Below, piece by piece: positions 1 through 64,000 of a DNA stretch of 64,000 bases (position 1 is the first letter of the stretch; every line of letters starts with the position of its first letter). The notes under the pieces are model-generated. The model was not told the DNA's origin, ran no database searches, and saw only the letters and a list, made by a program, of their open reading frames with translations. Position numbers and translations under genes: made by a program. Origin of the DNA: Trypanosoma brucei (lineage: Eukaryota). The DNA is taken from positions 4,384,001-4,448,000 of the forward strand of contig CH464491.1 of assembly GCA_000002445.1 (NCBI GenBank). The letters run 5' to 3'.

Positions 1-1255
1 GACCACCGTATGCACGCAGTGCCAACATAACACCAACAACAAGCGGCAATCGCCGCACATCCACGCTCGCAGTCACGTCACCAAATTTCATGTCACGCAC
101 CAAAACTGTGTAGAAGTGTGTGGGCTGCTTGTCTGCGGGAAACAATTTTAACGCACCATCGGCAAGGTTCAGTAACCGATGGCCATAAACTGTTAAAGCG
201 TCCTCCACACAAGCATCCATAAGCTCACACAAGGGCGCAGCAGCAGCGGCAAACCATTCGCGCTTCTCGAAACGCATCATGAGCCGCATGAGAGCTGTTG
301 TGCGGGACACGTTCGGGGCGGCATTGTGTAGCCCCTTCAACCGTAACGCAATTGCTTCCATAATCTCCGCATGCATCACCTGCTTTACCTCACATTTATG
401 CAGCATATCAGTCAATTGCACTTCGTCGGCCGCTTGCACAGCCTTCAGCATCGATTGCACAAAAGCAGCGACTACTGAAGGATTTAATGCGCCCTTTGCC
501 TCAGCAGTCAAACTGGAGGGGCCGCCTTCCGCCCTGTGATCGCGTCGCGCTCGCGCCGGTGACATCGCAGCCAGTGCACTTTCAAAGCCTTCAGCCGACC
601 GAGCAGAGCTTGCAGCGAGCAGCGATACGACGGGCATTTCTAACCCCCTGTAACATTCAATTACAGCACTTAGATGCTCCATAGAAATGTACGATGAAGG
701 TTGAGCACAAATGTGCCGCTCTGCCACAACATAGAAGTCAGGGTAGTGCACTCTCCTCTCGTAAAAGCACTCGATGATACGGTAAAGCTGTTGCCCAGTA
801 AAACCGTCCATCCGTCTAATGCAATGCTCGGCCAGGAGAGACCACGTGTCCTCATGCCGTACCCCCGCCGCAGCCAGTGAGTCAATTAGCTGAACAGTCC
901 CCGTGCTATCCATACTCGGCAGGGCTTCAGAGAGTAGTGGCAGAGCGGAGAAGGAGATATCGTTTTGCCCCAACATGCAGCAGGCGGCAATAGTTCGTGA
1001 GAGCTGCCCACCAGTCATACGCGGCAGTTCTGCTCTTACCAATGCAACGGCCTTCGCCGCGACGGGGCTCTGCTCAAGCTGGAAGTAGGCAAGGCACTCC
1101 AAGAGTCGCCGAAGAGCGGACGGACCCGGGGAAGGCCCAACGCTAAGCTCTAACGCGGTAAGTTTTTCCTTTAGAGCGTGTCCTAGTTTCTCATCGAGTA
1201 CGACACTGTGTATCTTCTTTAGGTGGTACAAGTCATGAATCACGCGAGTTAACAT
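1..1255 (-). CDS. Conserved hypothetical protein, 3' (C-terminal) ~418 codons of a gene whose 5' end lies beyond the window start; Leu/Ala-rich alpha-helical repeat character
   Basis: By-hand reverse-complement translation from ATG at 1255 (MLTRVIHDLYHLKKIHSVVLDEKLGHALKEKLTALELSVGPSPGPSALRRLLECLAYFQLEQ...) reads stop-free to position 1. It is absent from the ORF track only because no stop falls inside the window. The + strand ORFs here (279..539, 487..684, 903..1088) are short, overlapping and antisense-like. An upstream in-frame TGA precedes the 1255 ATG. Confidence 0.55.
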   Translation of the reverse strand, partial: MLTRVIHDLYHLKKIHSVVLDEKLGHALKEKLTALELSVGPSPGPSALRRLLECLAYFQLEQSPVAAKAVALVRAELPRMTGGQLSRTIAACCMLGQNDISFSALPLLSEALPSMDSTGTVQLIDSLAAAGVRHEDTWSLLAEHCIRRMDGFTGQQLYRIIECFYERRVHYPDFYVVAERHICAQPSSYISMEHLSAVIECYRGLEMPVVSLLAASSARSAEGFESALAAMSPARARRDHRAEGGPSSLTAEAKGALNPSVVAAFVQSMLKAVQAADEVQLTDMLHKCEVKQVMHAEIMEAIALRLKGLHNAAPNVSRTTALMRLMMRFEKREWFAAAAAPLCELMDACVEDALTVYGHRLLNLADGALKLFPADKQPTHFYTVLVRDMKFGDVTASVDVRRLPLVVGVMLALRAYGG

Positions 1256-1951
1256 GTCAATCGGTATTATACTCCTTTTCTGGCAGCGTTCACTTCCCCC
1301 ACGCCCATGCTGCGCGTTTATTTAGCAAATGTTAAATGTAGTAATATACCGCCGCCAACGCCCACCGCGTGCACGAGTCGGCAATAAAACATGAAGAAGA
1401 GGAGGAAGAGGGAGATAAAAGGATAAACCTGATACGCTAAAAAGTGGGGACAACAAATTTTCATAAACAGTGGTGTGGCATCACCATGCACACACACACA
1501 ACTAACTTCAAGGATACTGACAGTCAATAACTCCAGACTCGACGACCGCCTAAACCCCAAATTATCAAATGTTAAAAAAAAAGACAAGAACACACGAAGA
1601 GCAGCTACGATATTTTCACTGCTTTTCATATGAAGTACTAATAACAAAACATGTGGACGCAAAACTGTGGATTTGCGGGTGCGTCTGGGCTCACCGTAAC
1701 TATTATTTGGTGCCCAAGAAGGTAAAACGGCTACGACTGAGACGATAAACAAGTAGTAATGATGATAGGTGAAAGGAGTTCATAACAACACAACGAAGAA
1801 AGTCGAGGGAAAGCAAAGTGGAAATAGTCAAATAACGGAACACGTATGGTACGTAGAACAGCATGGCACGTCCACACGTCCACACGCCCGCACGCACACA
1901 CACACACAAACACACAAAAACAGAGAGAGCGAAAAATCACCGGGTTCATTA

Positions 1952-2308
1952 CTACAGTGGGTTGTTGGATCCACGCGGACCTCCCTCCGCCCATGACGGC
2001 TTTGGAATTTCACCCTCGCGAAAATTCTTCACCTGCTCTACCGACCACTGGCGCGCTTGCATCTTCTGCACTTCTACCGACTGCGCTGCTTCCTCCTTCT
2101 TTTCTTGAATCTGTCGCGCGGTATGTTTGATACCGGCACCGAGGTCAATACCGAAGAAAATCATCACAAAGAAGAACATGGCCACGCCAGACCAGGGAAT
2201 ACACCTAAAGGCTGCAGCCAGTGCGCTCTCCTGCCTTTCCCTTTGCGCCAACACATGGCGCTCCCAGCGGCGCAGCTTCAGAAAGTCGCAGAACATGCGA
2301 ACCCCCAT
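1952..2308 (-). CDS. Candidate small single-pass membrane protein (~118 aa from MGVRM; alternative start at 2179 giving ~75 aa MFFFVMIFFGIDLGAGIKHTARQIQEKKEEAAQ...)
   Basis: Higher-complexity, GC-richer island (about 1955-2330) inside otherwise low-complexity flank. The ORF encodes one hydrophobic helix followed by a charged, Gln/Glu-rich tail. No homology recognised. Confidence 0.25.
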   Translation of the reverse strand: MGVRMFCDFLKLRRWERHVLAQRERQESALAAAFRCIPWSGVAMFFFVMIFFGIDLGAGIKHTARQIQEKKEEAAQSVEVQKMQARQWSVEQVKNFREGEIPKPSWAEGGPRGSNNPL

Positions 2309-2688
2309 TACGGTTACTCGGTGACTCACTATTACAACAAAGCTCTTTCCTTCCCCCCCTTTTTTTTTCGAAATAATAATAATAATAAACAAAAAGAAAC
2401 AAAGGTAGACGCATGAGTAATACACTTTTTGAAAGGATACAATGCATCAAACGAGTTGTATACGTACAAATACACAGAGGGCACGAGTATCCGTGCATCC
2501 GTAAATATTCGTAGGAGTGAAACATATAAACCCCGGTACAAATGGATGTACATGGACACAAAACAACAGGTGATTGCACAGACTGCATGTTTTGTGTTTG
2601 TATCGCGTGCGCATGCTTACGTGTATATGTGTTTGGTGCTTGTGTTTGCGTACTTGTTTGTATATTTATTTCTTATATGTATAAATAC

Positions 2689-2716
2689 GCATATATATAT
2701 ATATATATATATATAA
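2689..2716. repeat. (AT)n microsatellite
   Basis: Direct reading. Confidence 0.95.
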
Positions 2717-4106
2717 GCTTCGATGTGTCAACAGACACTAGTCACACATAGCCACACTCTTGTGCAGGAAACATAAAAATAAAATTATTAAAAAAAAAAC
2801 AACAACACTCACCTCCAGCGTCGCTTAAAAGGCAACAGACGGTGAACTCTTCGCCTCAACCTTCTTCTTCGCTCCTTCTCTTCTTTTTTTTTGTTTTTTG
2901 CTTACCTTTCGTTTGCTTCCTGCTAGCGATGTCATTTCCTTCCTCTTCCCTTCAACACTCGTCCTCACCATACACAAACAAAATACAGGGACGCCGTCCC
3001 CCACCATCCATGCCGTCCGAGGAAAAAAAAAAAACATCAACAACAACAACAATAATAAAGAATGCAACACAAAACACGAACTCACACTCGTACATTAAAT
3101 ATAACAATTATCATTTGTCCTCCCTTTCCCACATGGGCCAGCAGTATTTAAGCGAGGAGAACAACAACGTGCTAAAGGCAAAAATCTAATGCAACAATTA
3201 CTCATTGTTAACATCTTCACACAAACAAACACATGGATGTATAAACTGCGCATACAAATATGAGTAAATGTAAACATATATTTATTCATACTTATGTTTG
3301 TGAGTTTGTGAATTTGCGACGTACATTTATGCTCATGCGTGGGATTCTAATGTGGTGGACGAAACAAAGATGTACGTTTCTTTTTTTTTTTCCTTCGTAA
3401 GTATGTAATTGAGTGACAGAGCTTAATCAGCTCGGTTAGACCGTGTTTGAGGAAGTGAAGGCAAATATAAACAAAAACAGGAAAAGGAAAAGGAAGATAA
3501 ACGAAAATGAAAATGAAAACACGAAACAGCAGGAAAAAAAAAATCGGTACATCTAACAACGAAAACAAAAAACAAAAAACAAAAAACAAAAAAAACACCG
3601 GCTAATTTTCTCTTCTCTGTCCCTTCGTCACCGCCACCACCATCTCCCCCTTCTTTAATTTATTTATTTTTTTTCTTCGCTCATGTTAGTTTCTTCTTCT
3701 TATGTTGCTGCAGTGCCGTAGAGCCATATTTCACCTTTTGTATTTTTGTGTTCATCGAACCTCATGGCATGAAATGCGGCGGCATGCTGCAACTCATAAT
3801 TAATGAAAAAAAAAACAAAAACAGCAGGGGATGAGAGGTTGAGGATGGGAAGAAAAGTAAATGAGAGAAAGAAAGAGGTGAGGCGGAGCTTTAAAAAAAG
3901 GCGTGAAATAAAAAAAAAAGGAAAGCAAACAAACAAACAAACAAACACACGGAGCAGAAGGATGCGAAAGAAAGAATGAATGAATGAAAGAAAAAATAAA
4001 ATTGAAAAACAAAAACAAAAACAAAAACCATCCGACAACTACTAACCTGTACAACTGTAAACGGCATATTGGGATTATTTCATTTACTTTGAGCGCATTC
4101 ATACGT

Positions 4107-4187
4107 GTATATATATATATATATATATATATGTGTTGAGTTATTCACCTTTTCCTCTTTTCTCTCGTGTGTGTGTGTGTGTGTGTG
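4107..4187. repeat. (TA)13 followed by (GT)11 compound microsatellite
   Basis: Direct reading: (TA)n 4107-4132, (GT)n 4167-4187. Confidence 0.95.
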
Positions 4188-5977
4188 CGGGTGGCATTCT
4201 TCTAAAAATAAAACAGGTGAGACACGAGTAAACGAGCAAATGAAATATGTGGTGTGTGTGTGGGGGGGGGGAAATCTGTGGCATCGGTATCATAAAGGAT
4301 GCGTCTAAGTGATCTAAGCAGATACCAAAGCAAACAAAAAATAAAGTTAAAAAAGAAAGAGAAGGAATGGACTGGACTGGACTGGGTGGTAAGAAAAAGA
4401 AAAGAAAGAAAAGAGAAGATGTACTGAAACAAAGTCGAAAGAACAAATATATCCGACACAAATGTGTGAATTGCTTCTTCCCTCCCCTCCCTCCTTCCCC
4501 TTTTCTTTCTGTTTCATTTTCTTCTTCCATTCTAATATTACCTCTCCCTTTCACCACAACATAATTTTTTTTTAAAAGAAAGAAAGAAAAGGTGGAAAAA
4601 AAAAAAGAGTAGCCGCACCGAAGCAACAACGCCCGTACAGAAATACAAACGCACACGCACGAACACAAGCCAAAAACAATTTAAAAAAAGGCAGAAGAAG
4701 CTGGAACAGTGAACAAACACACGTGGCACACACGAAAGCGACCACACGTGTACAAACAAAACAAAAACAAGAAAAAGAAAAAGAGGGGAACAAACACAAA
4801 ACACTCAAAACACTCAAAACACAAAACACTCAAAACAAACACACACGCGCATACGTGAAACAACCAAAGATGCGCAGATATCGTATAAATATACACAACA
4901 ACATACGCAGCAAGTGGTTGCCTTTTTTTTAAAAAAATTAATTGGTGTTGTTGCTGTTGTTTCTTCTTGACAGTTCTCACTATTTTCTTTCCTTTTGCTT
5001 TCCCTTGACAAAATTCATGCATCTAATGTAAAATAAAAACGTAAAGAAAAGTGAGGAAGGGTAAAACCAAGAAAAGGAAGGAAAGAAAGAAAGAAAAAGA
5101 CTAAGTAAGTAAGTAAATAAGAATACGTAATCTGATTCTTTAAACTTACCGACTGCCTCTTTCCCCTTCCTTTTGTGTTTCCCTTTCCTCCTGTGTATCA
5201 CTTCTTCTATACAACTCGTTTCCTCTTCTCCATCACAACATCTGTTGTCTGCTCTTTCTCTTTCTCTCTCTCTCGCTCTTCCCCACATTTTCTTTTCTTT
5301 CTCTTTTCTTTTCTACTTACAAAATATTTAGTTATTTAATTATTTGTAACTTTTTTCTCCTTTCTCTTTGTGTTCTGTTTGCGTTTGTTTGCTTGTTTGA
5401 GATAATTATTTCCTCTTTGGAACTCCTCTTTCTCTCTTTAGTTTACCCCTCTCCATACGACTGTTTGGGTCATTTCCTCCCTCACACTTTTTCCCATGCC
5501 TTTATTTCATTTATTCATATAAGTATATATATATATATGAATGATTTCCTCTTTTCTCCGAGGACTTCTCTTCTCTCTTTCCTCCCTTTTGTTCTTCCCT
5601 TCTCTCTTTTTTTTTGTTTTGCTTTCTTTTTGCTTTTACTAACGGTATCTTGAGGAGAGAAAAGAAAAATTTCTTCTCAAAATCGCCGCTCCTAAAGCCA
5701 ACAAAAGGCCTCAACATCTGATGGCCAACAAACGCCAAAAAAAAAAAACGCACACGACGAGGGAAAAGAATAAAGAAAGAGGGAGAGTGCCCACCTCGAA
5801 GCAAAACGAAAAGGAAAAGGAAATAAACCCAAACTCCAGAATGCGGTAAAGAAAAGATGTCGATGGAGGGTTAAAACAAAAAGAACAAACAAGAAAGGGA
5901 ACAAACAAAGAAGCACGCAACACACCACAACCAAACACAAGACATTTTACACAGCAGAGTGTAACGAAGTAAACCAA

Positions 5978-7258
5978 TCAAAAGTCAGGTACTTCACTAG
6001 GCATAGTCAGTTTAGCCACTTCACCATACTTTGAGCTGCTGTACTTGCGACGCACCGATTGGTAACGCGTTGTGGAGACGTAACTCACAAAATCTAACAT
6101 GGTCCTCGCGCACGCCTTGAAATCACGTACTTGAGCCTTACTGTAGTACTGAAGCTGACGAGTCCATATGATATCGTTGTTCAGCACATACGATGAGCCT
6201 TGCTCTTTCATGTGTAGTGTCACTAGTGCAAGAAACAAGGCGGCCTTTGCTTGCTGCGACGGGGAGAACTGAAGGCATTTGTAATCAAGCATGCCGTGGT
6301 CAAGAAAAAAGAAAGCGGTGTGCCGAAGCTGTAGAACATATGCCGTGCATTCCTCATCAGAGCGCGGCTGCGAACGCGACTGTGAGCGGGAACGCGACAG
6401 AGATTGTGGTTGTGACTGTGATGCTTGCATTTGTGTCTGTTGAGATTGAGATTGCGACTGCGATTGGATCTGCTGTAGCTGATGTGACAACTGTTGCGTC
6501 TGCTGCTGCCGCTCGAGGCCCTCAACAACGTCAAGTAATCGAACAATGAAAGGAAACGGCGTTGGAACAGTAAAGCGGAAGGACAGCTCAGTGCACATCT
6601 CACGTTCCATGCGAATGACCTCATCACGAGTGTAGGTATTGGCACATATGTACACGCACTCCTTCACCTCCGGAGGCCATATCTCTTCGTACTTGGCAGC
6701 AAGAAGAATGGCGGTGATACCAACTAACTGCAGCTTTGAACGCGGTATGTACCGTCCGGTCGTACGCCTCGTGTTAACAGAAGAAAGGTAGCGGTCTACG
6801 ATGCTCACCGTGAGGTAAAGCGTCTCGGGATGTAGTTTAAACTTTAGGTGAACGTCAATAAGCCAATCGACGAGAATCATTCGCATTTTCTCGTTTATCT
6901 CTGGCTGGTACGTTAAATAGCGGGGTGACGGAAGGACCTGACCGTATATAGCCTCCTTCTCACTTTCCATGTACATTGTTGTGATGTCCTTAATAACATC
7001 GCTGCAGTATACCGGATTATTCTCACGAAGCCGGTCAGCATGAGGGCTTACAGATGACTCCTTCCCTGCCGTACCTACGGGGCTGTAGAGACTTGAGCGA
7101 AGGCTTAACAAACTGCCGGAGCCGTGTCGCACAGCGCTGGATGAGTAAGGATAACGACACGACTCTAAATTAGCGCTGCGCCGCTGAGCAAGTCGCTGCT
7201 TCACATCTCCAGAACCTGTGGACAGGTTTGAGACCTCACGAAGTGCCGTGGGATTCAT
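5978..7258 (-). CDS. CYC6: B-type (mitotic) cyclin, 426 aa
   Basis: Clear cyclin box (MRMILVDWLIDVHLKFKLHPETLYLTVSIVDRYLS; second fold LVGITAILLAAKYEEIWPPEVKECVYI...). SQ/Q/RS-rich low-complexity insertion between conserved regions. Symbol is tentative, from remembered adjacency of CYC6 and LipDH on T. brucei chr11. Confidence 0.9.
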   Translation of the reverse strand: MNPTALREVSNLSTGSGDVKQRLAQRRSANLESCRYPYSSSAVRHGSGSLLSLRSSLYSPVGTAGKESSVSPHADRLRENNPVYCSDVIKDITTMYMESEKEAIYGQVLPSPRYLTYQPEINEKMRMILVDWLIDVHLKFKLHPETLYLTVSIVDRYLSSVNTRRTTGRYIPRSKLQLVGITAILLAAKYEEIWPPEVKECVYICANTYTRDEVIRMEREMCTELSFRFTVPTPFPFIVRLLDVVEGLERQQQTQQLSHQLQQIQSQSQSQSQQTQMQASQSQPQSLSRSRSQSRSQPRSDEECTAYVLQLRHTAFFFLDHGMLDYKCLQFSPSQQAKAALFLALVTLHMKEQGSSYVLNNDIIWTRQLQYYSKAQVRDFKACARTMLDFVSYVSTTRYQSVRRKYSSSKYGEVAKLTMPSEVPDF

Positions 7259-9355
7259 TGCCGTGCAGGACCCCTAATTTTGTACTAGTCGTGCGCAGTC
7301 TGCGAATGTCTAGTGTGTGTACGTTTGTGCGCGTTCGTTCGTAACTCCACTTTTACGTGCTCTTACTTTGCTGATGTTGCTATTTATTTTTTTTGTTGCT
7401 TAAATACTTCTTTCTGAAGTAGGCCTTGGTAAACTGGAAAGTGGAAGGCAAGGTAGTTGAACCGCTTCCTTCACGCCCTCCGGCCTCTCGTTAGACGTTC
7501 AACTAATGCACGTTTCGTTACAACAGTCTCCCCTTGCGTTTCGCTGTTGTTGCTCGCTCAGATGGACTCACTCCTTTCAATCTTCAGCTGTATGTGTGAA
7601 CCTTAGAGGAACACGGGTACCTTCTCCGTTTCTATTCACGCCTAACCTCTTCAGTGCACCGTCCTTCTTACTTTTTGAATAGAAACCTGATGTTGCCCTC
7701 CTCTTATCCCTGCTTATTCGTAGTTTTATTTTAATCTTTCCCTGTTTGCTATAACGTACCAGTTATTCCGTTGGAGCCAAATTGTTCGGAGCGTTGTGGG
7801 AGGAGCGAAAATAAGACAAAACAAAAATGAAAGGGGAAAAAAAGGGACAGAAAGATACGAAATAAAAGAAAGGTATGTCAGTTTGAGTTTTTTTAACAAA
7901 AAGCCACACCGAAGCATTCAAAAGCAGCAGTCCCTCTCGTTGCTCTCAAGCAAGAACGTGATTAAGTTTTTTAAAAAAAAACGACCGAATAAAAGAGTTT
8001 AAACCTTCTTTTTCGTTTTGCTTTGGCATGATAATCAAAATATGAGAAAGAATAAGAAACGGATGACCTATCGAGAAAATATAGGTAAGGAATTTCGACA
8101 TCTGGCGTGGAGGGGGAAAAAAAGAGGACGAAAAAAAAAAAAGAAGAGCAAACAACCATGCGCGGGCAACAGAATGTGGAGGGAAAGAGGGGGGGGAGGG
8201 AACCCGAAAAGAACTCACAGCTCTCCATCATCATTGCCACACGCCTCACACTTTACGGGACATTCTCTACGCCTTATTTCCTCCTCACTCTCTCTTCCTC
8301 ATATCTCCTTCCTCACATGCCGCTGGGGGTATGCTTCAGTTAGTTCATGCTGATTCGGCCGTTGTTGTTGTTTTTGCTAGCGTTTCACTCACAACAACTA
8401 CTTGAATGAAGTTTAGTAACGATCGTTCGCTGAAGACACGGCTTTGCTGACGGACGCCCAGCACCTTTATACGAATGTAGCCGCATGTTAAACGTAGACT
8501 GTTCTCCTTGCTTTTTTTATACGTTCGGTAAGTCGTTTCTATTTTTGCTCTTTCTTTTGCTTTTTATTTTGTTTGAATCATTTTTGGTCCTTCACTCTTG
8601 TCTTAAATTCACGCTCTTCTGTTTGACAACCGTTAAATATAGTCGAACACACTGCTCCCCCCGCAATTAAACTTCGCACTAAACTCTAGTTTATCACTTA
8701 TTTTTTTTTTCGTTATTTCCTTTCCTGTTCCTCACATCATCCTCGAATCAAATTCTTCTTCTTTGAGCTTTGTATTCTTCACGTCTCCCACTGATGTGAT
8801 GATTCATTCACGCCCGCCCCCAACAACGACTGCGAATTATGGGTTTTACTTTGCCAATAACCGAACCACCCGTTGACGGCGTATCGTCGTTTCGTCATCC
8901 TTCTCCCCACCCCCTAAATGTCGCTCAATATTTAATTTGTTTAACCCCCTTCTCCCAAACCCTTTACGCTCCCCCTCCCCTACACGCCCGTCCCATTTCC
9001 TCACCGTTTCTACTAATTCACCCGTTTCACAGCTCAAATGTAAACAATATAACGAATAAAAGGAACGAGAGAAAGAGAGAGAGGGAGAAACTAGAAGAGA
9101 TTCAACAAATAAATGCCCGCGTTAATACACATCCTTCAGCCACTATTCCTACACCGCTGATCCCGCAGAAAGGGGGGGGCGAGGCCGGTCACATGTAGTG
9201 ACCCGCATCCATTCGTTGTCTTCTGTCTTGTGTGTGTGTGTCTGTGTGTACATTCCCTCCTCGCTTACTCGCACTCAACCGACCCATATCTCCCCCCCTC
9301 CTCGTCCCCTATATGTGAAATGCGCATGTTTGCGTCCATTTATGATTGACTCACA

Positions 9356-10828
<1,473 letters not shown>

Positions 10829-10941
10829 CTACCGAGTTTATACTTCGATGTTGCTAGGGGTTGTTTGTTTGATGTTGGAGTGCGTATGCAGATGCTTCGA
10901 AGATATCCTCTTCCCTTCACAGGTCGCTCACTTCATTTTAA

Positions 10942-10978
10942 ATGAGTAGAAAAAAGAAAAAAAAGAAAGGTGGAAAAA
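10942..10978 (-). promoter_or_regulatory. Candidate polypyrimidine tract (coding-strand sense) for trans-splicing of the LipDH mRNA
   Basis: The + strand purine run agaaaaaagaaaaaaaagaaaggtggaaaaaaaa lies ~150-190 nt upstream of the ATG at 10789 on the minus strand. Confidence 0.4.
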
Positions 10979-11564
10979 AAATTATGTACTCCGCTTTTTC
11001 CCACCGATGGAATGAAAGGCAGAAACGCTCCAGTATACAAGTTATTTATACCCATATATGCTTATGTACAAGCGACCCGACAGGCTTCGACTCCCACGAT
11101 AGCGCGTCAATCATTGCAAGTGATAACAGCACTAAAGCGGAAGTTCATAATGGAGGAAAAGGTAAGTAGTATGTGCATATATATATATATATATATATGC
11201 TATCCTAGGGAGGAAAAATAAAAGGGAGACGTGCCACACAGGACGTGGCACAAGGCAACATTACAAATGGAACGTATGGTATAGCACACCAAGTATTATA
11301 ACAACCCCCCCTTTCCCCATATTAAACACATCACCGGCAGACTCACTTTTCCATTCACTTCCGCGCAAAGTAACGGCACTGGCAAAACATGAAGAAGCGA
11401 TGAGAGGTCAAGAAAGAGACCGGCGACAGTAAGAGAGCACATACCATGACATTACACCCCAACCGAAGAACAAACACGCAAGCAAAGTAACCCCGGGAGC
11501 AAAATGAATCCGCATCCACAGCAATGGCACAACCCAAACGAAGGTTACGAAAATTTTCTGCTCC

Positions 11565-12728
11565 CTACAGATGCTCCGCCAACTCCTCCCTCTGCTCTTT
11601 GGTTAGCATATCAGGCATCTCAAACAAAACCTTCACGTACAGGTCACCAAACTCTGATGGCACGTTGTGCCGAGGCATCCCCTTCCCGGGTACCTTCAGC
11701 ACCGAACCATATTGTGTGATACCTGTCTCATTCACGAAAAACTCCGACCCATCGAGATGCTCTACACGCCGCTGAAAGCCAAGAAGCGCCTCCTTCAACG
11801 TCACCACAAGCGTCATGTCGAGATCTACATCGTTTGCACGGCGGGAGAAACGGGGATGTTTCTTCGTCTGAACGCTCAAAAGGAGGTCTCCAGGAATCGT
11901 ATCGGGGGACTCATCCGCCTCCATCTCAAACGAAAGAACATGTCCTTCAGGCATACCGGCATCTATATCGACTGTAAGCTCCACATCAGCTCGATGCACA
12001 CCGTTGCCGCCACACACCCCACATCGTTCCTTCATAATACTGCCGCGCCCACCACAGTACGGGCAGGTTTGGCGTATTTCCTGAAACATGCCTGGGGCAA
12101 GCTGCAAACGTTGCCGCAAGATGCCATGCCCCCCGCAATGTTCACACGTTTTCAGCCCAGATGGGCGTTTGGCGCCCGTGCCCCGGCACTTAGTGCACAC
12201 CTTTTGCTTGTTAATAGTGACAGTTCGCCTACCACCCGTGTACACAACATCGAGAGGCAGGTGAAGTGTCGCCTCGGTATTCTTCCCCCTTAGGCGCCTG
12301 GCAGCGTGGTGACGGAAAAGCTGCGAGATTGAGCCAAACTGCTCTCCTCCACTCTCTGCCTCTAATCGCTTCAGCTGTCGCAACCCTTCCTCACCGCGCA
12401 TATCGTACATGCGGCGTTTCTTTTTGTCAGAAAGCACCTCATTTGCACGAGTGATTCTACTGAACATCTCACGCGCATCGCCACCAGAAGAAACATCTGG
12501 GTGATATTTACGGGAAAGTTCCCGGAACCTCTGTCGCACCTCCCTGTCAGTGGCCTCAGGAGTCAGACCGAGCACAGCGTAGTAGTCAATCTCATCCGCC
12601 CCATCCCCACTGTCATCATGGGAGTGCACAACGGGAGCGAAACCTAGACACGCAAAACTAACGAACAGAAAGGAAACAAGTTTTGTATTGGAAGTGTGGG
12701 CTGCCGCCAAACCCCGCATCTTAACCAA
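11565..12728 (-). CDS. Type I DnaJ/Hsp40 with N-terminal signal peptide (probable ER-lumenal J protein), 387 aa
   Basis: J domain DYYAVLGLTPEATDREVRQRFRELSRKYHPD. Four CxxCxGxG zinc-finger repeats (CTKCRGTG, CEHCGGHG, CPYCGGRG, CGVCGGNG). Hydrophobic N-terminus LVSFLFVSFACLGFAPVV. C-terminal ...AEHL. Confidence 0.9.
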   Translation of the reverse strand: MVKMRGLAAAHTSNTKLVSFLFVSFACLGFAPVVHSHDDSGDGADEIDYYAVLGLTPEATDREVRQRFRELSRKYHPDVSSGGDAREMFSRITRANEVLSDKKKRRMYDMRGEEGLRQLKRLEAESGGEQFGSISQLFRHHAARRLRGKNTEATLHLPLDVVYTGGRRTVTINKQKVCTKCRGTGAKRPSGLKTCEHCGGHGILRQRLQLAPGMFQEIRQTCPYCGGRGSIMKERCGVCGGNGVHRADVELTVDIDAGMPEGHVLSFEMEADESPDTIPGDLLLSVQTKKHPRFSRRANDVDLDMTLVVTLKEALLGFQRRVEHLDGSEFFVNETGITQYGSVLKVPGKGMPRHNVPSEFGDLYVKVLFEMPDMLTKEQREELAEHL

Positions 12729-13156
12729 TAAATGAAGCTGGCGGCGGTGTTTGTGAACCCCGTACTGCTCCTACGACTGAAGCTCACCCACAACCCACAG
12801 CCTTGAAACCTTGATCGGAGTGTAGACGTATTCCTCTCTTCCGTTTACCCCTTTGCTCCCTTCCCAGCCACCTTCACCCTTGCCCTTTGTTATATTTGTT
12901 GCGGTGGCGACCCTCCCCCTATTGTATATATTAAGTGTTGTTATTCTAACCACACACGCCCCACACACAAGTGTATGTACGTGCGTTAGATGAAGAAAAA
13001 AAACAAAAAAAAATATTTGGGATTGAGAGGAACATGAAACAGAAAGTAGACATCGAAAAAGGAGTTGAACAGGAAGTGGAAGGAAAACCGAGCAACACAA
13101 TGCCAAAATATATATATAATTGTACTCGCATATAACTCTCGTAACGACCAGTAAAT

Positions 13157-13191
<35 letters not shown>

Positions 13192-13246
13192 GGAGCTACA
13201 CCACTTCCGTCTCGTGCCAACACCATACACACACACACACACACAC
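13157..13246. repeat. (AT)16 and (AC)11 microsatellites upstream of the DnaJ gene
   Basis: Direct reading: (AT)n 13157-13188, (AC)n 13225-13246. Confidence 0.95.
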
Positions 13247-13582
13247 TTCCATCCGAGCTCCACTTTTACTTGGTATTTGATACCCTTCCCCCTTTTAATT
13301 TTTTTTTGAGGTTCTTCTCTACATCAGATCCCACAGCAATCTTCAACTGCAGAATTGACACCCACCCCAACTCGACGACCGCACGATTTAAGACGAAACA
13401 GAACACAGATAGAAGAATAGTAACACGAAAAAGGTAAAAAAAAAAAAAGAAGTGGAAACAATTATTTTCCTTTTGAAAGAAAAAAAAACAGGAACCTGAC
13501 GACATTAATGAAAACAATCAAACAGAACCTCACGCACCACAATAATTCATTGCGTGACCACACCATTAAATTGTTCCCGTCA

Positions 13583-14287
13583 TCACGATGACTGACCTGG
13601 CATTGGTTTGTACCCCGTTTGCGCCACAGGTGTCATGGCCTGCTGGCCGAGTCGCAGGTTCACATCGGTTACTCCAAGAGGAGCGCCTCCCTGGCGGCCA
13701 GACCGATTCTCTGCTGAATGCTGCGCAGCTTCACCCATAAGTCGCTCCTGCTCCTCTCGAGTTACCTCCCGCGTGGCAGTTCGCGTAAACATCATGCTGC
13801 TACGTTGTGTGATCATGAGCCGCCGTACGTGAAAAGAAAGGTTACCTTCATGTTCATCTGCGGCCAATACGCGGGAAATAAACCACTGTTGAACAACTAT
13901 ATACGGGATAGTTGAAGCTGCCAACCCAAACATGACCTGACCAACAGTCGATATGTTACGAATGAGCCATGAGGGTTTCTCTTCCCGCCCCTTGCCGCCA
14001 ATGGGTGTCAGCGCACGTCTCACGCGATGCCATGCAAATCGTGAGCTCACTTTGTAGCCAACAAAAAAAGCAAGCGGCATGCCAACAAGGGTCCCCAGCA
14101 TTCCCTGCCAAACGAGTTGTTTCTCTGGCGGAGTCAAATTCTCCTCGTAGTTCTGAAGAAACTTTATCAGGTCAGTACGAGTGTAGGGTTTCGTCTTCTC
14201 GTCGAAATTCATCATCGCCATGCCGGCGGTAACTGTGCCCAGTTCCCGCACACCTCCCCCTCCACCGCTGCTGTCACCTGAAGACAT
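13583..14287 (-). CDS. Hypothetical transmembrane protein, 234 aa
   Basis: Clean ORF with balanced composition flanked by low-complexity DNA. Two predicted TM helices (GMLGTLVGMPLAFFVGY; VMFGLAASTIPYIVVQQWFI). No family recognised. Confidence 0.5.
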   Translation of the reverse strand: MSSGDSSGGGGGVRELGTVTAGMAMMNFDEKTKPYTRTDLIKFLQNYEENLTPPEKQLVWQGMLGTLVGMPLAFFVGYKVSSRFAWHRVRRALTPIGGKGREEKPSWLIRNISTVGQVMFGLAASTIPYIVVQQWFISRVLAADEHEGNLSFHVRRLMITQRSSMMFTRTATREVTREEQERLMGEAAQHSAENRSGRQGGAPLGVTDVNLRLGQQAMTPVAQTGYKPMPGQSS

Positions 14288-15276
14288 GAAAAGGCCAGTT
14301 GAAACCGAGGTTGATGCACTTTCTGCACTAATATAAGCGGTTTAAAAGAGTGGATAGAAGGTAAGTATGCGTACATGTATAAAGTTGTATCATGGAATGT
14401 AAGACAGCAAGGAAACAAACTCCGCACAACGCCGCGGTAAGTCACACCTATTCGTGTTCCCTTCCTCGCCTGCGACTATCGAAGTGAAAAACCTACGCCC
14501 CCACACACGCGCATTCTATCGGTATTGCCCTTTTGCTATCCACTCCGTACCTTTACCACGACAAATTCTTCTTCATTATCTACGTAGAGGTTCTGAGTGG
14601 TCCGAACGAAATTTTTTAAAAAAATGGGCTCCACCATCCCCTTTCACAGGGCGACGAACGAGGGCAGGGGGCATGTGCCAACGGCAGGGGCGACGCGAAA
14701 AGGGTTGAAAATGGAGTCGTACCTTTTCTACCCTTTCTCACCCCTCCTCCCTGCTCTTTTGTCTTTTTTTTTTCTTCTTTTTCCTTCTGTCACGTAGAAG
14801 ACGGCACACATTAAGACCATATGAGAATCTTGCATTCACTTTGATGATGTTGTTGTTGTTTTTTTTAAAAAAATAATACCTCTTCCTACTGTCCTCCTCT
14901 TCATTTTGTTCTTAATTCGATGGAAATAACAAACAAGATCCACCTTTCATTCCTTTTCTTTTTTCTTTTTACTCTTAACGAATAATTGTTTATCTCGACC
15001 ACAACCCTCATCTCCAATATAATTTACCCTAACCCCTCCCTCTCACGCACATCGGTACGTCCATACTCATATTTTCTTTCCGCACTATACTCCTCTGTCA
15101 CGCGGAGGACACCAACGTTGTCTTACGCCTCCCTCCAATTCTCCTCTTTATAATGCGGTGGAAACAGGATATTTCTCCTCTCTTCGTATGTATCTTACGC
15201 GACTAAGTGTGGAGGGTGCACCTACATATAAATATATATTTATATATATGCATGTGCGCGACGAAGTTAGACTTCA

Positions 15277-16935
15277 TTAACGGCGTCCCTCCTCCTCTTC
15301 CTCAGGGTTAAGGCGAACACAGTCATCAATGCGAATGATGGTGATGGCTGCCTCCGTGGCGAACTGCAATGACTTCACTTTGCTGGGTTGTGGCTCGAGC
15401 ACGCCGGCCTCGACGTTATTGCGAGCCGTCCCTTCAACGAGGTCAAGACCGCAGAAGCGGGAAGCGCTCCCCGCATTGCCACCTTTCGCCCCCTCCCTCT
15501 GAGCCTCATTGTGAATGACACGCAGCCGTGACACCAACTCTGTAGCGTCCATTGCAGCGTTGAGGGCTAATGTCTTGGGAATAACCAACAGCGCCTCTGC
15601 AAAGGCTGCTACTGCCAGTTGTTCCCTTGAGCCGAGTGTAAAGGCAAAGTTCTCCAGATAGACAGACAGCGCCGCCTCTACCGCCCCACCGCCAGCCACC
15701 ACCAGACTCGCCTCTAGAGTCCGGGCAACTGCCCAAAGGGCGTCATTCAAAGCGCGCTCCATCTCTTCAAGGACAAAGTAGTTTGCACCACGGCATACTA
15801 TGGTTGCGCAAACGGAGTTGCTCGTACCGGAGATGATGATAACATCATCCTCACCGAAGCGTTCCTCATATACGCGGTCCGCTTGGCCGAGCCACTTGGA
15901 TTCGAATACTTCCTCACCTTCGAGGTCGGACATCGTGTGCACGATCTGCGCACCGGTAGCCTTTGCAATGCGGCGCATATCCTCCTTCTTAACACGACGC
16001 ACACCGAGAATACCTTCATCCACCATGTACTTCATCATGCTGTCTTCAATACCCCACGAGGTAAGAATGACGTTTGCACCGGCGGCGATCATCTTCTTTA
16101 TGCGCTCCTTCGTGATGTCGAGCTCCCGCTGACGGATGGCCTCAGCCTTCGTGGGGTCTGTAATGGTGATATTCATACTTAACTTCATCTTCACAGCGCG
16201 TAAGTCGAAGTCAATGAGTGCAATCTTGGCATTCTGAACCGATGTCGGCATCCCTTGTGCGGCGCGGGAGAGACCCAACGCGAAGCCTTGCAGGAGCATC
16301 GATTCACGCGAACTCTTGCCGTGCTGAAGCAAGATGCTCACAGCCTTCCGCGGGTACACAACATCCCCCAAGTCATTCACAGTCTTCACGGACTGAATAG
16401 CATCCACCACAATTTTCGCGAAGAGCTCGGCATCGGCGCTGAGGATCTTACTGCTCATGGATGTGCGGGCGATGTTCAGCAGCACTTCCTTGCCAAGCGC
16501 ATTCACAGAGACACTTAAGCTATCCTTCAAGTACCGCAAGGCCTCACGAAGAGCCAACTTATAACCTGCAATAATGCTGGTGGCGTGGATACCCTGAACA
16601 ATGAGGTCCTGAGCCCGCTTAAGCAACTCGGCGGCGAGGATAACAACAGAAGTGGTACCGTCACCGACCTCTTTGTCCTGCAACTGCGCGAGATCCACGA
16701 GCAGGCGGGCGGCGGGGTGCTCAACGTCTAAGCTTTTCAGTATTGTGGCTCCGTCATTTGTAACACACACGTCGCCAACATCATCCACAAGCATCTTGTC
16801 GAGCCCAACAGGACCCAGAGATGATTTGACAACGTTCGCCACGGCAGCTGTGGCCGTTACATTCTCCCGTCGTACTGCCAATCCACTCGTCCGGAAACCG
16901 TTAATTCCAAGCGCGGCCTTCTGCTTGGTTTGCAT
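15277..16935 (-). CDS. TCP1: T-complex protein 1 (CCT chaperonin) alpha subunit, 552 aa
   Basis: Near-colinear match to remembered TCP-1 alpha sequence. Shared motifs: ANVVKSSLGPVGLDKMLVDD, VTNDGATILKSLDVEHPAA, LQDKEVGDGTTSVVILAAELLK and GGGA apical/equatorial motifs. Confidence 0.95.
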   Translation of the reverse strand: MQTKQKAALGINGFRTSGLAVRRENVTATAAVANVVKSSLGPVGLDKMLVDDVGDVCVTNDGATILKSLDVEHPAARLLVDLAQLQDKEVGDGTTSVVILAAELLKRAQDLIVQGIHATSIIAGYKLALREALRYLKDSLSVSVNALGKEVLLNIARTSMSSKILSADAELFAKIVVDAIQSVKTVNDLGDVVYPRKAVSILLQHGKSSRESMLLQGFALGLSRAAQGMPTSVQNAKIALIDFDLRAVKMKLSMNITITDPTKAEAIRQRELDITKERIKKMIAAGANVILTSWGIEDSMMKYMVDEGILGVRRVKKEDMRRIAKATGAQIVHTMSDLEGEEVFESKWLGQADRVYEERFGEDDVIIISGTSNSVCATIVCRGANYFVLEEMERALNDALWAVARTLEASLVVAGGGAVEAALSVYLENFAFTLGSREQLAVAAFAEALLVIPKTLALNAAMDATELVSRLRVIHNEAQREGAKGGNAGSASRFCGLDLVEGTARNNVEAGVLEPQPSKVKSLQFATEAAITIIRIDDCVRLNPEEEEEGRR

Positions 16936-17001
16936 TTGCGTTTAATTAAGTATTAGCAGGTAAACTTCCGTTAAGGTAATTTGTGAAATGTACAGGCGAC
17001 A

Positions 17002-17075
17002 AAATGAGGGGGGTAAAAAAAAAAAAAGAAGGAAAACATGAAAACGATTAGAGCGAAAAGGATGGGTAGGAGACA
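17002..17075 (-). promoter_or_regulatory. Candidate polypyrimidine tract for trans-splicing of TCP-1 alpha mRNA
   Basis: The + strand purine-rich stretch (gaggggggtaaaaaaaaaaaaagaaggaaaacatgaaaacg...) is 70-140 nt upstream of the ATG at 16935. Confidence 0.4.
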
Positions 17076-18660
17076 CGATAACGATTGCCGGTCCACAAGA
17101 GGAGAGTGAAAAAAAGGGGGGGAAATATGAATGACCATAAGAGAAGTAACAACAACTAGTGCAACACATGACACCGTTTCTAAAAAGCGACAAAAGAAAC
17201 GTATCGGTTAAATCGTAACCGAGGCATATCGGAATTGAAATCATCACCAATGCAACAACGTAAGTTCCGTGTAGCGTTGCAAGCACCCTTCATCTTGACA
17301 TGGCAGGAGCTGAAGAGGACCATCAGCTTATAGGCAAATCAACTAACTGCGAGACAAACAAATAAATTATAAAAAGCCGAGACGAGGATGAAAGGTTGTG
17401 AAGTCGACATATGAAAAAAAAAAAGAAGACTGATGCGCTCGAACGGTCACTCAAGTTACCGCTACGCAAATTATAACACACATATACATCTATCTATCTA
17501 TATATATATATATATATATCTGTAATCGACCTTACTGACCCATTAATGTTCTACTACTCCATGTATGCCAACCTACCTTCACAAAAAAAAAAGTGAGTGA
17601 GTGAGTGAGAAAAGGGAATAAAGTGAACCTTTCGCTGTTTAAGGAAAGAAGGGGAAAATATAAGTCAAAAAAACAAAACAAAACACAAAGAAGGGAAAAT
17701 CCAACAGCACAGCGCACGTGTAGAAGCACCGCCACGTTGTTCTGCTTCAACAGAGACCATGGCCCGATATCCCATCCACACCCAGTCGCAATGCGGAACA
17801 TTATTCCGTCATGTAAGTTAAATTCAATTTCAATTTCATATGCACTTCACCTCGCGCACTCTACAAAATGTTGAAGGGTACAGGAGGGTAAAAAAAAAAA
17901 AAAGAGAAAATAAAACAAAATAAACTAATAACTAGCCAAAACCCCCTAGCACATCTGCGCAGCAAATATTTGCATAACTGAGTAAACATACGTGCAAAAA
18001 TAGGCATGGGTCGCTCATTCTCACCTCGTCATATTACAGTCACGATTACGTTCACTCTACTACTCTTTTTTTTTTTCGACAGTACATTTGGCATACCCGC
18101 TTCTCCTCCTGAAACTTCCCCTTTTTATCATCTCCCATCTTTCGGGCGCCCGTACATCCCGCACTGTCATCATATTTTCATTATTTTTTCTCCCCCACCC
18201 CCCACGCTCCAATGCCTACTATACAACATTTACTCTTTCTTATTCTTCTTCCTTTTTTTTTTCCTCCCCTTTTGTTTCCTTTGCTTTCGCTATTAATATA
18301 TCCCCGCGTAATGATGTGTTAATGGAACACAACACGCCGCTCATACGGTCCCTACCTCTTCTCTTGAAAAATACTTTTTTTAGTACCATGGTATGAATTT
18401 AAATATACAAATGCACAACACATCAGTGGTGGGAACACAAAACATGAGTAGGGAGAAGGGAAGAAAACAGAAAGGGAAAGAGAAAAGATAGTTTTAATTG
18501 CGCCCGCGAAGAGCACATTTTGGATGTTGTTGTTGTTGTTGTTGCTGCCTATCACTTCTTTTTTTTTTTCCCTCCCCCTCTTTTCTTCTTATCCTTTATG
18601 ACTTCACCTCATGTTTCACATACTCACAAGCATACATCACCATAGCATGGGAAGGAGGGA

Positions 18661-19503
18661 TCACTTTGGTGGTGGTGCTTCACTTTCAACACTAGATTGA
18701 AGACGCTCAAATTCTTCCTCCCTTTCCAGTAATCCCTTAAAGTACCGTACCGTTTTTACCTTCAGCTCCAGTGTGGCATCTTCATCTACGCAAAGCACAG
18801 CTGCGGGATGAAGTTGCAAGGCGGTGATGGGATGTGCATGCGTTACGCTGCCTTCCACACAATGGGCTACAGGCACAGCTTTTCCTGCTCCTGTCGCTAC
18901 AACCACAACATTCCTTGCATTCATTACCGTACGAATACCAACAGTTAAGGCCATCGTCGGCACCTTTCGGATATCATTATCGAAGAACCGAGCGTTGGAA
19001 GTAATTGTCTCCTGATTGAGAGACTTAACACGTGTGAGGCTTTCCAAACTGCTGCCAGGTTCATTGAAAGCCAAATGGCCATCAGTGCCTACACCCGCGA
19101 GAAAAAGTTCCACGCCACCTACAGCCGCAATTTTCTCCTCATACATGCGACACTCTGCCACCAAATCAGCGGCTGTCCCATTTAAAAGGTTGCGGTTCTG
19201 TTCGGGAATATCCACATGATCAAAGAAGTTATGTTTCATAAAATAGTAATAACTCTGCGGATGGTCACGGGGGAGACCGACGTATTCATCCATGTTGAAA
19301 GTTACCACGTTACGAAAAGAAATGCGGCCATCGCGGTACGCCTTCACGAGCCGCTGGTATGTTTTCAGTGGAGAACTACCGGTCGGAAGACCAATAACAA
19401 ACGGCCTCTCGCTGGAGGGACCAAAATCAATTATCTTCTTAATGATGTATTCCGAGACGTAATCCGCGACGGCTTCATCATCGGGGGAAATGACGATACG
19501 CAT
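18661..19503 (-). CDS. GNPDA: Glucosamine-6-phosphate deaminase/isomerase, 280 aa
   Basis: Matches NagB/GNPDA along its whole length: MRIVISPDDEAV, GLPTGSSPL, VVTFNMDEYVGLP, GVGTDGHLAFNEPGSSL, ALTVGIRTVMNA, LQLHP, MELKVKTVRYF. Confidence 0.95.
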   Translation of the reverse strand: MRIVISPDDEAVADYVSEYIIKKIIDFGPSSERPFVIGLPTGSSPLKTYQRLVKAYRDGRISFRNVVTFNMDEYVGLPRDHPQSYYYFMKHNFFDHVDIPEQNRNLLNGTAADLVAECRMYEEKIAAVGGVELFLAGVGTDGHLAFNEPGSSLESLTRVKSLNQETITSNARFFDNDIRKVPTMALTVGIRTVMNARNVVVVATGAGKAVPVAHCVEGSVTHAHPITALQLHPAAVLCVDEDATLELKVKTVRYFKGLLEREEEFERLQSSVESEAPPPK

Positions 19504-20906
19504 GAATTACGTAATTGCTGTTGATGCTTCCTAATCCAAAAATGATCAATTATGTTCCTTGTATTCGTATATATATATATATATATATATATTTCCTCCC
19601 CTCTCAGCTCCCTACAGACACACAAAACACACAAACTTTGTGGCTGTAACAAATGGCAGTTGATTGTTGTTATGATTCTTATATTCCCTTTTCTCCTTCA
19701 GTTGTGCACTCCCTTTTCACTGTGCCTAGGTAATATTCCATATGTAAAACAAAATAAAGGAAACACACAGTGGGCAAAAAATGATGCACACGGAAGGAAA
19801 GAAACCAAAATAGGAGGTAAGGCAATAAAGAAGAAAAATTTTAAAAAAAAACGCAAACAAAAAAAGAAGAAGTAGAAACAGCAGGGAGAAAAAGAAAATG
19901 AGAATGAGAATGAGAACGCCGTGCAGATGGGGAAACAAAAAAAAAAGGAAGTCACTAAAGAATGAGACAGAGACGAGCAAATAAACAGAAAAAAAAACAC
20001 GAACATAAGCATAAGCATAAGCATGTGGTGCTCAAAGGAGGGGAATTCTTTTTTTTAATTTTTATTTATTTTCTTTCTTTCTTTCTTTCTCTCTCTTTCT
20101 TTTTGGGGAGTGAAGGAAACTCTGCTACAGCAGAAGTAGCGACAGTGAACCTCAGCAACAGGTTTAGTGGAGAGAAAAAATATATAAGTCGTAAATAAGG
20201 AAAGATTTAAAAAAAAGGAAAAAAAACAATCAAACGGACAAACACAATCCAGTTAATGTCTTTTTTTCTTTTTTTGTTGTTCTTTACTTTTCAGTCCTGA
20301 AAAGTAAAGTAAAAATAGAAAAATAAAAGGAAAATTAAAAAAAGAAAAAAAAGAAGCAGAGAACAGCAGGCGGTCAGGTACGCAGGCGGGATTAAGGAGG
20401 AGACATATATGAAAACAGAAAGTAAAAAAAAGAAAAAAGAAAAAAGAAAACACAGCATATCATATCATAGCACAGCACTAGTACGACCAAATAGAAGGAG
20501 TGATTTTTTTTTTTTGAAAAAAAAAAAAGAGGGGTGAATTAGTTTACAAAAATTAGAGGGATTGAAAAATGGGGAAAAAAAGAAATGGAGGAAGAGGACT
20601 GGTGGCGTAGAAGCAAAAAAAAAAAAGAGAGAGAGAGAGAGCAAAAAGAGGGGGAAAAAAAAGAGGTCACACAACAGCAACAACATAAAAAGAAAAAAAG
20701 AACACACAGGAAAACCATACACCGTTCCACGTGCGGTAGTGGTGCAAATCAAAAATTAAAAATGAAAAAAAAAAGAGAAAATAATAATCACAATAAGGTG
20801 TAATGACACAAGATAATTCAAAACCTTTAATGAAAAAAAAAAACGCAGAAGATAAATGAGTGGGAATGAGTCACACACGCGACAAATAAAGAAAGAACAC
20901 AAACAA

Positions 20907-20948
<42 letters not shown>
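20907..20948. repeat. (AC)7(AT)14 compound microsatellite
   Basis: Direct reading. Confidence 0.95.
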
Positions 20949-20953
<5 letters not shown>

Positions 20954-22746
20954 AACCCAAACAAAGGCCTAACAACTGAGCATACTACCACTTTCATTTC
21001 TCCTAATTTATTAATTTCTCTTAAAGTTAAACGCGATCTGTTTTTATTCATCCACTCATTAAAATTTTCTTATTAACACAGTTATTCACATTGCCACTAC
21101 ACACGCGTAGAAACATATATAAACACATGGCTTTCAGAAAATGTAAAATGTATGGCATTGCTTAAAAAAGCAAATGCCTCCTTTATCCATGCCTCCCCCC
21201 CCCCCTCAAGAAAAACAAAACAACATTCACCCCCATAACGACAGACACGTAAAAAAGAAATATATATATATATTTTTTTTTTGGAATTTTCTTTATCTTC
21301 TTTTTTTATTTTATATTGTGAAATAACGAGAAAAAGGAAAAAGAAAGGTATACAACAGGATTGGGGAACAGAAACAAAAAAAAAAAGAAAGAAAAAAAAA
21401 GAAAAAGAACAAAATATATTTTTGTACAGCGCAACAAAAAGGGGGTAACAAGGATGATAATAACATTCAATTTCATACAAACAAACAAACAAACAAATAC
21501 ATTTATTTATTTATTTTAGAGGGAATAATGAAATGAATGTACACCTGATAAATGAAAGATATCAGAGCCTTCGTCGTCCCTACGCACTGCTGAGTGCCTC
21601 TCTAATGTGCACAATAAATTAAATAACACACATACAAAAGTACCGGAAATATAATTTAGAAATAGTAAAAGAAAAGGGAAAAAAGGGAATGGAAAGAGAA
21701 AAGAAAAAGAAAGTAGAAAGCGATGTGGATCATTCGCCAAAACATTTTTATTTATATTTTTTATTTTTTATTTGTGTGTGTGTTTGTGTTTGTTTTCGCT
21801 TTATTCCTTTCTTTCTTGTGTACACGAAACTTCTCATTTCTTCCCCGATTCCATTACTTTTCAGTTTTAGTTTCTTCTCCATTTTTTTTTCCCCCTCCTC
21901 CTCCTCCTCCTCACCAAAACGCATTAAAACAAACGTCTCTTCACATTTTCTCTCCCCTTCTTCCATTTCTTTTCTTTTTTATTTCATTCCTTTTTCTTAT
22001 GCATGTGTTCGTGTTGTTTCTTTTTTTTTTTCTTTTTAAGGGGGGTTTGATGGGGTGAAATAAAACAAAGTAATATCAAATAAAGGAAAAAGTTAAAAAA
22101 CGACAAGGAAAAGAGGTAAATAAATCATGCAAATAAAACGAACCATTCAAACTACTAAAAAAAAAAAAAGAGAAAAAACAAACAACACGCACACATACAC
22201 ATACACATACACAAAAAAAAAAAGCCAAAAGGGGAAGCACGCATATGAGCTTTAGCAAAAAAAAAAAAAGAAAAAAGAGACACACAGATACACACAAACA
22301 GAACAAATTAAAACCAAAAGTAAAAGCAGAGGAACAAAACTTCCACCGGTACAAATGGTGGCAAAAGAAAAAAATGTGGGGCACACAAAAGTGCAGTTAA
22401 ATCGACGCCCGCAGAGAAGAACCAACGGTGAATATGAGCGATGGAGGTAAATATGGAAAAAGAAAAAAAAGAAGGGAGGGAAGGGAAGGGAAGGAAGGGG
22501 AGGAAGGAAAATAACAACACAAAACAAAAGGTAAAGGTTGTTACGAGATAAACAACGAAATTTATTTATTATTACTATTATTAAAAACAAAAAAAACAAA
22601 AAAAGTGGGAAAAAACAACACAAAAAGGTGCGTAAGCGCCCGACAGTAAGGAGTAAGAAAAAAAAATTATGAAGAAAGTAAAAATGAAGTGAAACCTTAC
22701 GAGCATGCGAGAAGATGTACACACAAACACAAACATAAACACTAAT

Positions 22747-22777
<31 letters not shown>

Positions 22778-23632
22778 TACTTTTGAAGGTCCGATGCATC
22801 ATGCTTCAAGCGGAACAACAAACCAAAGAGGAAAATAATAATAATAATAGCAATATAATAGCAATAAGTAATAGTAATAGTAATAATGACAGCACATGCA
22901 CTCATATATACATGCAAGTACACATAAGCACACATGCGTGCATATACACAAAACGGAAAAAGAAAAAAAAAGACATAACATAACATAACGTGCCACGTCA
23001 TCTTGTATATGCATTTGCATCTTTCTCTCTCGCTCTCAGCGTAAATATATGCATACTCATTTATGTGTTCACAGCAGCAGCTCTTAGTCCCATACGTACA
23101 CCTACACATGTAGGTCAGGTTGGTGTGCTGGCTGACTCATTACGTTATTGCTTACAAGCGTGCTTTTTAAACAAAACATGAACGCACCAGGGTAAACCCC
23201 TTAAAAAAGGAAAATATTACCAATCCAAATAATAAAAAAAAACATAAATGCACAACAGTGGGGACAAGTGCGGGTATATACATATGTATATATATACACT
23301 TACTTATAAAGAACCAAATGAACCCAAATTACCATACAATTCAGCATCCCACTCCGCATGGAACGCACATTATATTAAGGAAAGAAAAAGAAGTTTCATG
23401 TGAAAATGAACGTATTGGAACTTCAGCCCCTCAGGGCCCTCCACATTCGCCTCCCTATTCTTTATGTATCGCCTTCCTTCCTCAAATTCCTTTATTCCTT
23501 CATCCTCTTCTTTTGATTAGTTTAGCGCTGCTGCCCTTCCATCTTCTCATTCACGCCCCATCCTCTGATAGTTACATATTTACACCTCTTTTCCCACTCT
23601 TTACTCCTTTCATCAGGTGTTTTCTTTTTTCT

Positions 23633-23638
<6 letters not shown>

Positions 23639-23670
<32 letters not shown>
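23639..23670. repeat. (AT)16 microsatellite
   Basis: Direct reading. Confidence 0.95.
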
Positions 23671-23673
<3 letters not shown>

Positions 23674-23950
23674 TATTACCTCCCCCTACCCAATCCATAT
23701 CCTAGCGGTTGCCATGTTCATTCTATTCCACATTTCGTGCCTCTGCTTTTTTTTTCGTCTATCCTCTTGTTTTGTTTTGTTATTTTTTTGCTGTGCTTGT
23801 TTCTGTTCGTGTGGGGAAGGGGGAGGGGGGACTTTCACCGTTGTTTTCCCCTTCTCCCTTTAAAGAAAAAAAAAAATTAATTCCTTATACAACCGAGATG
23901 ATTTCTGGTGTCAACATCGCTTCTACTCCTGCATTCCACTTAGCCGCACC

Positions 23951-25924
23951 TCATCGTTTTGTTGCACCATCTCGAAAAGAATATCGGTGACCCGCTACAC
24001 TGTGCTGAGAACTCGGCTTATCAGACACTTTCCGCGGTGGTCCTTCTAATTCACCGTTATCGTGTGTGCGTTTCACATGTTTCTTCCTTTGTTTATGGTC
24101 ACTGCCATTGTTGTTTTGCTCCCCACACCCGAGGTCCATCTTTTCATCTTTGTGTGCTGAAAAGGAAGTGGTACTTCCATTGGAATGCAGGCCTGCGCCT
24201 GGAATACCATTTGAACTGGGTGGTCGTAACCCTTTTGAAACTAATGGACTACATGCATCTTGTGGGGCAGGGCCGGCACCGACAGCTACGCCACTCGGCC
24301 CATAGGAAGTGATACCCGAATTATTTGTACCATTAGGAAGCAGAGGAAACAGGTAGTTGGGCTTCACTGACTTACCTAACGCGCTGCACGACTTCCACTC
24401 TCTCTTTTGCTCAGGCTTGACTTCAGATTTGGCCTGCTTAACCTTGGGTCCACTTTGGGCAGCAGATGCCTTGACCCGTTGTACATCGGGCGACCGAGAA
24501 ATATTCTTCGCACTAAGCCTTAAGCAACCCGTAACTTTCATCGCCTGCACTCCATTGTAATTTTTGTCACCCACTGAATTGGTACCACTTCTCGGAACAG
24601 GTTTTGTAACCTGAACACCGGGCGGAAGTCCAGAAGGGTACGGATGCGCCTGGCGGGGCCCGATATTGGGTAACTCACCACTAAGTGCCATAGTTGCCCC
24701 TACTGTTGATCCTATATAATGACTCCATAGCGCTCCAAGCTGGTGGAAAGAGTTACTATTGCTATCCACAACAACACTTCCTCCAACGCCTCCCACCACT
24801 TCACTGGAAACGCCCATCGTGGTATTCTTACTTTCTGCAGAGTCAACCTTGTCGGTTGTTTCCGCATCTAATGACGGGGCGGCCAGCCTCGGTAGTGTGA
24901 GTTCAGCATCCACGCGATCGTTGCCTAAGGTTTGCTGCTGGTGTTGTTGTTCTCTCGAAAAATTGTGATCGGGACTAGTTGGCGCTACATCCACTAATGG
25001 AGGCTGACAATGTTGGAAAAGCTCCCGTAGCTCCAGTTCGTACGTAGCGCGGAAGTTGTTCTCCGTAAAGTACGCCATACTCATGAGCGCCGTGCACGAA
25101 GGTCGCTCGACTGGGTCCATGCGGAGGCACGAAGTAAGAAATTCTAACCATGGCGATGCTGCGGTGGGGAAACGCTGCTGCAGCGTCTCTTCCACATCAA
25201 CGTTAGGGAAGGTTACACGGCGATACAAGGCATTGTGTTCAAACGTAGAAACCATCTGCTGCGGGACGGGCCCGCAAGCACGCATGATAAGCGAGAGCTG
25301 ATCCAAGTCAGAGTCTCCGGGGAAAAGCGGCTGTCCGTCGGAGAGCTCTGAAAAAACGCAACCAATAGCCCAAACATCAACCGCTTTGCCATATGATACA
25401 TCACCAACTAGTAACTCCGGTGCACGATACCAGCGAGTTGCAACATATTCCGTATAATTCCCCCGACACGACAACTGCCTGGCGAAACCAAAGTCGCACA
25501 ACTTCAGAACGCCGTCCCTAGATACTAGGATGTTTTCTGGCTTTACATCGCGGTGAATGATATTGTGTGCATGGCAGTAACTCACACCGTTCAATAACTG
25601 AAAGGTGTACCGCCGTACCTCATCGGGTGAAAGTCCATACTTCTTTTCCTCAATCAGCTGCAGAATCGTGTTCTCAACATACTCAAAAACAAGATAAAGC
25701 TTCCCATCGCGGCGAAATACATCTAACAGGGCTATGACGTTAGGGTGGCGTAACTGCTTCAGCACACGTACCTCCCGAAGCGACGTTTTGCGGACGTGAT
25801 CGTCATCTTCAGCCTGTTTGTACTTTTTAATAGCAACGATGCGTGATGTCGCCCGGTGCCGCGCCTTCACAACTACACCATAAGTCCCCTCCCCAAGCAT
25901 ACCAAGTGTTTCGTACGCATCCAT
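23951..25924 (-). CDS. CDKL-family (cyclin-dependent kinase-like) Ser/Thr protein kinase with TEY activation loop and ~340-aa low-complexity C-terminal extension, 657 aa
   Basis: Kinase subdomains GEGTYGVVVKARH, AIKK, HRDVKPENILV, DFGFAR, TEYVATRWYRAPE. High similarity to remembered CDKL1/2 sequence (VFRRDGKLYLVFEYVENTIL, DVWAIGCVF, PGDSDLDQL). Confidence 0.9.
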   Translation of the reverse strand: MDAYETLGMLGEGTYGVVVKARHRATSRIVAIKKYKQAEDDDHVRKTSLREVRVLKQLRHPNVIALLDVFRRDGKLYLVFEYVENTILQLIEEKKYGLSPDEVRRYTFQLLNGVSYCHAHNIIHRDVKPENILVSRDGVLKLCDFGFARQLSCRGNYTEYVATRWYRAPELLVGDVSYGKAVDVWAIGCVFSELSDGQPLFPGDSDLDQLSLIMRACGPVPQQMVSTFEHNALYRRVTFPNVDVEETLQQRFPTAASPWLEFLTSCLRMDPVERPSCTALMSMAYFTENNFRATYELELRELFQHCQPPLVDVAPTSPDHNFSREQQHQQQTLGNDRVDAELTLPRLAAPSLDAETTDKVDSAESKNTTMGVSSEVVGGVGGSVVVDSNSNSFHQLGALWSHYIGSTVGATMALSGELPNIGPRQAHPYPSGLPPGVQVTKPVPRSGTNSVGDKNYNGVQAMKVTGCLRLSAKNISRSPDVQRVKASAAQSGPKVKQAKSEVKPEQKREWKSCSALGKSVKPNYLFPLLPNGTNNSGITSYGPSGVAVGAGPAPQDACSPLVSKGLRPPSSNGIPGAGLHSNGSTTSFSAHKDEKMDLGCGEQNNNGSDHKQRKKHVKRTHDNGELEGPPRKVSDKPSSQHSVAGHRYSFRDGATKR

Positions 25925-27214
25925 TGCGTTCGTATTCCTCTCTCACTTCCCTTTCCTCCCTTTCTTTTTGTTTTTGTTCTTTTTAAAGACACCTCCTTTG
26001 GGTACGAACTTTTCCCTCTTTTGAATGCTTTGGTTTGCTTCCTCTTCTCCCTTTATTCGTCCCTTTTCCCAAAATCTGTGCGGAGGGTTACACAACTGAT
26101 CTCCTTCGCTTCCCAGTGATCGCTTTGATTTAATTCAGTTGCACACGTAAGTATTCTTCTCACTACCTCTCCTCCACCTTTTTCCCCCTCTCCTTTTCTC
26201 TTTTTTTTTCTAATGTACTGGATGTATCGTCCGTTTCAATGTTTGTTTTTATATCTCTCTCTCTCTTGATCAACTGTAAGTGTCTTGTGCTGTTTCCCTT
26301 TTCCTTTCCCTGCAAATGTCGCCTCCTTTGTGATATCCAGTTTGTGACCGTGTACGCGCTTATATAAACGCACGTCCACTTGCGTGCGTGTGTTTAAGTA
26401 CTATAATACAACTTAGTGTATGGCAGCAGCGGAAATGGAACGGATAACACAGTTATAGTTCTCTTGTGCTGTGACTGATTTTTTTTCTTTCTTTCTTTTC
26501 TTCCTCTCCCTCTTCCACCTTTCCTCACTGTATGTTGGAGTCCGTCCTTTGCAGCAGCACGCGGGTGTTTTTCTCCCAAGATAGGCTCCTACAATAATCC
26601 CGTGGAGGAGGTACGCACAAATATATATATATATATATTTAATGATAATAACAATAACAATAGCAGACGCACAGCCAAAGAGTCTGCAAATGAACGAATG
26701 AGCAAATGCGACGAGCCAAATTCTTCAGTCACACGCAACCGACTCACTCAATAGCACAGAGCAGGTTAAACGAAGACTATACAAAAGGGAAAAGGTCCTG
26801 AACGGCGCCTTTCCGAAACAACGGGGTGATAAGAGTAAGGATGACAAAGACAGAGAAGGAAAGAAAGAGAGAAATTCAATAATTTTTTTTAAAAAAAGTA
26901 AAGGTTACCGGCTGAAACCACTGAAGTGCAGCTCCCACCTAATGAGGAGCCACTCACCCTAAACCTATTACCTAATCGCAGTTGCAAATCAGAGGGAAAG
27001 GGAAATAGGAAAATTAGCACGGGCAACGGTAGGAATATAGGTTAGATTGAGCAGCTCGACACATTCTCAAAAACGCACGGAAAGGAAGAAGGGAAAGACA
27101 AAAATAAAACGCCGTGAAATGCAATCTAAGTGGTGCTTTCAGCCCACAAGAATAGAAGACAGAAAACGAAATTCCTCTGCCAAAACAAAAAAAAAGAAGG
27201 TGGAGCAGTTTTTC

Positions 27215-29770
27215 CTATACGTTAGCCTCCAAAGTGTTCTCACTTGAAAGAACGAGACGCACAAATGTTAGGGCTGCACGCAACATACCTGCCGTCACCG
27301 CAACGGGTTCCACAAAACTTAGAGTGGCAGGTCCCTCATTCCAATCCACACTCCCGCAAAACCCACTAGCAACGCGTGATGTTGGTCCCTCACTCTCACT
27401 ATTGTCGCTCCCGCTGCTCTCAGTGTCACTTTTGCAGAAGTAGCGACGCTGCGTCTCGCGGTCGTAACTCGTCACATTTATATGGTCATCGTAAAATGCC
27501 AAGTCCTCGCGAATGTAAACATGCAGCGCCGATGCGTTGTGAACCGCCCTCATGGAGGGTCGTGGGTTCTCGCTCCTTCGCCACAACTCATCGCTTTCGA
27601 ACTGCAGCCAGGCACGCCTTAGCGGGTAATGATGATCCGTCACGTAACCCACCACACGCCGTGGTAGCTCACACAACGCCTCGCTAAGCACATCCAACAC
27701 AGCGGCTAAAACGGGCACATCTCCCGTTAATGGGATAGACGCAGATTGGCATTGACATCCTCCGGCGCTAGACCTTAGAGACTCGGCAATGGCCCTCATC
27801 TGTCGCGCCAACGACATTTGAAGGGCACCACCAGCACGTACAAAACCAAGGCCACATTCAGCAGCCCAACCACGGCCAGCAACCGACGTGTCCACCGCCA
27901 ACAACACACAACCCGCGCACTTCAACAACAAAGCGATGTGGGATCGCTGCAAATGTGAAGATGGACTTACGAGTAACATCGTTCCAACTTCTCCAACAGC
28001 GGCGTCGTGGGGACATGCGGGGGTTGGACTGGAGGTATTCCCATCTATTTTCAAGAGCAGTCCTCTCTTTGCGGAACTGTCCACCCGCTTCGGCCCTGTG
28101 AAGGGGAAATGAGGGGCAAGTAAGGTTTCAAGATCGCCGTGTGCCACAAAACGGGCGGGAATAATAACGTTAGCGAGGCGGTCTGGGAGCACTAACCTCC
28201 CGCGACGCAATACAGCCACATCGGGGCACGCGCACATGTCTTCACTAGTGCTGAAAGTATCCCGACGGCACACCTGAAGACGACGGATCATGGCGTCGAA
28301 GGCGGTTGTGTCCACTTCATCAACCATGAAAACTGGGGCGGCACCCACAACACCATTGTGAGAATTGCGCTCTGCATAATAGCGCGCGCCAAACGTCTTC
28401 ATCACGGGTGGGGCATGGGAGGGAGTTATGATGACTGACACATCATTGGCCCACGCCCAGTCGTACAGCATTCTTGACGCCTCCAACTGAGCCTTCTGCT
28501 GGTCTGCTGACGTCCATTCACCCTCAATTTGTCTCGCTCCGCCCTTCGGACGCCCCATTTCCACCTCACCAACCTCGCTTTCGTTACTTCGTGTTGGTGG
28601 TGGTGGTGGTGGCCTTGCATGTAAGAAGTCTAAGAGGCCTCCTTCGTGGTCTATAACGAGGAGCATGACCAAATAACATCGACCACCACTCGTAGCGCTG
28701 TCAGTGCATGAACCGTCACAATTACGGCTGCCGCTGCCAATTGTCCCCCGTCCATCCAGTACAAAGTGAGGGGTGTCTGCACCCTGATGAGCATTGAAGG
28801 TGGGGGCGACAGTCGGTAGGAAAAAGGAACCACAAGGAAAACTCCGCGAGTACGTAAGTGCCGAACCGAGGCACGGAACTAAGCACGTTGCTGGGTCTTC
28901 CAGAAGCAGCCGCGCCCGTGCGGATATCGTTTGAGCAGGCACTGCATTTCTTCCATGGTGGAAAGGCGTACAGAGAAAGTCCAAAAGAAGCTTCTCAAGC
29001 ACCAACAATGCATCACCTTCAACTTCCGTAGACAAGGTAAAATGAATGCATCCAGCTAGCACGCTCCGTGGCACAGACGTCTTACACCTGTGAGAGGGCA
29101 CCTGCAGGTCCCGTAAGGACGCAGTCACTATTCTCTCAATAAAATCCATTGCGCTAACTTCCCCATCCACTGAGATGGGCGACACCGAAATGTCTCGTAA
29201 CTCCCCAGGACTAGTTAAGGCACGGAGGATACGTATTATACGCAACCGATTTCTTGTAGCAGACATGGTATCTACCACAGGATAGCGTGCTTCAGAACTT
29301 AGTAACTGCCTCAACAAAGAAGCGCAGAGTACCAGTAACCTCCCGTGACCATCTATAAGCTGCTGTTTACGTTTAAAATCTTTTTTGGGGTGAAGGGCAG
29401 AAGGCCCTGCACCACTTCCCGCGAAGAAGGCGCGACAGAGTTCATAGTACGTAGGGAACTCACTTAGTTTGCACAGCACATCACCCGCCCTTGGGCGCAA
29501 AATTATTACTTCACCTTCGGCACCAACGGAGAGAGTCAGTTGACCATACGGGCCGATGTGCAACTCCATCGAACATTCCTGAAGTGCGCGCGCAAAAAAA
29601 ACCATGGAGGGACGTGAATGATGGACGGCAAACCCCACCGCCTGTACACGCCTTTGCTCCTCGTGGGGATTATTTTGGTGGAACTCGCGTATGGGGTACC
29701 CGTATTCAGTGGTAAAATGATCCCGAGTGTAACTCACAGTGCTATGCATATATTTACCCTTCATTTCCAA
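27215..29770 (-). CDS. Conserved hypothetical protein, 851 aa
   Basis: Long uninterrupted ORF with coding-like composition. A purine run on the + strand at 29905-29932 is a polypyrimidine tract on the coding strand just upstream of the ATG. No confident domain assignment; a PPPPPP linker and an acidic Ser-rich C-terminus are present. Confidence 0.7.
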   Translation of the reverse strand: MEMKGKYMHSTVSYTRDHFTTEYGYPIREFHQNNPHEEQRRVQAVGFAVHHSRPSMVFFARALQECSMELHIGPYGQLTLSVGAEGEVIILRPRAGDVLCKLSEFPTYYELCRAFFAGSGAGPSALHPKKDFKRKQQLIDGHGRLLVLCASLLRQLLSSEARYPVVDTMSATRNRLRIIRILRALTSPGELRDISVSPISVDGEVSAMDFIERIVTASLRDLQVPSHRCKTSVPRSVLAGCIHFTLSTEVEGDALLVLEKLLLDFLCTPFHHGRNAVPAQTISARARLLLEDPATCLVPCLGSALTYSRSFPCGSFFLPTVAPTFNAHQGADTPHFVLDGRGTIGSGSRNCDGSCTDSATSGGRCYLVMLLVIDHEGGLLDFLHARPPPPPPTRSNESEVGEVEMGRPKGGARQIEGEWTSADQQKAQLEASRMLYDWAWANDVSVIITPSHAPPVMKTFGARYYAERNSHNGVVGAAPVFMVDEVDTTAFDAMIRRLQVCRRDTFSTSEDMCACPDVAVLRRGRLVLPDRLANVIIPARFVAHGDLETLLAPHFPFTGPKRVDSSAKRGLLLKIDGNTSSPTPACPHDAAVGEVGTMLLVSPSSHLQRSHIALLLKCAGCVLLAVDTSVAGRGWAAECGLGFVRAGGALQMSLARQMRAIAESLRSSAGGCQCQSASIPLTGDVPVLAAVLDVLSEALCELPRRVVGYVTDHHYPLRRAWLQFESDELWRRSENPRPSMRAVHNASALHVYIREDLAFYDDHINVTSYDRETQRRYFCKSDTESSGSDNSESEGPTSRVASGFCGSVDWNEGPATLSFVEPVAVTAGMLRAALTFVRLVLSSENTLEANV

Positions 29771-29904
29771 TGTTGCTACCGTCCCTCCAACCTCGGCTTT
29801 TTGAGGTGGGAAAAAAGCTTCGTATGTACTGAGAGTTTAATTTTACATCAATATGCTGCTTTAAAAGCGGATCTAGAGTAAGATTGGGGCGATAACCGAC
29901 CGAT

Positions 29905-29932
29905 GGAGAAAAAGAAAAAGAAAGACAATGGG
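29905..29932 (-). promoter_or_regulatory. Candidate polypyrimidine tract for trans-splicing of the 851-aa gene mRNA
   Basis: The + strand ggagaaaaagaaaaagaaagacaatgg is 135-160 nt upstream of the ATG at 29770. Confidence 0.4.
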
Positions 29933-31151
29933 GCTATCGGCGCTCTCACGTTACTGTCTTGTTTAGGAAATAGCAACAAAATAAAAATTAAGAGAAAGAA
30001 GATGTGGGAGATAAGTGTAAATGATCAACTAACACTTTTTTTTCTTTTTGCAAATGCAACTAGTGGTAAAAGCGGTGAATATAAAAGATGACCTAAGAAT
30101 AGAGAGAAGGGAAGGGAAGGGGAACTGAAGGTAGTGGGGCGGAAAGAACACATTAAAACAGATTTCCCCCATATCGCAACGAAAGAAGGGCAAAAAAAAA
30201 AAGGAAAAAAAAGATGTTGACACTACGAGGAATGGCACGTGAACCAAAAGGTTGACGGGAGAAAGCAAAGTAGTGAGCACACGTAAGAGCGTGATTTGCA
30301 AAGGCAAATATTATATAATGTATCACAAAAACGGGGAAAGCAAAGCAAAAGTAACAGTAACAGTAACAGCGAAAGACAACATATACTCGGATAAATAATC
30401 CTCCTTTCTCTCAGATGTTGTTGTTTCCCTCACGTGTTCTCAGCCAATCAAACATTCTCCTCAGTGGCAAACACTCATCCCTTTCCCCCTCCTTTTTTAC
30501 TATACCCAAAGGTATAGTCATCCACTCATGTGAGCCGCCAACACCTCCCATACACACACTTTACAAACACACATAAGCACAAAGCTGAAACGAAGGCAGA
30601 AATGGATATGAAAAGATCAAAAAAAAACGGCCACTGCAGATGCCGTGCTTGCGCTCGTACTGGCATTTCCACGTGCGGCGGCGAGAAACATGAAGAAACG
30701 CGGTTTCAACAAAAAAGAGCTGATCAGAAACAACCAGGAAGGAGATGGTAAATGGTGCGCAACGACAATCGGGTGCAATCGATTTGAAACGGCCCTCCTC
30801 CACTGCGTAAAGAGGGGAGCTTACGGTATTCGCAGGTGCACGAAACAAAAAATAAAAGTGCTCACTCAAAGCGAGACAAGCAGTTAATATAAGTAGACTA
30901 GCGGTGAAAAAAAACAACAACAACAACAAAAATCAACGGATAGTCCACTCATCAGCACCCCTTTCGCATAATTTCCTTCACCCGTATCTTTTAATTACAT
31001 TGCGTCAGTTTACGCAAGCGCGCCGCATGCACAAAGTTTCACACAGCTTCACAAAAGCGCAGATTCCCCTTCCATTACCTGCTCCTTCCCACCCACCTCA
31101 CACACACTACCAGTCAGCCCTGGTTTCAGTCCTTTTATTATGTCACTCCTC

Positions 31152-32408
31152 TTATTTGTCACCCTTGTCCCGTCTCGCCGCACTCTTGCGGTACTGTTCA
31201 AGCTCCTCATCCTTCTGCCTTCGGATCGTGTCTATTGTCGGCTCACCAAACCCACCCTCTCCCATATCATACAATCGCTTAAGCATTGCGTCACTCTGCG
31301 CACGCCCGCCGCCAGCCTTCGGAGGGAACATCGCATCCAACGGTACCTTCCAGCGGTCGAGCTCGGAATCGCCAGTTGATTGCGTGACCGGTCCTCCACT
31401 CGGGCCGTCGCACAGTGGCGGGTCCCCGATGTCGACAAACGTGTCGTTCTCAGGCATAATAAGAATTGTACCACGTTCTACGTCCAACTCCACCTGTCGG
31501 GCGTCAAAGGGTGTAAGGAAGAGAAGATGATTAAGAAGCAACCGCAGCTTCGCGGAGTCTGCATCACTGGAGAAGACGAGGTAAGCACCATAGAGGTGTG
31601 CGATAAAGCGAAGGCAGCGAGTGAGAGTCTTCATTTGCTCCATTGGTCCCGGGAAGGCGTCGACCTTGTTGCACACAATCACTGTTGGCAGGCCGGAGAG
31701 ACGAACGCGCTTCAGATCGGGGTGTCCCTCACCCAACGCCCGTTGCGCTCGGGCGTGGAGTTTATCGGGAGTGTTGGATCCCTTCGCCCGCATCTTTTGC
31801 AGTATCTCATTGGCTCGACGGTCAACACGCTTCAACCAATACGCAAGCGTGTCCCACATGGACGAGGGATCCGAAAAATCCACAACGATAGCGATGTGCA
31901 TTAAGTGAACGTTCTCAGGTGTGATAACCACCTCACATAACTGTGACAGCTCCATCCCCTGCGCAAGCTCCCAGAAGTGCACAGTCTGCGAAACGTGGCG
32001 GTCGCTGCGCGTCGTATATTGATAGTCCAGTGCCGTTGTTGGTTTCACTTTAGTCTTGCCCTTACCTGATGTATTTCCCCCCGCGCCAATTGCGGAACAC
32101 ACTCGCTGAATAACGCTAGTTTTTCCCGCCCCGGAGCAACCAACAACGAATAGGTTCGCCTCGCTCTGCGGAAGGTTATTCTCTTTTGTATTTAGTGCAA
32201 TATTCTGCCACAAATCCTTTGTTGGATCCACGACGATTTGTGGTGCAGCGGGGGCTGGAGGGGCGGCTGAATCGGCGGGAGCCACATCTGCTGCTGGTGG
32301 AGGTTTGCCATCTGCTGCTCCCGCGTCCGGAGGCATCCCGTTGGGTGCTGGTGGAGGTGGCACTTCAGTTCGCGCAGCTCCTCCAGCGGCACCGCCTTGC
32401 ATACTCAT
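31152..32408 (-). CDS. DYNC2LI1: Cytoplasmic dynein 2 (IFT dynein) light intermediate chain, 418 aa, with Pro/Ala-rich N-terminal extension
   Basis: P-loop VVGCSGAGKTSV. Shared blocks with remembered D2LIC/XBX-1: HFWELAQG, EGHPDLK, VIVCNKVD, RCLRFIAHLYGAYLVFSS, ELEQYRKS. Confidence 0.85.
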   Translation of the reverse strand: MSMQGGAAGGAARTEVPPPPAPNGMPPDAGAADGKPPPAADVAPADSAAPPAPAAPQIVVDPTKDLWQNIALNTKENNLPQSEANLFVVGCSGAGKTSVIQRVCSAIGAGGNTSGKGKTKVKPTTALDYQYTTRSDRHVSQTVHFWELAQGMELSQLCEVVITPENVHLMHIAIVVDFSDPSSMWDTLAYWLKRVDRRANEILQKMRAKGSNTPDKLHARAQRALGEGHPDLKRVRLSGLPTVIVCNKVDAFPGPMEQMKTLTRCLRFIAHLYGAYLVFSSDADSAKLRLLLNHLLFLTPFDARQVELDVERGTILIMPENDTFVDIGDPPLCDGPSGGPVTQSTGDSELDRWKVPLDAMFPPKAGGGRAQSDAMLKRLYDMGEGGFGEPTIDTIRRQKDEELEQYRKSAARRDKGDK

Positions 32409-35400
32409 TCAACTCGTGCCCTACACAATTCCGCGTACTTCGCTGACAAGTTATTAGGAGTAAATTAACTACACCTTCGCTCTTTGGCTCAGTGATGCCA
32501 ATATTTCGCCCACTTCCCTCGCCCAGTATTCTCCACGCTCTATCCCTTTTTTTCTTCCTTATTTCTTCTTTTTTTTTTTAAATGGCGATGAGGCGGTGTT
32601 GTTTTCGAATTCCTCCTTTTCCTTTTTCTTTCTAATTATTTACTTCGCCTCTCCACTGCCTTCTGACTCCTTTTGTATTCCTCTTCTCCGCGATATTTCC
32701 CTGAAGGCAACCGTCTCGTCCTTTTCGCTTTAAAGAAGCGCTTTTCCCTTTTCTTTTTTTTATTTTCTATTTCCTCTTGCCCTTTGTTTCCGCCTTCCGT
32801 CAAGTGGGAAGAGGACAATACTTTTCCAGAGGAAAACAACTTCCACAAGTATTGTATAATCAGCTAAATATATCTATCTTTATTGAGCAGGCGTGTCCGC
32901 AGCGGGTAGAGCAGACGCTACAAGGGCGTTCTGTCACAATATCGCAATCACTATATATATATATATAAATATATAAATATATAAATATATATACCCTTAA
33001 ACTTTGCTGCTGTAAACGTAGCAGTCAGTGTTGCTGTTTCTATTATTAATATTGCTCTTGCCTCGACCGGCTCTCAGTAAGTTATAACAAATGATAGTTT
33101 TTTTTTTTCTTTTGCGGTAGCCGTAGTTTGTTGTTTGGCTCCTCCCTCCCATACACAGTGGGTAATTGAGGTAAATAAACAAAAAAGTTCCAAAAAGGAG
33201 AAGAGAAAAAAAAAGAAAAAAAGAAAGAATAATTAGTCGAAACCACCTCAAGTACTGCAACAATAAGCTGGCACAAAGGAAAAAAGAACACACATACATG
33301 ACAACACATGATGAAAGAAAAAAAAACAGCAGAATAAAGAATGGTAAGCAACATCTAGCTTCACACTGTCGCACACAGGCACGGGCCAGTTCGGGAATAA
33401 CATTAAAGAGAAATACACACATATACATATATACACATGCATATATATTTATTTATGTATGTATTTATTTATACTTATTTATATATTGTGACATATAAAA
33501 GAACAAGGAAAATATAAACGCTTAAAACAGCCCACAGGAGTGTCCTTCACCCGCTCCCCCTTCCATCACATTTCAACCATTCAAAACCCTGGAAGTCTCA
33601 ACTTTCCCTCTACTTCCCTCTTCAACGCAACCATAACATTAATAAATAAATAAATAAATAAAAACAACCGAAGCACTTAAAATCAAATGTCCTCCACTTC
33701 ACATAAAACCTTCTCCTTCCCGTTTTGTTTCTCACAGCTGATTGGCATGCAGTTGAAAGGCGGGATTTTTTTTTTGAGGGAGGGGGGGATGTTAATCTTT
33801 CAATAAATTTGAAGAAAGAAAAAAAGGAAAAGGAAATGAAAGCCGCGTGCATCGCCTCAACATATAAATTGAATTAAAGTGGAAGGGCGCGAAAAAAAAA
33901 AAAGAGAAGAGAAGAGAAACCATCCCATCAGTTCGTTTTGTCCGTTATTTACCCCCGTTTTGAAACAAAAATAGAAATTTTTAAAATATTTAAATACCTA
34001 CTCCGTTTCTTTTCCGTATGTTTGTATATCCTTAATTTGAGTTTTTTTTTGCCCCTTTCCCCCCCTTTTTTTCTCACAGCTGCATTAAAGTTCACATCCC
34101 TTCCTTCTCTCTTTGGTTCTTCAGTCTCTTTTTTTTTTTAATTTTTTTGTAATTTTTCACATCATATCTGTAATCACTAACGCATGGCATAAAAGTGGGA
34201 ACAAGGTGTAGCGGAAAATGTTTAAACACAAAACAGATTAAATAAAAGATGGTAAATGTCAGAGAACTTTGGAGCGCAGGAGCATTTTTCCTTTTTTTTT
34301 TGAAATAATGAAAGTAACAATTTAAGTGTGAGAAAGAAAAAACAAACAACCAAGAAACCAAACAAAATGAATATATAAACATATATAAATATATATATAT
34401 ATATATTCTTAAATATTTATATAAGTCATGCCTGGTGGGAACAAGCGAATTTTTATGAAACAATGGGGGAAAGACATGAGGCCCCAACAACAAATAAATA
34501 TATAAATATAAGGAGTACAAAAATACAAATCGAAAAGAGATTAAACACGCGCAAAAAAAAAAAAAGAGGAGAAAACAAACATGTTTTTTTTTCTTTTCGG
34601 CTCCGAATGTGCAAATAAGCCATTACCTGAAAATGAATGAACGAATGAGCACAGGAGGTGAACAAACACCCGTCAAGGTGAAAGTAAAATGAATTACTGA
34701 GAATCAGTGGAAAATATGTAAAATAATAATAATAATAATGGCAACAATGAAAATAACAACAATTAATAATAATTAATAAAGAAAACATGCATGAGTACAT
34801 GGAAACAACACGCCACAACCAAAAAATTTGTTTGAAAAGTAAAAATTCTTGGAATCTTCATCCCTCTTTCGCATGTCCTTCCATCCACTCTCTCATTTGT
34901 CTCGTGTTGTTTTTATTTCTTGTTTTCTTTAATTTCTTTTTCTTTTGGCATTCGATGCGCGAGAACACTTATATAATTAATAATTATTATTATTTTCACA
35001 TTTTCTCTCCCCCGCCCTTTTCCCCCATCTTATTTCATGTACATTTCCGCCCTCCGCAACATCAGGCAACTGGCGCCGCTGCTGTGCCCTCATATTTCTT
35101 TTGTTTTTTGCTCTTTTGTTATTTTTTTGTTATTTTGTAGGTCGTGTCGCATCATAACTTTTTTGACTGATCTCACCTTCTTTCCCCCTCCCCCCACTTT
35201 TCTTTGCTAAAGTTAATTTACTAATTGTCATTATTATTATTATTACCTTTCTCTTTCTTTTAAAAAAAAAAAAAACATGCCTCCCACCAACACACATACA
35301 CACACATTTTGTTTTGTTTTGTTTTGCTGCATTAAATATTTCGTACGGCCATCGCTCGCTCTTCACTCATTTCATCCCTCAGTCAGTAAATTCGTTTTTT

Positions 35401-36742
35401 TATATTATTCTTAGCTTTTTTTATTATTACCTTATTTTTTTATTTTTCTCATTTTTTCATACTTACTTACATTTTTTGGTAATTTCTTTTTTCCTTCTTT
35501 TTTTCTCTTTTCCTTCGTTTTTTTTTGTTTTTTTTTTGATTCTTTAGATCTCCCTCCCCTCCCCTCCCTTTCCCATTGGAAATTACGGGACATCCAACAG
35601 GTTCAATAAAAAGGGGGAAAAGAAAGGAAGGCAGAAGGAACCTACGGAAAATACGCACAAAACTAAACTACAAAAAAAAGTAATAATAATAATAATAATA
35701 ACCCAGCACATGCCTAAACATGGACTTCCATTATCTCAAATGCATAGGTGCATATGTATATATATTATATATATATATATTATATATATATATATATGTG
35801 TATTTATATATGTATGTAAACATGTGCGTACGATTAGGTAATATGGGCGCTACGTATTCTTAATGCATTTGCACATCCAGTTTCCCTTAATCGCTCAAAC
35901 ATCTTCCAAATAGTCAGAGACCATAAATTACACCACTACAAATGTTTTTTCCCCCTTCCACGTGCGCCACTCTGGTAAATGGGAAACACGAAGAAAAGAA
36001 AAAAAGAGGAAAAAAAAAAGAAAAGAAAAAGAAAAGAAAAAAGAAAAGCACCGCCGATGTAAAATAATAATACTTTTCCCTCCGTTTTGTTGTTTTTTGT
36101 TGTTGTTCAAACCAACATATTATATGAAAAGCCTCATCGCTTGAAACTCGGCAGCACACCAACAACTCCTAACCGATTAATCAAAAATAAAAATAAAAAT
36201 AAAGAGGAAACAGGAGGCCCAGAACCGAGCAGACGGATTACAGATGAATACACCAAAGGGATTGTGTGGTAAGTTTTTTTTTCTCTCTTCTTTTAAAAGA
36301 AATAAAAATATAAAAATAAAAATCAAGAGCACTTAAACAAAAAGAAAAAAAGAAAACAAAGAACTCATGTATCTTTTCATATATTTGTTAATATAAGTCG
36401 TTTCGCACCACACAACGCTTCACTATAATCAAAATAAGCTGAAATAACCACCTCGAAGAGGAGGTGAGGTGAAGAAGAAAATAAAAAAAAACACCACGAA
36501 ACAAAGAACGGAAGAGAAGAAAAATCACGCGCGCATAGAACAAAGACAAAGAGACAAAGATAAAATAAAATAAATGTAAAGAAACAAATAAAAAAGCAAT
36601 AAAGGCTAGCAGTAATGGCAAGGAGGCCAAAAAAAAAAAACACGGAAAATAAAAAGAAAACAGACCTAACCCCATTCCTCGCCTCATTTCCAAAGACAAT
36701 CATAAAATATCATCCGAAAAACAATCTCCAACACACCCCTCA

Positions 36743-37849
36743 TCATCCGCCAGGCCCTGCAGTTAAAAGTCCTGTTTCGCTCAAACCAAGTGGTGTACAA
36801 TACCCAAATCCATCACTGCTAACCGTTACAATATCATCACCCATGCAAACGCTGTCGTCATCATCCACATCTTCAACACAACTACTCGCATAAGATGTTA
36901 AACCAACGCTAAGACCTTCACCCGATTCATCCCTACATTTAATAAAGGCACCAACACCAATCAGACCCGAAACCGAAGAACTTAACGAAACATTGGATTG
37001 CAGTTTTCTTCTACTTTCCAATCCCTCAACCGCAACAGCAGGAGGTACTGCCCCTGAATCAGAAGTAAATGGTTGCTCCTCCCCCTGCTCCATATGGTGA
37101 GTTTGTGTTTCGCAAGGCAGTTCATCATCACCTGTCCAAAAGAGCGTCTTACGCTCACGTAACTTTTGAAGAAGTCGCTCTTTCCGATACTGCAAAGCAC
37201 GCACCCGCTCAGCACCACCACCACTACCACAATAAAGCGTAAAGTTACCACTACTGGTGACATCATGACTCGCTCCACCAGCACCAGCACCCGCACCAGT
37301 GGAGCTGCTAAGAGATGTTAAATCAAATAGCCGAGCGCAAGCAATATTACGCCGTACCTGCTCGAAACTCAACTGGCCCAACTCCTCCGCGAGGTTTGTG
37401 GCAAACTCACGCCATTGCCGCCTCACTTCCGTCACCATTCCGCCACAACGCGCGAGGTGTAACCGCCGAGCCTCCCCGAGCAGAAGCCGCAGGGAAATGC
37501 AGTCATAACCGTCAGATGCGAACCGCTCGCGCAATCCACAACGCGGCGGAAGCGCATTCCCCGCTTCAAACTGCTGCGACTGCTTCTGATGTTGATGTTG
37601 ATGTTGGAAACGAAGGCCTTCGAGCATGCGAATGTCAACACGTGGATCAGACGATTGAAGAGGTCCCGTGCTGAAAGTGTACCGTGAACATTCCTCCATC
37701 TCCTGCTCGTAATCAATTTCCAGGTATTCCGGCGCGTGTTGTTGTGATTCTGATGGTGATGATTGTTGTGACTCCTCCGACCCGAGGGGTTCCACCGAAC
37801 TCACCGCAGACCCACGACCAAACAACCGCATTAACCCGAAAAATGTCAT
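36743..37849 (-). CDS. Hypothetical low-complexity protein (~369 aa from MTFFGLMRLF...)
   Basis: ORF 36743..38146, with start reassigned to the internal ATG at 37849 because the upstream 98 codons run through TA/T-rich low-complexity DNA. Contains (HQ)n, (GA)n and an acidic DDDD stretch. No family recognised. Confidence 0.45.
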   Translation of the reverse strand: MTFFGLMRLFGRGSAVSSVEPLGSEESQQSSPSESQQHAPEYLEIDYEQEMEECSRYTFSTGPLQSSDPRVDIRMLEGLRFQHQHQHQKQSQQFEAGNALPPRCGLRERFASDGYDCISLRLLLGEARRLHLARCGGMVTEVRRQWREFATNLAEELGQLSFEQVRRNIACARLFDLTSLSSSTGAGAGAGGASHDVTSSGNFTLYCGSGGGAERVRALQYRKERLLQKLRERKTLFWTGDDELPCETQTHHMEQGEEQPFTSDSGAVPPAVAVEGLESRRKLQSNVSLSSSVSGLIGVGAFIKCRDESGEGLSVGLTSYASSCVEDVDDDDSVCMGDDIVTVSSDGFGYCTPLGLSETGLLTAGPGG

Positions 37850-40635
37850 GCGAAAAGTGGACACAGAATGTAAATATATAAATAAATAGAACAGGTAAAC
37901 ACCAAATATATAAATAAATAAATATATATATAAACGCTCAAAAAAGGAAACAAAAAAAACAACAGTCAAGCAATAAAAATAATTTTTATAATCGCGATAA
38001 TAACTGATGTTATTTCCGGGACGGGGACGACCAGCTTCTGCAGTCTTTTTGCTATTGTCTTCCTCCTCCTCACTATTATTTGCTGCTGCGGTACTGCCAA
38101 AATCCGTTTCTTTGCTTGTTTGTTTCACTTCACACCAACGCGGCAAGTCCCACCCTCGTTTCTAACGTTCTCCTATTCTTCTTTGTTTATTTATTTGTTT
38201 CTGTTGTTGTTGTTGTTGTTTTCTCGGAATTATCTTCTTTTTTTTCTTTTTTGAAGGGAAGAGCGTTATTTTGCCCCTTCGCCTCCTTCACGTTGATGTT
38301 GTTAAGAAGTCAGAGAAATACGAGAAAACAAATAAAGCAATAAAGAAGAAACAGCCCTCTAATAAGTAAATATATAAATATTTATTAATTTATATAAGCG
38401 CTCGACCGAAACAAACACCTTCCGCACTCACTAGACTTCGAGAGAAAACAAATATGAATGAAAATGAAAAGTAAAAGTAAAAAGTAAAAACAAAGATAAA
38501 AAAGCCGCGAAAAGAAACAAAATATAAAAATTTATACTTCCCCCCTCAAAAAAAAAAAAAAACAACAAAAACAAAAACAAAAACAAAAGCTTTCTAAAAA
38601 CAAGATGATGGAAACAAGAAGGGATCCGATCCGACCTCAGCGGCAGTCGCCCCTCACGTTAAACGCACGATTTCACTTCAGGCAGCAGCTGCCTTTTAAA
38701 CGGAATGATAAGTTTAATAAATGGTAAAAACAAAAAAAAAGAAAAGAAAAAATCAATCAATTAATTAATTAAAAAATAAAAAGCGCAAACAACAAACAAA
38801 CAAATGTTTTTTTTTTTTTTGAAAAGGTCTCAACTCCTTATATATATATATATATACACGTACCTCTCACGATCCTTTTCCTTATTTCTTTTTATTTCTT
38901 TTTATTTTTACTTCCCTTAATCCTGCTGCTTGTCTCACTCTTCCTCAAGGACAAAATCGAACCAATGATATTGCCAATAATGAAACAAATAATAAATATA
39001 TTCAATGAGTAAACAGTAATGGTTGTGTTAAATAATAACAATATGTCGCTTGGTGTTGTTATTTATTATTATTTCCTTCGACACAAAACAAAAAAAAGCA
39101 CAAAAGGGAAGGAAAAAACCTTGTGAAGCTAAAATAATAAAAAAAAAAATCACTCCGTACGCCACAGAAAAGGGGTGATGTAACAGAAAGATGTTAAAGT
39201 GTATAAATAAAATTGATGATTTGACTCAAATAAATGGGGTAAACAAACAAACAAAAAGAGAGAAAGCACACCTTCGAAGCCGCACCGGTGGTTAAGTAAC
39301 TGCACGAAACAATATATTTTACTAAACACAAATATATTTATCTATATTTATATATAAATAAATATAAATATATATTTCTCAAAAGAAAGAAAAAAGAAAA
39401 CTATTTTTCCCTTAAGGGTTGAAACGGAATGAAAGAACAGGAAAAAAGAAAATAATACAAGAAGACTAAAACAAAGGACTAACACTACAGAAGAACAAAA
39501 AACAAAACAATTAACAAGAAATATCTTTTTTTTTTTTTAATTGTTCTCTTTTGTTTTAACTCGTGTGTATGTGCTACCTTATCCTTTGCTAACGTGTGCA
39601 AATGGCTAAATTAATAGTAGGTTATTATATAAACAGAAAAAAAAAAGCGAAGTAAGATGACAAAGTAATGGTAAGGGAAGCAGAAGCAAAGCACATCACA
39701 AAACGACGCGAATACACACACTAATATTTGTATATTTATAGATGATGAAACTAACCAACAGCGGCAACGAGATGACAACCAGAGCGAAGAGGGGTTGATT
39801 TTTTTTTAAAAAAAAGGAAGAAGGAAGAAGCGGAAGCGGAAGCCCAAAACCGGCAGCTATCGTTTCAATTAACTTTTCAGCAGGACCCTTCCTTTTATTT
39901 CTCCCTGCCTTCACTTTCTGCGTCACTTTGACCCTCCCCTCCCCTCCTCTCCTCTCCCAGATGTTGATGAATGCGATGAGAAAAATATGCGTTGGCGTGG
40001 TGTCCAATATTCCGCGTGTGCATAGAAAAATAAACATATGCATGCCTTAATGTTTCAAATATTCCCCCCCCCCCCGGTTACATATCTTCCTGCTTCCCAA
40101 AGGAGGTTATAACAACACTCAAAAGTACGCCAAAATGAGCGTTGCAACACACAACACCGCCGCTCCACACAGCAGCGATCAAGGCCAAAACCAACGCAAA
40201 GAAATATGAAGTCGCAAAGGCAACAACCAACAGAAATAGTAAAAAAAAAAAAGAGAAAACATCAACATCAACATCAACATCCAATGTTGGAGGCAACAAC
40301 AATAACAACACAGACAAGCACTCCATCTATTCATTGTATCGGGAGGACGAGGGGGAGAGAGGCACAAACTAACGTGAAAAACAGTAGAAAGGGGAAATAG
40401 GAAAAGAAAGGGGAAAATCAAGAGAAACCGCCTCAGAAGAAAAAACAAAAAATACAAAAAAGAACTGAAAGAAGACCCAAGTGTGCAGAGAAGGTAGCAA
40501 TGAAAAAAAAAGAGTGAGCAGGAAGTCTCACATGCCCACCGTCTCATTCCCATCCTTCTTGTTTTGGTCCTCCCTCTTCCATTCTTTGATGTATGTATCC
40601 ATATAATTCCCTTTGGCCTTAGAGGCGCTTAGCAC

Positions 40636-41295
40636 TCAACGCTTCAGCCGCGGATAGTCTTTTGCTTCCCGTTCCTTCTGCAGTAAATCGTTCTCCTCAG
40701 CCGCAAGCCGCGAAGCGATGATTTGCTCCACCAGTGCATCAAACGCCTCTTTGAAATTATCACTTTGGTAGTCGAGCGACGTTTCGAGAGCGCGGATCCC
40801 TTGCAGTTGCTTTGGCATTGGAGGTATGGCGTTGTCACCGACAGCAAACTCTGGTAAGCTGGAGTGGTGCGAGAATATCAGGGAGTGGCCATCGGTGACA
40901 CGCATTTTGAAGTTGTTGTCGTCGTCGAGTTCATCCTGATTGAGGGCGAAATTTTTGTACCACAGCAACAGCTCCTTCTCTGACCCTTTTACCTCAGGGT
41001 TGAAGACATAAATGATTCCATCTGCATTGGAAGCAATGGCCGGCCATCCCGCCTGGTGCTTGCTGCTACCACCGACATCCCACAACTGAACAACGGCTTT
41101 CTTCAGGCCCGCCGCCTGCCTCCCCGATCGCCGGGTATCGTCAAGCGCAATCTCCACCTCGAGTACACGCAGTGGGTTGGTTTCATGATACTCCTTTGTA
41201 GGAGTGTCACGTGTGCCAGCAAGGAAGTTGGTGACAGTGGACTTCCCACTCTTGCTAGGCCCGAGCACAAGTATCTTTACCAAGTCGTCCGACAT
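40636..41295 (-). CDS. IFT22: IFT22 / RABL5 atypical Rab-like small GTPase (~219 aa from MSDDLVKILVLGP...)
   Basis: P-loop LVLGPSKSGKSTV. LWDVGG (G3). Blocks matching RABL5 (WPAIASNADGIIYVFNPE, ELLLWY). ORF 40636..41391, with start moved to the ATG at 41295 where the GTPase fold begins. Confidence 0.85.
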   Translation of the reverse strand: MSDDLVKILVLGPSKSGKSTVTNFLAGTRDTPTKEYHETNPLRVLEVEIALDDTRRSGRQAAGLKKAVVQLWDVGGSSKHQAGWPAIASNADGIIYVFNPEVKGSEKELLLWYKNFALNQDELDDDNNFKMRVTDGHSLIFSHHSSLPEFAVGDNAIPPMPKQLQGIRALETSLDYQSDNFKEAFDALVEQIIASRLAAEENDLLQKEREAKDYPRLKR

Positions 41296-41909
41296 TAGGA
41301 AATATAAATAACTCTCGAGTGTATTGTAAAATGAAGTTTTGCTCGGGTGGAGGAGAGGGGGAGGAGGAATCACCTGGGATATTCTAACCAAGCTTCGCCT
41401 CGGCCCACGTTTAATTTGTTTTGGTCTCTATTGAATTCTTTTATTTGTAGGTACGTATGTGGGGGAGGTGTGGCGTTACCCTTCCCTCTTTCGCTTTCCC
41501 TTTTTACTCTGATTTTGTGCATTTTGGAAGGATGACGTTAAAGAGGTGAGTGGGAAAGAGGGGAAGAAGAGGTGGCATGATAAAGCGAGGGGGGTTCACC
41601 GGGGGTTGTCGAGGATGAGACTCCGCTAAAAGTCGCACGGAGGTCTGAAAACAAAGAAAAATCAAACATCCGTGGTGCCGCATCACATAGCGCTCAAAAT
41701 ATACACCAACAAAACTGTGCGAAGCTCAAAGAACCCCACCACTATACATTCATTTGACTTGAAGCAATACGGGAAAACGAGGTGAACAAACTAAACCCAA
41801 AAATAGAGAGGGAAGAAAACAAAACAACGCAACCTGTAAACACCCCGCACATAGCTCACCAACTGGAGAATCAACTTGATAGACCCTAGGCCCGTACTGA
41901 ACTAATACA

Positions 41910-44672
41910 CTAAGCAACTACCTCCTCACTCCTTGGTGGCAAAGCTCTACCCGACCGCAAATTCTCAGGGGAGTTCTCGGAGTTGCGGTGCGCTTCCATC
42001 AGCCGCTCCAATAGCGAACCGGGCGTTAACGACTCTTTGTCGCTCATATAACGGAGGCTGTCACCGGCGTGAACATCTTGAGGACCCCACACGGCGTGGC
42101 GCTGGGAATCCAATCTCCGAACCAGAGATGCATAATAACTCGGCGGTGGGCCCCTTCCCAGTCGCGGGTTGACCTCTATCAAATCCTTATACAAGTCGTT
42201 TATGTATGACTCATGCAAAGAAGTCCTTGTTGGGTGTGTGCCCCGCCGCGGTATCGTACTGCAGCGGAGAAATTCTAACGCTGCGGGAAGCGATACGCAA
42301 AGAACCTCAATGAGATCTAGCGGCCCGCGGTTCACCTTCAGCACCTCCCAGGAAGAGAGCACGGCCCGTAGCGCCGGTGTCCATATGATGGCCGGAACCT
42401 CGGGAAGCTCACTGAAGCCCCGGTAGAAGAGCGACTGCTCGCTCACCAACCCCGTCGGGCTTTGCAGGAAGAAAAAACTATCTTCGATCCTTCGCCACGA
42501 ATCCTCAACATCACCCAAGATCAAATAGTTAAATAGGTGGACGAATCCGCTCTGGGGGGATGCACCAAACCCATCCACAAGCATCGCCTCTGAGTCCATG
42601 AAAAGACGCTCAGGAAGCAAGACGTCGTAGCACAAGTGACCAGGGAATTCAGACGCACTTCCCCCCAGCCCCACTGCCGCGTCAACAAGCTCCTTGATGG
42701 TATCTAGTGGGTAGGAGGGATACATGGCACATAGCACGTTGGCGAACTCCATAACAGGCACGATACCCGAGGGCTTCGTCCACCCATTTCGCTTCAAGTC
42801 CAAGAAGCGGAAAATTGCCAACAACATCGAGGTATCCAGCTCCAGCATACGGATAAGGTTCTTGTTCACCTCCTTTCGTGTCACCAACCCGTACGCGCGA
42901 GTTAAGGGCCCACAAAACTTACTTCGGGAAACCTCATCAAAGGCATATGAAAGCTGCAATTGCCCCTTCTGAGCCTCCTCAAGCGACCCCACCCCACACT
43001 CCCCGCCCGATACAGAAGAACCACCCTCATCGCCGGATTGAAGAAAGTTGATGAAATAGTCCCGCGTAAAAGTATCCAACGGCTCCTCCATTCCCTGCTT
43101 GCGCCACTCCCACAGAAGGATGCAGACCTGGCGCTCCACAAAAATTGGATCGATACGCAATGCACGTACCGGATTGGCTGTACGGAGGTGCCCGGGTACG
43201 TGGGCACCGCACCCCATCCCTGGCACATGCAGGGGCGTGGACTGCAGGAACGTGGAAGCAGGGGCCTGGCAGCGCTCATCAGGCGGTCGAGAAGCAGCAA
43301 CTGAGCGAATAGGCGAATGAGTCCTGGAGGGGGTTAGAGAGACAGCCACTGAGCGAATAGGCGAATGAACCCTGGAGGGGGTTAGAGAGACAGCCACTGA
43401 GCGAATAGGCGAATGAACCCTGGAGGTGGTCGTCTCTGGCATGTCGTCCCTTTCCTTTCCAGTGTTATTGGGAGGTCGCACCGCTCTCAGTTTCAGTAAT
43501 GTTTCTGCCTCCTTCTCCAACTGCCTGTTCCGAATATCAGCCCAATGCCGTTGGACTTCATTTCGGTTTGAAAACGATGCCATCACTACATTGCGGAGTG
43601 CCAAAAGGTCAAGTCGGTATTTTTCACATTTCCGCTTCTCAATGATAAAATCGTTCTTTATCTTCTGCGTTTCTACCGCAATTGCAACGTTGTAATCGCC
43701 AAGGATTGAAAGTCGAGTAGAGAGCGCAATGCTCTGCCTCGCGTACATACCGTTGAGCTCAAGAAGATCATGAGTTCGCTTCCTTAGTTGTTCCTGTTCT
43801 GCCACTAAGGCCTCCAACTCTTGTTGCAGGTCGTCCAACGCCTTCTCATTCATGGCGCGAGCAACGAGCCGTCGCACGTACTCCGCGTCACGTAGACCCT
43901 TGCCAATAATTGTTGAGCCGTCTAGGTGGAGTCCAGAAGCGTGGGTCAGCATCATTTGGTGTTCCAGTAGCATCTCAAGTTTCTTTTCCCTTTCGTGACA
44001 GGCGGCGATCTCTGCCTTCAGGTGGTCACGTTGTGTAGAAGACTCCTCTACTAGCTTCGCCATGTGTGCCTCCATCACACGCATCTTCTCATGGACGGCG
44101 GCCACTTCAGCCGCATCTGCTTCTCCCAACTCCCGTTGCCGTTGCTGGCTTTGCTGCCCCCAAACCTGGCATTCGCGGAGCTGCGCGTTCTCCTGCAAGA
44201 GCTCATCTACAAGTTCAAATACAAAGCCAAGTGTTTTACCCAAGACAGGACGATACATCCCAGCATTGGATGTGAAGAGCGCCAAGGCTGCACGGGCCAA
44301 CTCCAACTTTGTCACAATGTCCCGGCGGTGGGCGTGTCCGGTTTGAGACATTGAGCCCGTAGGCCGCCGAGGAGGTACAGAAAGCTCACCCCCCTCACAC
44401 GCACTCTCCATGTCAGCGCCCCACAGAGAACCATTCGCAATGGCAGGAAACCGTGCGGAACGACTACCTCCACCACCAGCAGTGGCCCCGCCCTCTGCCG
44501 AAGCAAAAGAATTCTTTTGAACATCACTGCGGCTGTCACCAGCCCTATCAGTCGAAAGCAACGCCGATGTTGTGTAATCGAACTCCCCCAGCCCATCCCA
44601 CGGCTGCAAAACATGCTGCAATTGCTGAAGTAGCGAGGCCATCACACTTACGTAGCGTGCACTTCGGGCCAT
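41910..44672 (-). CDS. Large coiled-coil protein (~920 aa) with 3x 16-aa tandem repeat (RVHSPIRSVAVSLTPS) and conserved C-terminal globular region
   Basis: ORF 41910..44819. The first 49 codons are hydrophobic low-complexity, so the start is placed at MARSARYVSVMASLLQQLQ (ATG 44672). Heptad-rich central segment (LQENAQLRECQV..., LEMLLEHQMM, ELEALVAEQEQLRK). Confidence 0.75.
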   Translation of the reverse strand: MARSARYVSVMASLLQQLQHVLQPWDGLGEFDYTTSALLSTDRAGDSRSDVQKNSFASAEGGATAGGGGSRSARFPAIANGSLWGADMESACEGGELSVPPRRPTGSMSQTGHAHRRDIVTKLELARAALALFTSNAGMYRPVLGKTLGFVFELVDELLQENAQLRECQVWGQQSQQRQRELGEADAAEVAAVHEKMRVMEAHMAKLVEESSTQRDHLKAEIAACHEREKKLEMLLEHQMMLTHASGLHLDGSTIIGKGLRDAEYVRRLVARAMNEKALDDLQQELEALVAEQEQLRKRTHDLLELNGMYARQSIALSTRLSILGDYNVAIAVETQKIKNDFIIEKRKCEKYRLDLLALRNVVMASFSNRNEVQRHWADIRNRQLEKEAETLLKLRAVRPPNNTGKERDDMPETTTSRVHSPIRSVAVSLTPSRVHSPIRSVAVSLTPSRTHSPIRSVAASRPPDERCQAPASTFLQSTPLHVPGMGCGAHVPGHLRTANPVRALRIDPIFVERQVCILLWEWRKQGMEEPLDTFTRDYFINFLQSGDEGGSSVSGGECGVGSLEEAQKGQLQLSYAFDEVSRSKFCGPLTRAYGLVTRKEVNKNLIRMLELDTSMLLAIFRFLDLKRNGWTKPSGIVPVMEFANVLCAMYPSYPLDTIKELVDAAVGLGGSASEFPGHLCYDVLLPERLFMDSEAMLVDGFGASPQSGFVHLFNYLILGDVEDSWRRIEDSFFFLQSPTGLVSEQSLFYRGFSELPEVPAIIWTPALRAVLSSWEVLKVNRGPLDLIEVLCVSLPAALEFLRCSTIPRRGTHPTRTSLHESYINDLYKDLIEVNPRLGRGPPPSYYASLVRRLDSQRHAVWGPQDVHAGDSLRYMSDKESLTPGSLLERLMEAHRNSENSPENLRSGRALPPRSEEVVA
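43296..43437. repeat. 48-bp x3 tandem repeat inside the coiled-coil protein CDS (encodes RVHSPIRSVAVSLTPS x3)
   Basis: ctgagcgaataggcgaatga(g/a)(t/c)cctggagggggttagagagacagcca recurs at 43301, 43349 and 43397. Confidence 0.9.
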
Positions 44673-45539
44673 AGTAAAAGAAAAAAAACACGCAACAAAA
44701 AGGAGGAAAGGAAAAAGAGAGTGATATAATCCAACAAATAGGGCATCTATATATAAATATAACTGTAGGTTTGTCAGTCGGCTTACCACCACAAAATAAA
44801 CAAGAAACAGAAGGCGCAATTTTGGACAAGCAAAAGAACGGTGCTACCTTCACATGCGACAAAACACTTGCATGTCCACAATGCACTGAATCGCCACGCA
44901 CAAATATGTGCAACACTAATACACTACCTCACAACACGATAATCCCACTCCAGGGTACAAAACAGATGGATTCTGCCTCCACTGCCATTACCGCTTGTGG
45001 GATCCAACCCTAACGAACTCCCAAAACCTTACAGATTCATCGAAGCAGACACTGTGGAACGCCTAAGGTCTCACAACACCGACCAGCATTAAGTCTCTTT
45101 CCACAGTAACACCACGCCTCAATGAGAGCTACGGGCAGCACACACAACGGCGGTTGAGCATATACAGGGGGGTCAGCAGTACAAATGGGGAAGGGAAGGG
45201 AACGGAACGGAACGGAAACGATTCAACAGAGTGACTGCTTGCGCAGATCACCCAAACCTTAATACAACAAAACCTGCGGCACATACACACACAAAAAAAA
45301 AATCACCCATTATTTACTATCTCTCTTTCCTACCTGTTGCAGCCGCGACCGAAGAATAGTTAACAAAGTGGAATACACGAGAAAGTGAAGGGACACGAAG
45401 TTGACAATTAAAACACAAGACAGAAAGGCCAAGACTGAGAAAACAACGCGTGTCCCTACAACACCGGCGACGACTTCCACACCACACAAGGCACGGCAAG
45501 CAAAGCAAAACCCTCGTTCCATTAGCCCACGCATGCGTT

Positions 45540-48185
45540 TCACTTCCCTACCTGGCGATGGTCGAGTAGCACCCAAAGCTGCTTCACCCACCGCACGGTC
45601 GCCTCCTGCGCGGCATCCCCACTCAATGCCTCTATGGCCATAAGAAAACACCGTTCCACAGCATCCATCACCTGCCCTAACCTTTCAGCCGCATGCGAAT
45701 TGTCAGCGACACGCTTCGCGAGGTCACCCTCCGGTACGTTGCCAACACATAACTGGTCCAGCACGGCGGCCTCAATAGTTTCGATGAAACATTCAGGAGT
45801 AACACCCATGACGGCAGATGGTCCCCCTACAGCAGCGGAGGGTCGAAAAACGCGCTGAAGTAACAGCAAACGGGAAACCACTAACGGAAGTGTAGCGAGG
45901 GCTGCACGTGACACTCCCTCAGGTGTCTCAAGCGCTTCCTCTGACGCGTTGTACCACATTGCCAACTGGTGAAGCTGTCCCTTAAGCACCATTGTACTTC
46001 TTCCCATAGCCCCTTGAGTGCTCGGCCCAAATGATATAGCCACACGAGGAACCTGGTGGAGGCAAACAGTCAAGTGCTCCCGCACCTCTTTGGTGAAGGG
46101 GTACACCAGTGTCACAGCAACCATCAGCCTTACAATAAGGCTGTCTGTGATCCGCCGCACGCTGTCAACTAGTGTGGGGGTCTGCGGATCGAACAAATAA
46201 TAGTAATGAGACATGAAATGCACTGTTTGACTCTGCAGTTGACTTATGCCCGCAGCCTCTTGACCGCACGCTCCGTCCACACACATAGACACAGAATCAA
46301 GCAGCAGCACCGAAACGGATCTGAAAAATGGGCGCACAACCTTTTCGCTAATTTTCTTTAGATTTATTGTGACTTCAAGAAGTTTTCTTTGTCTCTCTGC
46401 GACCAGCTTCCGCGTACTCACAGCAGATTCGTCACAGCACGCTCCCCCCGCCCCGTCGCATCCTCCGCCAGATGATTGCCACATATCGTCTCGACCCCCA
46501 ACGAATTCTCCCCTGTCTTCATCCTCCTCCCCCTCAGGCAACGAGGCAAGCATAACAGCAAAATCCATGCTGAGTTGTGTACAGGCGTTACTTATACATA
46601 TATGGAGCATTTGCAGCGTGTTAACGTCAGAGGACACCGAAGGAAGTGGGGGTAGAGGCCACCTCATACTTGTTTCCGTAACACGTTGCATGAATCCTGC
46701 GAGGCACTGCAACGTGCAAGCTAGTACCGTCGAAAGGGTTTGGGGGTCACGTTGATACTCCATCACATCTCGCATCGCCAGCGTGGCATAACTACGTACG
46801 TCTAACACGTGCGCGATGGCAGGAACCTGGGGACGCTGGAGGTCTACCGAGAGGTTGGGGAGTGGTTTGTTACCTCCGCTTGGAATTATGGAATTCAACC
46901 TTGAAATGACGCCGTGCAACCGCTCGCGGTGCCGATCCATAATTTGAGCACCAAAGCGCTCGTTTACCTCGCGCGTCACATGTGAAAGCCACATGCACCT
47001 CAGTTGCTCAACACCGCTAGGGAGACAAGCTCCGGCGCCTCCACCACCGCTGGTATTCGGGCGACCATTACTTGATGCATCCAACCCCATAAGTTGATCC
47101 AGCAATTCCAATAACTCTACCACATCGTCCAAAAAGGTGACGAGCAGTGAACGGTAGCGCAATATGTCGCCCGCCATTGCGTAGAAAAAATTGGGGCGCT
47201 TTTGTATGGCCTGCAGCCGCTCCCGTAACTTATCCGTGACAAAGTGCCAGTAGTCCCCAAGCACAGACGTGGGGTTATCCACAGCACTGAGGTACGGAAT
47301 TTGCGTGACGGGATCTGCTTTTTTCACAAGGACGCGCCACAACGCAATAACACTGCCCGTGTGCGTTGCCGTGGCCCTGAGGGCAGCCTGCAAATGAGAT
47401 GCAAGAACTTCGCAAGTTCGTGAGCCAACGTAATCAAAATCGCTGGTGGTGGCGGTACACTCATCATTAATTTCATTAGCTATTACCTGGATATCCAGTT
47501 CTCGCATAAGTGTCTTCATAACCTCTCGTTTCTGCTCGGTCATAAAGCCACTTATCACACGCGAAGCACTTCCCAAGGCAACGAAGCATTGTAAGGCGGT
47601 AGTGACATTGGATGCATCCCGGGAGTCCGCACGCCGCAGCATATCTTGTGCTCTGGACCGAATGACTGTCGCTGACCTCTCAACAACATCCATGCGAGAA
47701 CGCACCACGTCGATAGCCGCGATGTTTGCAGCCTGAAGAAGCTCCTCGACCTCCCGCATCGTTCGGGCAGCACGAGCAATGTCATCGGGAAGCAAACCCT
47801 TCAGTCGCGTTGTAAGGTTGATAAACCTAATGACACTCCGCAACGTATTTAGGGTGACGTTCGTGTTCCGCAGCTTCGTAATGCTCCCTTTGATGAGATG
47901 GTAAGGTTCGTAAATGGTGTGCCTGAGCCTGCTGGCGGAGTGCATAAGCGTAGCAGCAGCCTGGCGGACGGCGGCAGCGTCTCTTTGTGCGCAACTCGCA
48001 GCGGTCACCTGCCGAAGCATATCCTCCACATTCTCCGTAAGGATGTTATGCATCTCCTCCCGCACCGCTGCTGAACAGGAGGTGAGGCGCGATTGCTCCG
48101 TCTTACAACTTGAAGCATGGATAGCGTAGCGTAAGTAACCCTCCTCGTCAAAGTCCGGGCTCATAAGAATGCTGTCTGTAAACAT
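45540..48185 (-). CDS. COG5: Conserved oligomeric Golgi complex subunit 5 (COG5)-like protein, 881 aa
   Basis: N-terminal blocks parallel remembered COG5: DFDEEGYLRYAI, TLRSVIRFINLTTRLKGLL (cf. LLRRIIRILNLSKRLQGQL), TTALQCFVALGSASRVI (cf. GTALQVFYNLGTLKDTI). Size is appropriate. Confidence 0.75.
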   Translation of the reverse strand: MFTDSILMSPDFDEEGYLRYAIHASSCKTEQSRLTSCSAAVREEMHNILTENVEDMLRQVTAASCAQRDAAAVRQAAATLMHSASRLRHTIYEPYHLIKGSITKLRNTNVTLNTLRSVIRFINLTTRLKGLLPDDIARAARTMREVEELLQAANIAAIDVVRSRMDVVERSATVIRSRAQDMLRRADSRDASNVTTALQCFVALGSASRVISGFMTEQKREVMKTLMRELDIQVIANEINDECTATTSDFDYVGSRTCEVLASHLQAALRATATHTGSVIALWRVLVKKADPVTQIPYLSAVDNPTSVLGDYWHFVTDKLRERLQAIQKRPNFFYAMAGDILRYRSLLVTFLDDVVELLELLDQLMGLDASSNGRPNTSGGGGAGACLPSGVEQLRCMWLSHVTREVNERFGAQIMDRHRERLHGVISRLNSIIPSGGNKPLPNLSVDLQRPQVPAIAHVLDVRSYATLAMRDVMEYQRDPQTLSTVLACTLQCLAGFMQRVTETSMRWPLPPLPSVSSDVNTLQMLHICISNACTQLSMDFAVMLASLPEGEEDEDRGEFVGGRDDMWQSSGGGCDGAGGACCDESAVSTRKLVAERQRKLLEVTINLKKISEKVVRPFFRSVSVLLLDSVSMCVDGACGQEAAGISQLQSQTVHFMSHYYYLFDPQTPTLVDSVRRITDSLIVRLMVAVTLVYPFTKEVREHLTVCLHQVPRVAISFGPSTQGAMGRSTMVLKGQLHQLAMWYNASEEALETPEGVSRAALATLPLVVSRLLLLQRVFRPSAAVGGPSAVMGVTPECFIETIEAAVLDQLCVGNVPEGDLAKRVADNSHAAERLGQVMDAVERCFLMAIEALSGDAAQEATVRWVKQLWVLLDHRQVGK

Positions 48186-48257
48186 CGCTTGTACCCCACG
48201 AACTAACCCGTGAAAACAACAATGTTTCCAGTTTCATGCAAGGGCGGCGTGCCGCAG

Positions 48258-48330
48258 CCAAACAAAAGGACGGAAATGAAAGACAAGAGTAAAGACGAAT
48301 AGCAATGGTAAAGACGGCACCGACAGGTAT
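48258..48330 (-). promoter_or_regulatory. Candidate polypyrimidine tract for trans-splicing of COG5 mRNA
   Basis: The + strand purine-rich ccaaacaaaaggacggaaatgaaagacaagagtaaagacgaatagcaatggtaaagacgg is 75-145 nt upstream of the ATG at 48185. Confidence 0.4.
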
Positions 48331-48692
48331 TAGACTGCAACCGCATCGGTGGGGAATAGTGGAACCACATTTAAAAAGCTGTATTCTTCCGTAGGAAAAG
48401 CACAAACAAACACTTTAACCGAGGGAAACATAAGTCAATTTTATGTTCGTAATCTTTTTTTTCTCACTCTTCACCCCTCCTCACAACCCCATTCCTCACT
48501 TCCTCACAGACGCACCCACGAATGCTTTCGACTCCAGTCGCAAGTAAACACTCACACGCGGGGCACTAATCTTGGAAGTAGACAAAAGCGTTTTGCCGCA
48601 ATCCGAAAGACGGAAAAAAGAGACGTAACATGTCGTGCAGCAACTCACTACAGCCAGAACGGTTTCACACTGCAATACTAATCTGTAGTCCG

Positions 48693-50141
48693 CTACTTAC
48701 CACCATCTTGCGACAACCGCTCATAAACCTTACGCACTTGCTCCTGCAGGGCATCGTTGCTACACTCACCGTCAGCGCCAAGGGCTGTAACGGCGTCTAA
48801 CAGGAACCCCCTGCAATCGTCTCGAAGGGCGCCAGGGGTGCGCACCACAGATTTCAGCAACGGAAGCACGATCGCCACTTCTTCATCGGATCTGCAGCGA
48901 CCCGCGTGAGCCAGGCCATATAAAATTCGGCTAGTGACTTGCATGCTGTGGGCATTATGAACATAGCGCCTCATTGGGGCTCCGCTGCATAGTGCATCCA
49001 CTGCGGGGTCTACACCGGGTGAGACACATCGCAACCGCACGCAAGCAAGTAGAGTGAGAGCCAGATTGAGACCTTCTAGCACATTAACGGATGCATTAAC
49101 TAGTGTCACTACAACTTCTTCGCAGCCCGATAAATAGAAATGAGCCAGTGACTGCACGACAATGGACGCAGCAAGGCCGTGCTCCTTGGTGACATTGCTT
49201 GTTGGAAAACTTGCGGCCAATGATGAGGATAGCACGCGCAATAGCCTCAAATGACGGTAGGAACTCAAATGGAAGGCTTTCAGAACGAAAGCCACATCGA
49301 GTGGGGTGAGCTGTGGGAGCAACTCCATGGAACGACGAGCCACACTATTGAGTAACCGGCGAGGACCCTTGCAGGTGGCTGAAACCACACGGCATACATC
49401 CAAGATAGTTGTCTTAACTTCGTTTGCGTCCGCATTCATATCGATATCATCGCACAACCGATGCTCCACCGCACCCAAAATACGCTGTGCCTCCTCCGGG
49501 AATGTTTCCGACAATATGAAGGCGCATTGACGAGCGTCCCTCAGCGGCACATCGGCAGCAGTAGCCACTACAGTTTCTGTGACGACTTTGACCAGCTGTG
49601 CGTCAGCCATCTGAATGCTACACAAAAGGCGAAGGATGTGAACCGCTTCACGAGCTATCAACTCTGGCGCAACCTCCCGCAACCGTGGGAGCAGAATGCC
49701 GACGATTTCCTTTGTCTGCGGGTGTTTCAACTTCGCCAGTGTGTAAAAGAACGATGCCATGGAGAACGCGTCAAGCATAAACGCATTCTTCGTGTGCTGG
49801 TTTATCAGCGCGTATGTAACAGGAAGGTCAACCGCGCCAAAATATGCAGCAAGGCGAAGCGCCCTCTGCGTGTGTGTAAAGTAAGGATCTTCATCTATAG
49901 AAAGAAGCGGAAGCGTGCGAAGGATCTGTGTGGCCTTACTACGCAACGCGGGATCAAACGTACATTGATGCCTCTGCTGCAGTGCAGTTAACTCAGTAAG
50001 TCTTTCCATCGCTAGCAACCCTGTGGGTGACAAGCGCCGTGCCTGCTGAGCCATCACAGTGTTACTATAACCCTGTTTGTGCACCTTCGAGCGCATTTTA
50101 AATGCGATGCCCCTCGCAACTTTCTCAAAAGGGTTACTCAT
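48693..50141 (-). CDS. Hypothetical helical-repeat protein (~482 aa from MSNPFEKVARGIAF...)
   Basis: ORF 48693..50480. The purine-rich + strand stretch 50200-50340 (a polypyrimidine tract on the coding strand) lies inside the first 113 codons, so the ATG at 50141 is the likelier start. Leu/Ala-rich repeated helices. Confidence 0.65.
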   Translation of the reverse strand: MSNPFEKVARGIAFKMRSKVHKQGYSNTVMAQQARRLSPTGLLAMERLTELTALQQRHQCTFDPALRSKATQILRTLPLLSIDEDPYFTHTQRALRLAAYFGAVDLPVTYALINQHTKNAFMLDAFSMASFFYTLAKLKHPQTKEIVGILLPRLREVAPELIAREAVHILRLLCSIQMADAQLVKVVTETVVATAADVPLRDARQCAFILSETFPEEAQRILGAVEHRLCDDIDMNADANEVKTTILDVCRVVSATCKGPRRLLNSVARRSMELLPQLTPLDVAFVLKAFHLSSYRHLRLLRVLSSSLAASFPTSNVTKEHGLAASIVVQSLAHFYLSGCEEVVVTLVNASVNVLEGLNLALTLLACVRLRCVSPGVDPAVDALCSGAPMRRYVHNAHSMQVTSRILYGLAHAGRCRSDEEVAIVLPLLKSVVRTPGALRDDCRGFLLDAVTALGADGECSNDALQEQVRKVYERLSQDGGK

Positions 50142-50792
50142 CACGCCGCAGAAAATATGCACTCGTAGCTTAACCCGTCGGTGCAGCACAGGCGCTAGTG
50201 CCGTGACAAGGGTTGTAAGTAGGAAAGAGGGAAGAATGGATTGCGGTTGGTGTCTGGAACAGAAGCAGCAGAGAGTACAAAAGATATAAAAAGATCGAGA
50301 TTGCAAAAAAACAGATGACACGGAACAAACATTCATACCTACGTGTAGACGGGCAGAGACCTTAAGGCTCCATCCAACGCCTCGAGTATCAGAAAGAGTG
50401 CGCACCCCCCCCCCGTACGACACGCCCAATAACAATGCATTACCCTGTCTGGCACGGGTGCTCAGTAACATCTCTCCCACTCAGCAGACACTGAAAGCAA
50501 CTTCCCTCACCTATCATCCTTTCACATTCGTGGAACCCGCTCTACAACCTCATTGCCCCATATAGAAATTCCCCCTCCTTCTCACCTCACCAATTCCGTG
50601 CTTGATCAATACCTTGGAGACTATTCATGCCTGGAATAAAAGAAGAGAGATCGGAATGAACCAATTTCCGTAGCAGGTCATCAAAGGACTCCTCACAAAC
50701 GACTAAACAGAAATTGAAGACTGACTTCAACTGCTGGTGGCCGCTCCTCCCTGGGACATGTAAGCACACACACACACACGTATATGGAACCC

Positions 50793-51305
50793 TCACGGCA
50801 TTATTTTAAAACCGACATTTCTGGGGTATACGCGAGGTTTCTGTCCGGGGTCGTCAACTCCCTCCGGTGTACGCTGACCAATATCCGCAGGAGGGGAAAC
50901 TTCCAACTTGGACATGAAACTCTCCGTATACCCGAACGATGTGATGGCTGGCTGGTTGATTAAATCACCACCGTCATCGGTGCGAGGACGCTCAATAATG
51001 GCGTGGTTCATGCCATAAGTTATACAAGCCTCCATTATGTCCTCGCACTCATCCTCTGTGGCGCCAGCAAGACGGATCATGCGCTGATCTGTGGGCGTAT
51101 AGTTGATGTACATGTGAGGCTCGCCAAAAGACAGTTCTTGGATAGTAAAACTGCAGAAAGGATTCAAAAGCTGTAACTCCGGTAGATTGTTACGCCACCA
51201 GTTGCGTACTCCGAAACAGTTGGGATCCTTGGGGTTCAGCCACACGGTTAGGGAGGCAACACAGGGCGTAAAACGCGCTCGCCATGACATTTCCTTGGGG
51301 TGCAC
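50793..51305 (-). CDS. Conserved hypothetical small protein, 170 aa (possible start at MSWRARF, 5 codons in)
   Basis: Compact ORF with complex, non-repetitive sequence immediately downstream of the LRR gene on the transcript axis. No family recognised. Confidence 0.5.
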   Translation of the reverse strand: MHPKEMSWRARFTPCVASLTVWLNPKDPNCFGVRNWWRNNLPELQLLNPFCSFTIQELSFGEPHMYINYTPTDQRMIRLAGATEDECEDIMEACITYGMNHAIIERPRTDDGGDLINQPAITSFGYTESFMSKLEVSPPADIGQRTPEGVDDPGQKPRVYPRNVGFKIMP

Positions 51306-51791
51306 CTAATAATACAGCGAGCGGTTCAATTGCTTAGCCCACCACTCCCGTTTCAACACAAACGTTCAGTTAAATATTCAATTGCTACTAACGGTTTTCT
51401 CAGCGTTATTTCCCCCCCCCCTCTTATTGACGTCACAGTGGCAGTGAAAGTAAAAAAGCAACGGGAACGAGGTGACCCACCGGTGTGATTGCTTCGCTCA
51501 AATGCCTGTACCTAAGGATGAAGAAAAATGGGGGGAAGGTTGCATGAAGGGGGTAACGACAAAAAAAAAACAAAAGACACAGCAAAAAAAAAAGATAGAA
51601 ACAGAGAGAATTCCTCAAGAAAATACAATGCCACATTGTAGTGGCGCGCTCCGACAGCGTGAGTACACGCCGAAACCTGGGCAGAGATCCGGCGTCCCCG
51701 CCCCACATTGCAATGACACATGTACATAGCCATTTACGTATGTATTACGCGTGCTTTGAAAACGTGCTGTGAACAAATACATGAGAGCTAA

Positions 51792-53678
51792 TCATTTCTT
51801 ACCGCGCGGCGACCGTTTTTTCACGTCCTCCACTGGCGCGGCGTCATCAACAGGAAGTTGCCTAAGCCGCTCCAACCGATACTGCAACAACTTGCTCAGG
51901 TCGTTCTGTACGTCCAGAAGCCTGTTATCCCCAGCATGATGCACAACGAAGCTGCTCAATGAGATGGAGACACAATAAGGTTCCGGTGGCTTCACAGCGC
52001 AGTGCCGTAGCATCGCCATGTCTGCATCATCGATCGGCTCATGCAGCGACAACACACGCAGAGCTTCAACAGCACCTTCGTATGTCAGGCGTTTGTTGTT
52101 TCCAAGGTTGAGGCAGCGCAGAACCGTGTTGCCAGGAGCCCGAACACGCGGGGGATCGTCCAAACGAAAGCAGTCGCGGTCAAATGGGGCCGTCGGTCGA
52201 GCGGGGGCCGGCTCCGCCTTCCTCGCCTTGGCCTGCAGTCCCTTCTTTGACTCCCGCCTGTCCTCTACAGGGGTGGGGTACCTGCACAAGTGCCAAGTGT
52301 TGTATAACTCTTGGTAACTTGGGTATGGCGGCGGCAAGGATGATATCATGCTCTTCTCCTTCGCAGTGGCGTTGTAACGTGACAGGTGCCGCTTTCGGTA
52401 CGCTGGCAGTTCCTCAGCGGGCATTTCTTGTATTCTGAAACAGTCAACCAAGGCAGCAAGGCCCCTGTCTCCAATGTCATTGTGCCCAAGGTCAAGCACC
52501 TGCAGCGTGCGATTCTTCTTCAAAAGCCGCGCAAGCGCTACAGCGCCATCATCGGAAATGTTATTTCCCCACAGATTGAGGCTTATCAGCTCACTACGGG
52601 GATGAGCCGAGAGCAATGAAGCTGTTAGGATGGCATCTCTATCACTAATACCGTTCCCTCGGAGACTCAAATGCTTCACGCCAGTGAGAAGCGCAGCCGG
52701 CCACCCGGGAGGGACCGGGATGCGGTTTTCTCTATCGAATTGTGCAAGCGTTTCGCGCTGCTGTTGAAGCTGCGCCTGCTTCTTGGAGTCTGTCTTTCCC
52801 TTTCGCTCCCTCTCCTCACGTATTTGAAGATCAAGCAACGAAGGTACATTGTTAAGCCCACGATACGCAGATGGCGAAAAAGTTGGGAGAGCCTCCGATG
52901 CTGCACCTCCAGATGACTGTCCGTCCGCACGAATGCTGGTCACTACAGACTCTGTGTGCAAAGAGGTTAGATCCCTGGAAGGGGCCCGCTTACGATCATC
53001 AAACCGTACGCTGGGAACATTCTTTTCTGTTGGAAACAATTCTCTTACCTTCGGTACTTCCACAGGCGCAATAGCAATCGTCGGGTCCTCGTAAAATCCT
53101 GGTTTAGGGGCACAGTTGAAGTCGACAGTCATAGAAACTAAGCGGCGACTCTTATACGATGCCTCCACAAGCAGGAAATAGCTCTCGCGCGATAAGCCGC
53201 ACCCCACGAACTCAACGGACACCAGCGAAGTGCAATACGGTATGGCAAGAGCAAGGGGCTTCATATCTCGTTCGTTGAGACAAAACTTGAGGTGACGCAT
53301 TAGAATGTAAAAAACAGTTGGTGGAGGCGGCGGCTGAGGATTTGAGGGAGAAGTATCGTTGTGTTCGCTTTTCTTTCTGGAGGGGGTCGCGCCCTCACGC
53401 TTCGCTCCGGTACCGTGACGCTTGGAAGTGGGGTTTTCTTTGGCCTTCTCAACCTCCGGTAAGGGCTCTTGTTGCAGTGTTTGCATTCGATTGGGTTCCT
53501 CCCATTGAAGGAGAATCGCCTCGTCCTCTGGTGACAGAGAGTGCTTTGTCTCCCTCTCCGCTTTCTGTTGCGTGTTCGTTATCAATGAGCGATAAACCTC
53601 CTCCCTCTCCGTGGTTCGTAGCGTGTGGCAGAAGGCGCTATAATCCACGCGTAAGTCCCCCGAAGGTTCAAAGAGCAT
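51792..53678 (-). CDS. Leucine-rich repeat (RNI/ribonuclease-inhibitor type) protein, 628 aa
   Basis: Repeating LxxLxLxxNxIxDxGAxALA units (LSLRGNGISDRDAILTASLL; LNLWGNNISDDGAVALARLL; LDLGHNDIGDRGLAALVDCF; LNLGNNKRLTYEGAVEALRVL). Basic/Pro-rich N-terminus. Confidence 0.8.
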   Translation of the reverse strand: MLFEPSGDLRVDYSAFCHTLRTTEREEVYRSLITNTQQKAERETKHSLSPEDEAILLQWEEPNRMQTLQQEPLPEVEKAKENPTSKRHGTGAKREGATPSRKKSEHNDTSPSNPQPPPPPTVFYILMRHLKFCLNERDMKPLALAIPYCTSLVSVEFVGCGLSRESYFLLVEASYKSRRLVSMTVDFNCAPKPGFYEDPTIAIAPVEVPKVRELFPTEKNVPSVRFDDRKRAPSRDLTSLHTESVVTSIRADGQSSGGAASEALPTFSPSAYRGLNNVPSLLDLQIREERERKGKTDSKKQAQLQQQRETLAQFDRENRIPVPPGWPAALLTGVKHLSLRGNGISDRDAILTASLLSAHPRSELISLNLWGNNISDDGAVALARLLKKNRTLQVLDLGHNDIGDRGLAALVDCFRIQEMPAEELPAYRKRHLSRYNATAKEKSMISSLPPPYPSYQELYNTWHLCRYPTPVEDRRESKKGLQAKARKAEPAPARPTAPFDRDCFRLDDPPRVRAPGNTVLRCLNLGNNKRLTYEGAVEALRVLSLHEPIDDADMAMLRHCAVKPPEPYCVSISLSSFVVHHAGDNRLLDVQNDLSKLLQYRLERLRQLPVDDAAPVEDVKKRSPRGKK

Positions 53679-54540
53679 TCCGCCTCTCTATTCCTATTCG
53701 TATAAGTGTGTTCTAGGTTCCTCTCTCTGTTCCACTCTTTGAACAGCTATATACACCGCCCAGCGGTAGTGATACACAAGCCACTGGTCACAGTGTAATT
53801 AAATTATAGGAGTCAAATTTTTAAAACAAAATAAAAAAGAAAGATTATTAACTCAAGAGCAAAATATTCGAGTACACGATAACCGCCACACCGAGAAAAG
53901 TAACCAAAGACAAACCCGTGCTAACAGCGCCCAATGCTTCAAAAAGAAGGAGAAGTTCAGCATTAGATTGTAAAGGGAAAGTCTTTTTTCCTTCCTGGCT
54001 CCTTTGCGTTTTCTTTTTCCGCTCAAGTAATGACCCCTATAGAGTATACATAATGTCTGCCACATCCACTCTCCTGCTCTTCGCCATCCATTCAACCAAA
54101 TACAAAATGAAAACGCACCAATAGTGCAAGGGAGGGAGAAAAGTAATGACAAAAAAAGGCGGTAGTTACGTGGAGAGAGCAAAACACATATAAAATTAAA
54201 AGTACCAACAATAGGAAATCATATATATATAGATATAGATATATACTATCCATACATAAGTTGTGAATGTTGCGTTATGTGCATACTTCCCACGCAACGC
54301 AAATGGAACCGCCTGTACATGACGTATGATCACCACGTATACACATATATATGTTCATACAAATATCCTACACACCCCTCCATATCACCATATTTCTCCT
54401 GTCGACATTACACGGCGTATACAAACTGCCCCCGTGTCATACTTATAAAGGGGGAGAAAGAAGGGGAAAGAAAAATTGTCGTTGAGTCCACAACACAGAG
54501 ACAGACTAAAACAGAGCTCTAAGGGGGAAGGGTCCCACCG

Positions 54541-57500
54541 TCATAGCGCTCCACGGGGTGGGCGTTGTTCCGAGCGGAGTGCCTGTACAAGTTTCCACGA
54601 GGCCAACCCACGCATGTGCTGCTGCATAACCACAACATATTGGTCCGCGATACTGGCACTATCACCTACAGAGCCTACCTTCTGTGTAGTAACTTGGTAA
54701 TAGTAGTGCCCGAGGCTAGCCCACAGATCCGCACCCTCGGGGGAGTCGCTCACAATGGCTGCCACGGCGGCCGCAATCTCCTCATCGTGTGCTTGAATGG
54801 AACCCCAGTAACGCTCCTTGGCGACGAGCCTCTCCTTCACCGACCGTCTAGCCTTGTACGAACGGAACGCACGCTGAACCTTCATTGCAGCTTCATCTAG
54901 CAGACACTCCGCATCACTATCCGTCACACGCTTCTCCTCCACGAGTGCCTTCCTCCTCTCAACCTCACGCCTGGCTAAATACATCCGCATGAAAGGCAGT
55001 ATCTTTTCGCATGCAGCACTGAGTCTGCGCCTCTCCTCCACGAGTGCCTTCCTCCTCTCAACCTCACGCCTGGCTAAATACATCCGCATGAAAGGCAGTA
55101 TCTTTTCGCATGCAGCACTATGTCTGCGTCTCTCCTCCACAAGCGATCTCCGCCTCTCAACCTCACACCTGGCTAAGTGCATCTGCATCGACGGCAATAT
55201 CTTTTCACACGCAGCACTATGTCTGCGTCTCTCCTCCACAAGCGATCTCCGCCTCTCAACCTCACACCTGGCTAAGTGCATCTGCATCAACGGCAATATC
55301 TTTTCACATGCAGCACTATGTCTGCGTCTCTCCTCCACGAGTGCCTTCCGCCTCTCAACTTCACGCCTGGCCAAATGCATCTGCATGAAGGGCAGTATCT
55401 TTTCGCATGCAGCACTGAGTCTGCGTCTCTCTTCCACAAGCGATCTCCGCCTCTGCAACTCCCTCCTAGCCACTGCACACAGGAGGAATGATTCAATAGT
55501 CGAGGATGGCTTTTCCAACACAGAGCACATACCCTCTTGCTGGGCCATGCGAGCTTCAATTGCATCCTTACGAGCCCTACGCTCCTGTTTGGCACGGAAG
55601 ATAAGGGCCAAGCCATTTAGCACTTCCAGTGCTTCTAGTGGTTCTTCGTTCCTTCGGTTGATAGTAGCCGCTGCACGACGGGAGGCTACCTCCTTCTTCG
55701 ACTGTATGATGCGCATGAAACCTTTGAGAACTTCAAGGGCATCACCTACATTCGAAACGCATTCTGGTTGAGGGCGCTCTGCAAACTGCCTCGGTGTTCT
55801 AGGTGGCATGCGGCAACTAACATGCATCATGCTAACCTTCGCACGCAAGAAAGACAAAACGACGTTTACGCGGCGCAGCCGCCGAAACTGGTCCGTGCCG
55901 TCCATAACCAGGCGAGAACATTTCTGAAGCTCCTTGTACTCCAGATCGGGTGACTCCGACCGATCTACCCCGATCCTGCAGTTCACGTAGTCGGCGAAAA
56001 GTTCCCGCAACACACGGTAGTGTAGGCGAGCAAGATATCCTCGTGCTAAGCGAGTGATTGCCAACGCCGCTTGGTCCCTTAAGTTATTGGCCTCTTCATC
56101 TTGTGACCGGTGTTGAGATTGCAAATTTGATGAGGACTCCGCTGATTTCGAGTACGTTCGCCTCGGGGCCACTGGTCGTTGCCGCATGAGTGGTGGACGA
56201 GGCAACAGCGTTAGCACCTCTTCCGCGGTTTCAGCCTCTGCAATCTTCCGCAAACGATATTCGTTTGCCTCCAAGCGACTGTTGCAGCAGTCATTGTAGA
56301 ACTTTATTTCATCCTTCCGCACTTGTCGCCACTTTTCTCTTTCTTCGGCTAGTGCGGCACCCAGGGCAGACTTCTCTTGGTGTCCCACCACCTCACACTC
56401 CCCAACAACATCAAAAGAGCGATCAATTCCTTCATGCCCCAAAGGCTTAACGATTTCTTCAGCCGAATGCCCACCATTATCCGGCCTCGCAAATTCTCCT
56501 ACAGGTTCATTAATATCTAGGTTTAGCTCCGTGGCCGACGGCTCAACACCTTCCAAGTACAATGCTGGCCGCTCCCCGGGCTCTGAATACATAGCATGCT
56601 CTTTTATCAATGACAATCCGACACGCTCCTCCGGAATAATAGGCGTAGCAAGGTGCTGCAACTCAGGTACAACACCTACATCCCCTGGAGAACACGGCAT
56701 CGTCAATTCCAACTTAACGCCTTCTGCGCGCGGGGTGGGTTTTTCTGGCACTTGCTGGCACGAGATGGCAGGTTCCTCTTGGACAGCTCCGCTGGCACTT
56801 CCCAATCCCCCGACCCCTGGCAGCCGCTCGATTTGCTCGTCCCCAGCCAGTGGCAACAGTCGCCCTGCACCGTTAGCTAACGGTTTTGGTAGCCTTGAAT
56901 CCTCAGCGGGTGACGGTAGCAGCTGACAAACGCTCCTGTGAGAGGTCAGAGACCCTTTTACCTTTGGCATCACGTCAAGTGGTGTTGGAGATAACGCGGA
57001 GTGATGCCTGTCATTTGTACACCCGTCGGGTAGTGACCGACGCATAAATGGAACACCTTCCAATCCCCCTCTCACGCTGGAGGGCTCATGAACTCTATGG
57101 TGTCCAGAAACGACCGTTGACGAACGGTTAGCCTCTTCAAGATCGCGCTCCCTCCGCACAAACTCCTGGACCTCCACTGCCATTTGATAAAGTGATCGGC
57201 CCAGTGAAAGCCGGACGAAGTAAGCGCGGCCAATTCTTTGCATAGTGAACGCAAACGCACTAAGACGCGAGTCCAAGAGTTGTCTTCTGCGTTCCTTTTT
57301 CATACGCTTCAGGAGAGATTTCGACCGATAGAGACGGTACGCACGCTGAATCTTCGAAGCTGCCCGACTCTGCAGGCAATGACCACGAATGCGCCTTGCT
57401 GCGTTCTCACGAGCAACATCGAGCAGAGGCCCTGCATTTCTCGCCACAATAATCCGCCTGCCAAAGGCCTGAAGCTTCTTGGCAGCATCGCACCGCCGCT

Positions 57501-60500
57501 GGTGTTCACGAAGTCTCTCTTCACGCGCGGCCCGCAGTTCCCTCATTTTATTGAGCTCCTTTCTAGAAATATACAAACGCCACGCCTTTTGGATTTTCCG
57601 CGCGGCGGATAAGTAGCGAGCTTCCAGATGCCTTCGCCGGAGTCGAGCCGCCCTCAGCCTCGCCTCCCGTGTCTGCTGCTCTGCCCTTCGTCTCCTCCAC
57701 TGGCTCTGTATGACCGTGGCCGCAACTTCTTGCCGTTCCCTCAGGGCCACCTCGTTTTTAACAAGTTGATGCATTTCTCGCAGTTTCTCCACCCTTCGGG
57801 TTGCCATAACCTTGCGCCACCACGTCTGCAGTCGGAAGGCAGCAGAAGATGCGTTATTCTTCAAGAACTGCCTCCGCGCTAGACGCCGTCGGGCCCGCCA
57901 CTGCCGCGCACAGCACTGGATACGCACAGCGGCCCTGTTTATTTCATTGGCAAGAACGTCACGGTTCTTGTAACGTGCGGTAGAACCCGATCTTATACTC
58001 AGGTGCCTCCTAAAAGTCCTTTGAATCTTACGGGCTGCTATTGACCTTCTTACCCCATCCAGTACACGGTCGCGGGCGCTTTTGGACTTTACTGCCTCGA
58101 ACAACTGTCGAGCCTTGAAAGCACGGTAAGCTCTTTGAATGGTAACCGCACAGCCCGACTTGCGCCACAAATCTTCCTCATCGAACAAAAGCATATCTAA
58201 GCGATCAACAACGTACGTAACAAGATTTGCTCCAGGTGGGAGGCCCTGGATCCTTCTTGACGGCGCATCAACGGACAATGGGGGGACGCCCGGTCCCATA
58301 ACACTGGATTTGGAAATGGGCGACCTGCCTTGTTTATCCTTGGCGGCAGAAAATGGAGAGGCCTTTGGTTGAGGAAATTTCCTTACAGGAGACCCCGTAT
58401 CGTTTGAAGGTGCATTGGGTGATAGTCGCCCGACGGCGCTGTGGGCATCAGCGGCATGCTGACCCCGGCGCGCAGCCCCCTCAACCTCCATGGTAACAGT
58501 ATGGAGTTTCTTCTTAGTTGCGTCGTGAGTGGCAGCGGCCTGATGAGTCGGACGCGAGGATGGTGAAGATTCGCGAGCTGAAGAAGATACCCTCCTGCCA
58601 GTCTTGTTACCTGTACCACCGGCTTGCTGATTGTGCAGAAATGGAGCATCAGGATCCGCAGCAACGGATTGCATTTTCCTTCCCGAACTGTCGCGAGCAG
58701 CAGGCGACTGCGCAACCGGTCGGGTGCGCTCTGCATTGGGGGATAACTTCCTGCCGACAGCGCTGCGGCCCCCAACAGCCTGATGGGTCGGACGCGAGGA
58801 TGGTGAAGATTCGCGAGCTGAAGAAGATACCCTCCTGCCAGTCTTGTTACCTGTACCACCGGCTTGCTGATTGTACAGAAATGGAGCATCAGGATCCGCA
58901 GCAACGGATTGCATTTTCCTTCCCGAACTGTCGCGAGCAGCAGGCGACTGCGCAACCGGTCGGGTGCGCTCTGCATTGGGGGATAACTTCCTGCCGACAG
59001 CACTGCGGCCCCCAACAGCCTGCTGAGTCGGACGCGAGGGCGCTGACGGCTCCACAGCAGCAGACTGCGTCCTTCCTTTGGGACTGTTACGTTGACCTGG
59101 GGTCCTCTGATTCGAGCCGGTTGCTCCCACACTTACCGGCGAAGACTGAGCATTCGGTTGTGAGAGGGAGATGTTTGACCTCATCGAACCCTTCATTGGT
59201 GGTCTACATTCAGATCGACTGGCACCACTCTTCGCATTGGACTTTGTGTGCACCGACTCATTGTCGGCAAAACCTGCACCTTTCCCTTGGGACCCGACAT
59301 CACCAGGTCGTGCCGTAGCTTCCCGTTTATATGGCATTCTCGTAGCGGCGACGGGAGACCTTGTAGCCACTGAGAGCGCAACGCCACCTTTATTTGAAAC
59401 CCTCTCATTGTTTTTGGTCAAAGATTTTGACTGTTCACCCACATTCGCCCCACGGTGGTGCTCGGAGGGGCCACCAGACTCGCGTAACGTAGCCCTCGAG
59501 CCCTGCGAAATGGGTGGAAGACGACTAGCATTCGGCGAAGCTCCACCCGATTTCGTTGAATTACCGCCCTTCAAACCGCTGCCATGGGAAGCAGACCCGC
59601 CATTTGTCTGGCTCTGCCATGCAGCAGGCCTCGACAGTGATGTTTTCGAATTTACCCCGGGTGCTGTTGCCGCCGCTGCTGCGGCACTCGGTGGATGACC
59701 GGCGTCAGCACGGGCCGGACGCGAGATGCTACGCTTCGCAACGGTTTCCTTGGCACTCACCGCGAAAGGGTGAGGAAAGATGTCCACACGATGGGTCCTA
59801 GATGCAGCATCCCGACCACTGGGTGAACGTTCCCTGCTGCAAGACCGCGGACTAACAAACAAGGTGTGTCCGCAGGATGAGCGGGGTGAGTTCGTACCCG
59901 TCAAAGCTGAATTACCCGGTCGACATTCGTGAAGCACCATGACAAACCGCTGCATATTACTTTCGATCGTTCTTGTGACCTCACTCCTCCTACTGATCGT
60001 ATTCTGAGCCAAACCCAGCGCCAACCGATACTCTTCATGAGCACGTGGGGGGTCGATCAACTCCAGAGCCATAGCGAGGTTGTGGTGCGCCACTGCTAGC
60101 AAAGAAGGGTCCTCAGGATTGGGCCCAAGACTTTGTATCGCACACACCGCACTATGCGCGGCTTCTTCACATAACCTCAGTTGCACCTGCACAGCACTAA
60201 TGTTTAGGAACGCTACGGGGGATTGTTGCCCCGTGCATTGCATCGATTGCTGCATGTAGTCCAGGGCAGTAGTAAAATGCCCCCGGTGGCGCTCCATGCA
60301 ACCGTGGTTGTTCAGGGTCACGCCGCGCAGTAGTCGGCGGCGCTCATCGTCTTTGCGCAAGGGAAAGGAACCCTCTCCTGTCATCTCCATGGCGTAGCCA
60401 AAGAGAGGTGTAGCAACGTCATATTTTCCTTCCTTGAACAATTTTACACCGAGAACATTGCACTTCATCACAACACGCTCCGCAGCGTCACATGCCTCCT

Positions 60501-60720
60501 TTAGGAGCTCAGGGGATGACGACCCCGTTCCATACTCCTTGCAGCGTATCTGGAGCGCAGTCTCCATCAGTTGCAAGCATTCCATGTCGTTGCCTCCAGC
60601 CTCAAGCGTGGATGCACGGTACTCCATCTTCCGCGCATCCTGCAGAGTCTCCTTCCCAGTAAGACCCGAAGAGGGGTGATGCGGGCCATCTTTGCGTGCA
60701 CTAGACGCTGCGATGGACAT
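54541..60720 (-). CDS. Giant modular protein (2059 aa): N-terminal TPR-like helical domain, Ser/Pro/Ala-rich disordered region with 80-aa x2 repeat, about ten IQ calmodulin-binding motifs, and C-terminal 33-aa x5 near-identical tandem repeats
   Basis: IQ motifs read directly: IQRAYRAFKARQ, IQRTFRRH, IQCCARQWRARRR, IQSQWRRRRAEQ, IQKAWRLYISRK, LQAFGRRIIVAR, IQRAYRLYRSKS, MQRIGRAYFVRL, LARGYLARLHYR, VQRAFRSYKARR. TPR-like N-terminus (AAHSAVCAIQSLGPNPEDPSLLAVAHHNLAMALELID...). Repeats are confirmed at the DNA level. Confidence 0.85.
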   Translation of the reverse strand: MSIAASSARKDGPHHPSSGLTGKETLQDARKMEYRASTLEAGGNDMECLQLMETALQIRCKEYGTGSSSPELLKEACDAAERVVMKCNVLGVKLFKEGKYDVATPLFGYAMEMTGEGSFPLRKDDERRRLLRGVTLNNHGCMERHRGHFTTALDYMQQSMQCTGQQSPVAFLNISAVQVQLRLCEEAAHSAVCAIQSLGPNPEDPSLLAVAHHNLAMALELIDPPRAHEEYRLALGLAQNTISRRSEVTRTIESNMQRFVMVLHECRPGNSALTGTNSPRSSCGHTLFVSPRSCSRERSPSGRDAASRTHRVDIFPHPFAVSAKETVAKRSISRPARADAGHPPSAAAAAATAPGVNSKTSLSRPAAWQSQTNGGSASHGSGLKGGNSTKSGGASPNASRLPPISQGSRATLRESGGPSEHHRGANVGEQSKSLTKNNERVSNKGGVALSVATRSPVAATRMPYKREATARPGDVGSQGKGAGFADNESVHTKSNAKSGASRSECRPPMKGSMRSNISLSQPNAQSSPVSVGATGSNQRTPGQRNSPKGRTQSAAVEPSAPSRPTQQAVGGRSAVGRKLSPNAERTRPVAQSPAARDSSGRKMQSVAADPDAPFLYNQQAGGTGNKTGRRVSSSARESSPSSRPTHQAVGGRSAVGRKLSPNAERTRPVAQSPAARDSSGRKMQSVAADPDAPFLHNQQAGGTGNKTGRRVSSSARESSPSSRPTHQAAATHDATKKKLHTVTMEVEGAARRGQHAADAHSAVGRLSPNAPSNDTGSPVRKFPQPKASPFSAAKDKQGRSPISKSSVMGPGVPPLSVDAPSRRIQGLPPGANLVTYVVDRLDMLLFDEEDLWRKSGCAVTIQRAYRAFKARQLFEAVKSKSARDRVLDGVRRSIAARKIQRTFRRHLSIRSGSTARYKNRDVLANEINRAAVRIQCCARQWRARRRLARRQFLKNNASSAAFRLQTWWRKVMATRRVEKLREMHQLVKNEVALRERQEVAATVIQSQWRRRRAEQQTREARLRAARLRRRHLEARYLSAARKIQKAWRLYISRKELNKMRELRAAREERLREHQRRCDAAKKLQAFGRRIIVARNAGPLLDVARENAARRIRGHCLQSRAASKIQRAYRLYRSKSLLKRMKKERRRQLLDSRLSAFAFTMQRIGRAYFVRLSLGRSLYQMAVEVQEFVRRERDLEEANRSSTVVSGHHRVHEPSSVRGGLEGVPFMRRSLPDGCTNDRHHSALSPTPLDVMPKVKGSLTSHRSVCQLLPSPAEDSRLPKPLANGAGRLLPLAGDEQIERLPGVGGLGSASGAVQEEPAISCQQVPEKPTPRAEGVKLELTMPCSPGDVGVVPELQHLATPIIPEERVGLSLIKEHAMYSEPGERPALYLEGVEPSATELNLDINEPVGEFARPDNGGHSAEEIVKPLGHEGIDRSFDVVGECEVVGHQEKSALGAALAEEREKWRQVRKDEIKFYNDCCNSRLEANEYRLRKIAEAETAEEVLTLLPRPPLMRQRPVAPRRTYSKSAESSSNLQSQHRSQDEEANNLRDQAALAITRLARGYLARLHYRVLRELFADYVNCRIGVDRSESPDLEYKELQKCSRLVMDGTDQFRRLRRVNVVLSFLRAKVSMMHVSCRMPPRTPRQFAERPQPECVSNVGDALEVLKGFMRIIQSKKEVASRRAAATINRRNEEPLEALEVLNGLALIFRAKQERRARKDAIEARMAQQEGMCSVLEKPSSTIESFLLCAVARRELQRRRSLVEERRRLSAACEKILPFMQMHLARREVERRKALVEERRRHSAACEKILPLMQMHLARCEVERRRSLVEERRRHSAACEKILPSMQMHLARCEVERRRSLVEERRRHSAACEKILPFMRMYLARREVERRKALVEERRRLSAACEKILPFMRMYLARREVERRKALVEEKRVTDSDAECLLDEAAMKVQRAFRSYKARRSVKERLVAKERYWGSIQAHDEEIAAAVAAIVSDSPEGADLWASLGHYYYQVTTQKVGSVGDSASIADQYVVVMQQHMRGLASWKLVQALRSEQRPPRGAL
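54931..55462. repeat. 99-bp tandem repeat, ~5.3 near-identical units, in-frame coding (33-aa units ...RRRHSAACEKILPxMQMHLARxEVERRxxLVEE...)
   Basis: Unit ctcctccacgagtgccttcctcctctcaacctcacgcctggctaaatacatccgcatgaaaggcagtatcttttcgcatgcagcactgagtctgcgcct repeated with few substitutions. Also produces the spurious + strand ORF 54989..55771. Confidence 0.9.
58540..59045. repeat. 240-bp tandem repeat, ~2.1 units, in-frame coding (80-aa Ser/Pro/Arg-rich units)
   Basis: tgatgagtcggacgcgaggatggtgaagattcgcgagctgaagaag... recurs at 58551, 58791 and (partial) 59021. Produces the spurious + ORF 58518..59318. Confidence 0.9.
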
Positions 60721-61083
60721 CAGTTCGTGGGATCACTAACCTGCTTGACCTTCAACCACTAGACAGCTCCGTACAAACAGCTACCCCTCCCCGTCCAACC
60801 GCCCAGACGCTTCTACACCCTTCACTCCGTTTATTCTATTACGTCGGGTCCTTCTCGATTGGAGTGACTTCCTCTGGAGACCTAATACCACCGAGTACAA
60901 ACGATGAGATATTCTGCGAAATGCAACACACACACACACACACACGCACACACTTTCCTGAGCGTCACCCACACCTGCAACTATAAATACAAAGGCGGTA
61001 CCTCACAGGATATTCTTTCTCTAGTCCTCCCCTTGTTAAGAAGAAAAGAGCTTTGACACAGAGAAGCGGGAGAGGTGAAAAGG
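59690..61083. repeat. Copy A of a ~1.4-kb direct segmental duplication (first 343 codons plus 363-bp 5' flank of the IQ/TPR gene)
   Basis: Aligned by eye to 62135-63541. About 6-8 point differences plus a (CA)n length difference. Confidence 0.9.
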
Positions 61084-62101
61084 GGGAAATGCGCGTCAAC
61101 AACAGATGAACCGTCAATCGAGCTGCGTAGAGAAACATTTGGGTAAAAGAGAAATAGGAAAGCAACCAACTCATGGAGCACCACAAAGATATATACATGT
61201 ACATGTCACAAAGTAGTACATACGCACCCACCGGTCCGCGGGGGGATAGAAAATGAAGCAAAAAGAAAAACATACACTGAGAGGGAAGCCCGACACAATC
61301 GAAAACATTCAGGAGGACTAGCTGAGGTCACTATGAGTATCACCACAGTGTCCCTCTACCCCTTATAGGGAAACAATGCCATATTGCATACTGGCAACAA
61401 AAAAAAAATAACATGTGCAAGTACCTCACCGGGTGTGCAACGTGTGGAGCGCAAGTGCTGACGCGTACTATGGTAAGAAGCACACAAGGCCTGGGCTACG
61501 GATGGAAGTTACCGCACAAGGCTCACTCGCATGCGCCAATGCAAGGGACAAACAGCGGCCAACACACCAACGCTACGTGCACCTCCTGCTCAGAGAGATC
61601 TAAGAAGTTTCCTTCTGTCTTCACTTGCAGCTGCCTCCTACATCCGGACAGAAGATTACGTCCTACGAATGCAGTGTAAGGTGCCAGCCCCGTCCGCAAC
61701 TTTAGCCGGGTACAAATACATTGGTCTAAGTTATGAAATTCAAACATTCGTAATCTGTTCAAGTCCCCCTTCATGAGAAAACACACACGAGCAGTAAACA
61801 TTTAAAAAAAATTATGAAGCTCACACTCCCCGTGTACCGCTCCTTCCGACAAAAAAACTATTATCGGCTCCACTTGTAGCGCACATGTAAGTGAACGTGA
61901 TGGATGTAACGATGAGTACAACAAATTTAGGTCCACTTACCGCAGCTCAAAAAACAGTGGCAGCAATTTATAGACGAAACATGGAGAATATAAGCAAAGG
62001 TGTCGCCATCATTTGAACTCCATAACCGTGCCAAATACAGCATAAATGATAGCTTCGTCAGTTAGTTTCTACCTCGTGGAGCCCTGTGAGGTTTAAACGC
62101 A

Positions 62102-63166
62102 CTAATTCATTGGTGATAACGACGTTAAACGCTTTGGTGGATGGCCGGCGTCAGCACGGGCCGGACGCGAGATGCTACGCTTCGCAACGGTTTCCTTGGC
62201 ACTCACCGCGAAAGGGTGAGGAAAGATGTCCACACGATGGGTCCTAGATGCAGCATCCCGACCACTGGGTAAACGTTCCCTGCTGCAAGACCGCGGACTA
62301 ACAAACAAGGTGTGTCCGCAGGATGAGCGGGGTGAGTTCGTACCCGTCAAAGCTGAATTACCCGGTCGACATTCGTGAAGCACCATGACAAACCGCTGCA
62401 TATTACTTTCGATCGTTCTTGTGACCTCACTCCTCCTACTGATCGTATTCTGAGCCAAACCCAGCGCCAACCGATACTCTTCATGAGCACGTGGGGGGTC
62501 GATCAACTCCAGAGCCATAGCGAGGTTGTGGTGCGCCACTGCTAGCAAAGAAGGGTCCTCAGGATTGGGCCCAAGACTTTGTATCGCACACACCGCACTA
62601 TGCGCGGCTTCTTCACATAACCTCAGTTGCACCTGCACAGCACTAATGTTTAGGAACGCTACGGGGGATTGTTGCCCCGTGCATTGCATCGATTGCTGCA
62701 TGTAGTCCAGGGCAGTACTAAAATGCCCCCGGTGGCGCTCCATGCAACCGTGGTTGTTCAGGGTCACACCGCGCAGTCGTCGGCGGCGCTCATCGTCTTT
62801 GCGCAAGGGAAAGGAACCCTCTCCTGTCATCTCCATGGCGTAGCCAAAGAGAGGTGTAGCAACGTCATACTTTCCTTCCTTGAACAATTTTACACCGAGA
62901 ACATTGCACTTCATCACAACACGCTCCGCAGCGTCACATGCCTCCTTTAGGAGCTCAGGGGATGACGACCCCGTTCCATACTCCTTGCAGCGTATCTGGA
63001 GCGCAGTCTCCATCAGTTGCAAGCATTCCATGTCGTTGCCTCCAGCCTCAAGCGTGGATGCACGGTACTCCATCTTCCGCGCATCCTGCAGAGTCTCCTT
63101 CCCAGTAAGACCCGAAGAGGGGTGATGCGGGCCATCTTTGCGTGCACTAGACGCTGCGATGGACAT
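62102..63166 (-). CDS. Truncated paralog (354 aa) of the N-terminal TPR-like region of the 2059-aa IQ protein, produced by a 1.4-kb direct duplication; may be an expressed short isoform or a pseudogene-like fragment
   Basis: First 343 codons are about 99% identical to the 5' end of 54541..60720 (differences: RRRLL vs RRRRL, HFTT vs HFST, RERSPS vs RERLPS). Identical 363-bp 5' flank. The frame leaves the duplicated segment at about 62135 and ends ...HPPKRLTSLSPMN. Confidence 0.5.
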   Translation of the reverse strand: MSIAASSARKDGPHHPSSGLTGKETLQDARKMEYRASTLEAGGNDMECLQLMETALQIRCKEYGTGSSSPELLKEACDAAERVVMKCNVLGVKLFKEGKYDVATPLFGYAMEMTGEGSFPLRKDDERRRRLRGVTLNNHGCMERHRGHFSTALDYMQQSMQCTGQQSPVAFLNISAVQVQLRLCEEAAHSAVCAIQSLGPNPEDPSLLAVAHHNLAMALELIDPPRAHEEYRLALGLAQNTISRRSEVTRTIESNMQRFVMVLHECRPGNSALTGTNSPRSSCGHTLFVSPRSCSRERLPSGRDAASRTHRVDIFPHPFAVSAKETVAKRSISRPARADAGHPPKRLTSLSPMN

Positions 63167-63371
63167 CAGTTCGTGGGATCACTAACCTGCTTGACCTTCA
63201 ACCACTAGACAGCTCCGTACAAACAGCTACCCCTCCCCGTCCAACCGCCCAGACGCTTCTACACCCTTCACTCCGTTTATTCTATTACGTCGGGTCCTTC
63301 TCGATTGGAGTGACTTCCTCTGGGGACCTAATACCACCGAGTACAAACGATGAGATATTCTGCGAAATGCA

Positions 63372-63406
<35 letters not shown>

Positions 63407-63541
63407 CTTTCCTGAGCGTCACCCACACCTGCAACTACAAATACAAAGGCGGTACCTCACAGGATATTCTCTCTCTAGTCCTCCCCTTGTTAAGAAGAAA
63501 AGAGCTTTGACACAGAGAAGCGGGAGAGGTGAAAAGGAGGG
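62135..63541. repeat. Copy B of the ~1.4-kb direct segmental duplication, separated from copy A by 1.05 kb of unique sequence (61084-62134)
   Basis: Same as copy A. Left boundary (copy A 59690, copy B 62135): homology stops within ~5 nt of the shared ggtgga, and the by-eye alignment differs at two positions in that stretch. Right boundary: shared ...gagaggtgaaaagg, after which A continues gggaaatgcgc and B continues aggggttaagc. Confidence 0.9.
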
Positions 63542-63666
63542 GTTAAGCAAACATTCATAAAGTCGCATATTCAATTTAAATGCATCACAACAGAAGCTCC
63601 TTCCTTCCAGCACTTTTCGCTTAAAACTCAAACAGTGAGTATGGTTGCGTTTCGCATCTGCCCTGC

Positions 63667-64000
63667 TCACACCTTTGGCCCCACACCCAACATGCACTCT
63701 TTTCCTTCTCGCTTTTGTGCCACCAAATGTCGTTTGGTGCTGAGAACCCGCACCACCACGTGCCTCCCAGGCAGGACAGTGTCCCTTTTAAGCACAGACA
63801 CTTCTCCCCCCTCCACCAAATATTTGGTATCCACTGCTTCAAACCGCACCAACTTGCCGTCCAACAGGTTCGACCGTAGCAATGCATCAAAAACCTCCCC
63901 CGCACAGGTTCCTCCCTTGAATGGAAAACAGTGGGGAAACGAATTTAGTGGGCGCTCGATCGCATCAACTGGATACACTAAGTGACCGGGGCACAGAGAG
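63667..64000 (-). CDS. Possible 3' end of a further minus-strand gene running off the right edge of the window (C-terminal ~110 codons)
   Basis: Minus ORF 63667..63978 (…KGGTCAGEVFDALLRSNLLDGKLVRFEAVDTKYLVEGGEVSVLKRDTVLPGRHVVVRVLSTKRH…) has complex composition and is open to the window edge. No identity assigned. Confidence 0.3.
   Translation of the reverse strand, partial: SLCPGHLVYPVDAIERPLNSFPHCFPFKGGTCAGEVFDALLRSNLLDGKLVRFEAVDTKYLVEGGEVSVLKRDTVLPGRHVVVRVLSTKRHLVAQKREGKECMLGVGPKV

What the first reader, a model, noticed from the sequence alone, without database searches (positions are those of the whole stretch)
54541..60720. Giant TPR + multi-IQ + tandem-repeat protein, a candidate calmodulin-binding scaffold
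Seen in sequence: one 6.2-kb ORF combines (i) an N-terminal ~250-aa TPR-like helical module and (ii) a ~600-aa Ser/Pro/Ala/Arg-rich disordered region containing an 80-aa duplicated unit. It also has (iii) at least ten canonical IQ motifs ([ILVM]Qxxx[RK]xxxx[RK]) spaced 20-30 aa apart, and (iv) five near-identical 33-aa units (AACEKILPxMQMHLARxEVERR) that themselves resemble degenerate IQ/basic amphipathic helices. Established knowledge: tandem IQ arrays recruit calmodulin or light chains (myosin necks, ASPM/Asp, IQ-motif flagellar proteins). Inference: this is a large calmodulin-recruiting structural protein, plausibly cytoskeletal or flagellar. The extreme nucleotide identity of the 33-aa units implies recent expansion or concerted evolution, so copy number may vary between strains.
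Basis: partly seen in the sequence, partly recalled or inferred. Interest (0 to 1): 0.65.

Follow-up and report, generated by a model that had tools for sequence, protein, structure and literature searches.

The report
FLAM7, a known trypanosome flagellar protein
The 6.2-kb gene encodes Trypanosoma brucei FLAM7, an already named flagellar protein whose helical docking domain and row of calmodulin-binding-type motifs are real and conserved, but whose calmodulin binding and function remain untested.

Summary
The ORF 54541-60720 (- strand, 2059 aa) is real. It is identical to T. brucei TREU927 XP_829746.1 / UniProt Q380Z7, "Flagellar Member 7" (FLAM7).

- Residues 26-265 form a TPR superhelix (AlphaFold pLDDT 88.7; Foldseek hits to kinesin light chain, LGN and consensus TPRs).
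- Residues 266-840 are a poorly conserved Ser/Ala/Gly/Arg/Pro-rich region with an 80-aa duplication (233/240 nt identical).
- Pfam IQ is significant (E 3e-12).
- There are five tandem 33-aa units.

Corrections:
Ortholog conservation supports 9 in one array plus 2 isolated.
- Motif spacing is 30-41 aa, not 20-30.
- The 33-aa units are only 81-93% identical in DNA. They score no Pfam IQ hit but align to a canonical IQ motif in Leishmania orthologs.

Repeat copy number does differ between assemblies (33-aa units: 5, 5, 3, 3; 80-aa units: 2, 3, 2).

The Leishmania mexicana ortholog is enriched in detergent-insoluble flagella. A T. brucei paralog, Tb927.10.970 (TPR + IQ string), localises to the paraflagellar rod and is essential.

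Calmodulin binding is plausible but unshown. This is a correct reading of a known, little-studied protein, so novelty is low.

The parts
54541..60720 (-). FLAM7 coding sequence (2059 aa plus stop)
   Evidence: Exact match to XP_829746.1 / Q380Z7 'Flagellar Member 7'.
59926..60645 (-). TPR superhelix, aa 26-265 (11 helices)
   Evidence: AlphaFold pLDDT 88.7. Foldseek hits to KLC1/2, LGN, OGT and consensus TPR. Ortholog profile versus PDB: consensus TPR, E 2e-14. Pfam TPR_12 27.9 bits, E 2.7e-6, below the cut-off. The majority residue averages 68% of sequences per column across 16 orthologs.
59764..59784 (-). Invariant short motif D-I-F-P-H-P-F, aa 313-319, inside the disordered region
   Evidence: FPHPF is invariant in the 16-sequence alignment and present in all 34 FLAM7-orthogroup sequences held. 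It is absent from the paralog P0096 and from Bodo P0040.
58201..59925 (-). Ser/Ala/Gly/Arg/Pro-rich, poorly conserved region, aa 266-840, presumed disordered
   Evidence: Composition and conservation profile. No Pfam hit. Disorder is inferred from composition and low conservation; it was not predicted with a dedicated tool.
58564..59043 (-). Two tandem 80-aa (240-nt) units, aa 560-719
   Evidence: TRF period 240 x2.1, 98% matches. 7 differences in 240 nt. T. b. gambiense has three units.
57196..58152 (-). Array of nine conserved IQ motifs, aa 857-1175 (first residues 861, 899, 934, 964, 1004, 1043, 1083, 1124, 1160)
   Evidence: Pfam IQ. Gln at motif position 2 in 16/16 orthologs at 7 of 9 sites; Arg at position 6 in 16/16 at 7 of 9 sites. 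AlphaFold predicts three long helices (836-910, 924-1111, 1116-1199) with no globular fold, pTM 0.28. The array profile hits RSP23, the myosin-5A neck, FAP305, Sp17 and KCNQ1 IQ segments in the PDB.
56011..56070 (-). Isolated IQ-like motif AALAITRLARGYLAR, aa 1551-1570 (Gln replaced by Thr)
   Evidence: Pfam IQ 16.7 bits, E 0.006, for the peptide. I1555 and R1565 are invariant and G1561 is present in 15/16 orthologs.
55447..55758 (-). Three divergent IQ-like helical units, aa 1655-1758 (ALEVLKGFMRIIQSKK..., ALEVLNGLALIFRAKQ..., TIESFLLCAVARRELQ...)
   Evidence: Aligned with the conserved 'GFxRIIxAKK' units of orthologs. No Pfam hit.
54952..55446 (-). Five tandem 33-aa (99-nt) units, aa 1759-1923: degenerate IQ (ILPFM[QR]M[HY]LAR) followed by an Arg/Glu-rich helix
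   Evidence: TRF. Unit table with 81-93% DNA identity. The units align to the canonical Leishmania IQ motif AALRIQRFFRGVQARRR. Other assemblies have 3 units.
54832..54891 (-). C-terminal canonical IQ motif AAMKVQRAFRSYKARR, aa 1944-1963
   Evidence: Pfam IQ 24.9 bits, above the cut-off of 20.3. Conserved in orthologs.
62102..63166 (-). Upstream truncated paralog (354 aa): a copy of FLAM7 aa 1-344 (TPR domain plus FPHPF motif) with a 10-aa novel tail
   Evidence: Translation. Segmental duplication 59690-61086 = 62136-63541, 98.7% over 1406 nt. 3 amino-acid and 4 synonymous differences. The same gene is annotated in T. b. gambiense as CBH18785.1.

Best explanation
The gene encodes FLAM7, a conserved kinetoplastid flagellar protein.

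Proposed build:
- An N-terminal TPR superhelix of the kinesin-light-chain type acts as a peptide-docking module.
- A long, poorly conserved and probably disordered linker follows. It carries one invariant short motif, [DE][IL]FPHPF.
- About 350 residues of extended alpha-helix then carry nine conserved IQ motifs.
- Further IQ and IQ-like helices lie towards the C-terminus.

Proposed mechanism: the protein is anchored in the detergent-insoluble flagellar skeleton (paraflagellar rod or axoneme surface). It holds a row of calmodulin or calmodulin-like EF-hand light chains on its IQ helices. This would make it a structural, calcium-responsive scaffold analogous to a myosin lever arm without the motor.

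The lineage-specific tandem repeats change the length of the linker and of the C-terminal helical rod. They differ in copy number between strains.

Shown: identity, domain architecture, conservation of IQ key residues, extended-helix prediction, flagellar and insoluble fractionation of the Leishmania ortholog, and repeat polymorphism.

Inferred: light-chain binding, the identity of the light chain, the anchoring site in T. brucei, and any calcium dependence.
For: - Identity to Q380Z7 'Flagellar Member 7'.
- FLAM7 was named from the intact-flagella proteome and detected in L. infantum flagella.
- L. mexicana ortholog LmxM.31.3150: spectral counts Ci 5, Cs 0, Fi 46, Fs 3 in run 1, and Ci 3, Cs 0, Fi 18, Fs 0 in run 2. 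That is a flagellar, detergent-insoluble profile.
- Pfam IQ E 3.2e-12. Nine peptides are individually IQ-positive.
- The key Gln and Arg positions are near-invariant across 16 orthologs spanning Trypanosoma, Leishmania, Leptomonas and Novymonas.
- The array profile matches IQ segments of proteins solved with calmodulin or light chains: myosin-5A neck, RSP23, KCNQ1, IQSEC1.
- AlphaFold predicts long isolated helices, pTM 0.28.
- TPR fold.
- The paralog Tb927.10.970 has the same TPR + phospho-cluster + IQ-string layout, localises to the paraflagellar rod in TrypTag, and gives a severe knockdown phenotype.
- Calmodulin and calmodulin- or calcium-binding domains are reported in the paraflagellar rod sub-proteome.
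Against: - I found no binding experiment for FLAM7 and calmodulin.
- T. brucei FLAM7 has lost the Gly at motif position 7 in most IQs. Only 3 motifs pass the Pfam cut-off individually, and 2 array motifs (1083, 1160) score nothing.
- Spacing of 30-41 aa differs from the 23-25 aa of myosin necks (the myosin figure is from memory), so calmodulins would not be close-packed.
- PMC4559404 groups FLAM7 with 'membrane or matrix fraction' proteins. This conflicts with the insoluble fractionation in L. mexicana.
- FLAM7 is absent from all solved axoneme structures, so it is not an ordered doublet-microtubule component.
- I could not obtain T. brucei localisation data for this gene (no gene ID, and the Subota paper is not held).
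Confidence: 0.6

Rival explanations
1. The IQ helices bind dedicated calmodulin-like or centrin-type EF-hand light chains rather than canonical calmodulin. FLAM7 would then be a light-chain-stiffened structural strut with no direct calmodulin signalling role.
For: Many T. brucei motifs deviate from the full IQxxxRGxxxR consensus: Gly is lost at most sites, and Gln is replaced by Thr or Leu in the IQ-like units. From general knowledge, myosin necks often use specialised light chains.
Against: No candidate light chain was identified here. The motifs that pass Pfam are ordinary IQs, and calmodulin is reported in the paraflagellar rod.
Confidence: 0.2
2. The Arg-rich helices are not light-chain sites in vivo. 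They would act as basic single alpha-helix spacers or bind acidic surfaces such as tubulin tails or rod proteins directly, and the 33-aa Arg/Glu-rich repeats would simply set length.
For: The IQ array is 21% Arg, and the 33-aa array is 23% Arg and 15% Glu. AlphaFold predicts long isolated helices. The three repeat units tested score no Pfam IQ hit. The L. mexicana ortholog is detergent-insoluble.
Against: A spacer would not need Gln at motif position 2 and Arg at position 6 to be invariant across 16 orthologs. These are exactly the IQ contact positions, and the array profile matches solved light-chain-bound IQ segments.
Confidence: 0.15
3. The ORF is an assembly artefact: a chimera, or a product of collapsed repeats.
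For: It contains two tandem-repeat arrays, and a 1.4-kb segmental duplication overlaps its 5' end. Copy numbers differ between assemblies, so the reference count could be inexact.
Against: Full-length collinear proteins exist in T. b. gambiense (2139 aa) and T. b. equiperdum (1993 aa). Orthologs of T. cruzi, T. theileri, Leishmania and others align from the TPR domain to the C-terminal IQ.
Confidence: 0.03

Closest known systems
T. brucei FLAM7 (Flagellar Member 7; UniProt Q380Z7, XP_829746.1) and its trypanosomatid orthologs (LinJ.32.3350, LmxM.31.3150, T. cruzi 'Flagellar Member 7')
   Same: It is this protein: 100% identity over 2059 aa. Orthologs share the TPR domain, the FPHPF motif, the nine-IQ array and the C-terminal IQ.
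   Different: Nothing, except that repeat copy number differs between strains and repeat families differ between species.
Tb927.10.970 (T. brucei paralog; Marques et al. 2022, PMC9464253)
   Same: N-terminal TPR domain 28% identical (E 5e-17). It has a phosphorylated middle region and a long string of IQ motifs (Pfam IQ 97.7 bits). TrypTag places it in the paraflagellar rod.
   Different: It is a separate gene whose primers are absent from the window. It lacks the FPHPF motif and has no tandem repeats, and it has more IQ motifs (15 by the simple pattern). Its knockdown causes endoreduplication. No phenotype is known to me for FLAM7.
Myosin V neck (lever arm)
   Same: Tandem IQ motifs on a long exposed helix. 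The FLAM7 array profile aligns to the myosin-5A neck (E 2e-5), and AlphaFold predicts extended helices.
   Different: No motor domain. Spacing is 30-41 aa rather than about 23-25 (the myosin figure is from memory). An N-terminal TPR domain and a disordered linker take the place of the motor.
Flagellar IQ proteins with solved structures (Chlamydomonas RSP23, FAP305; Sp17)
   Same: Flagellar proteins whose IQ segments match the FLAM7 array profile (E 2e-7 to 1e-3).
   Different: Those carry one or a few IQs and sit in ordered axonemal complexes. FLAM7 itself matches no solved chain.
Kinesin light chain TPR domain
   Same: Among the closest structural matches of the FLAM7 TPR domain (KLC1 6fv0_A, rmsd 2.4 A over 192 columns), with a profile hit at E 1e-3. 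From memory, KLCs also have an 'LFP-acidic' linker motif that binds their own TPR, reminiscent of [DE][IL]FPHPF.
   Different: Only 15-21% identity. There is no heptad-repeat kinesin-binding region. The motif resemblance is untested.
ASPM/Asp and plant IQD proteins (cytoskeleton-bound calmodulin scaffolds)
   Same: Functional analogy only: large proteins that place many IQ motifs on a cytoskeletal polymer.
   Different: No calponin-homology or ASH domains and no IQ67 domain were detected. There is no sequence relationship beyond the IQ motif.

Membership tests
FLAM7 orthogroup (Trypanosomatida) | Sequence identity or orthology to T. brucei Q380Z7 | tested here: met
   Exact-sequence look-up returns XP_829746.1 / Q380Z7 'Flagellar Member 7'.
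FLAM7 orthogroup (Trypanosomatida) | Collinear architecture: TPR, then [DE][IL]FPHPF, then the nine-IQ array, then the C-terminal IQ | tested here: met
   16-sequence alignment. Motif present in all 34 orthogroup sequences held.
FLAM7 orthogroup (Trypanosomatida) | Flagellar localisation | not testable with these tools
   Literature only: named from the intact-flagella proteome, and the L. mexicana ortholog is enriched in insoluble flagella. The primary T. brucei paper is not held.
IQ calmodulin-binding motif proteins (Pfam PF00612) | Match to the IQ HMM above the gathering score | tested here: met
   45.5 bits against a cut-off of 20.3, E 3.2e-12, 7 stretches. Peptides at 861, 1043 and 1948 pass individually.
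IQ calmodulin-binding motif proteins (Pfam PF00612) | Consensus residues [ILV]Q...R....R conserved under selection | tested here: met
   Gln and Arg near-invariant at the nine array sites across 16 orthologs. 6 pattern matches against 0.56 expected.
IQ calmodulin-binding motif proteins (Pfam PF00612) | Physical binding of calmodulin or an EF-hand light chain | not testable with these tools
   No experimental data found.
TPR repeat proteins | Pfam TPR match above the gathering score | tested here: not met
   T. brucei: TPR_12 27.9 bits against 30.1, and TPR_10 23.8 against 27.5, although the E-values are 2.7e-6 and 4.3e-5. Several orthologs carry precomputed TPR hits.
TPR repeat proteins | Helix-turn-helix superhelical fold | tested here: met
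   AlphaFold gives 11 helices, pLDDT 88.7. All top Foldseek PDB hits are TPR domains, probability 1.0. The ortholog profile hits consensus TPR at E 2e-14.
Myosin or ASPM-type IQ proteins | Motor domain (myosin) or calponin-homology/ASH domains (ASPM) | tested here: not met
   Pfam reports only IQ and weak TPR hits. No PDB sequence hit for the full protein.
Ordered axonemal doublet (96-nm repeat) components | Present as a modelled chain in T. brucei or Leishmania axoneme structures | tested here: not met
   phmmer of FLAM7 against all PDB chains gives 0 hits. The TPR chains 9e5c_6r and 9y6s_6s are only 17% identical.

The most novel reading that the evidence does not exclude
FLAM7 and its paralog Tb927.10.970 would define a kinetoplastid-specific family of TPR-IQ scaffolds. 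These would tether ordered rows of calmodulin to the paraflagellar rod or flagellar skeleton and so provide the long-postulated calcium-sensing layer of that structure. In FLAM7, the invariant [DE][IL]FPHPF motif would regulate the kinesin-light-chain-like TPR domain by intramolecular binding. The strain-variable degenerate-IQ repeats would tune rod length or light-chain load.
Probability: 0.2. Interest if true: 0.5.

Novelty: already known. Interest (0 to 1): 0.22.

Why it matters
[quoted passage not shown] Calcium and calmodulin have long been linked to the paraflagellar rod without a clear receptor. FLAM7 is a named but functionally uncharacterised flagellar protein.

Its nine-IQ array is under strong purifying selection, and it has an essential rod-localised paralog. 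Both points make it a reasonable candidate calmodulin tether. However, the gene, its name and its IQ and TPR annotations are already in public databases, so the first-stage finding adds little beyond a correct reading.

Modest new points from this check:
- The paralogy with Tb927.10.970.
- The origin of the 33-aa repeat from a degenerate IQ motif.
- The invariant FPHPF motif.
- The truncated TPR-only duplicate upstream.

Tried and rejected
- **Is Tb927.10.970 this gene?** The published description of Tb927.10.970 (TPR, phospho-cluster, IQ string) fits the ORF. But its RNAi and qPCR primers are absent from the window, and residue 706 here is Lys, not Thr. Protein P0096 carries four primer-derived peptides and T706, so Tb927.10.970 is a paralog, not this gene.
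- **The primary FLAM7 paper** (Subota 2014) could not be read by DOI or PMC id.
- **The TriTrypDB gene ID and TrypTag localisation** of FLAM7 could not be recovered from the TrypTag, APEX2 or RIT-seq supplements. The look-up of encoding contigs had no record.
- **Are the 33-aa units IQ motifs by HMM?** No hit for the three units tested. Only alignment to orthologs shows the relationship.
- **Is FLAM7 in solved axoneme structures?** No.
- **Chimera or mis-assembly** is contradicted by collinearity with orthologs.
- **The + strand ORFs** overlapping the gene (54989-55771, 58518-59318, 59171-59698) were treated as antisense by-products and not pursued.

Full report
**Observation.** The window has the look of a trypanosomatid polycistronic unit: nearly all ORFs of 200 aa or more are on the - strand, and the few + strand ORFs all overlap a - strand ORF. 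The flagged ORF, 54541-60720 (-), is intact and encodes 2059 aa. An exact-sequence look-up identifies it as Trypanosoma brucei brucei TREU927 XP_829746.1 / EAN80634.1 / UniProt Q380Z7, named "Flagellar Member 7" (FLAM7). The same cluster holds T. b. gambiense (2139 aa), T. b. equiperdum (1993 aa) and an N-terminally truncated T. equiperdum model.

**N-terminal module.**
- In the whole-protein Pfam scan the only TPR hit is below threshold.
- Scanned alone, residues 1-270 give TPR_12 at 27.9 bits (E 2.7e-6) and TPR_10 at 23.8 bits. Both are just under the curated cut-offs.
- Several orthologs carry precomputed TPR hits.
- A profile of 12 orthologs (alignment A2) hits consensus TPR proteins (E 2e-14), OGT and kinesin light chain 1 in the PDB.
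- AlphaFold on that alignment gives a confident model: pLDDT 88.7, pTM 0.81, 11 helices over residues 26-265.
- Its Foldseek neighbours are all TPR superhelices (consensus TPR, KLC1/2, LGN, OGT) at probability 1.0.

The TPR reading is therefore correct.

**Linker.** Residues 266-840 are rich in Ser, Ala, Gly, Arg and Pro. The majority residue averages only 23% of sequences per column across 16 orthologs. The region contains a 240-nt unit repeated 2.1 times, and the two copies differ at 7 of 240 nt. One exception to the low conservation is the motif D-I-F-P-H-P-F (aa 313-319). FPHPF is invariant in the 16-sequence alignment and in all 34 orthogroup sequences held, but it is absent from the paralog and from the Bodo homolog.

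**IQ motifs.**
- Pfam IQ is clearly significant: 45.5 bits against a cut-off of 20.3, E 3.2e-12, 7 stretches.
Shuffles give 0.56 on average and never more than 5.
- Scanning 36-aa peptides one at a time gives IQ hits at 861, 899, 934, 964, 1004, 1043, 1124, 1555 and 1948. Three of these are above the cut-off. There are no hits at 1083, 1160 or 2032.
- Conservation is the stronger argument. In an alignment of 16 orthologs, the nine sites from 861 to 1160 keep Gln at motif position 2 in 16/16 sequences at seven sites, and Arg at position 6 in 16/16 at seven sites. I1555/G1561/R1565 and the 1948 motif are also conserved.
- The best count is therefore nine motifs in one array plus two isolated ones.
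- Spacing in the array is 30-41 aa, not the 20-30 aa claimed.
- A profile of the array (A3) matches IQ segments of RSP23, the myosin-5A neck, FAP305, Sp17, KCNQ1 and IQSEC1 in the PDB.
- AlphaFold predicts three very long helices (836-910, 924-1111, 1116-1199) with no tertiary packing: pLDDT 79.8, pTM 0.28. That is the picture expected of a lever-arm-like rod.

**33-aa units.**
- There are five units (aa 1759-1923; 99-nt period x5.3).
- They are 81-93% identical in DNA and 79-91% in protein, with many synonymous differences and a mosaic pattern of variants. "Extreme nucleotide identity" is an overstatement.
- The three units scanned against Pfam score no IQ hit.
- In the ortholog alignment, the T. 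brucei unit AACEKILPFMRMYLARRE lines up with the canonical Leishmania motif AALRIQRFFRGVQARRR and with intermediate Trypanosoma forms. In motif register, ILPFMRMYLAR is an IQ motif with Gln replaced by Leu.
- T. cruzi and T. theileri have two such units at this position.
- An unnamed trypanosome protein (P0007, 44% identical) has its own array of at least six. This fits lineage-specific expansion with homogenisation within each species.

**Strain variation and assembly.**

| Assembly | 33-aa units | 80-aa units |
|---|---|---|
| TREU927 | 5 | 2 |
| T. b. gambiense DAL972 | 5 | 3 |
| T. b. equiperdum | 3 | 2 |
| T. equiperdum OVI (N-truncated model) | 3 | not covered |

These counts come and match the length differences seen. 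They support the copy-number prediction, with the caveat that assemblies can miscount repeats. The ORF is collinear with all orthologs from the TPR domain to the C-terminal IQ, so it is not a chimera. Other lineages carry different repeat families in the same protein. L. major, for example, has up to 15 copies of an unrelated 33-aa unit.

**Family and literature.**
- A word-indexed search found 28 homologs, all trypanosomatid. Many are annotated Flagellar Member 7 or IQ/TPR protein.
- An exhaustive HMM search with the TPR-domain profile found 42 proteins below 1e-30. They include a Bodo saltans "IQ calmodulin-binding protein" and a prokinetoplastid protein, both with TPR and IQ Pfam hits.
- Marques et al. 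2022 describe Tb927.10.970 as a protein with a TPR, a phosphorylation cluster and an IQ string. TrypTag places it in the paraflagellar rod, and its knockdown causes endoreduplication and severe growth loss.
- Its primers are not in this window. Hit P0096 carries four primer-derived peptides and Thr706. P0096 is 28% identical to FLAM7 over the TPR domain (E 5e-17). FLAM7 therefore has an essential, rod-localised paralog.
- For FLAM7 itself the held literature is thin. A Leishmania infantum flagellar proteome lists LinJ.32.3350 as FLAM7 and, citing Subota et al. 2014, groups it with membrane or matrix proteins.
- In the L. mexicana fractionation data, LmxM.31.3150 (2377 aa, the same length as P0030) is found overwhelmingly in detergent-insoluble flagella: 46 of 54 spectra in run 1 and 18 of 21 in run 2. 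The two sources disagree on solubility.
- FLAM7 matches no chain in any solved structure, so it is not an ordered doublet-microtubule protein.
- Calmodulin and calmodulin- or calcium-binding domains are reported in the paraflagellar rod sub-proteome.

**Mechanism.** The best-supported model is a flagellar-skeleton-associated scaffold.
- The TPR domain docks a partner.
- The linker is flexible and probably regulated.
- About 350 residues of exposed helix hold a row of calmodulin or calmodulin-like light chains.
- The C-terminal degenerate-IQ and Arg/Glu-rich repeats extend the rod.

Binding, the light-chain identity and the anchoring site in T. brucei are inferences.

Rival readings are dedicated non-calmodulin light chains, or basic helices acting as spacers or direct polymer binders. 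The spacer reading is weakened by the invariance of exactly the IQ contact residues.

**Verdict.** The finding is a largely accurate description of a known, named gene whose IQ and TPR content is already annotated in public databases. Novelty is low and interest modest. The open question, whether FLAM7 really tethers calmodulin in the flagellum, is directly testable.

Noticed in passing
window 62102-63166 (-); duplication 59690-61086 = 62136-63541: A 1.4-kb segmental duplication (98.7% identical) copies the FLAM7 5' flank and its first 344 codons. This creates an upstream 354-aa ORF with only the TPR domain, the FPHPF motif and a 10-aa novel tail. The same truncated gene is annotated in T. b. 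gambiense (CBH18785.1). Whether it is expressed, or acts as a competitor of FLAM7, is unknown.
   Followed up: partly
window 59764-59784 (-), FLAM7 aa 313-319: The motif [DE][IL]FPHPF is invariant in all 34 FLAM7-orthogroup sequences held, inside an otherwise poorly conserved linker. It is absent from the paralog Tb927.10.970 and from the Bodo homolog. From memory, it recalls the LFP-acidic autoinhibitory motif of kinesin light chains, whose TPR domain is a top structural match. I did not test this.
   Followed up: partly
P0096 (not in window): Tb927.10.970, published as an essential paraflagellar-rod protein with a TPR and an IQ string, is a paralog of FLAM7 (TPR domains 28% identical, E 5e-17). 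I did not see this relationship stated in the paper passages read.
   Followed up: yes
orthologs P0023, P0028, P0030, P0022 (Leishmania), P0008 (T. cruzi), P0007: FLAM7 orthologs are repeat-prone in a lineage-specific way. Leishmania species carry up to 15 copies of an unrelated 33-aa unit (PKRPLTAEQIAAERAELDRLE...). T. cruzi has 47- and 14-aa periods. P0007 has its own 33/66-aa degenerate-IQ array. Bodo and Tb927.10.970 have none.
   Followed up: partly
FLAM7 aa ~26-97 (window ~60430-60645): The first helices of the TPR-domain profile weakly match MIT domains of VPS4B/SKD1 and katanin p60 (E 0.01-0.1). This is probably a generic three-helix resemblance.
   Followed up: no
window 27215-53678 (-): Neighbouring genes on the same strand, by Pfam: an LRR protein (51792-53678), COG5 (45540-48185), a small Ras/Arf-like GTPase (40636-41391) and a protein with a weak dynein light-intermediate-chain match (31152-32408). 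Four others have no Pfam hit. No functional link to FLAM7 is implied in a polycistronic unit.
   Followed up: partly
window 20001-24000 and 34001-40000: Stretches of low G+C (0.31-0.42) interrupt the roughly 0.5 G+C coding background. They are probably long intergenic or UTR regions. Not examined.
   Followed up: no
literature (PMC4559404 versus PMC6615630): The sources disagree on solubility. FLAM7 is cited as a membrane or matrix-type flagellar protein, yet the L. mexicana ortholog fractionates almost entirely with detergent-insoluble flagella.
   Followed up: partly

What the first reader, a model, noticed from the sequence alone, without database searches (positions are those of the whole stretch)
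59690..63541. 1.4-kb tandem segmental duplication creates a truncated TPR-only paralog with an identical 5' flank
Seen in sequence: 59690-61083 and 62135-63541 are about 99.5% identical direct repeats. They cover 363 bp of 5' flank (including a (CA)n tract) plus the first 343 codons of the giant gene. Copy B's reading frame runs 11 codons into unique sequence and stops, giving a 354-aa protein that is essentially the isolated TPR-like module. Because the duplicated flank carries whatever trans-splicing signals serve the full-length gene, the fragment is likely to be processed into an mRNA. The few non-synonymous differences argue it is not a pure assembly echo. Alternatively this is a recent duplication on its way to pseudogenisation, or two divergent alleles mis-joined in tandem.
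Basis: seen in the sequence. Interest (0 to 1): 0.65.

Follow-up and report, generated by a model that had tools for sequence, protein, structure and literature searches.

The report
Truncated FLAM7 gene duplicate in Trypanosoma brucei
The sleeping-sickness parasite carries a real extra copy of the first third of a flagellar protein gene just upstream of the full gene; it is an ordinary kind of partial gene duplication, kept nearly identical to its parent by copy-correction, and nothing yet shows that it has a function.

Summary
Window 59690-61086 and 62136-63540 are direct repeats: 1397 aligned nt, 10 mismatches and one 8-nt (CA)n indel. They are separated by 1049 nt of unique DNA.

The window is Trypanosoma brucei TREU927 chromosome 11, and the giant gene is FLAM7 (Flagellar Member 7, 2059 aa). 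The same repeat-spacer-repeat layout, with the same boundaries and an intact 354-aa ORF, occurs in T. b. gambiense DAL972 and T. b. equiperdum IVM-t1. It is therefore not an assembly echo or an allele mis-join, and it predates the split of these subspecies.

Eight substitutions are strain-specific yet present in both copies, so gene conversion keeps the 5' ~1.1 kb homogenised. Only the last ~230 nt keep copy-specific differences.

The fragment encodes the whole conserved N-terminal TPR domain (AlphaFold residues 21-266, pLDDT above 90), a disordered tail and 11 new residues. The repeat begins at the polypyrimidine tract expected to drive trans-splicing, so an mRNA is likely but was not tested.

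In T. cruzi, T. theileri and T. melophagium this position holds the proline-synthesis gene P5CS, which T. brucei lacks.

Verdict: a real, lineage-specific partial duplicate of modest interest, with function unproven.

The parts
54541..60720 (-). Full-length FLAM7 (Flagellar Member 7) coding sequence, 2059 aa: N-terminal TPR domain, disordered linker, and an IQ-motif-rich, repeat-rich C-terminal region
   Evidence: The ORF is listed and translated. It is an exact match to XP_829746.1 / EAN80634.1 of T. brucei TREU927. Pfam IQ scores 45.5 bits, above its cutoff.
59690..61086 (-). Repeat copy A (parental): 366 nt of 5' flank plus FLAM7 codons 1-343
62136..63540 (-). Repeat copy B (derived): 374 nt of 5' flank plus 343 codons identical or nearly identical to FLAM7
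   Evidence: Equivalent copies lie in L001 at 9632-11031 and in L002 at 7201-8591.
62102..63166 (-). Truncated ORF of 354 aa: complete TPR domain (residues ~21-266), disordered residues 267-343 including the conserved FPHPF motif, and an 11-residue new tail ending KRLTSLSPMN
   Evidence: The DAL972 orthologue is annotated as CBH18785.1. It is unannotated in the TREU927 GenBank record, where EAN80634 is followed directly by EAN80635.
61087..62135 (.). Unique 1049-nt spacer between the copies. It is the predicted 3' UTR and polyadenylation region of the fragment mRNA and is contiguous with the FLAM7 upstream region. Its 3' part is pyrimidine-rich.
   Evidence: It matches nothing else in the window. 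It is 98.4-98.8% identical in L001 and L002. It shows no P5CS remnant and no Rfam family.
63492..63542 (-). Polypyrimidine tract plus first AG dinucleotides at the very 5' edge of copy B (predicted trans-splice acceptor region of the fragment)
   Evidence: Sequence read directly.
61038..61089 (-). The same polypyrimidine tract plus AG at the 5' edge of copy A. It is the predicted FLAM7 trans-splice acceptor and the element expected to direct polyadenylation of the fragment mRNA.
60926..60953 (.). (CA)n microsatellite in the copy A flank. The copy B equivalent, 63372-63407, is 8 nt longer.
63667..64000 (-). 3' end of the upstream gene (FSH1/RWD/OBG-type GTPase, EAN80635.1). Its stop codon is at 63667-63669, only 126 nt before the repeat.

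Best explanation
This is a genuine partial duplication of the 5' end of the flagellar gene FLAM7, specific to the T. brucei lineage.

**Structure.** A 1.4-kb unit was copied to a site 1049 nt upstream, directly after the preceding GTPase gene. The unit comprises the trans-splice signal region, the 5' UTR and codons 1-343. The copy sits where other trypanosomatids carry the proline-biosynthesis gene P5CS.

**Age and maintenance.** The duplication arose before T. b. brucei, T. b. gambiense and T. b. equiperdum diverged. Recurrent gene conversion between the two copies has since kept the 5' ~1.1 kb almost identical within each strain. Only the last ~230 nt escape conversion often enough to hold copy-specific changes.

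**Expression (inferred).** Trypanosome genes are transcribed polycistronically, and maturation needs only a polypyrimidine/AG signal upstream and another downstream. The copy is therefore most likely matured into its own mRNA. That mRNA would carry the FLAM7 5' UTR and a unique 3' UTR inside the spacer.

**Product (inferred).** It would encode a 354-aa protein consisting of the complete FLAM7 TPR domain plus a disordered tail.

**Function.** I see no evidence that selection maintains the product. The most likely status is a neutral by-product whose ORF is kept open by copy-correction from the functional parent.

Shown here: the structure, its conservation across strains, the conversion signature, the fold and the synteny. 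Inferred: mRNA processing, translation and lack of function.
For: **Repeat and ORFs.**

**Identity of the locus.** T. brucei TREU927 chromosome 11, FLAM7.

**Same layout in other assemblies.** The repeat-spacer-repeat layout has identical boundaries in DAL972 (L001) and IVM-t1 (L002). Each carries its own SNPs and microsatellite lengths, and there are no N-runs inside the region. A Logan contig from another read set crosses the upstream junction, and a second ends 7 nt into the repeat.

**Concerted evolution.**
- Eight substitutions are strain-specific yet present in both copies of that strain (alignment columns 71, 110, 167, 254, 298, 821, 827, 1107).
- The sites that separate B copies from A copies all lie in columns 1177-1402. 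One (1276) does so in all three strains. Four (1177, 1193, 1270, 1402) are shared by the gambiense and equiperdum B copies only.
- Within-strain A/B differences (7-14) are no larger than between-strain orthologue differences (5-13 for A, 11-21 for B).
- Concerted evolution of T. brucei duplicates is documented in PMC1855330.

**ORF.** Intact, with the same tail, in all three strains.

**Fold.** AlphaFold gives pLDDT above 90 for residues 21-266 (11 helices), with the remainder disordered. The top Foldseek PDB matches are the OGT, KLC1 and LGN TPR domains. There are 59 invariant columns across trypanosomatid orthologues.

**Splice signal.** The polypyrimidine/AG signal lies at the repeat edge.

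**Synteny.** The order GTPase - P5CS - FLAM7 - LRRP holds in T. cruzi, T. theileri and T. melophagium, and an Aldedh gene sits upstream of FLAM7 in L. braziliensis.

**P5CS loss.** T. brucei lacks P5CS (PMC5289646; one search found no salivarian homologue).

**Ancestral architecture.** In all strong hits among 1.84 billion representatives the domain sits at the N-terminus of long proteins, so a stand-alone form is not ancestral.
Against: - Expression was not tested. No RNA-seq, spliced-leader or poly(A) mapping, or proteomic data could be examined.
- Divergence among the three strains is only ~1%, so an open 354-codon ORF is expected by chance and says little about selection.
- Copy-B-specific coding changes are roughly 8 non-synonymous to 4 synonymous, all non-synonymous ones in codons 266-343. 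That looks neutral, but this segment is disordered and poorly conserved in FLAM7 itself.
- A selected function is therefore not excluded.
- The origin of the spacer, and whether the duplication and the loss of P5CS were one event, could not be resolved.
- The DAL972 and IVM-t1 chromosomes may have been ordered against TREU927. Their independence rests on their private variants, not on read-level evidence.
Confidence: 0.75

Rival explanations
1. The fragment is a functional, selected gene. It would be a stand-alone TPR protein that binds the same partner as the FLAM7 N-terminus and acts as a competitor, decoy or adaptor, in the way truncated partial duplicates such as human SRGAP2C antagonise their parent.
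For: - The complete folded domain is retained, with the break well outside it (residue 343 against a domain end near 266).
- The conserved FPHPF motif is retained.
- No B-specific amino-acid change falls in the TPR domain. At positions 130 and 150, TREU927 copy B carries the residue shared by all other T. brucei copies, and at 150 this is also the cross-species consensus.
- The ORF and its new tail are identical in three subspecies.
- The splice signal was duplicated with the ORF.
- DAL972 annotators called it a gene.
Against: - Conservation of the TPR part is fully explained by gene conversion, because flank and synonymous sites are homogenised too.
- The unconverted tail changes at about the neutral non-synonymous to synonymous ratio.
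- Strain divergence is too low for ORF survival to be informative.
- No stand-alone form is conserved in other kinetoplastids.
- No expression data were available.
Confidence: 0.2
2. One complex rearrangement both removed P5CS and created the fragment. During replication or break repair, the nascent strand switched from the polypyrimidine tract upstream of P5CS to the similar tract upstream of FLAM7. It copied 1.4 kb, then switched back to the P5CS 3' region (now the spacer). The net effect was to replace the P5CS coding sequence by the FLAM7 5' end.
For: - The fragment sits where P5CS sits in T. cruzi, T. theileri and T. melophagium, and intergenic lengths on both sides are comparable.
- The 5' breakpoint lies in a C-run at the start of a polypyrimidine tract, which is a plausible microhomology site.
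- The spacer runs without a break into the pyrimidine-rich region upstream of copy A, as expected if spacer plus copy A is the original context.
- Only 126 nt remain between the GTPase stop codon and the repeat.
Against: - No P5CS remnant is detectable by tblastn.
- No P5CS homologue was found from T. congolense or T. vivax either, which suggests the loss is much older than the ~2% divergence of the unconverted repeat end.
- The T. congolense data look like a single FLAM7 gene split by a gap, not an extra copy.
- Intergenic DNA is too diverged between species to test whether the spacer descends from the P5CS 3' region.
Confidence: 0.2
3. Assembly artefact: a collapsed or expanded repeat, or two alleles of the FLAM7 5' end joined in tandem.
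For: The copies are 99.3% identical, and T. brucei is a heterozygous diploid.
Against: - A 1049-nt unique spacer lies between the copies.
- The identical architecture occurs in DAL972 and IVM-t1. Variants that separate B from A (columns 1177, 1193, 1270 and 1402, plus column 1276 in all three strains) are shared by those two assemblies and mostly absent from TREU927 copy B.
- Microsatellite lengths differ between assemblies.
- No N-runs lie in the region.

Confidence: 0.02
4. Retrocopy or processed pseudogene of a truncated FLAM7 mRNA.
For: The copy is truncated and lies close to its parent.
Against: - The copy includes the polypyrimidine tract and sequence upstream of any AG acceptor, which a mature mRNA lacks.
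- It has no spliced-leader sequence and no poly(A) tract at its 3' end.
- The junction falls inside the coding sequence.

Confidence: 0.01

Closest known systems
Concerted evolution of tandemly duplicated genes in T. brucei (Jackson 2007, PMC1855330)
   Same: Neighbouring direct duplicates lie in a polycistronic unit. Paralogues within a strain are more alike than orthologues between strains. Homogenisation covers non-coding flank as well as coding sequence. Divergence appears where the repeat structure ends.
   Different: Those arrays consist of complete genes, where duplication raises dosage. Here only the first third of a 2059-codon gene was copied, a unique spacer separates the copies, and the product is a new truncated protein. 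This locus is not mentioned in the main text of that paper.
Partial gene duplicates that encode truncated antagonists of the parent, e.g. human SRGAP2C (recalled from my own knowledge)
   Same: The 5' part of a gene was duplicated together with its expression signals. The ORF ends a few new codons after the breakpoint. The retained part is a complete protein-interaction domain.
   Different: Neither expression nor any interaction or antagonism has been shown for the FLAM7 fragment. The resemblance is architectural only.
TPR domains of kinesin light chain 1, LGN and O-GlcNAc transferase
   Same: These are the best structural matches to the predicted fold (Foldseek E about 1e-4, probability 1.0). 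All are superhelices of helix hairpins that bind peptides.
   Different: Sequence identity is 14-19%. Pfam TPR models score below their gathering cutoffs. The family is kinetoplastid FLAM7-specific and always N-terminal to a long IQ-rich region.
Complex duplications with inserted or retained spacer, attributed to template switching (FoSTeS/MMBIR; recalled from my own knowledge)
   Same: Direct copies are separated by other sequence, and the breakpoints have little or no homology (a C-run at the 5' junction, 1-2 nt at the 3' junction).
   Different: The mechanism cannot be demonstrated from the present-day sequence, and no donor or ancestral state of the spacer was found.

Membership tests
Genuine genomic segmental duplication (not an artefact) | Two long, near-identical copies in direct orientation at defined coordinates | tested here: met
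   1397 nt aligned, 10 mismatches, one indel.
Genuine genomic segmental duplication (not an artefact) | The same architecture in separately produced assemblies or read sets | tested here: met
   DAL972 (L001) and IVM-t1 (L002) have the same boundaries and spacer, with their own variants. A Logan contig crosses the upstream junction.
Genuine genomic segmental duplication (not an artefact) | Two-fold read depth and single reads spanning both copies | not testable with these tools
   No read data are available.
Concerted evolution by gene conversion | Derived substitutions shared by both paralogues of one lineage and absent from both paralogues of the others | tested here: met
   Eight such sites: five in TREU927, two in equiperdum, one in gambiense.
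Concerted evolution by gene conversion | A region outside the conversion tract that retains orthology (copy-specific differences shared across lineages) | tested here: met
   Column 1276 separates B from A in all three strains. Columns 1177, 1193, 1270 and 1402 are shared by the gambiense and equiperdum B copies. All lie in the last ~230 nt.
TPR (tetratricopeptide-like helical repeat) domain | A Pfam TPR model above its gathering score | tested here: not met
   TPR_12 scores 26.1 bits against a 30.1 cutoff. TPR_10 scores 21.5 against 27.5.
TPR (tetratricopeptide-like helical repeat) domain | Fold: a stacked helix-hairpin superhelix matching solved TPR domains | tested here: met
   11 helices with pLDDT above 90. 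Foldseek top hits are the OGT, consensus-TPR, LGN and KLC1 TPR domains, probability 1.0.
FLAM7 orthologue family | N-terminal TPR domain followed by a long IQ-motif region (about 1100-3400 aa in all) | tested here: not met
   Assessed for the fragment. The parent gene meets this feature, but the 354-aa fragment lacks the entire IQ region. It is a derivative of the family, not a full member.
Functional protein-coding gene | An intact ORF conserved across strains | tested here: met
   354 aa with an identical tail in three subspecies. This is weak evidence at ~1% divergence.
Functional protein-coding gene | Purifying selection on copy-specific changes | tested here: inconclusive
   About 8 non-synonymous to 4 synonymous B-specific changes, the non-synonymous ones all in the disordered tail. 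There are too few sites, and the rest of the ORF is homogenised by conversion.
Functional protein-coding gene | A mature mRNA and a protein detected | not testable with these tools
   No transcriptome or proteome data are available. The polypyrimidine/AG signal is present.
Retrocopy / processed pseudogene | Starts at the mRNA 5' end, ends in poly(A), and lacks upstream genomic flank | tested here: not met
   The copy includes the polypyrimidine tract upstream of the acceptor and has no poly(A) at its end.

The most novel reading that the evidence does not exclude
The fragment is an expressed, T. brucei-specific TPR-only protein that modulates FLAM7, for example by competing for its TPR ligand in the flagellum. 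It was created by the same rearrangement that deleted P5CS, so that one event both made the parasite a proline auxotroph and produced a new flagellar regulator.
Probability: 0.07. Interest if true: 0.55.

Novelty: new member of a known kind. Interest (0 to 1): 0.3.

Why it matters
**Practical consequences**
- The first 1.4 kb of FLAM7, including its 5' UTR, exists twice. N-terminal in-situ tagging, 5' knock-out arms, RNAi fragments, short-read RNA-seq or ribosome-profiling counts, and most N-terminal peptides cannot tell FLAM7 from the fragment.
- The fragment is not annotated in the TREU927 GenBank record.

**Evolutionary points**
- It is a clear small example of gene conversion masking the age of a duplicate.
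- It marks the locus where the proline-biosynthesis gene P5CS was lost in the lineage leading to T. brucei.

**If expressed**
- It would be a lineage-specific stand-alone version of a protein-interaction domain that is conserved in all trypanosomatid FLAM7 proteins.

Tried and rejected
1. **P5CS remnant.** I searched the spacer and flanks with T. cruzi, T. theileri and T. melophagium P5CS and the L. braziliensis Aldedh protein by tblastn. Only noise was found (E of 0.8 or worse).
2. **Origin of the spacer.**
   - blastn against the rest of the window gave only the self-match.
   - Sensitive blastn and nhmmer against the syntenic intergenic regions of three other species gave only (GT)n hits.
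   - The positive control, the FLAM7 5' flank, was also undetectable across species, so this test is uninformative.
   - The spacer is not derived from the FLAM7 3' region. That argues against 'whole-gene duplication followed by internal deletion'.
3. **T. congolense as outgroup.** P0001 (273 aa) looked like a possible second truncated copy. It abuts P0033, which starts at T. brucei residue ~280, so the two are halves of one gene split by a gap. No contig was on record for it.
4. **Non-coding RNAs.** An Rfam scan of 59000-64000 gave only sub-threshold matches on the CA repeat.
5. **Solved structures.** None exists for FLAM7.
6. **Literature.**
   - Only one FLAM7 paper concerning trypanosomatids is in the searchable library (PMC4559404, Leishmania flagellar proteome).
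   - Subota et al. 2014 is not held.
   - 'Tb927.11.16890, TPR, hypothetical' appears as a yeast two-hybrid prey of SF3a60 (PMC3961280).
   - Counting accession numbers suggests that ID is FLAM7, but I could not verify the mapping. I draw nothing from it.
7. **T. equiperdum OVI.** Its contig ends inside the FLAM7 240-nt repeat and does not reach the duplication.

Full report
**Observation**

A repeat search and a local alignment confirm two direct copies, 59690-61086 and 62136-63540. There are 1397 aligned nt with 10 mismatches and a single 8-nt length difference inside a (CA)n tract. The copies are separated by 1049 nt of unique sequence (61087-62135). That spacer has no other match in the window.

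All long ORFs in the window are on the minus strand. In gene orientation the order is:
- the end of an upstream gene, with its stop codon at 63667-63669;
- 126 nt of unique sequence;
- copy B;
- the spacer;
- copy A, which runs on into the rest of a 2059-codon ORF (54541-60720).

Copy B carries 374 nt of flank and 343 codons. It then reads 11 codons into the spacer and stops, giving a 354-aa ORF at 62102-63166.

**What the locus is**

Exact-sequence look-ups place the window on chromosome 11 of Trypanosoma brucei brucei TREU927. The giant ORF is XP_829746.1 / EAN80634.1, named Flagellar Member 7 (FLAM7) in UniProt. Its neighbours are the LRRP, COG5, a MAP-kinase-like kinase, TCP-1 alpha, dihydrolipoyl dehydrogenase and cyclin 6 genes.

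The 354-aa ORF is not in the TREU927 protein set. EAN80634 (FLAM7) is followed directly by EAN80635, the upstream FSH1/RWD/OBG-type GTPase. In T. b. gambiense DAL972 the equivalent ORF is annotated as a 354-aa 'hypothetical protein, conserved' (CBH18785.1), lying between FLAM7 (CBH18784) and the GTPase (CBH18786).

**Is it real?**

I fetched the loci from DAL972 (L001) and from T. b. equiperdum IVM-t1 (L002). Both contain copy B, a 1049-1050-nt spacer and copy A, with the same boundaries. Neither has an N-run in this stretch.

These are not echoes of the TREU927 sequence:
- Each assembly has its own SNPs, its own (GT)n length and, in gambiense copy B, a 3-nt deletion.
- The gambiense and equiperdum B copies share four B-only variants (columns 1177, 1193, 1270, 1402) that TREU927 copy B lacks.

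Two Logan short-read contigs from other read sets carry the GTPase gene. One crosses the upstream junction into the repeat. The other stops 7 nt into it, as expected at a branch caused by a repeat.

The 'assembly echo' and 'mis-joined alleles' alternatives are therefore rejected. The duplication predates the divergence of these three T. brucei subspecies.

**Gene conversion**

In a six-sequence alignment, eight substitutions are specific to one strain yet present in both of its copies. Five are in TREU927, two in equiperdum and one in gambiense. If the copies had evolved independently since a pre-split duplication, each site would need two identical mutations. Exchange between the copies explains them simply.

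Variants that separate B copies from A copies occur only in the last ~230 nt of the repeat. One (column 1276) does so in all three strains. Four more (columns 1177, 1193, 1270, 1402) are shared by the gambiense and equiperdum B copies.

In gambiense and equiperdum, the flank and codons 1-265 of A and B differ only by microsatellite length, one 3-nt deletion and one or two point changes. Had the 5' 1170 nt diverged at the rate of the last 234 nt (five shared B-specific sites), about 25 differences would be expected.

TREU927 copy B looks like copy A at four of the five tail sites, which indicates a more recent, longer conversion in that strain.

The 99.3% identity therefore says nothing about age. 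This behaviour matches the pervasive concerted evolution described for T. brucei tandem duplicates (PMC1855330).

**What the fragment encodes**

- *Conservation.* FLAM7 orthologues from Trypanosoma, Leishmania, Leptomonas, Angomonas and others share a strongly conserved N-terminal region. There are 59 invariant columns between residues 33 and 258.
- *Pfam.* TPR models hit it only below their cutoffs.
- *Predicted structure.* An AlphaFold model built on the orthologue alignment gives 11 helices with pLDDT above 90 for residues 21-266. Residues 270-354 are disordered.
- *Fold.* Foldseek against the PDB returns TPR superhelices: OGT, consensus TPRs, LGN and kinesin light chain 1.
- *Breakpoint.* At codon 343 the break lies 77 residues beyond the folded domain. 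The fragment is the complete domain plus part of the linker, including a short motif (FPHPF, residues 316-320) that is conserved as far as Leishmania.
- *Ancestral architecture.* Among 1.84 billion representative proteins, the strong matches carry this domain at the N-terminus of proteins of 1100-3400 aa. The few short ones are from split or contig-truncated genes. A stand-alone form is therefore new to the T. brucei lineage.

**Will it be expressed?**

The repeat starts with a ~50-nt pyrimidine-rich tract (63542-63492; in copy A 61089-61038). This tract is followed by AG dinucleotides 310-340 nt upstream of the ATG.

From established knowledge of trypanosome gene expression:
- Transcription is polycistronic.
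- Spliced-leader addition occurs at the first AG after such a tract.
- Polyadenylation of the upstream mRNA is coupled to it.

The fragment has such a tract upstream. Downstream it has several more in the 3' part of the spacer and in the copy A flank. A separate mRNA with the FLAM7 5' UTR and a unique 3' UTR of roughly 600-950 nt is therefore expected. This is an inference; no expression data could be consulted.

**Is it selected?**

The 354-aa ORF and its KRLTSLSPMN tail are intact in all three strains. At ~1% divergence that is expected by chance.

B-specific coding changes are about 8 non-synonymous to 4 synonymous. All the non-synonymous ones fall in codons 266-342, in the disordered tail. 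This is close to a neutral ratio.

The TPR part shows no B-specific amino-acid change. Conversion accounts for that, because flank and synonymous sites are homogenised too.

I therefore regard a neutral, conversion-maintained by-product as more likely than a selected gene. The data cannot exclude function.

**Genomic context and origin**

In T. cruzi (two strains), T. theileri and T. melophagium the gene order is GTPase - P5CS - FLAM7 - LRRP - ... - COG5. P5CS here is the bifunctional AA_kinase + Aldedh protein of 752 aa. In L. braziliensis an Aldedh gene also sits directly upstream of FLAM7.

In T. brucei the P5CS position is occupied by the fragment and the spacer. No P5CS remnant is detectable.

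T. brucei has been reported to lack P5CS and to be a proline auxotroph (PMC5289646). A search with T. cruzi P5CS returned orthologues only from stercorarian trypanosomes, with none from T. brucei, T. congolense or T. vivax.

Several features suggest that spacer plus copy A is the original upstream region of FLAM7 and that copy B is the derived insertion:
- The spacer runs without a break into the pyrimidine-rich region upstream of copy A.
- The junction upstream of copy B is abrupt.
- That junction lies in a C-run only 126 nt after the GTPase stop codon.

A single template-switch event replacing P5CS by the FLAM7 5' end is possible. If P5CS was already lost in the common ancestor of Salivaria, the two events are more likely separate. 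I could not resolve this. T. congolense data show only one FLAM7 gene split by a gap, and intergenic DNA is too diverged between species for comparison.

**Verdict**

This is a real, lineage-specific partial duplicate of FLAM7 with its own splice signal. It encodes the isolated TPR domain and is kept nearly identical to its parent by gene conversion.

It belongs to a well-known class of event. Its interest is modest and lies in three points:
- a practical caveat for any experiment targeting the FLAM7 5' end;
- a gene model missing from the TREU927 GenBank annotation;
- a marker of the locus where P5CS was lost.

Noticed in passing
window 61087-63666; compare L005 6385-10000, L007 6178-10000, L008 6131-10000, L004 7209-10000: The interval between the GTPase gene and FLAM7 holds the proline-biosynthesis gene P5CS in T. 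cruzi, T. theileri and T. melophagium, and an Aldedh gene in L. braziliensis. In T. brucei, a known proline auxotroph without P5CS, this interval holds only the FLAM7 fragment and the spacer, with no detectable P5CS remnant.
   Followed up: partly
window 58538-59039 and 54933-55459: FLAM7 contains a 240-nt tandem repeat (2.1 copies) and a 99-nt tandem repeat (5.3 copies, 33-aa units). Copy number differs between strains: gambiense has one extra 80-aa unit near residue 561, and equiperdum lacks 66 aa at residues 1835-1900. This gives proteins of 2059, 2139 and 1993 aa.
   Followed up: yes
window 60926-60953 and 63372-63407: The (CA)n microsatellite in the duplicated 5' UTR region differs in length between the two copies and between strains. 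It is the only indel between the copies in TREU927. A Logan contig ends in it.
   Followed up: yes
window 59761-59775 (FLAM7) and 62207-62221 (fragment), residues 316-320: A short motif, FPHPF, lies in the otherwise disordered and poorly conserved linker. It is conserved from T. brucei to T. congolense and Leishmania and is retained in the fragment. It may be a short linear interaction motif.
   Followed up: no
L004 10001-16524 (L. braziliensis M2904, LS997631.1): FLAM7 is annotated as two ORFs (610 aa with the TPR domain, 1471 aa with the IQ region) separated by 275 nt. Another L. braziliensis record has a single 2276-aa protein (P0045). This is probably a frameshift in the assembly rather than a natural split.
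   Followed up: no
P0001 and P0033 (T. congolense IL3000): FLAM7 is represented by a 273-aa N-terminal protein and a 1505-aa protein that begins about 6 residues later. The assembly break falls close to, but not at, the T. brucei duplication breakpoint. A collapsed repeat there cannot be excluded.
   Followed up: partly
window 63541-63669: Only 126 nt separate the stop codon of the upstream GTPase gene from the polypyrimidine tract of the fragment. This implies an unusually short 3' UTR for that gene and is consistent with a rearrangement junction at 63540/63541.
   Followed up: no
PDB chains 9e5c_6r and 9y6s_6s: TPR chains in the cryo-EM structures of the T. brucei and L. tarentolae 96-nm axonemal repeat are among the best fold matches to the FLAM7 TPR domain, at 17% identity. 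They are not FLAM7 itself, because a sequence search of the PDB found nothing.
   Followed up: no
(P5CS homologue list): After the stercorarian trypanosome orthologues (81-99% identity) and a group of unnamed environmental sequences (about 54-60%), the next closest named relatives of trypanosome bifunctional P5CS are from stramenopiles (oomycetes, diatoms; about 45-51%).
   Followed up: no
window 20001-24000 and 34001-40000: These stretches have markedly low G+C (0.31-0.36, against about 0.50 elsewhere) between the minus-strand genes. They were not examined.
   Followed up: no
PMC3961280, Table 2: [quoted passage not shown] Counting GenBank accession numbers suggests this ID is FLAM7, but the mapping was not verified. 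A prey clone from the N-terminus could equally derive from the fragment.
   Followed up: partly
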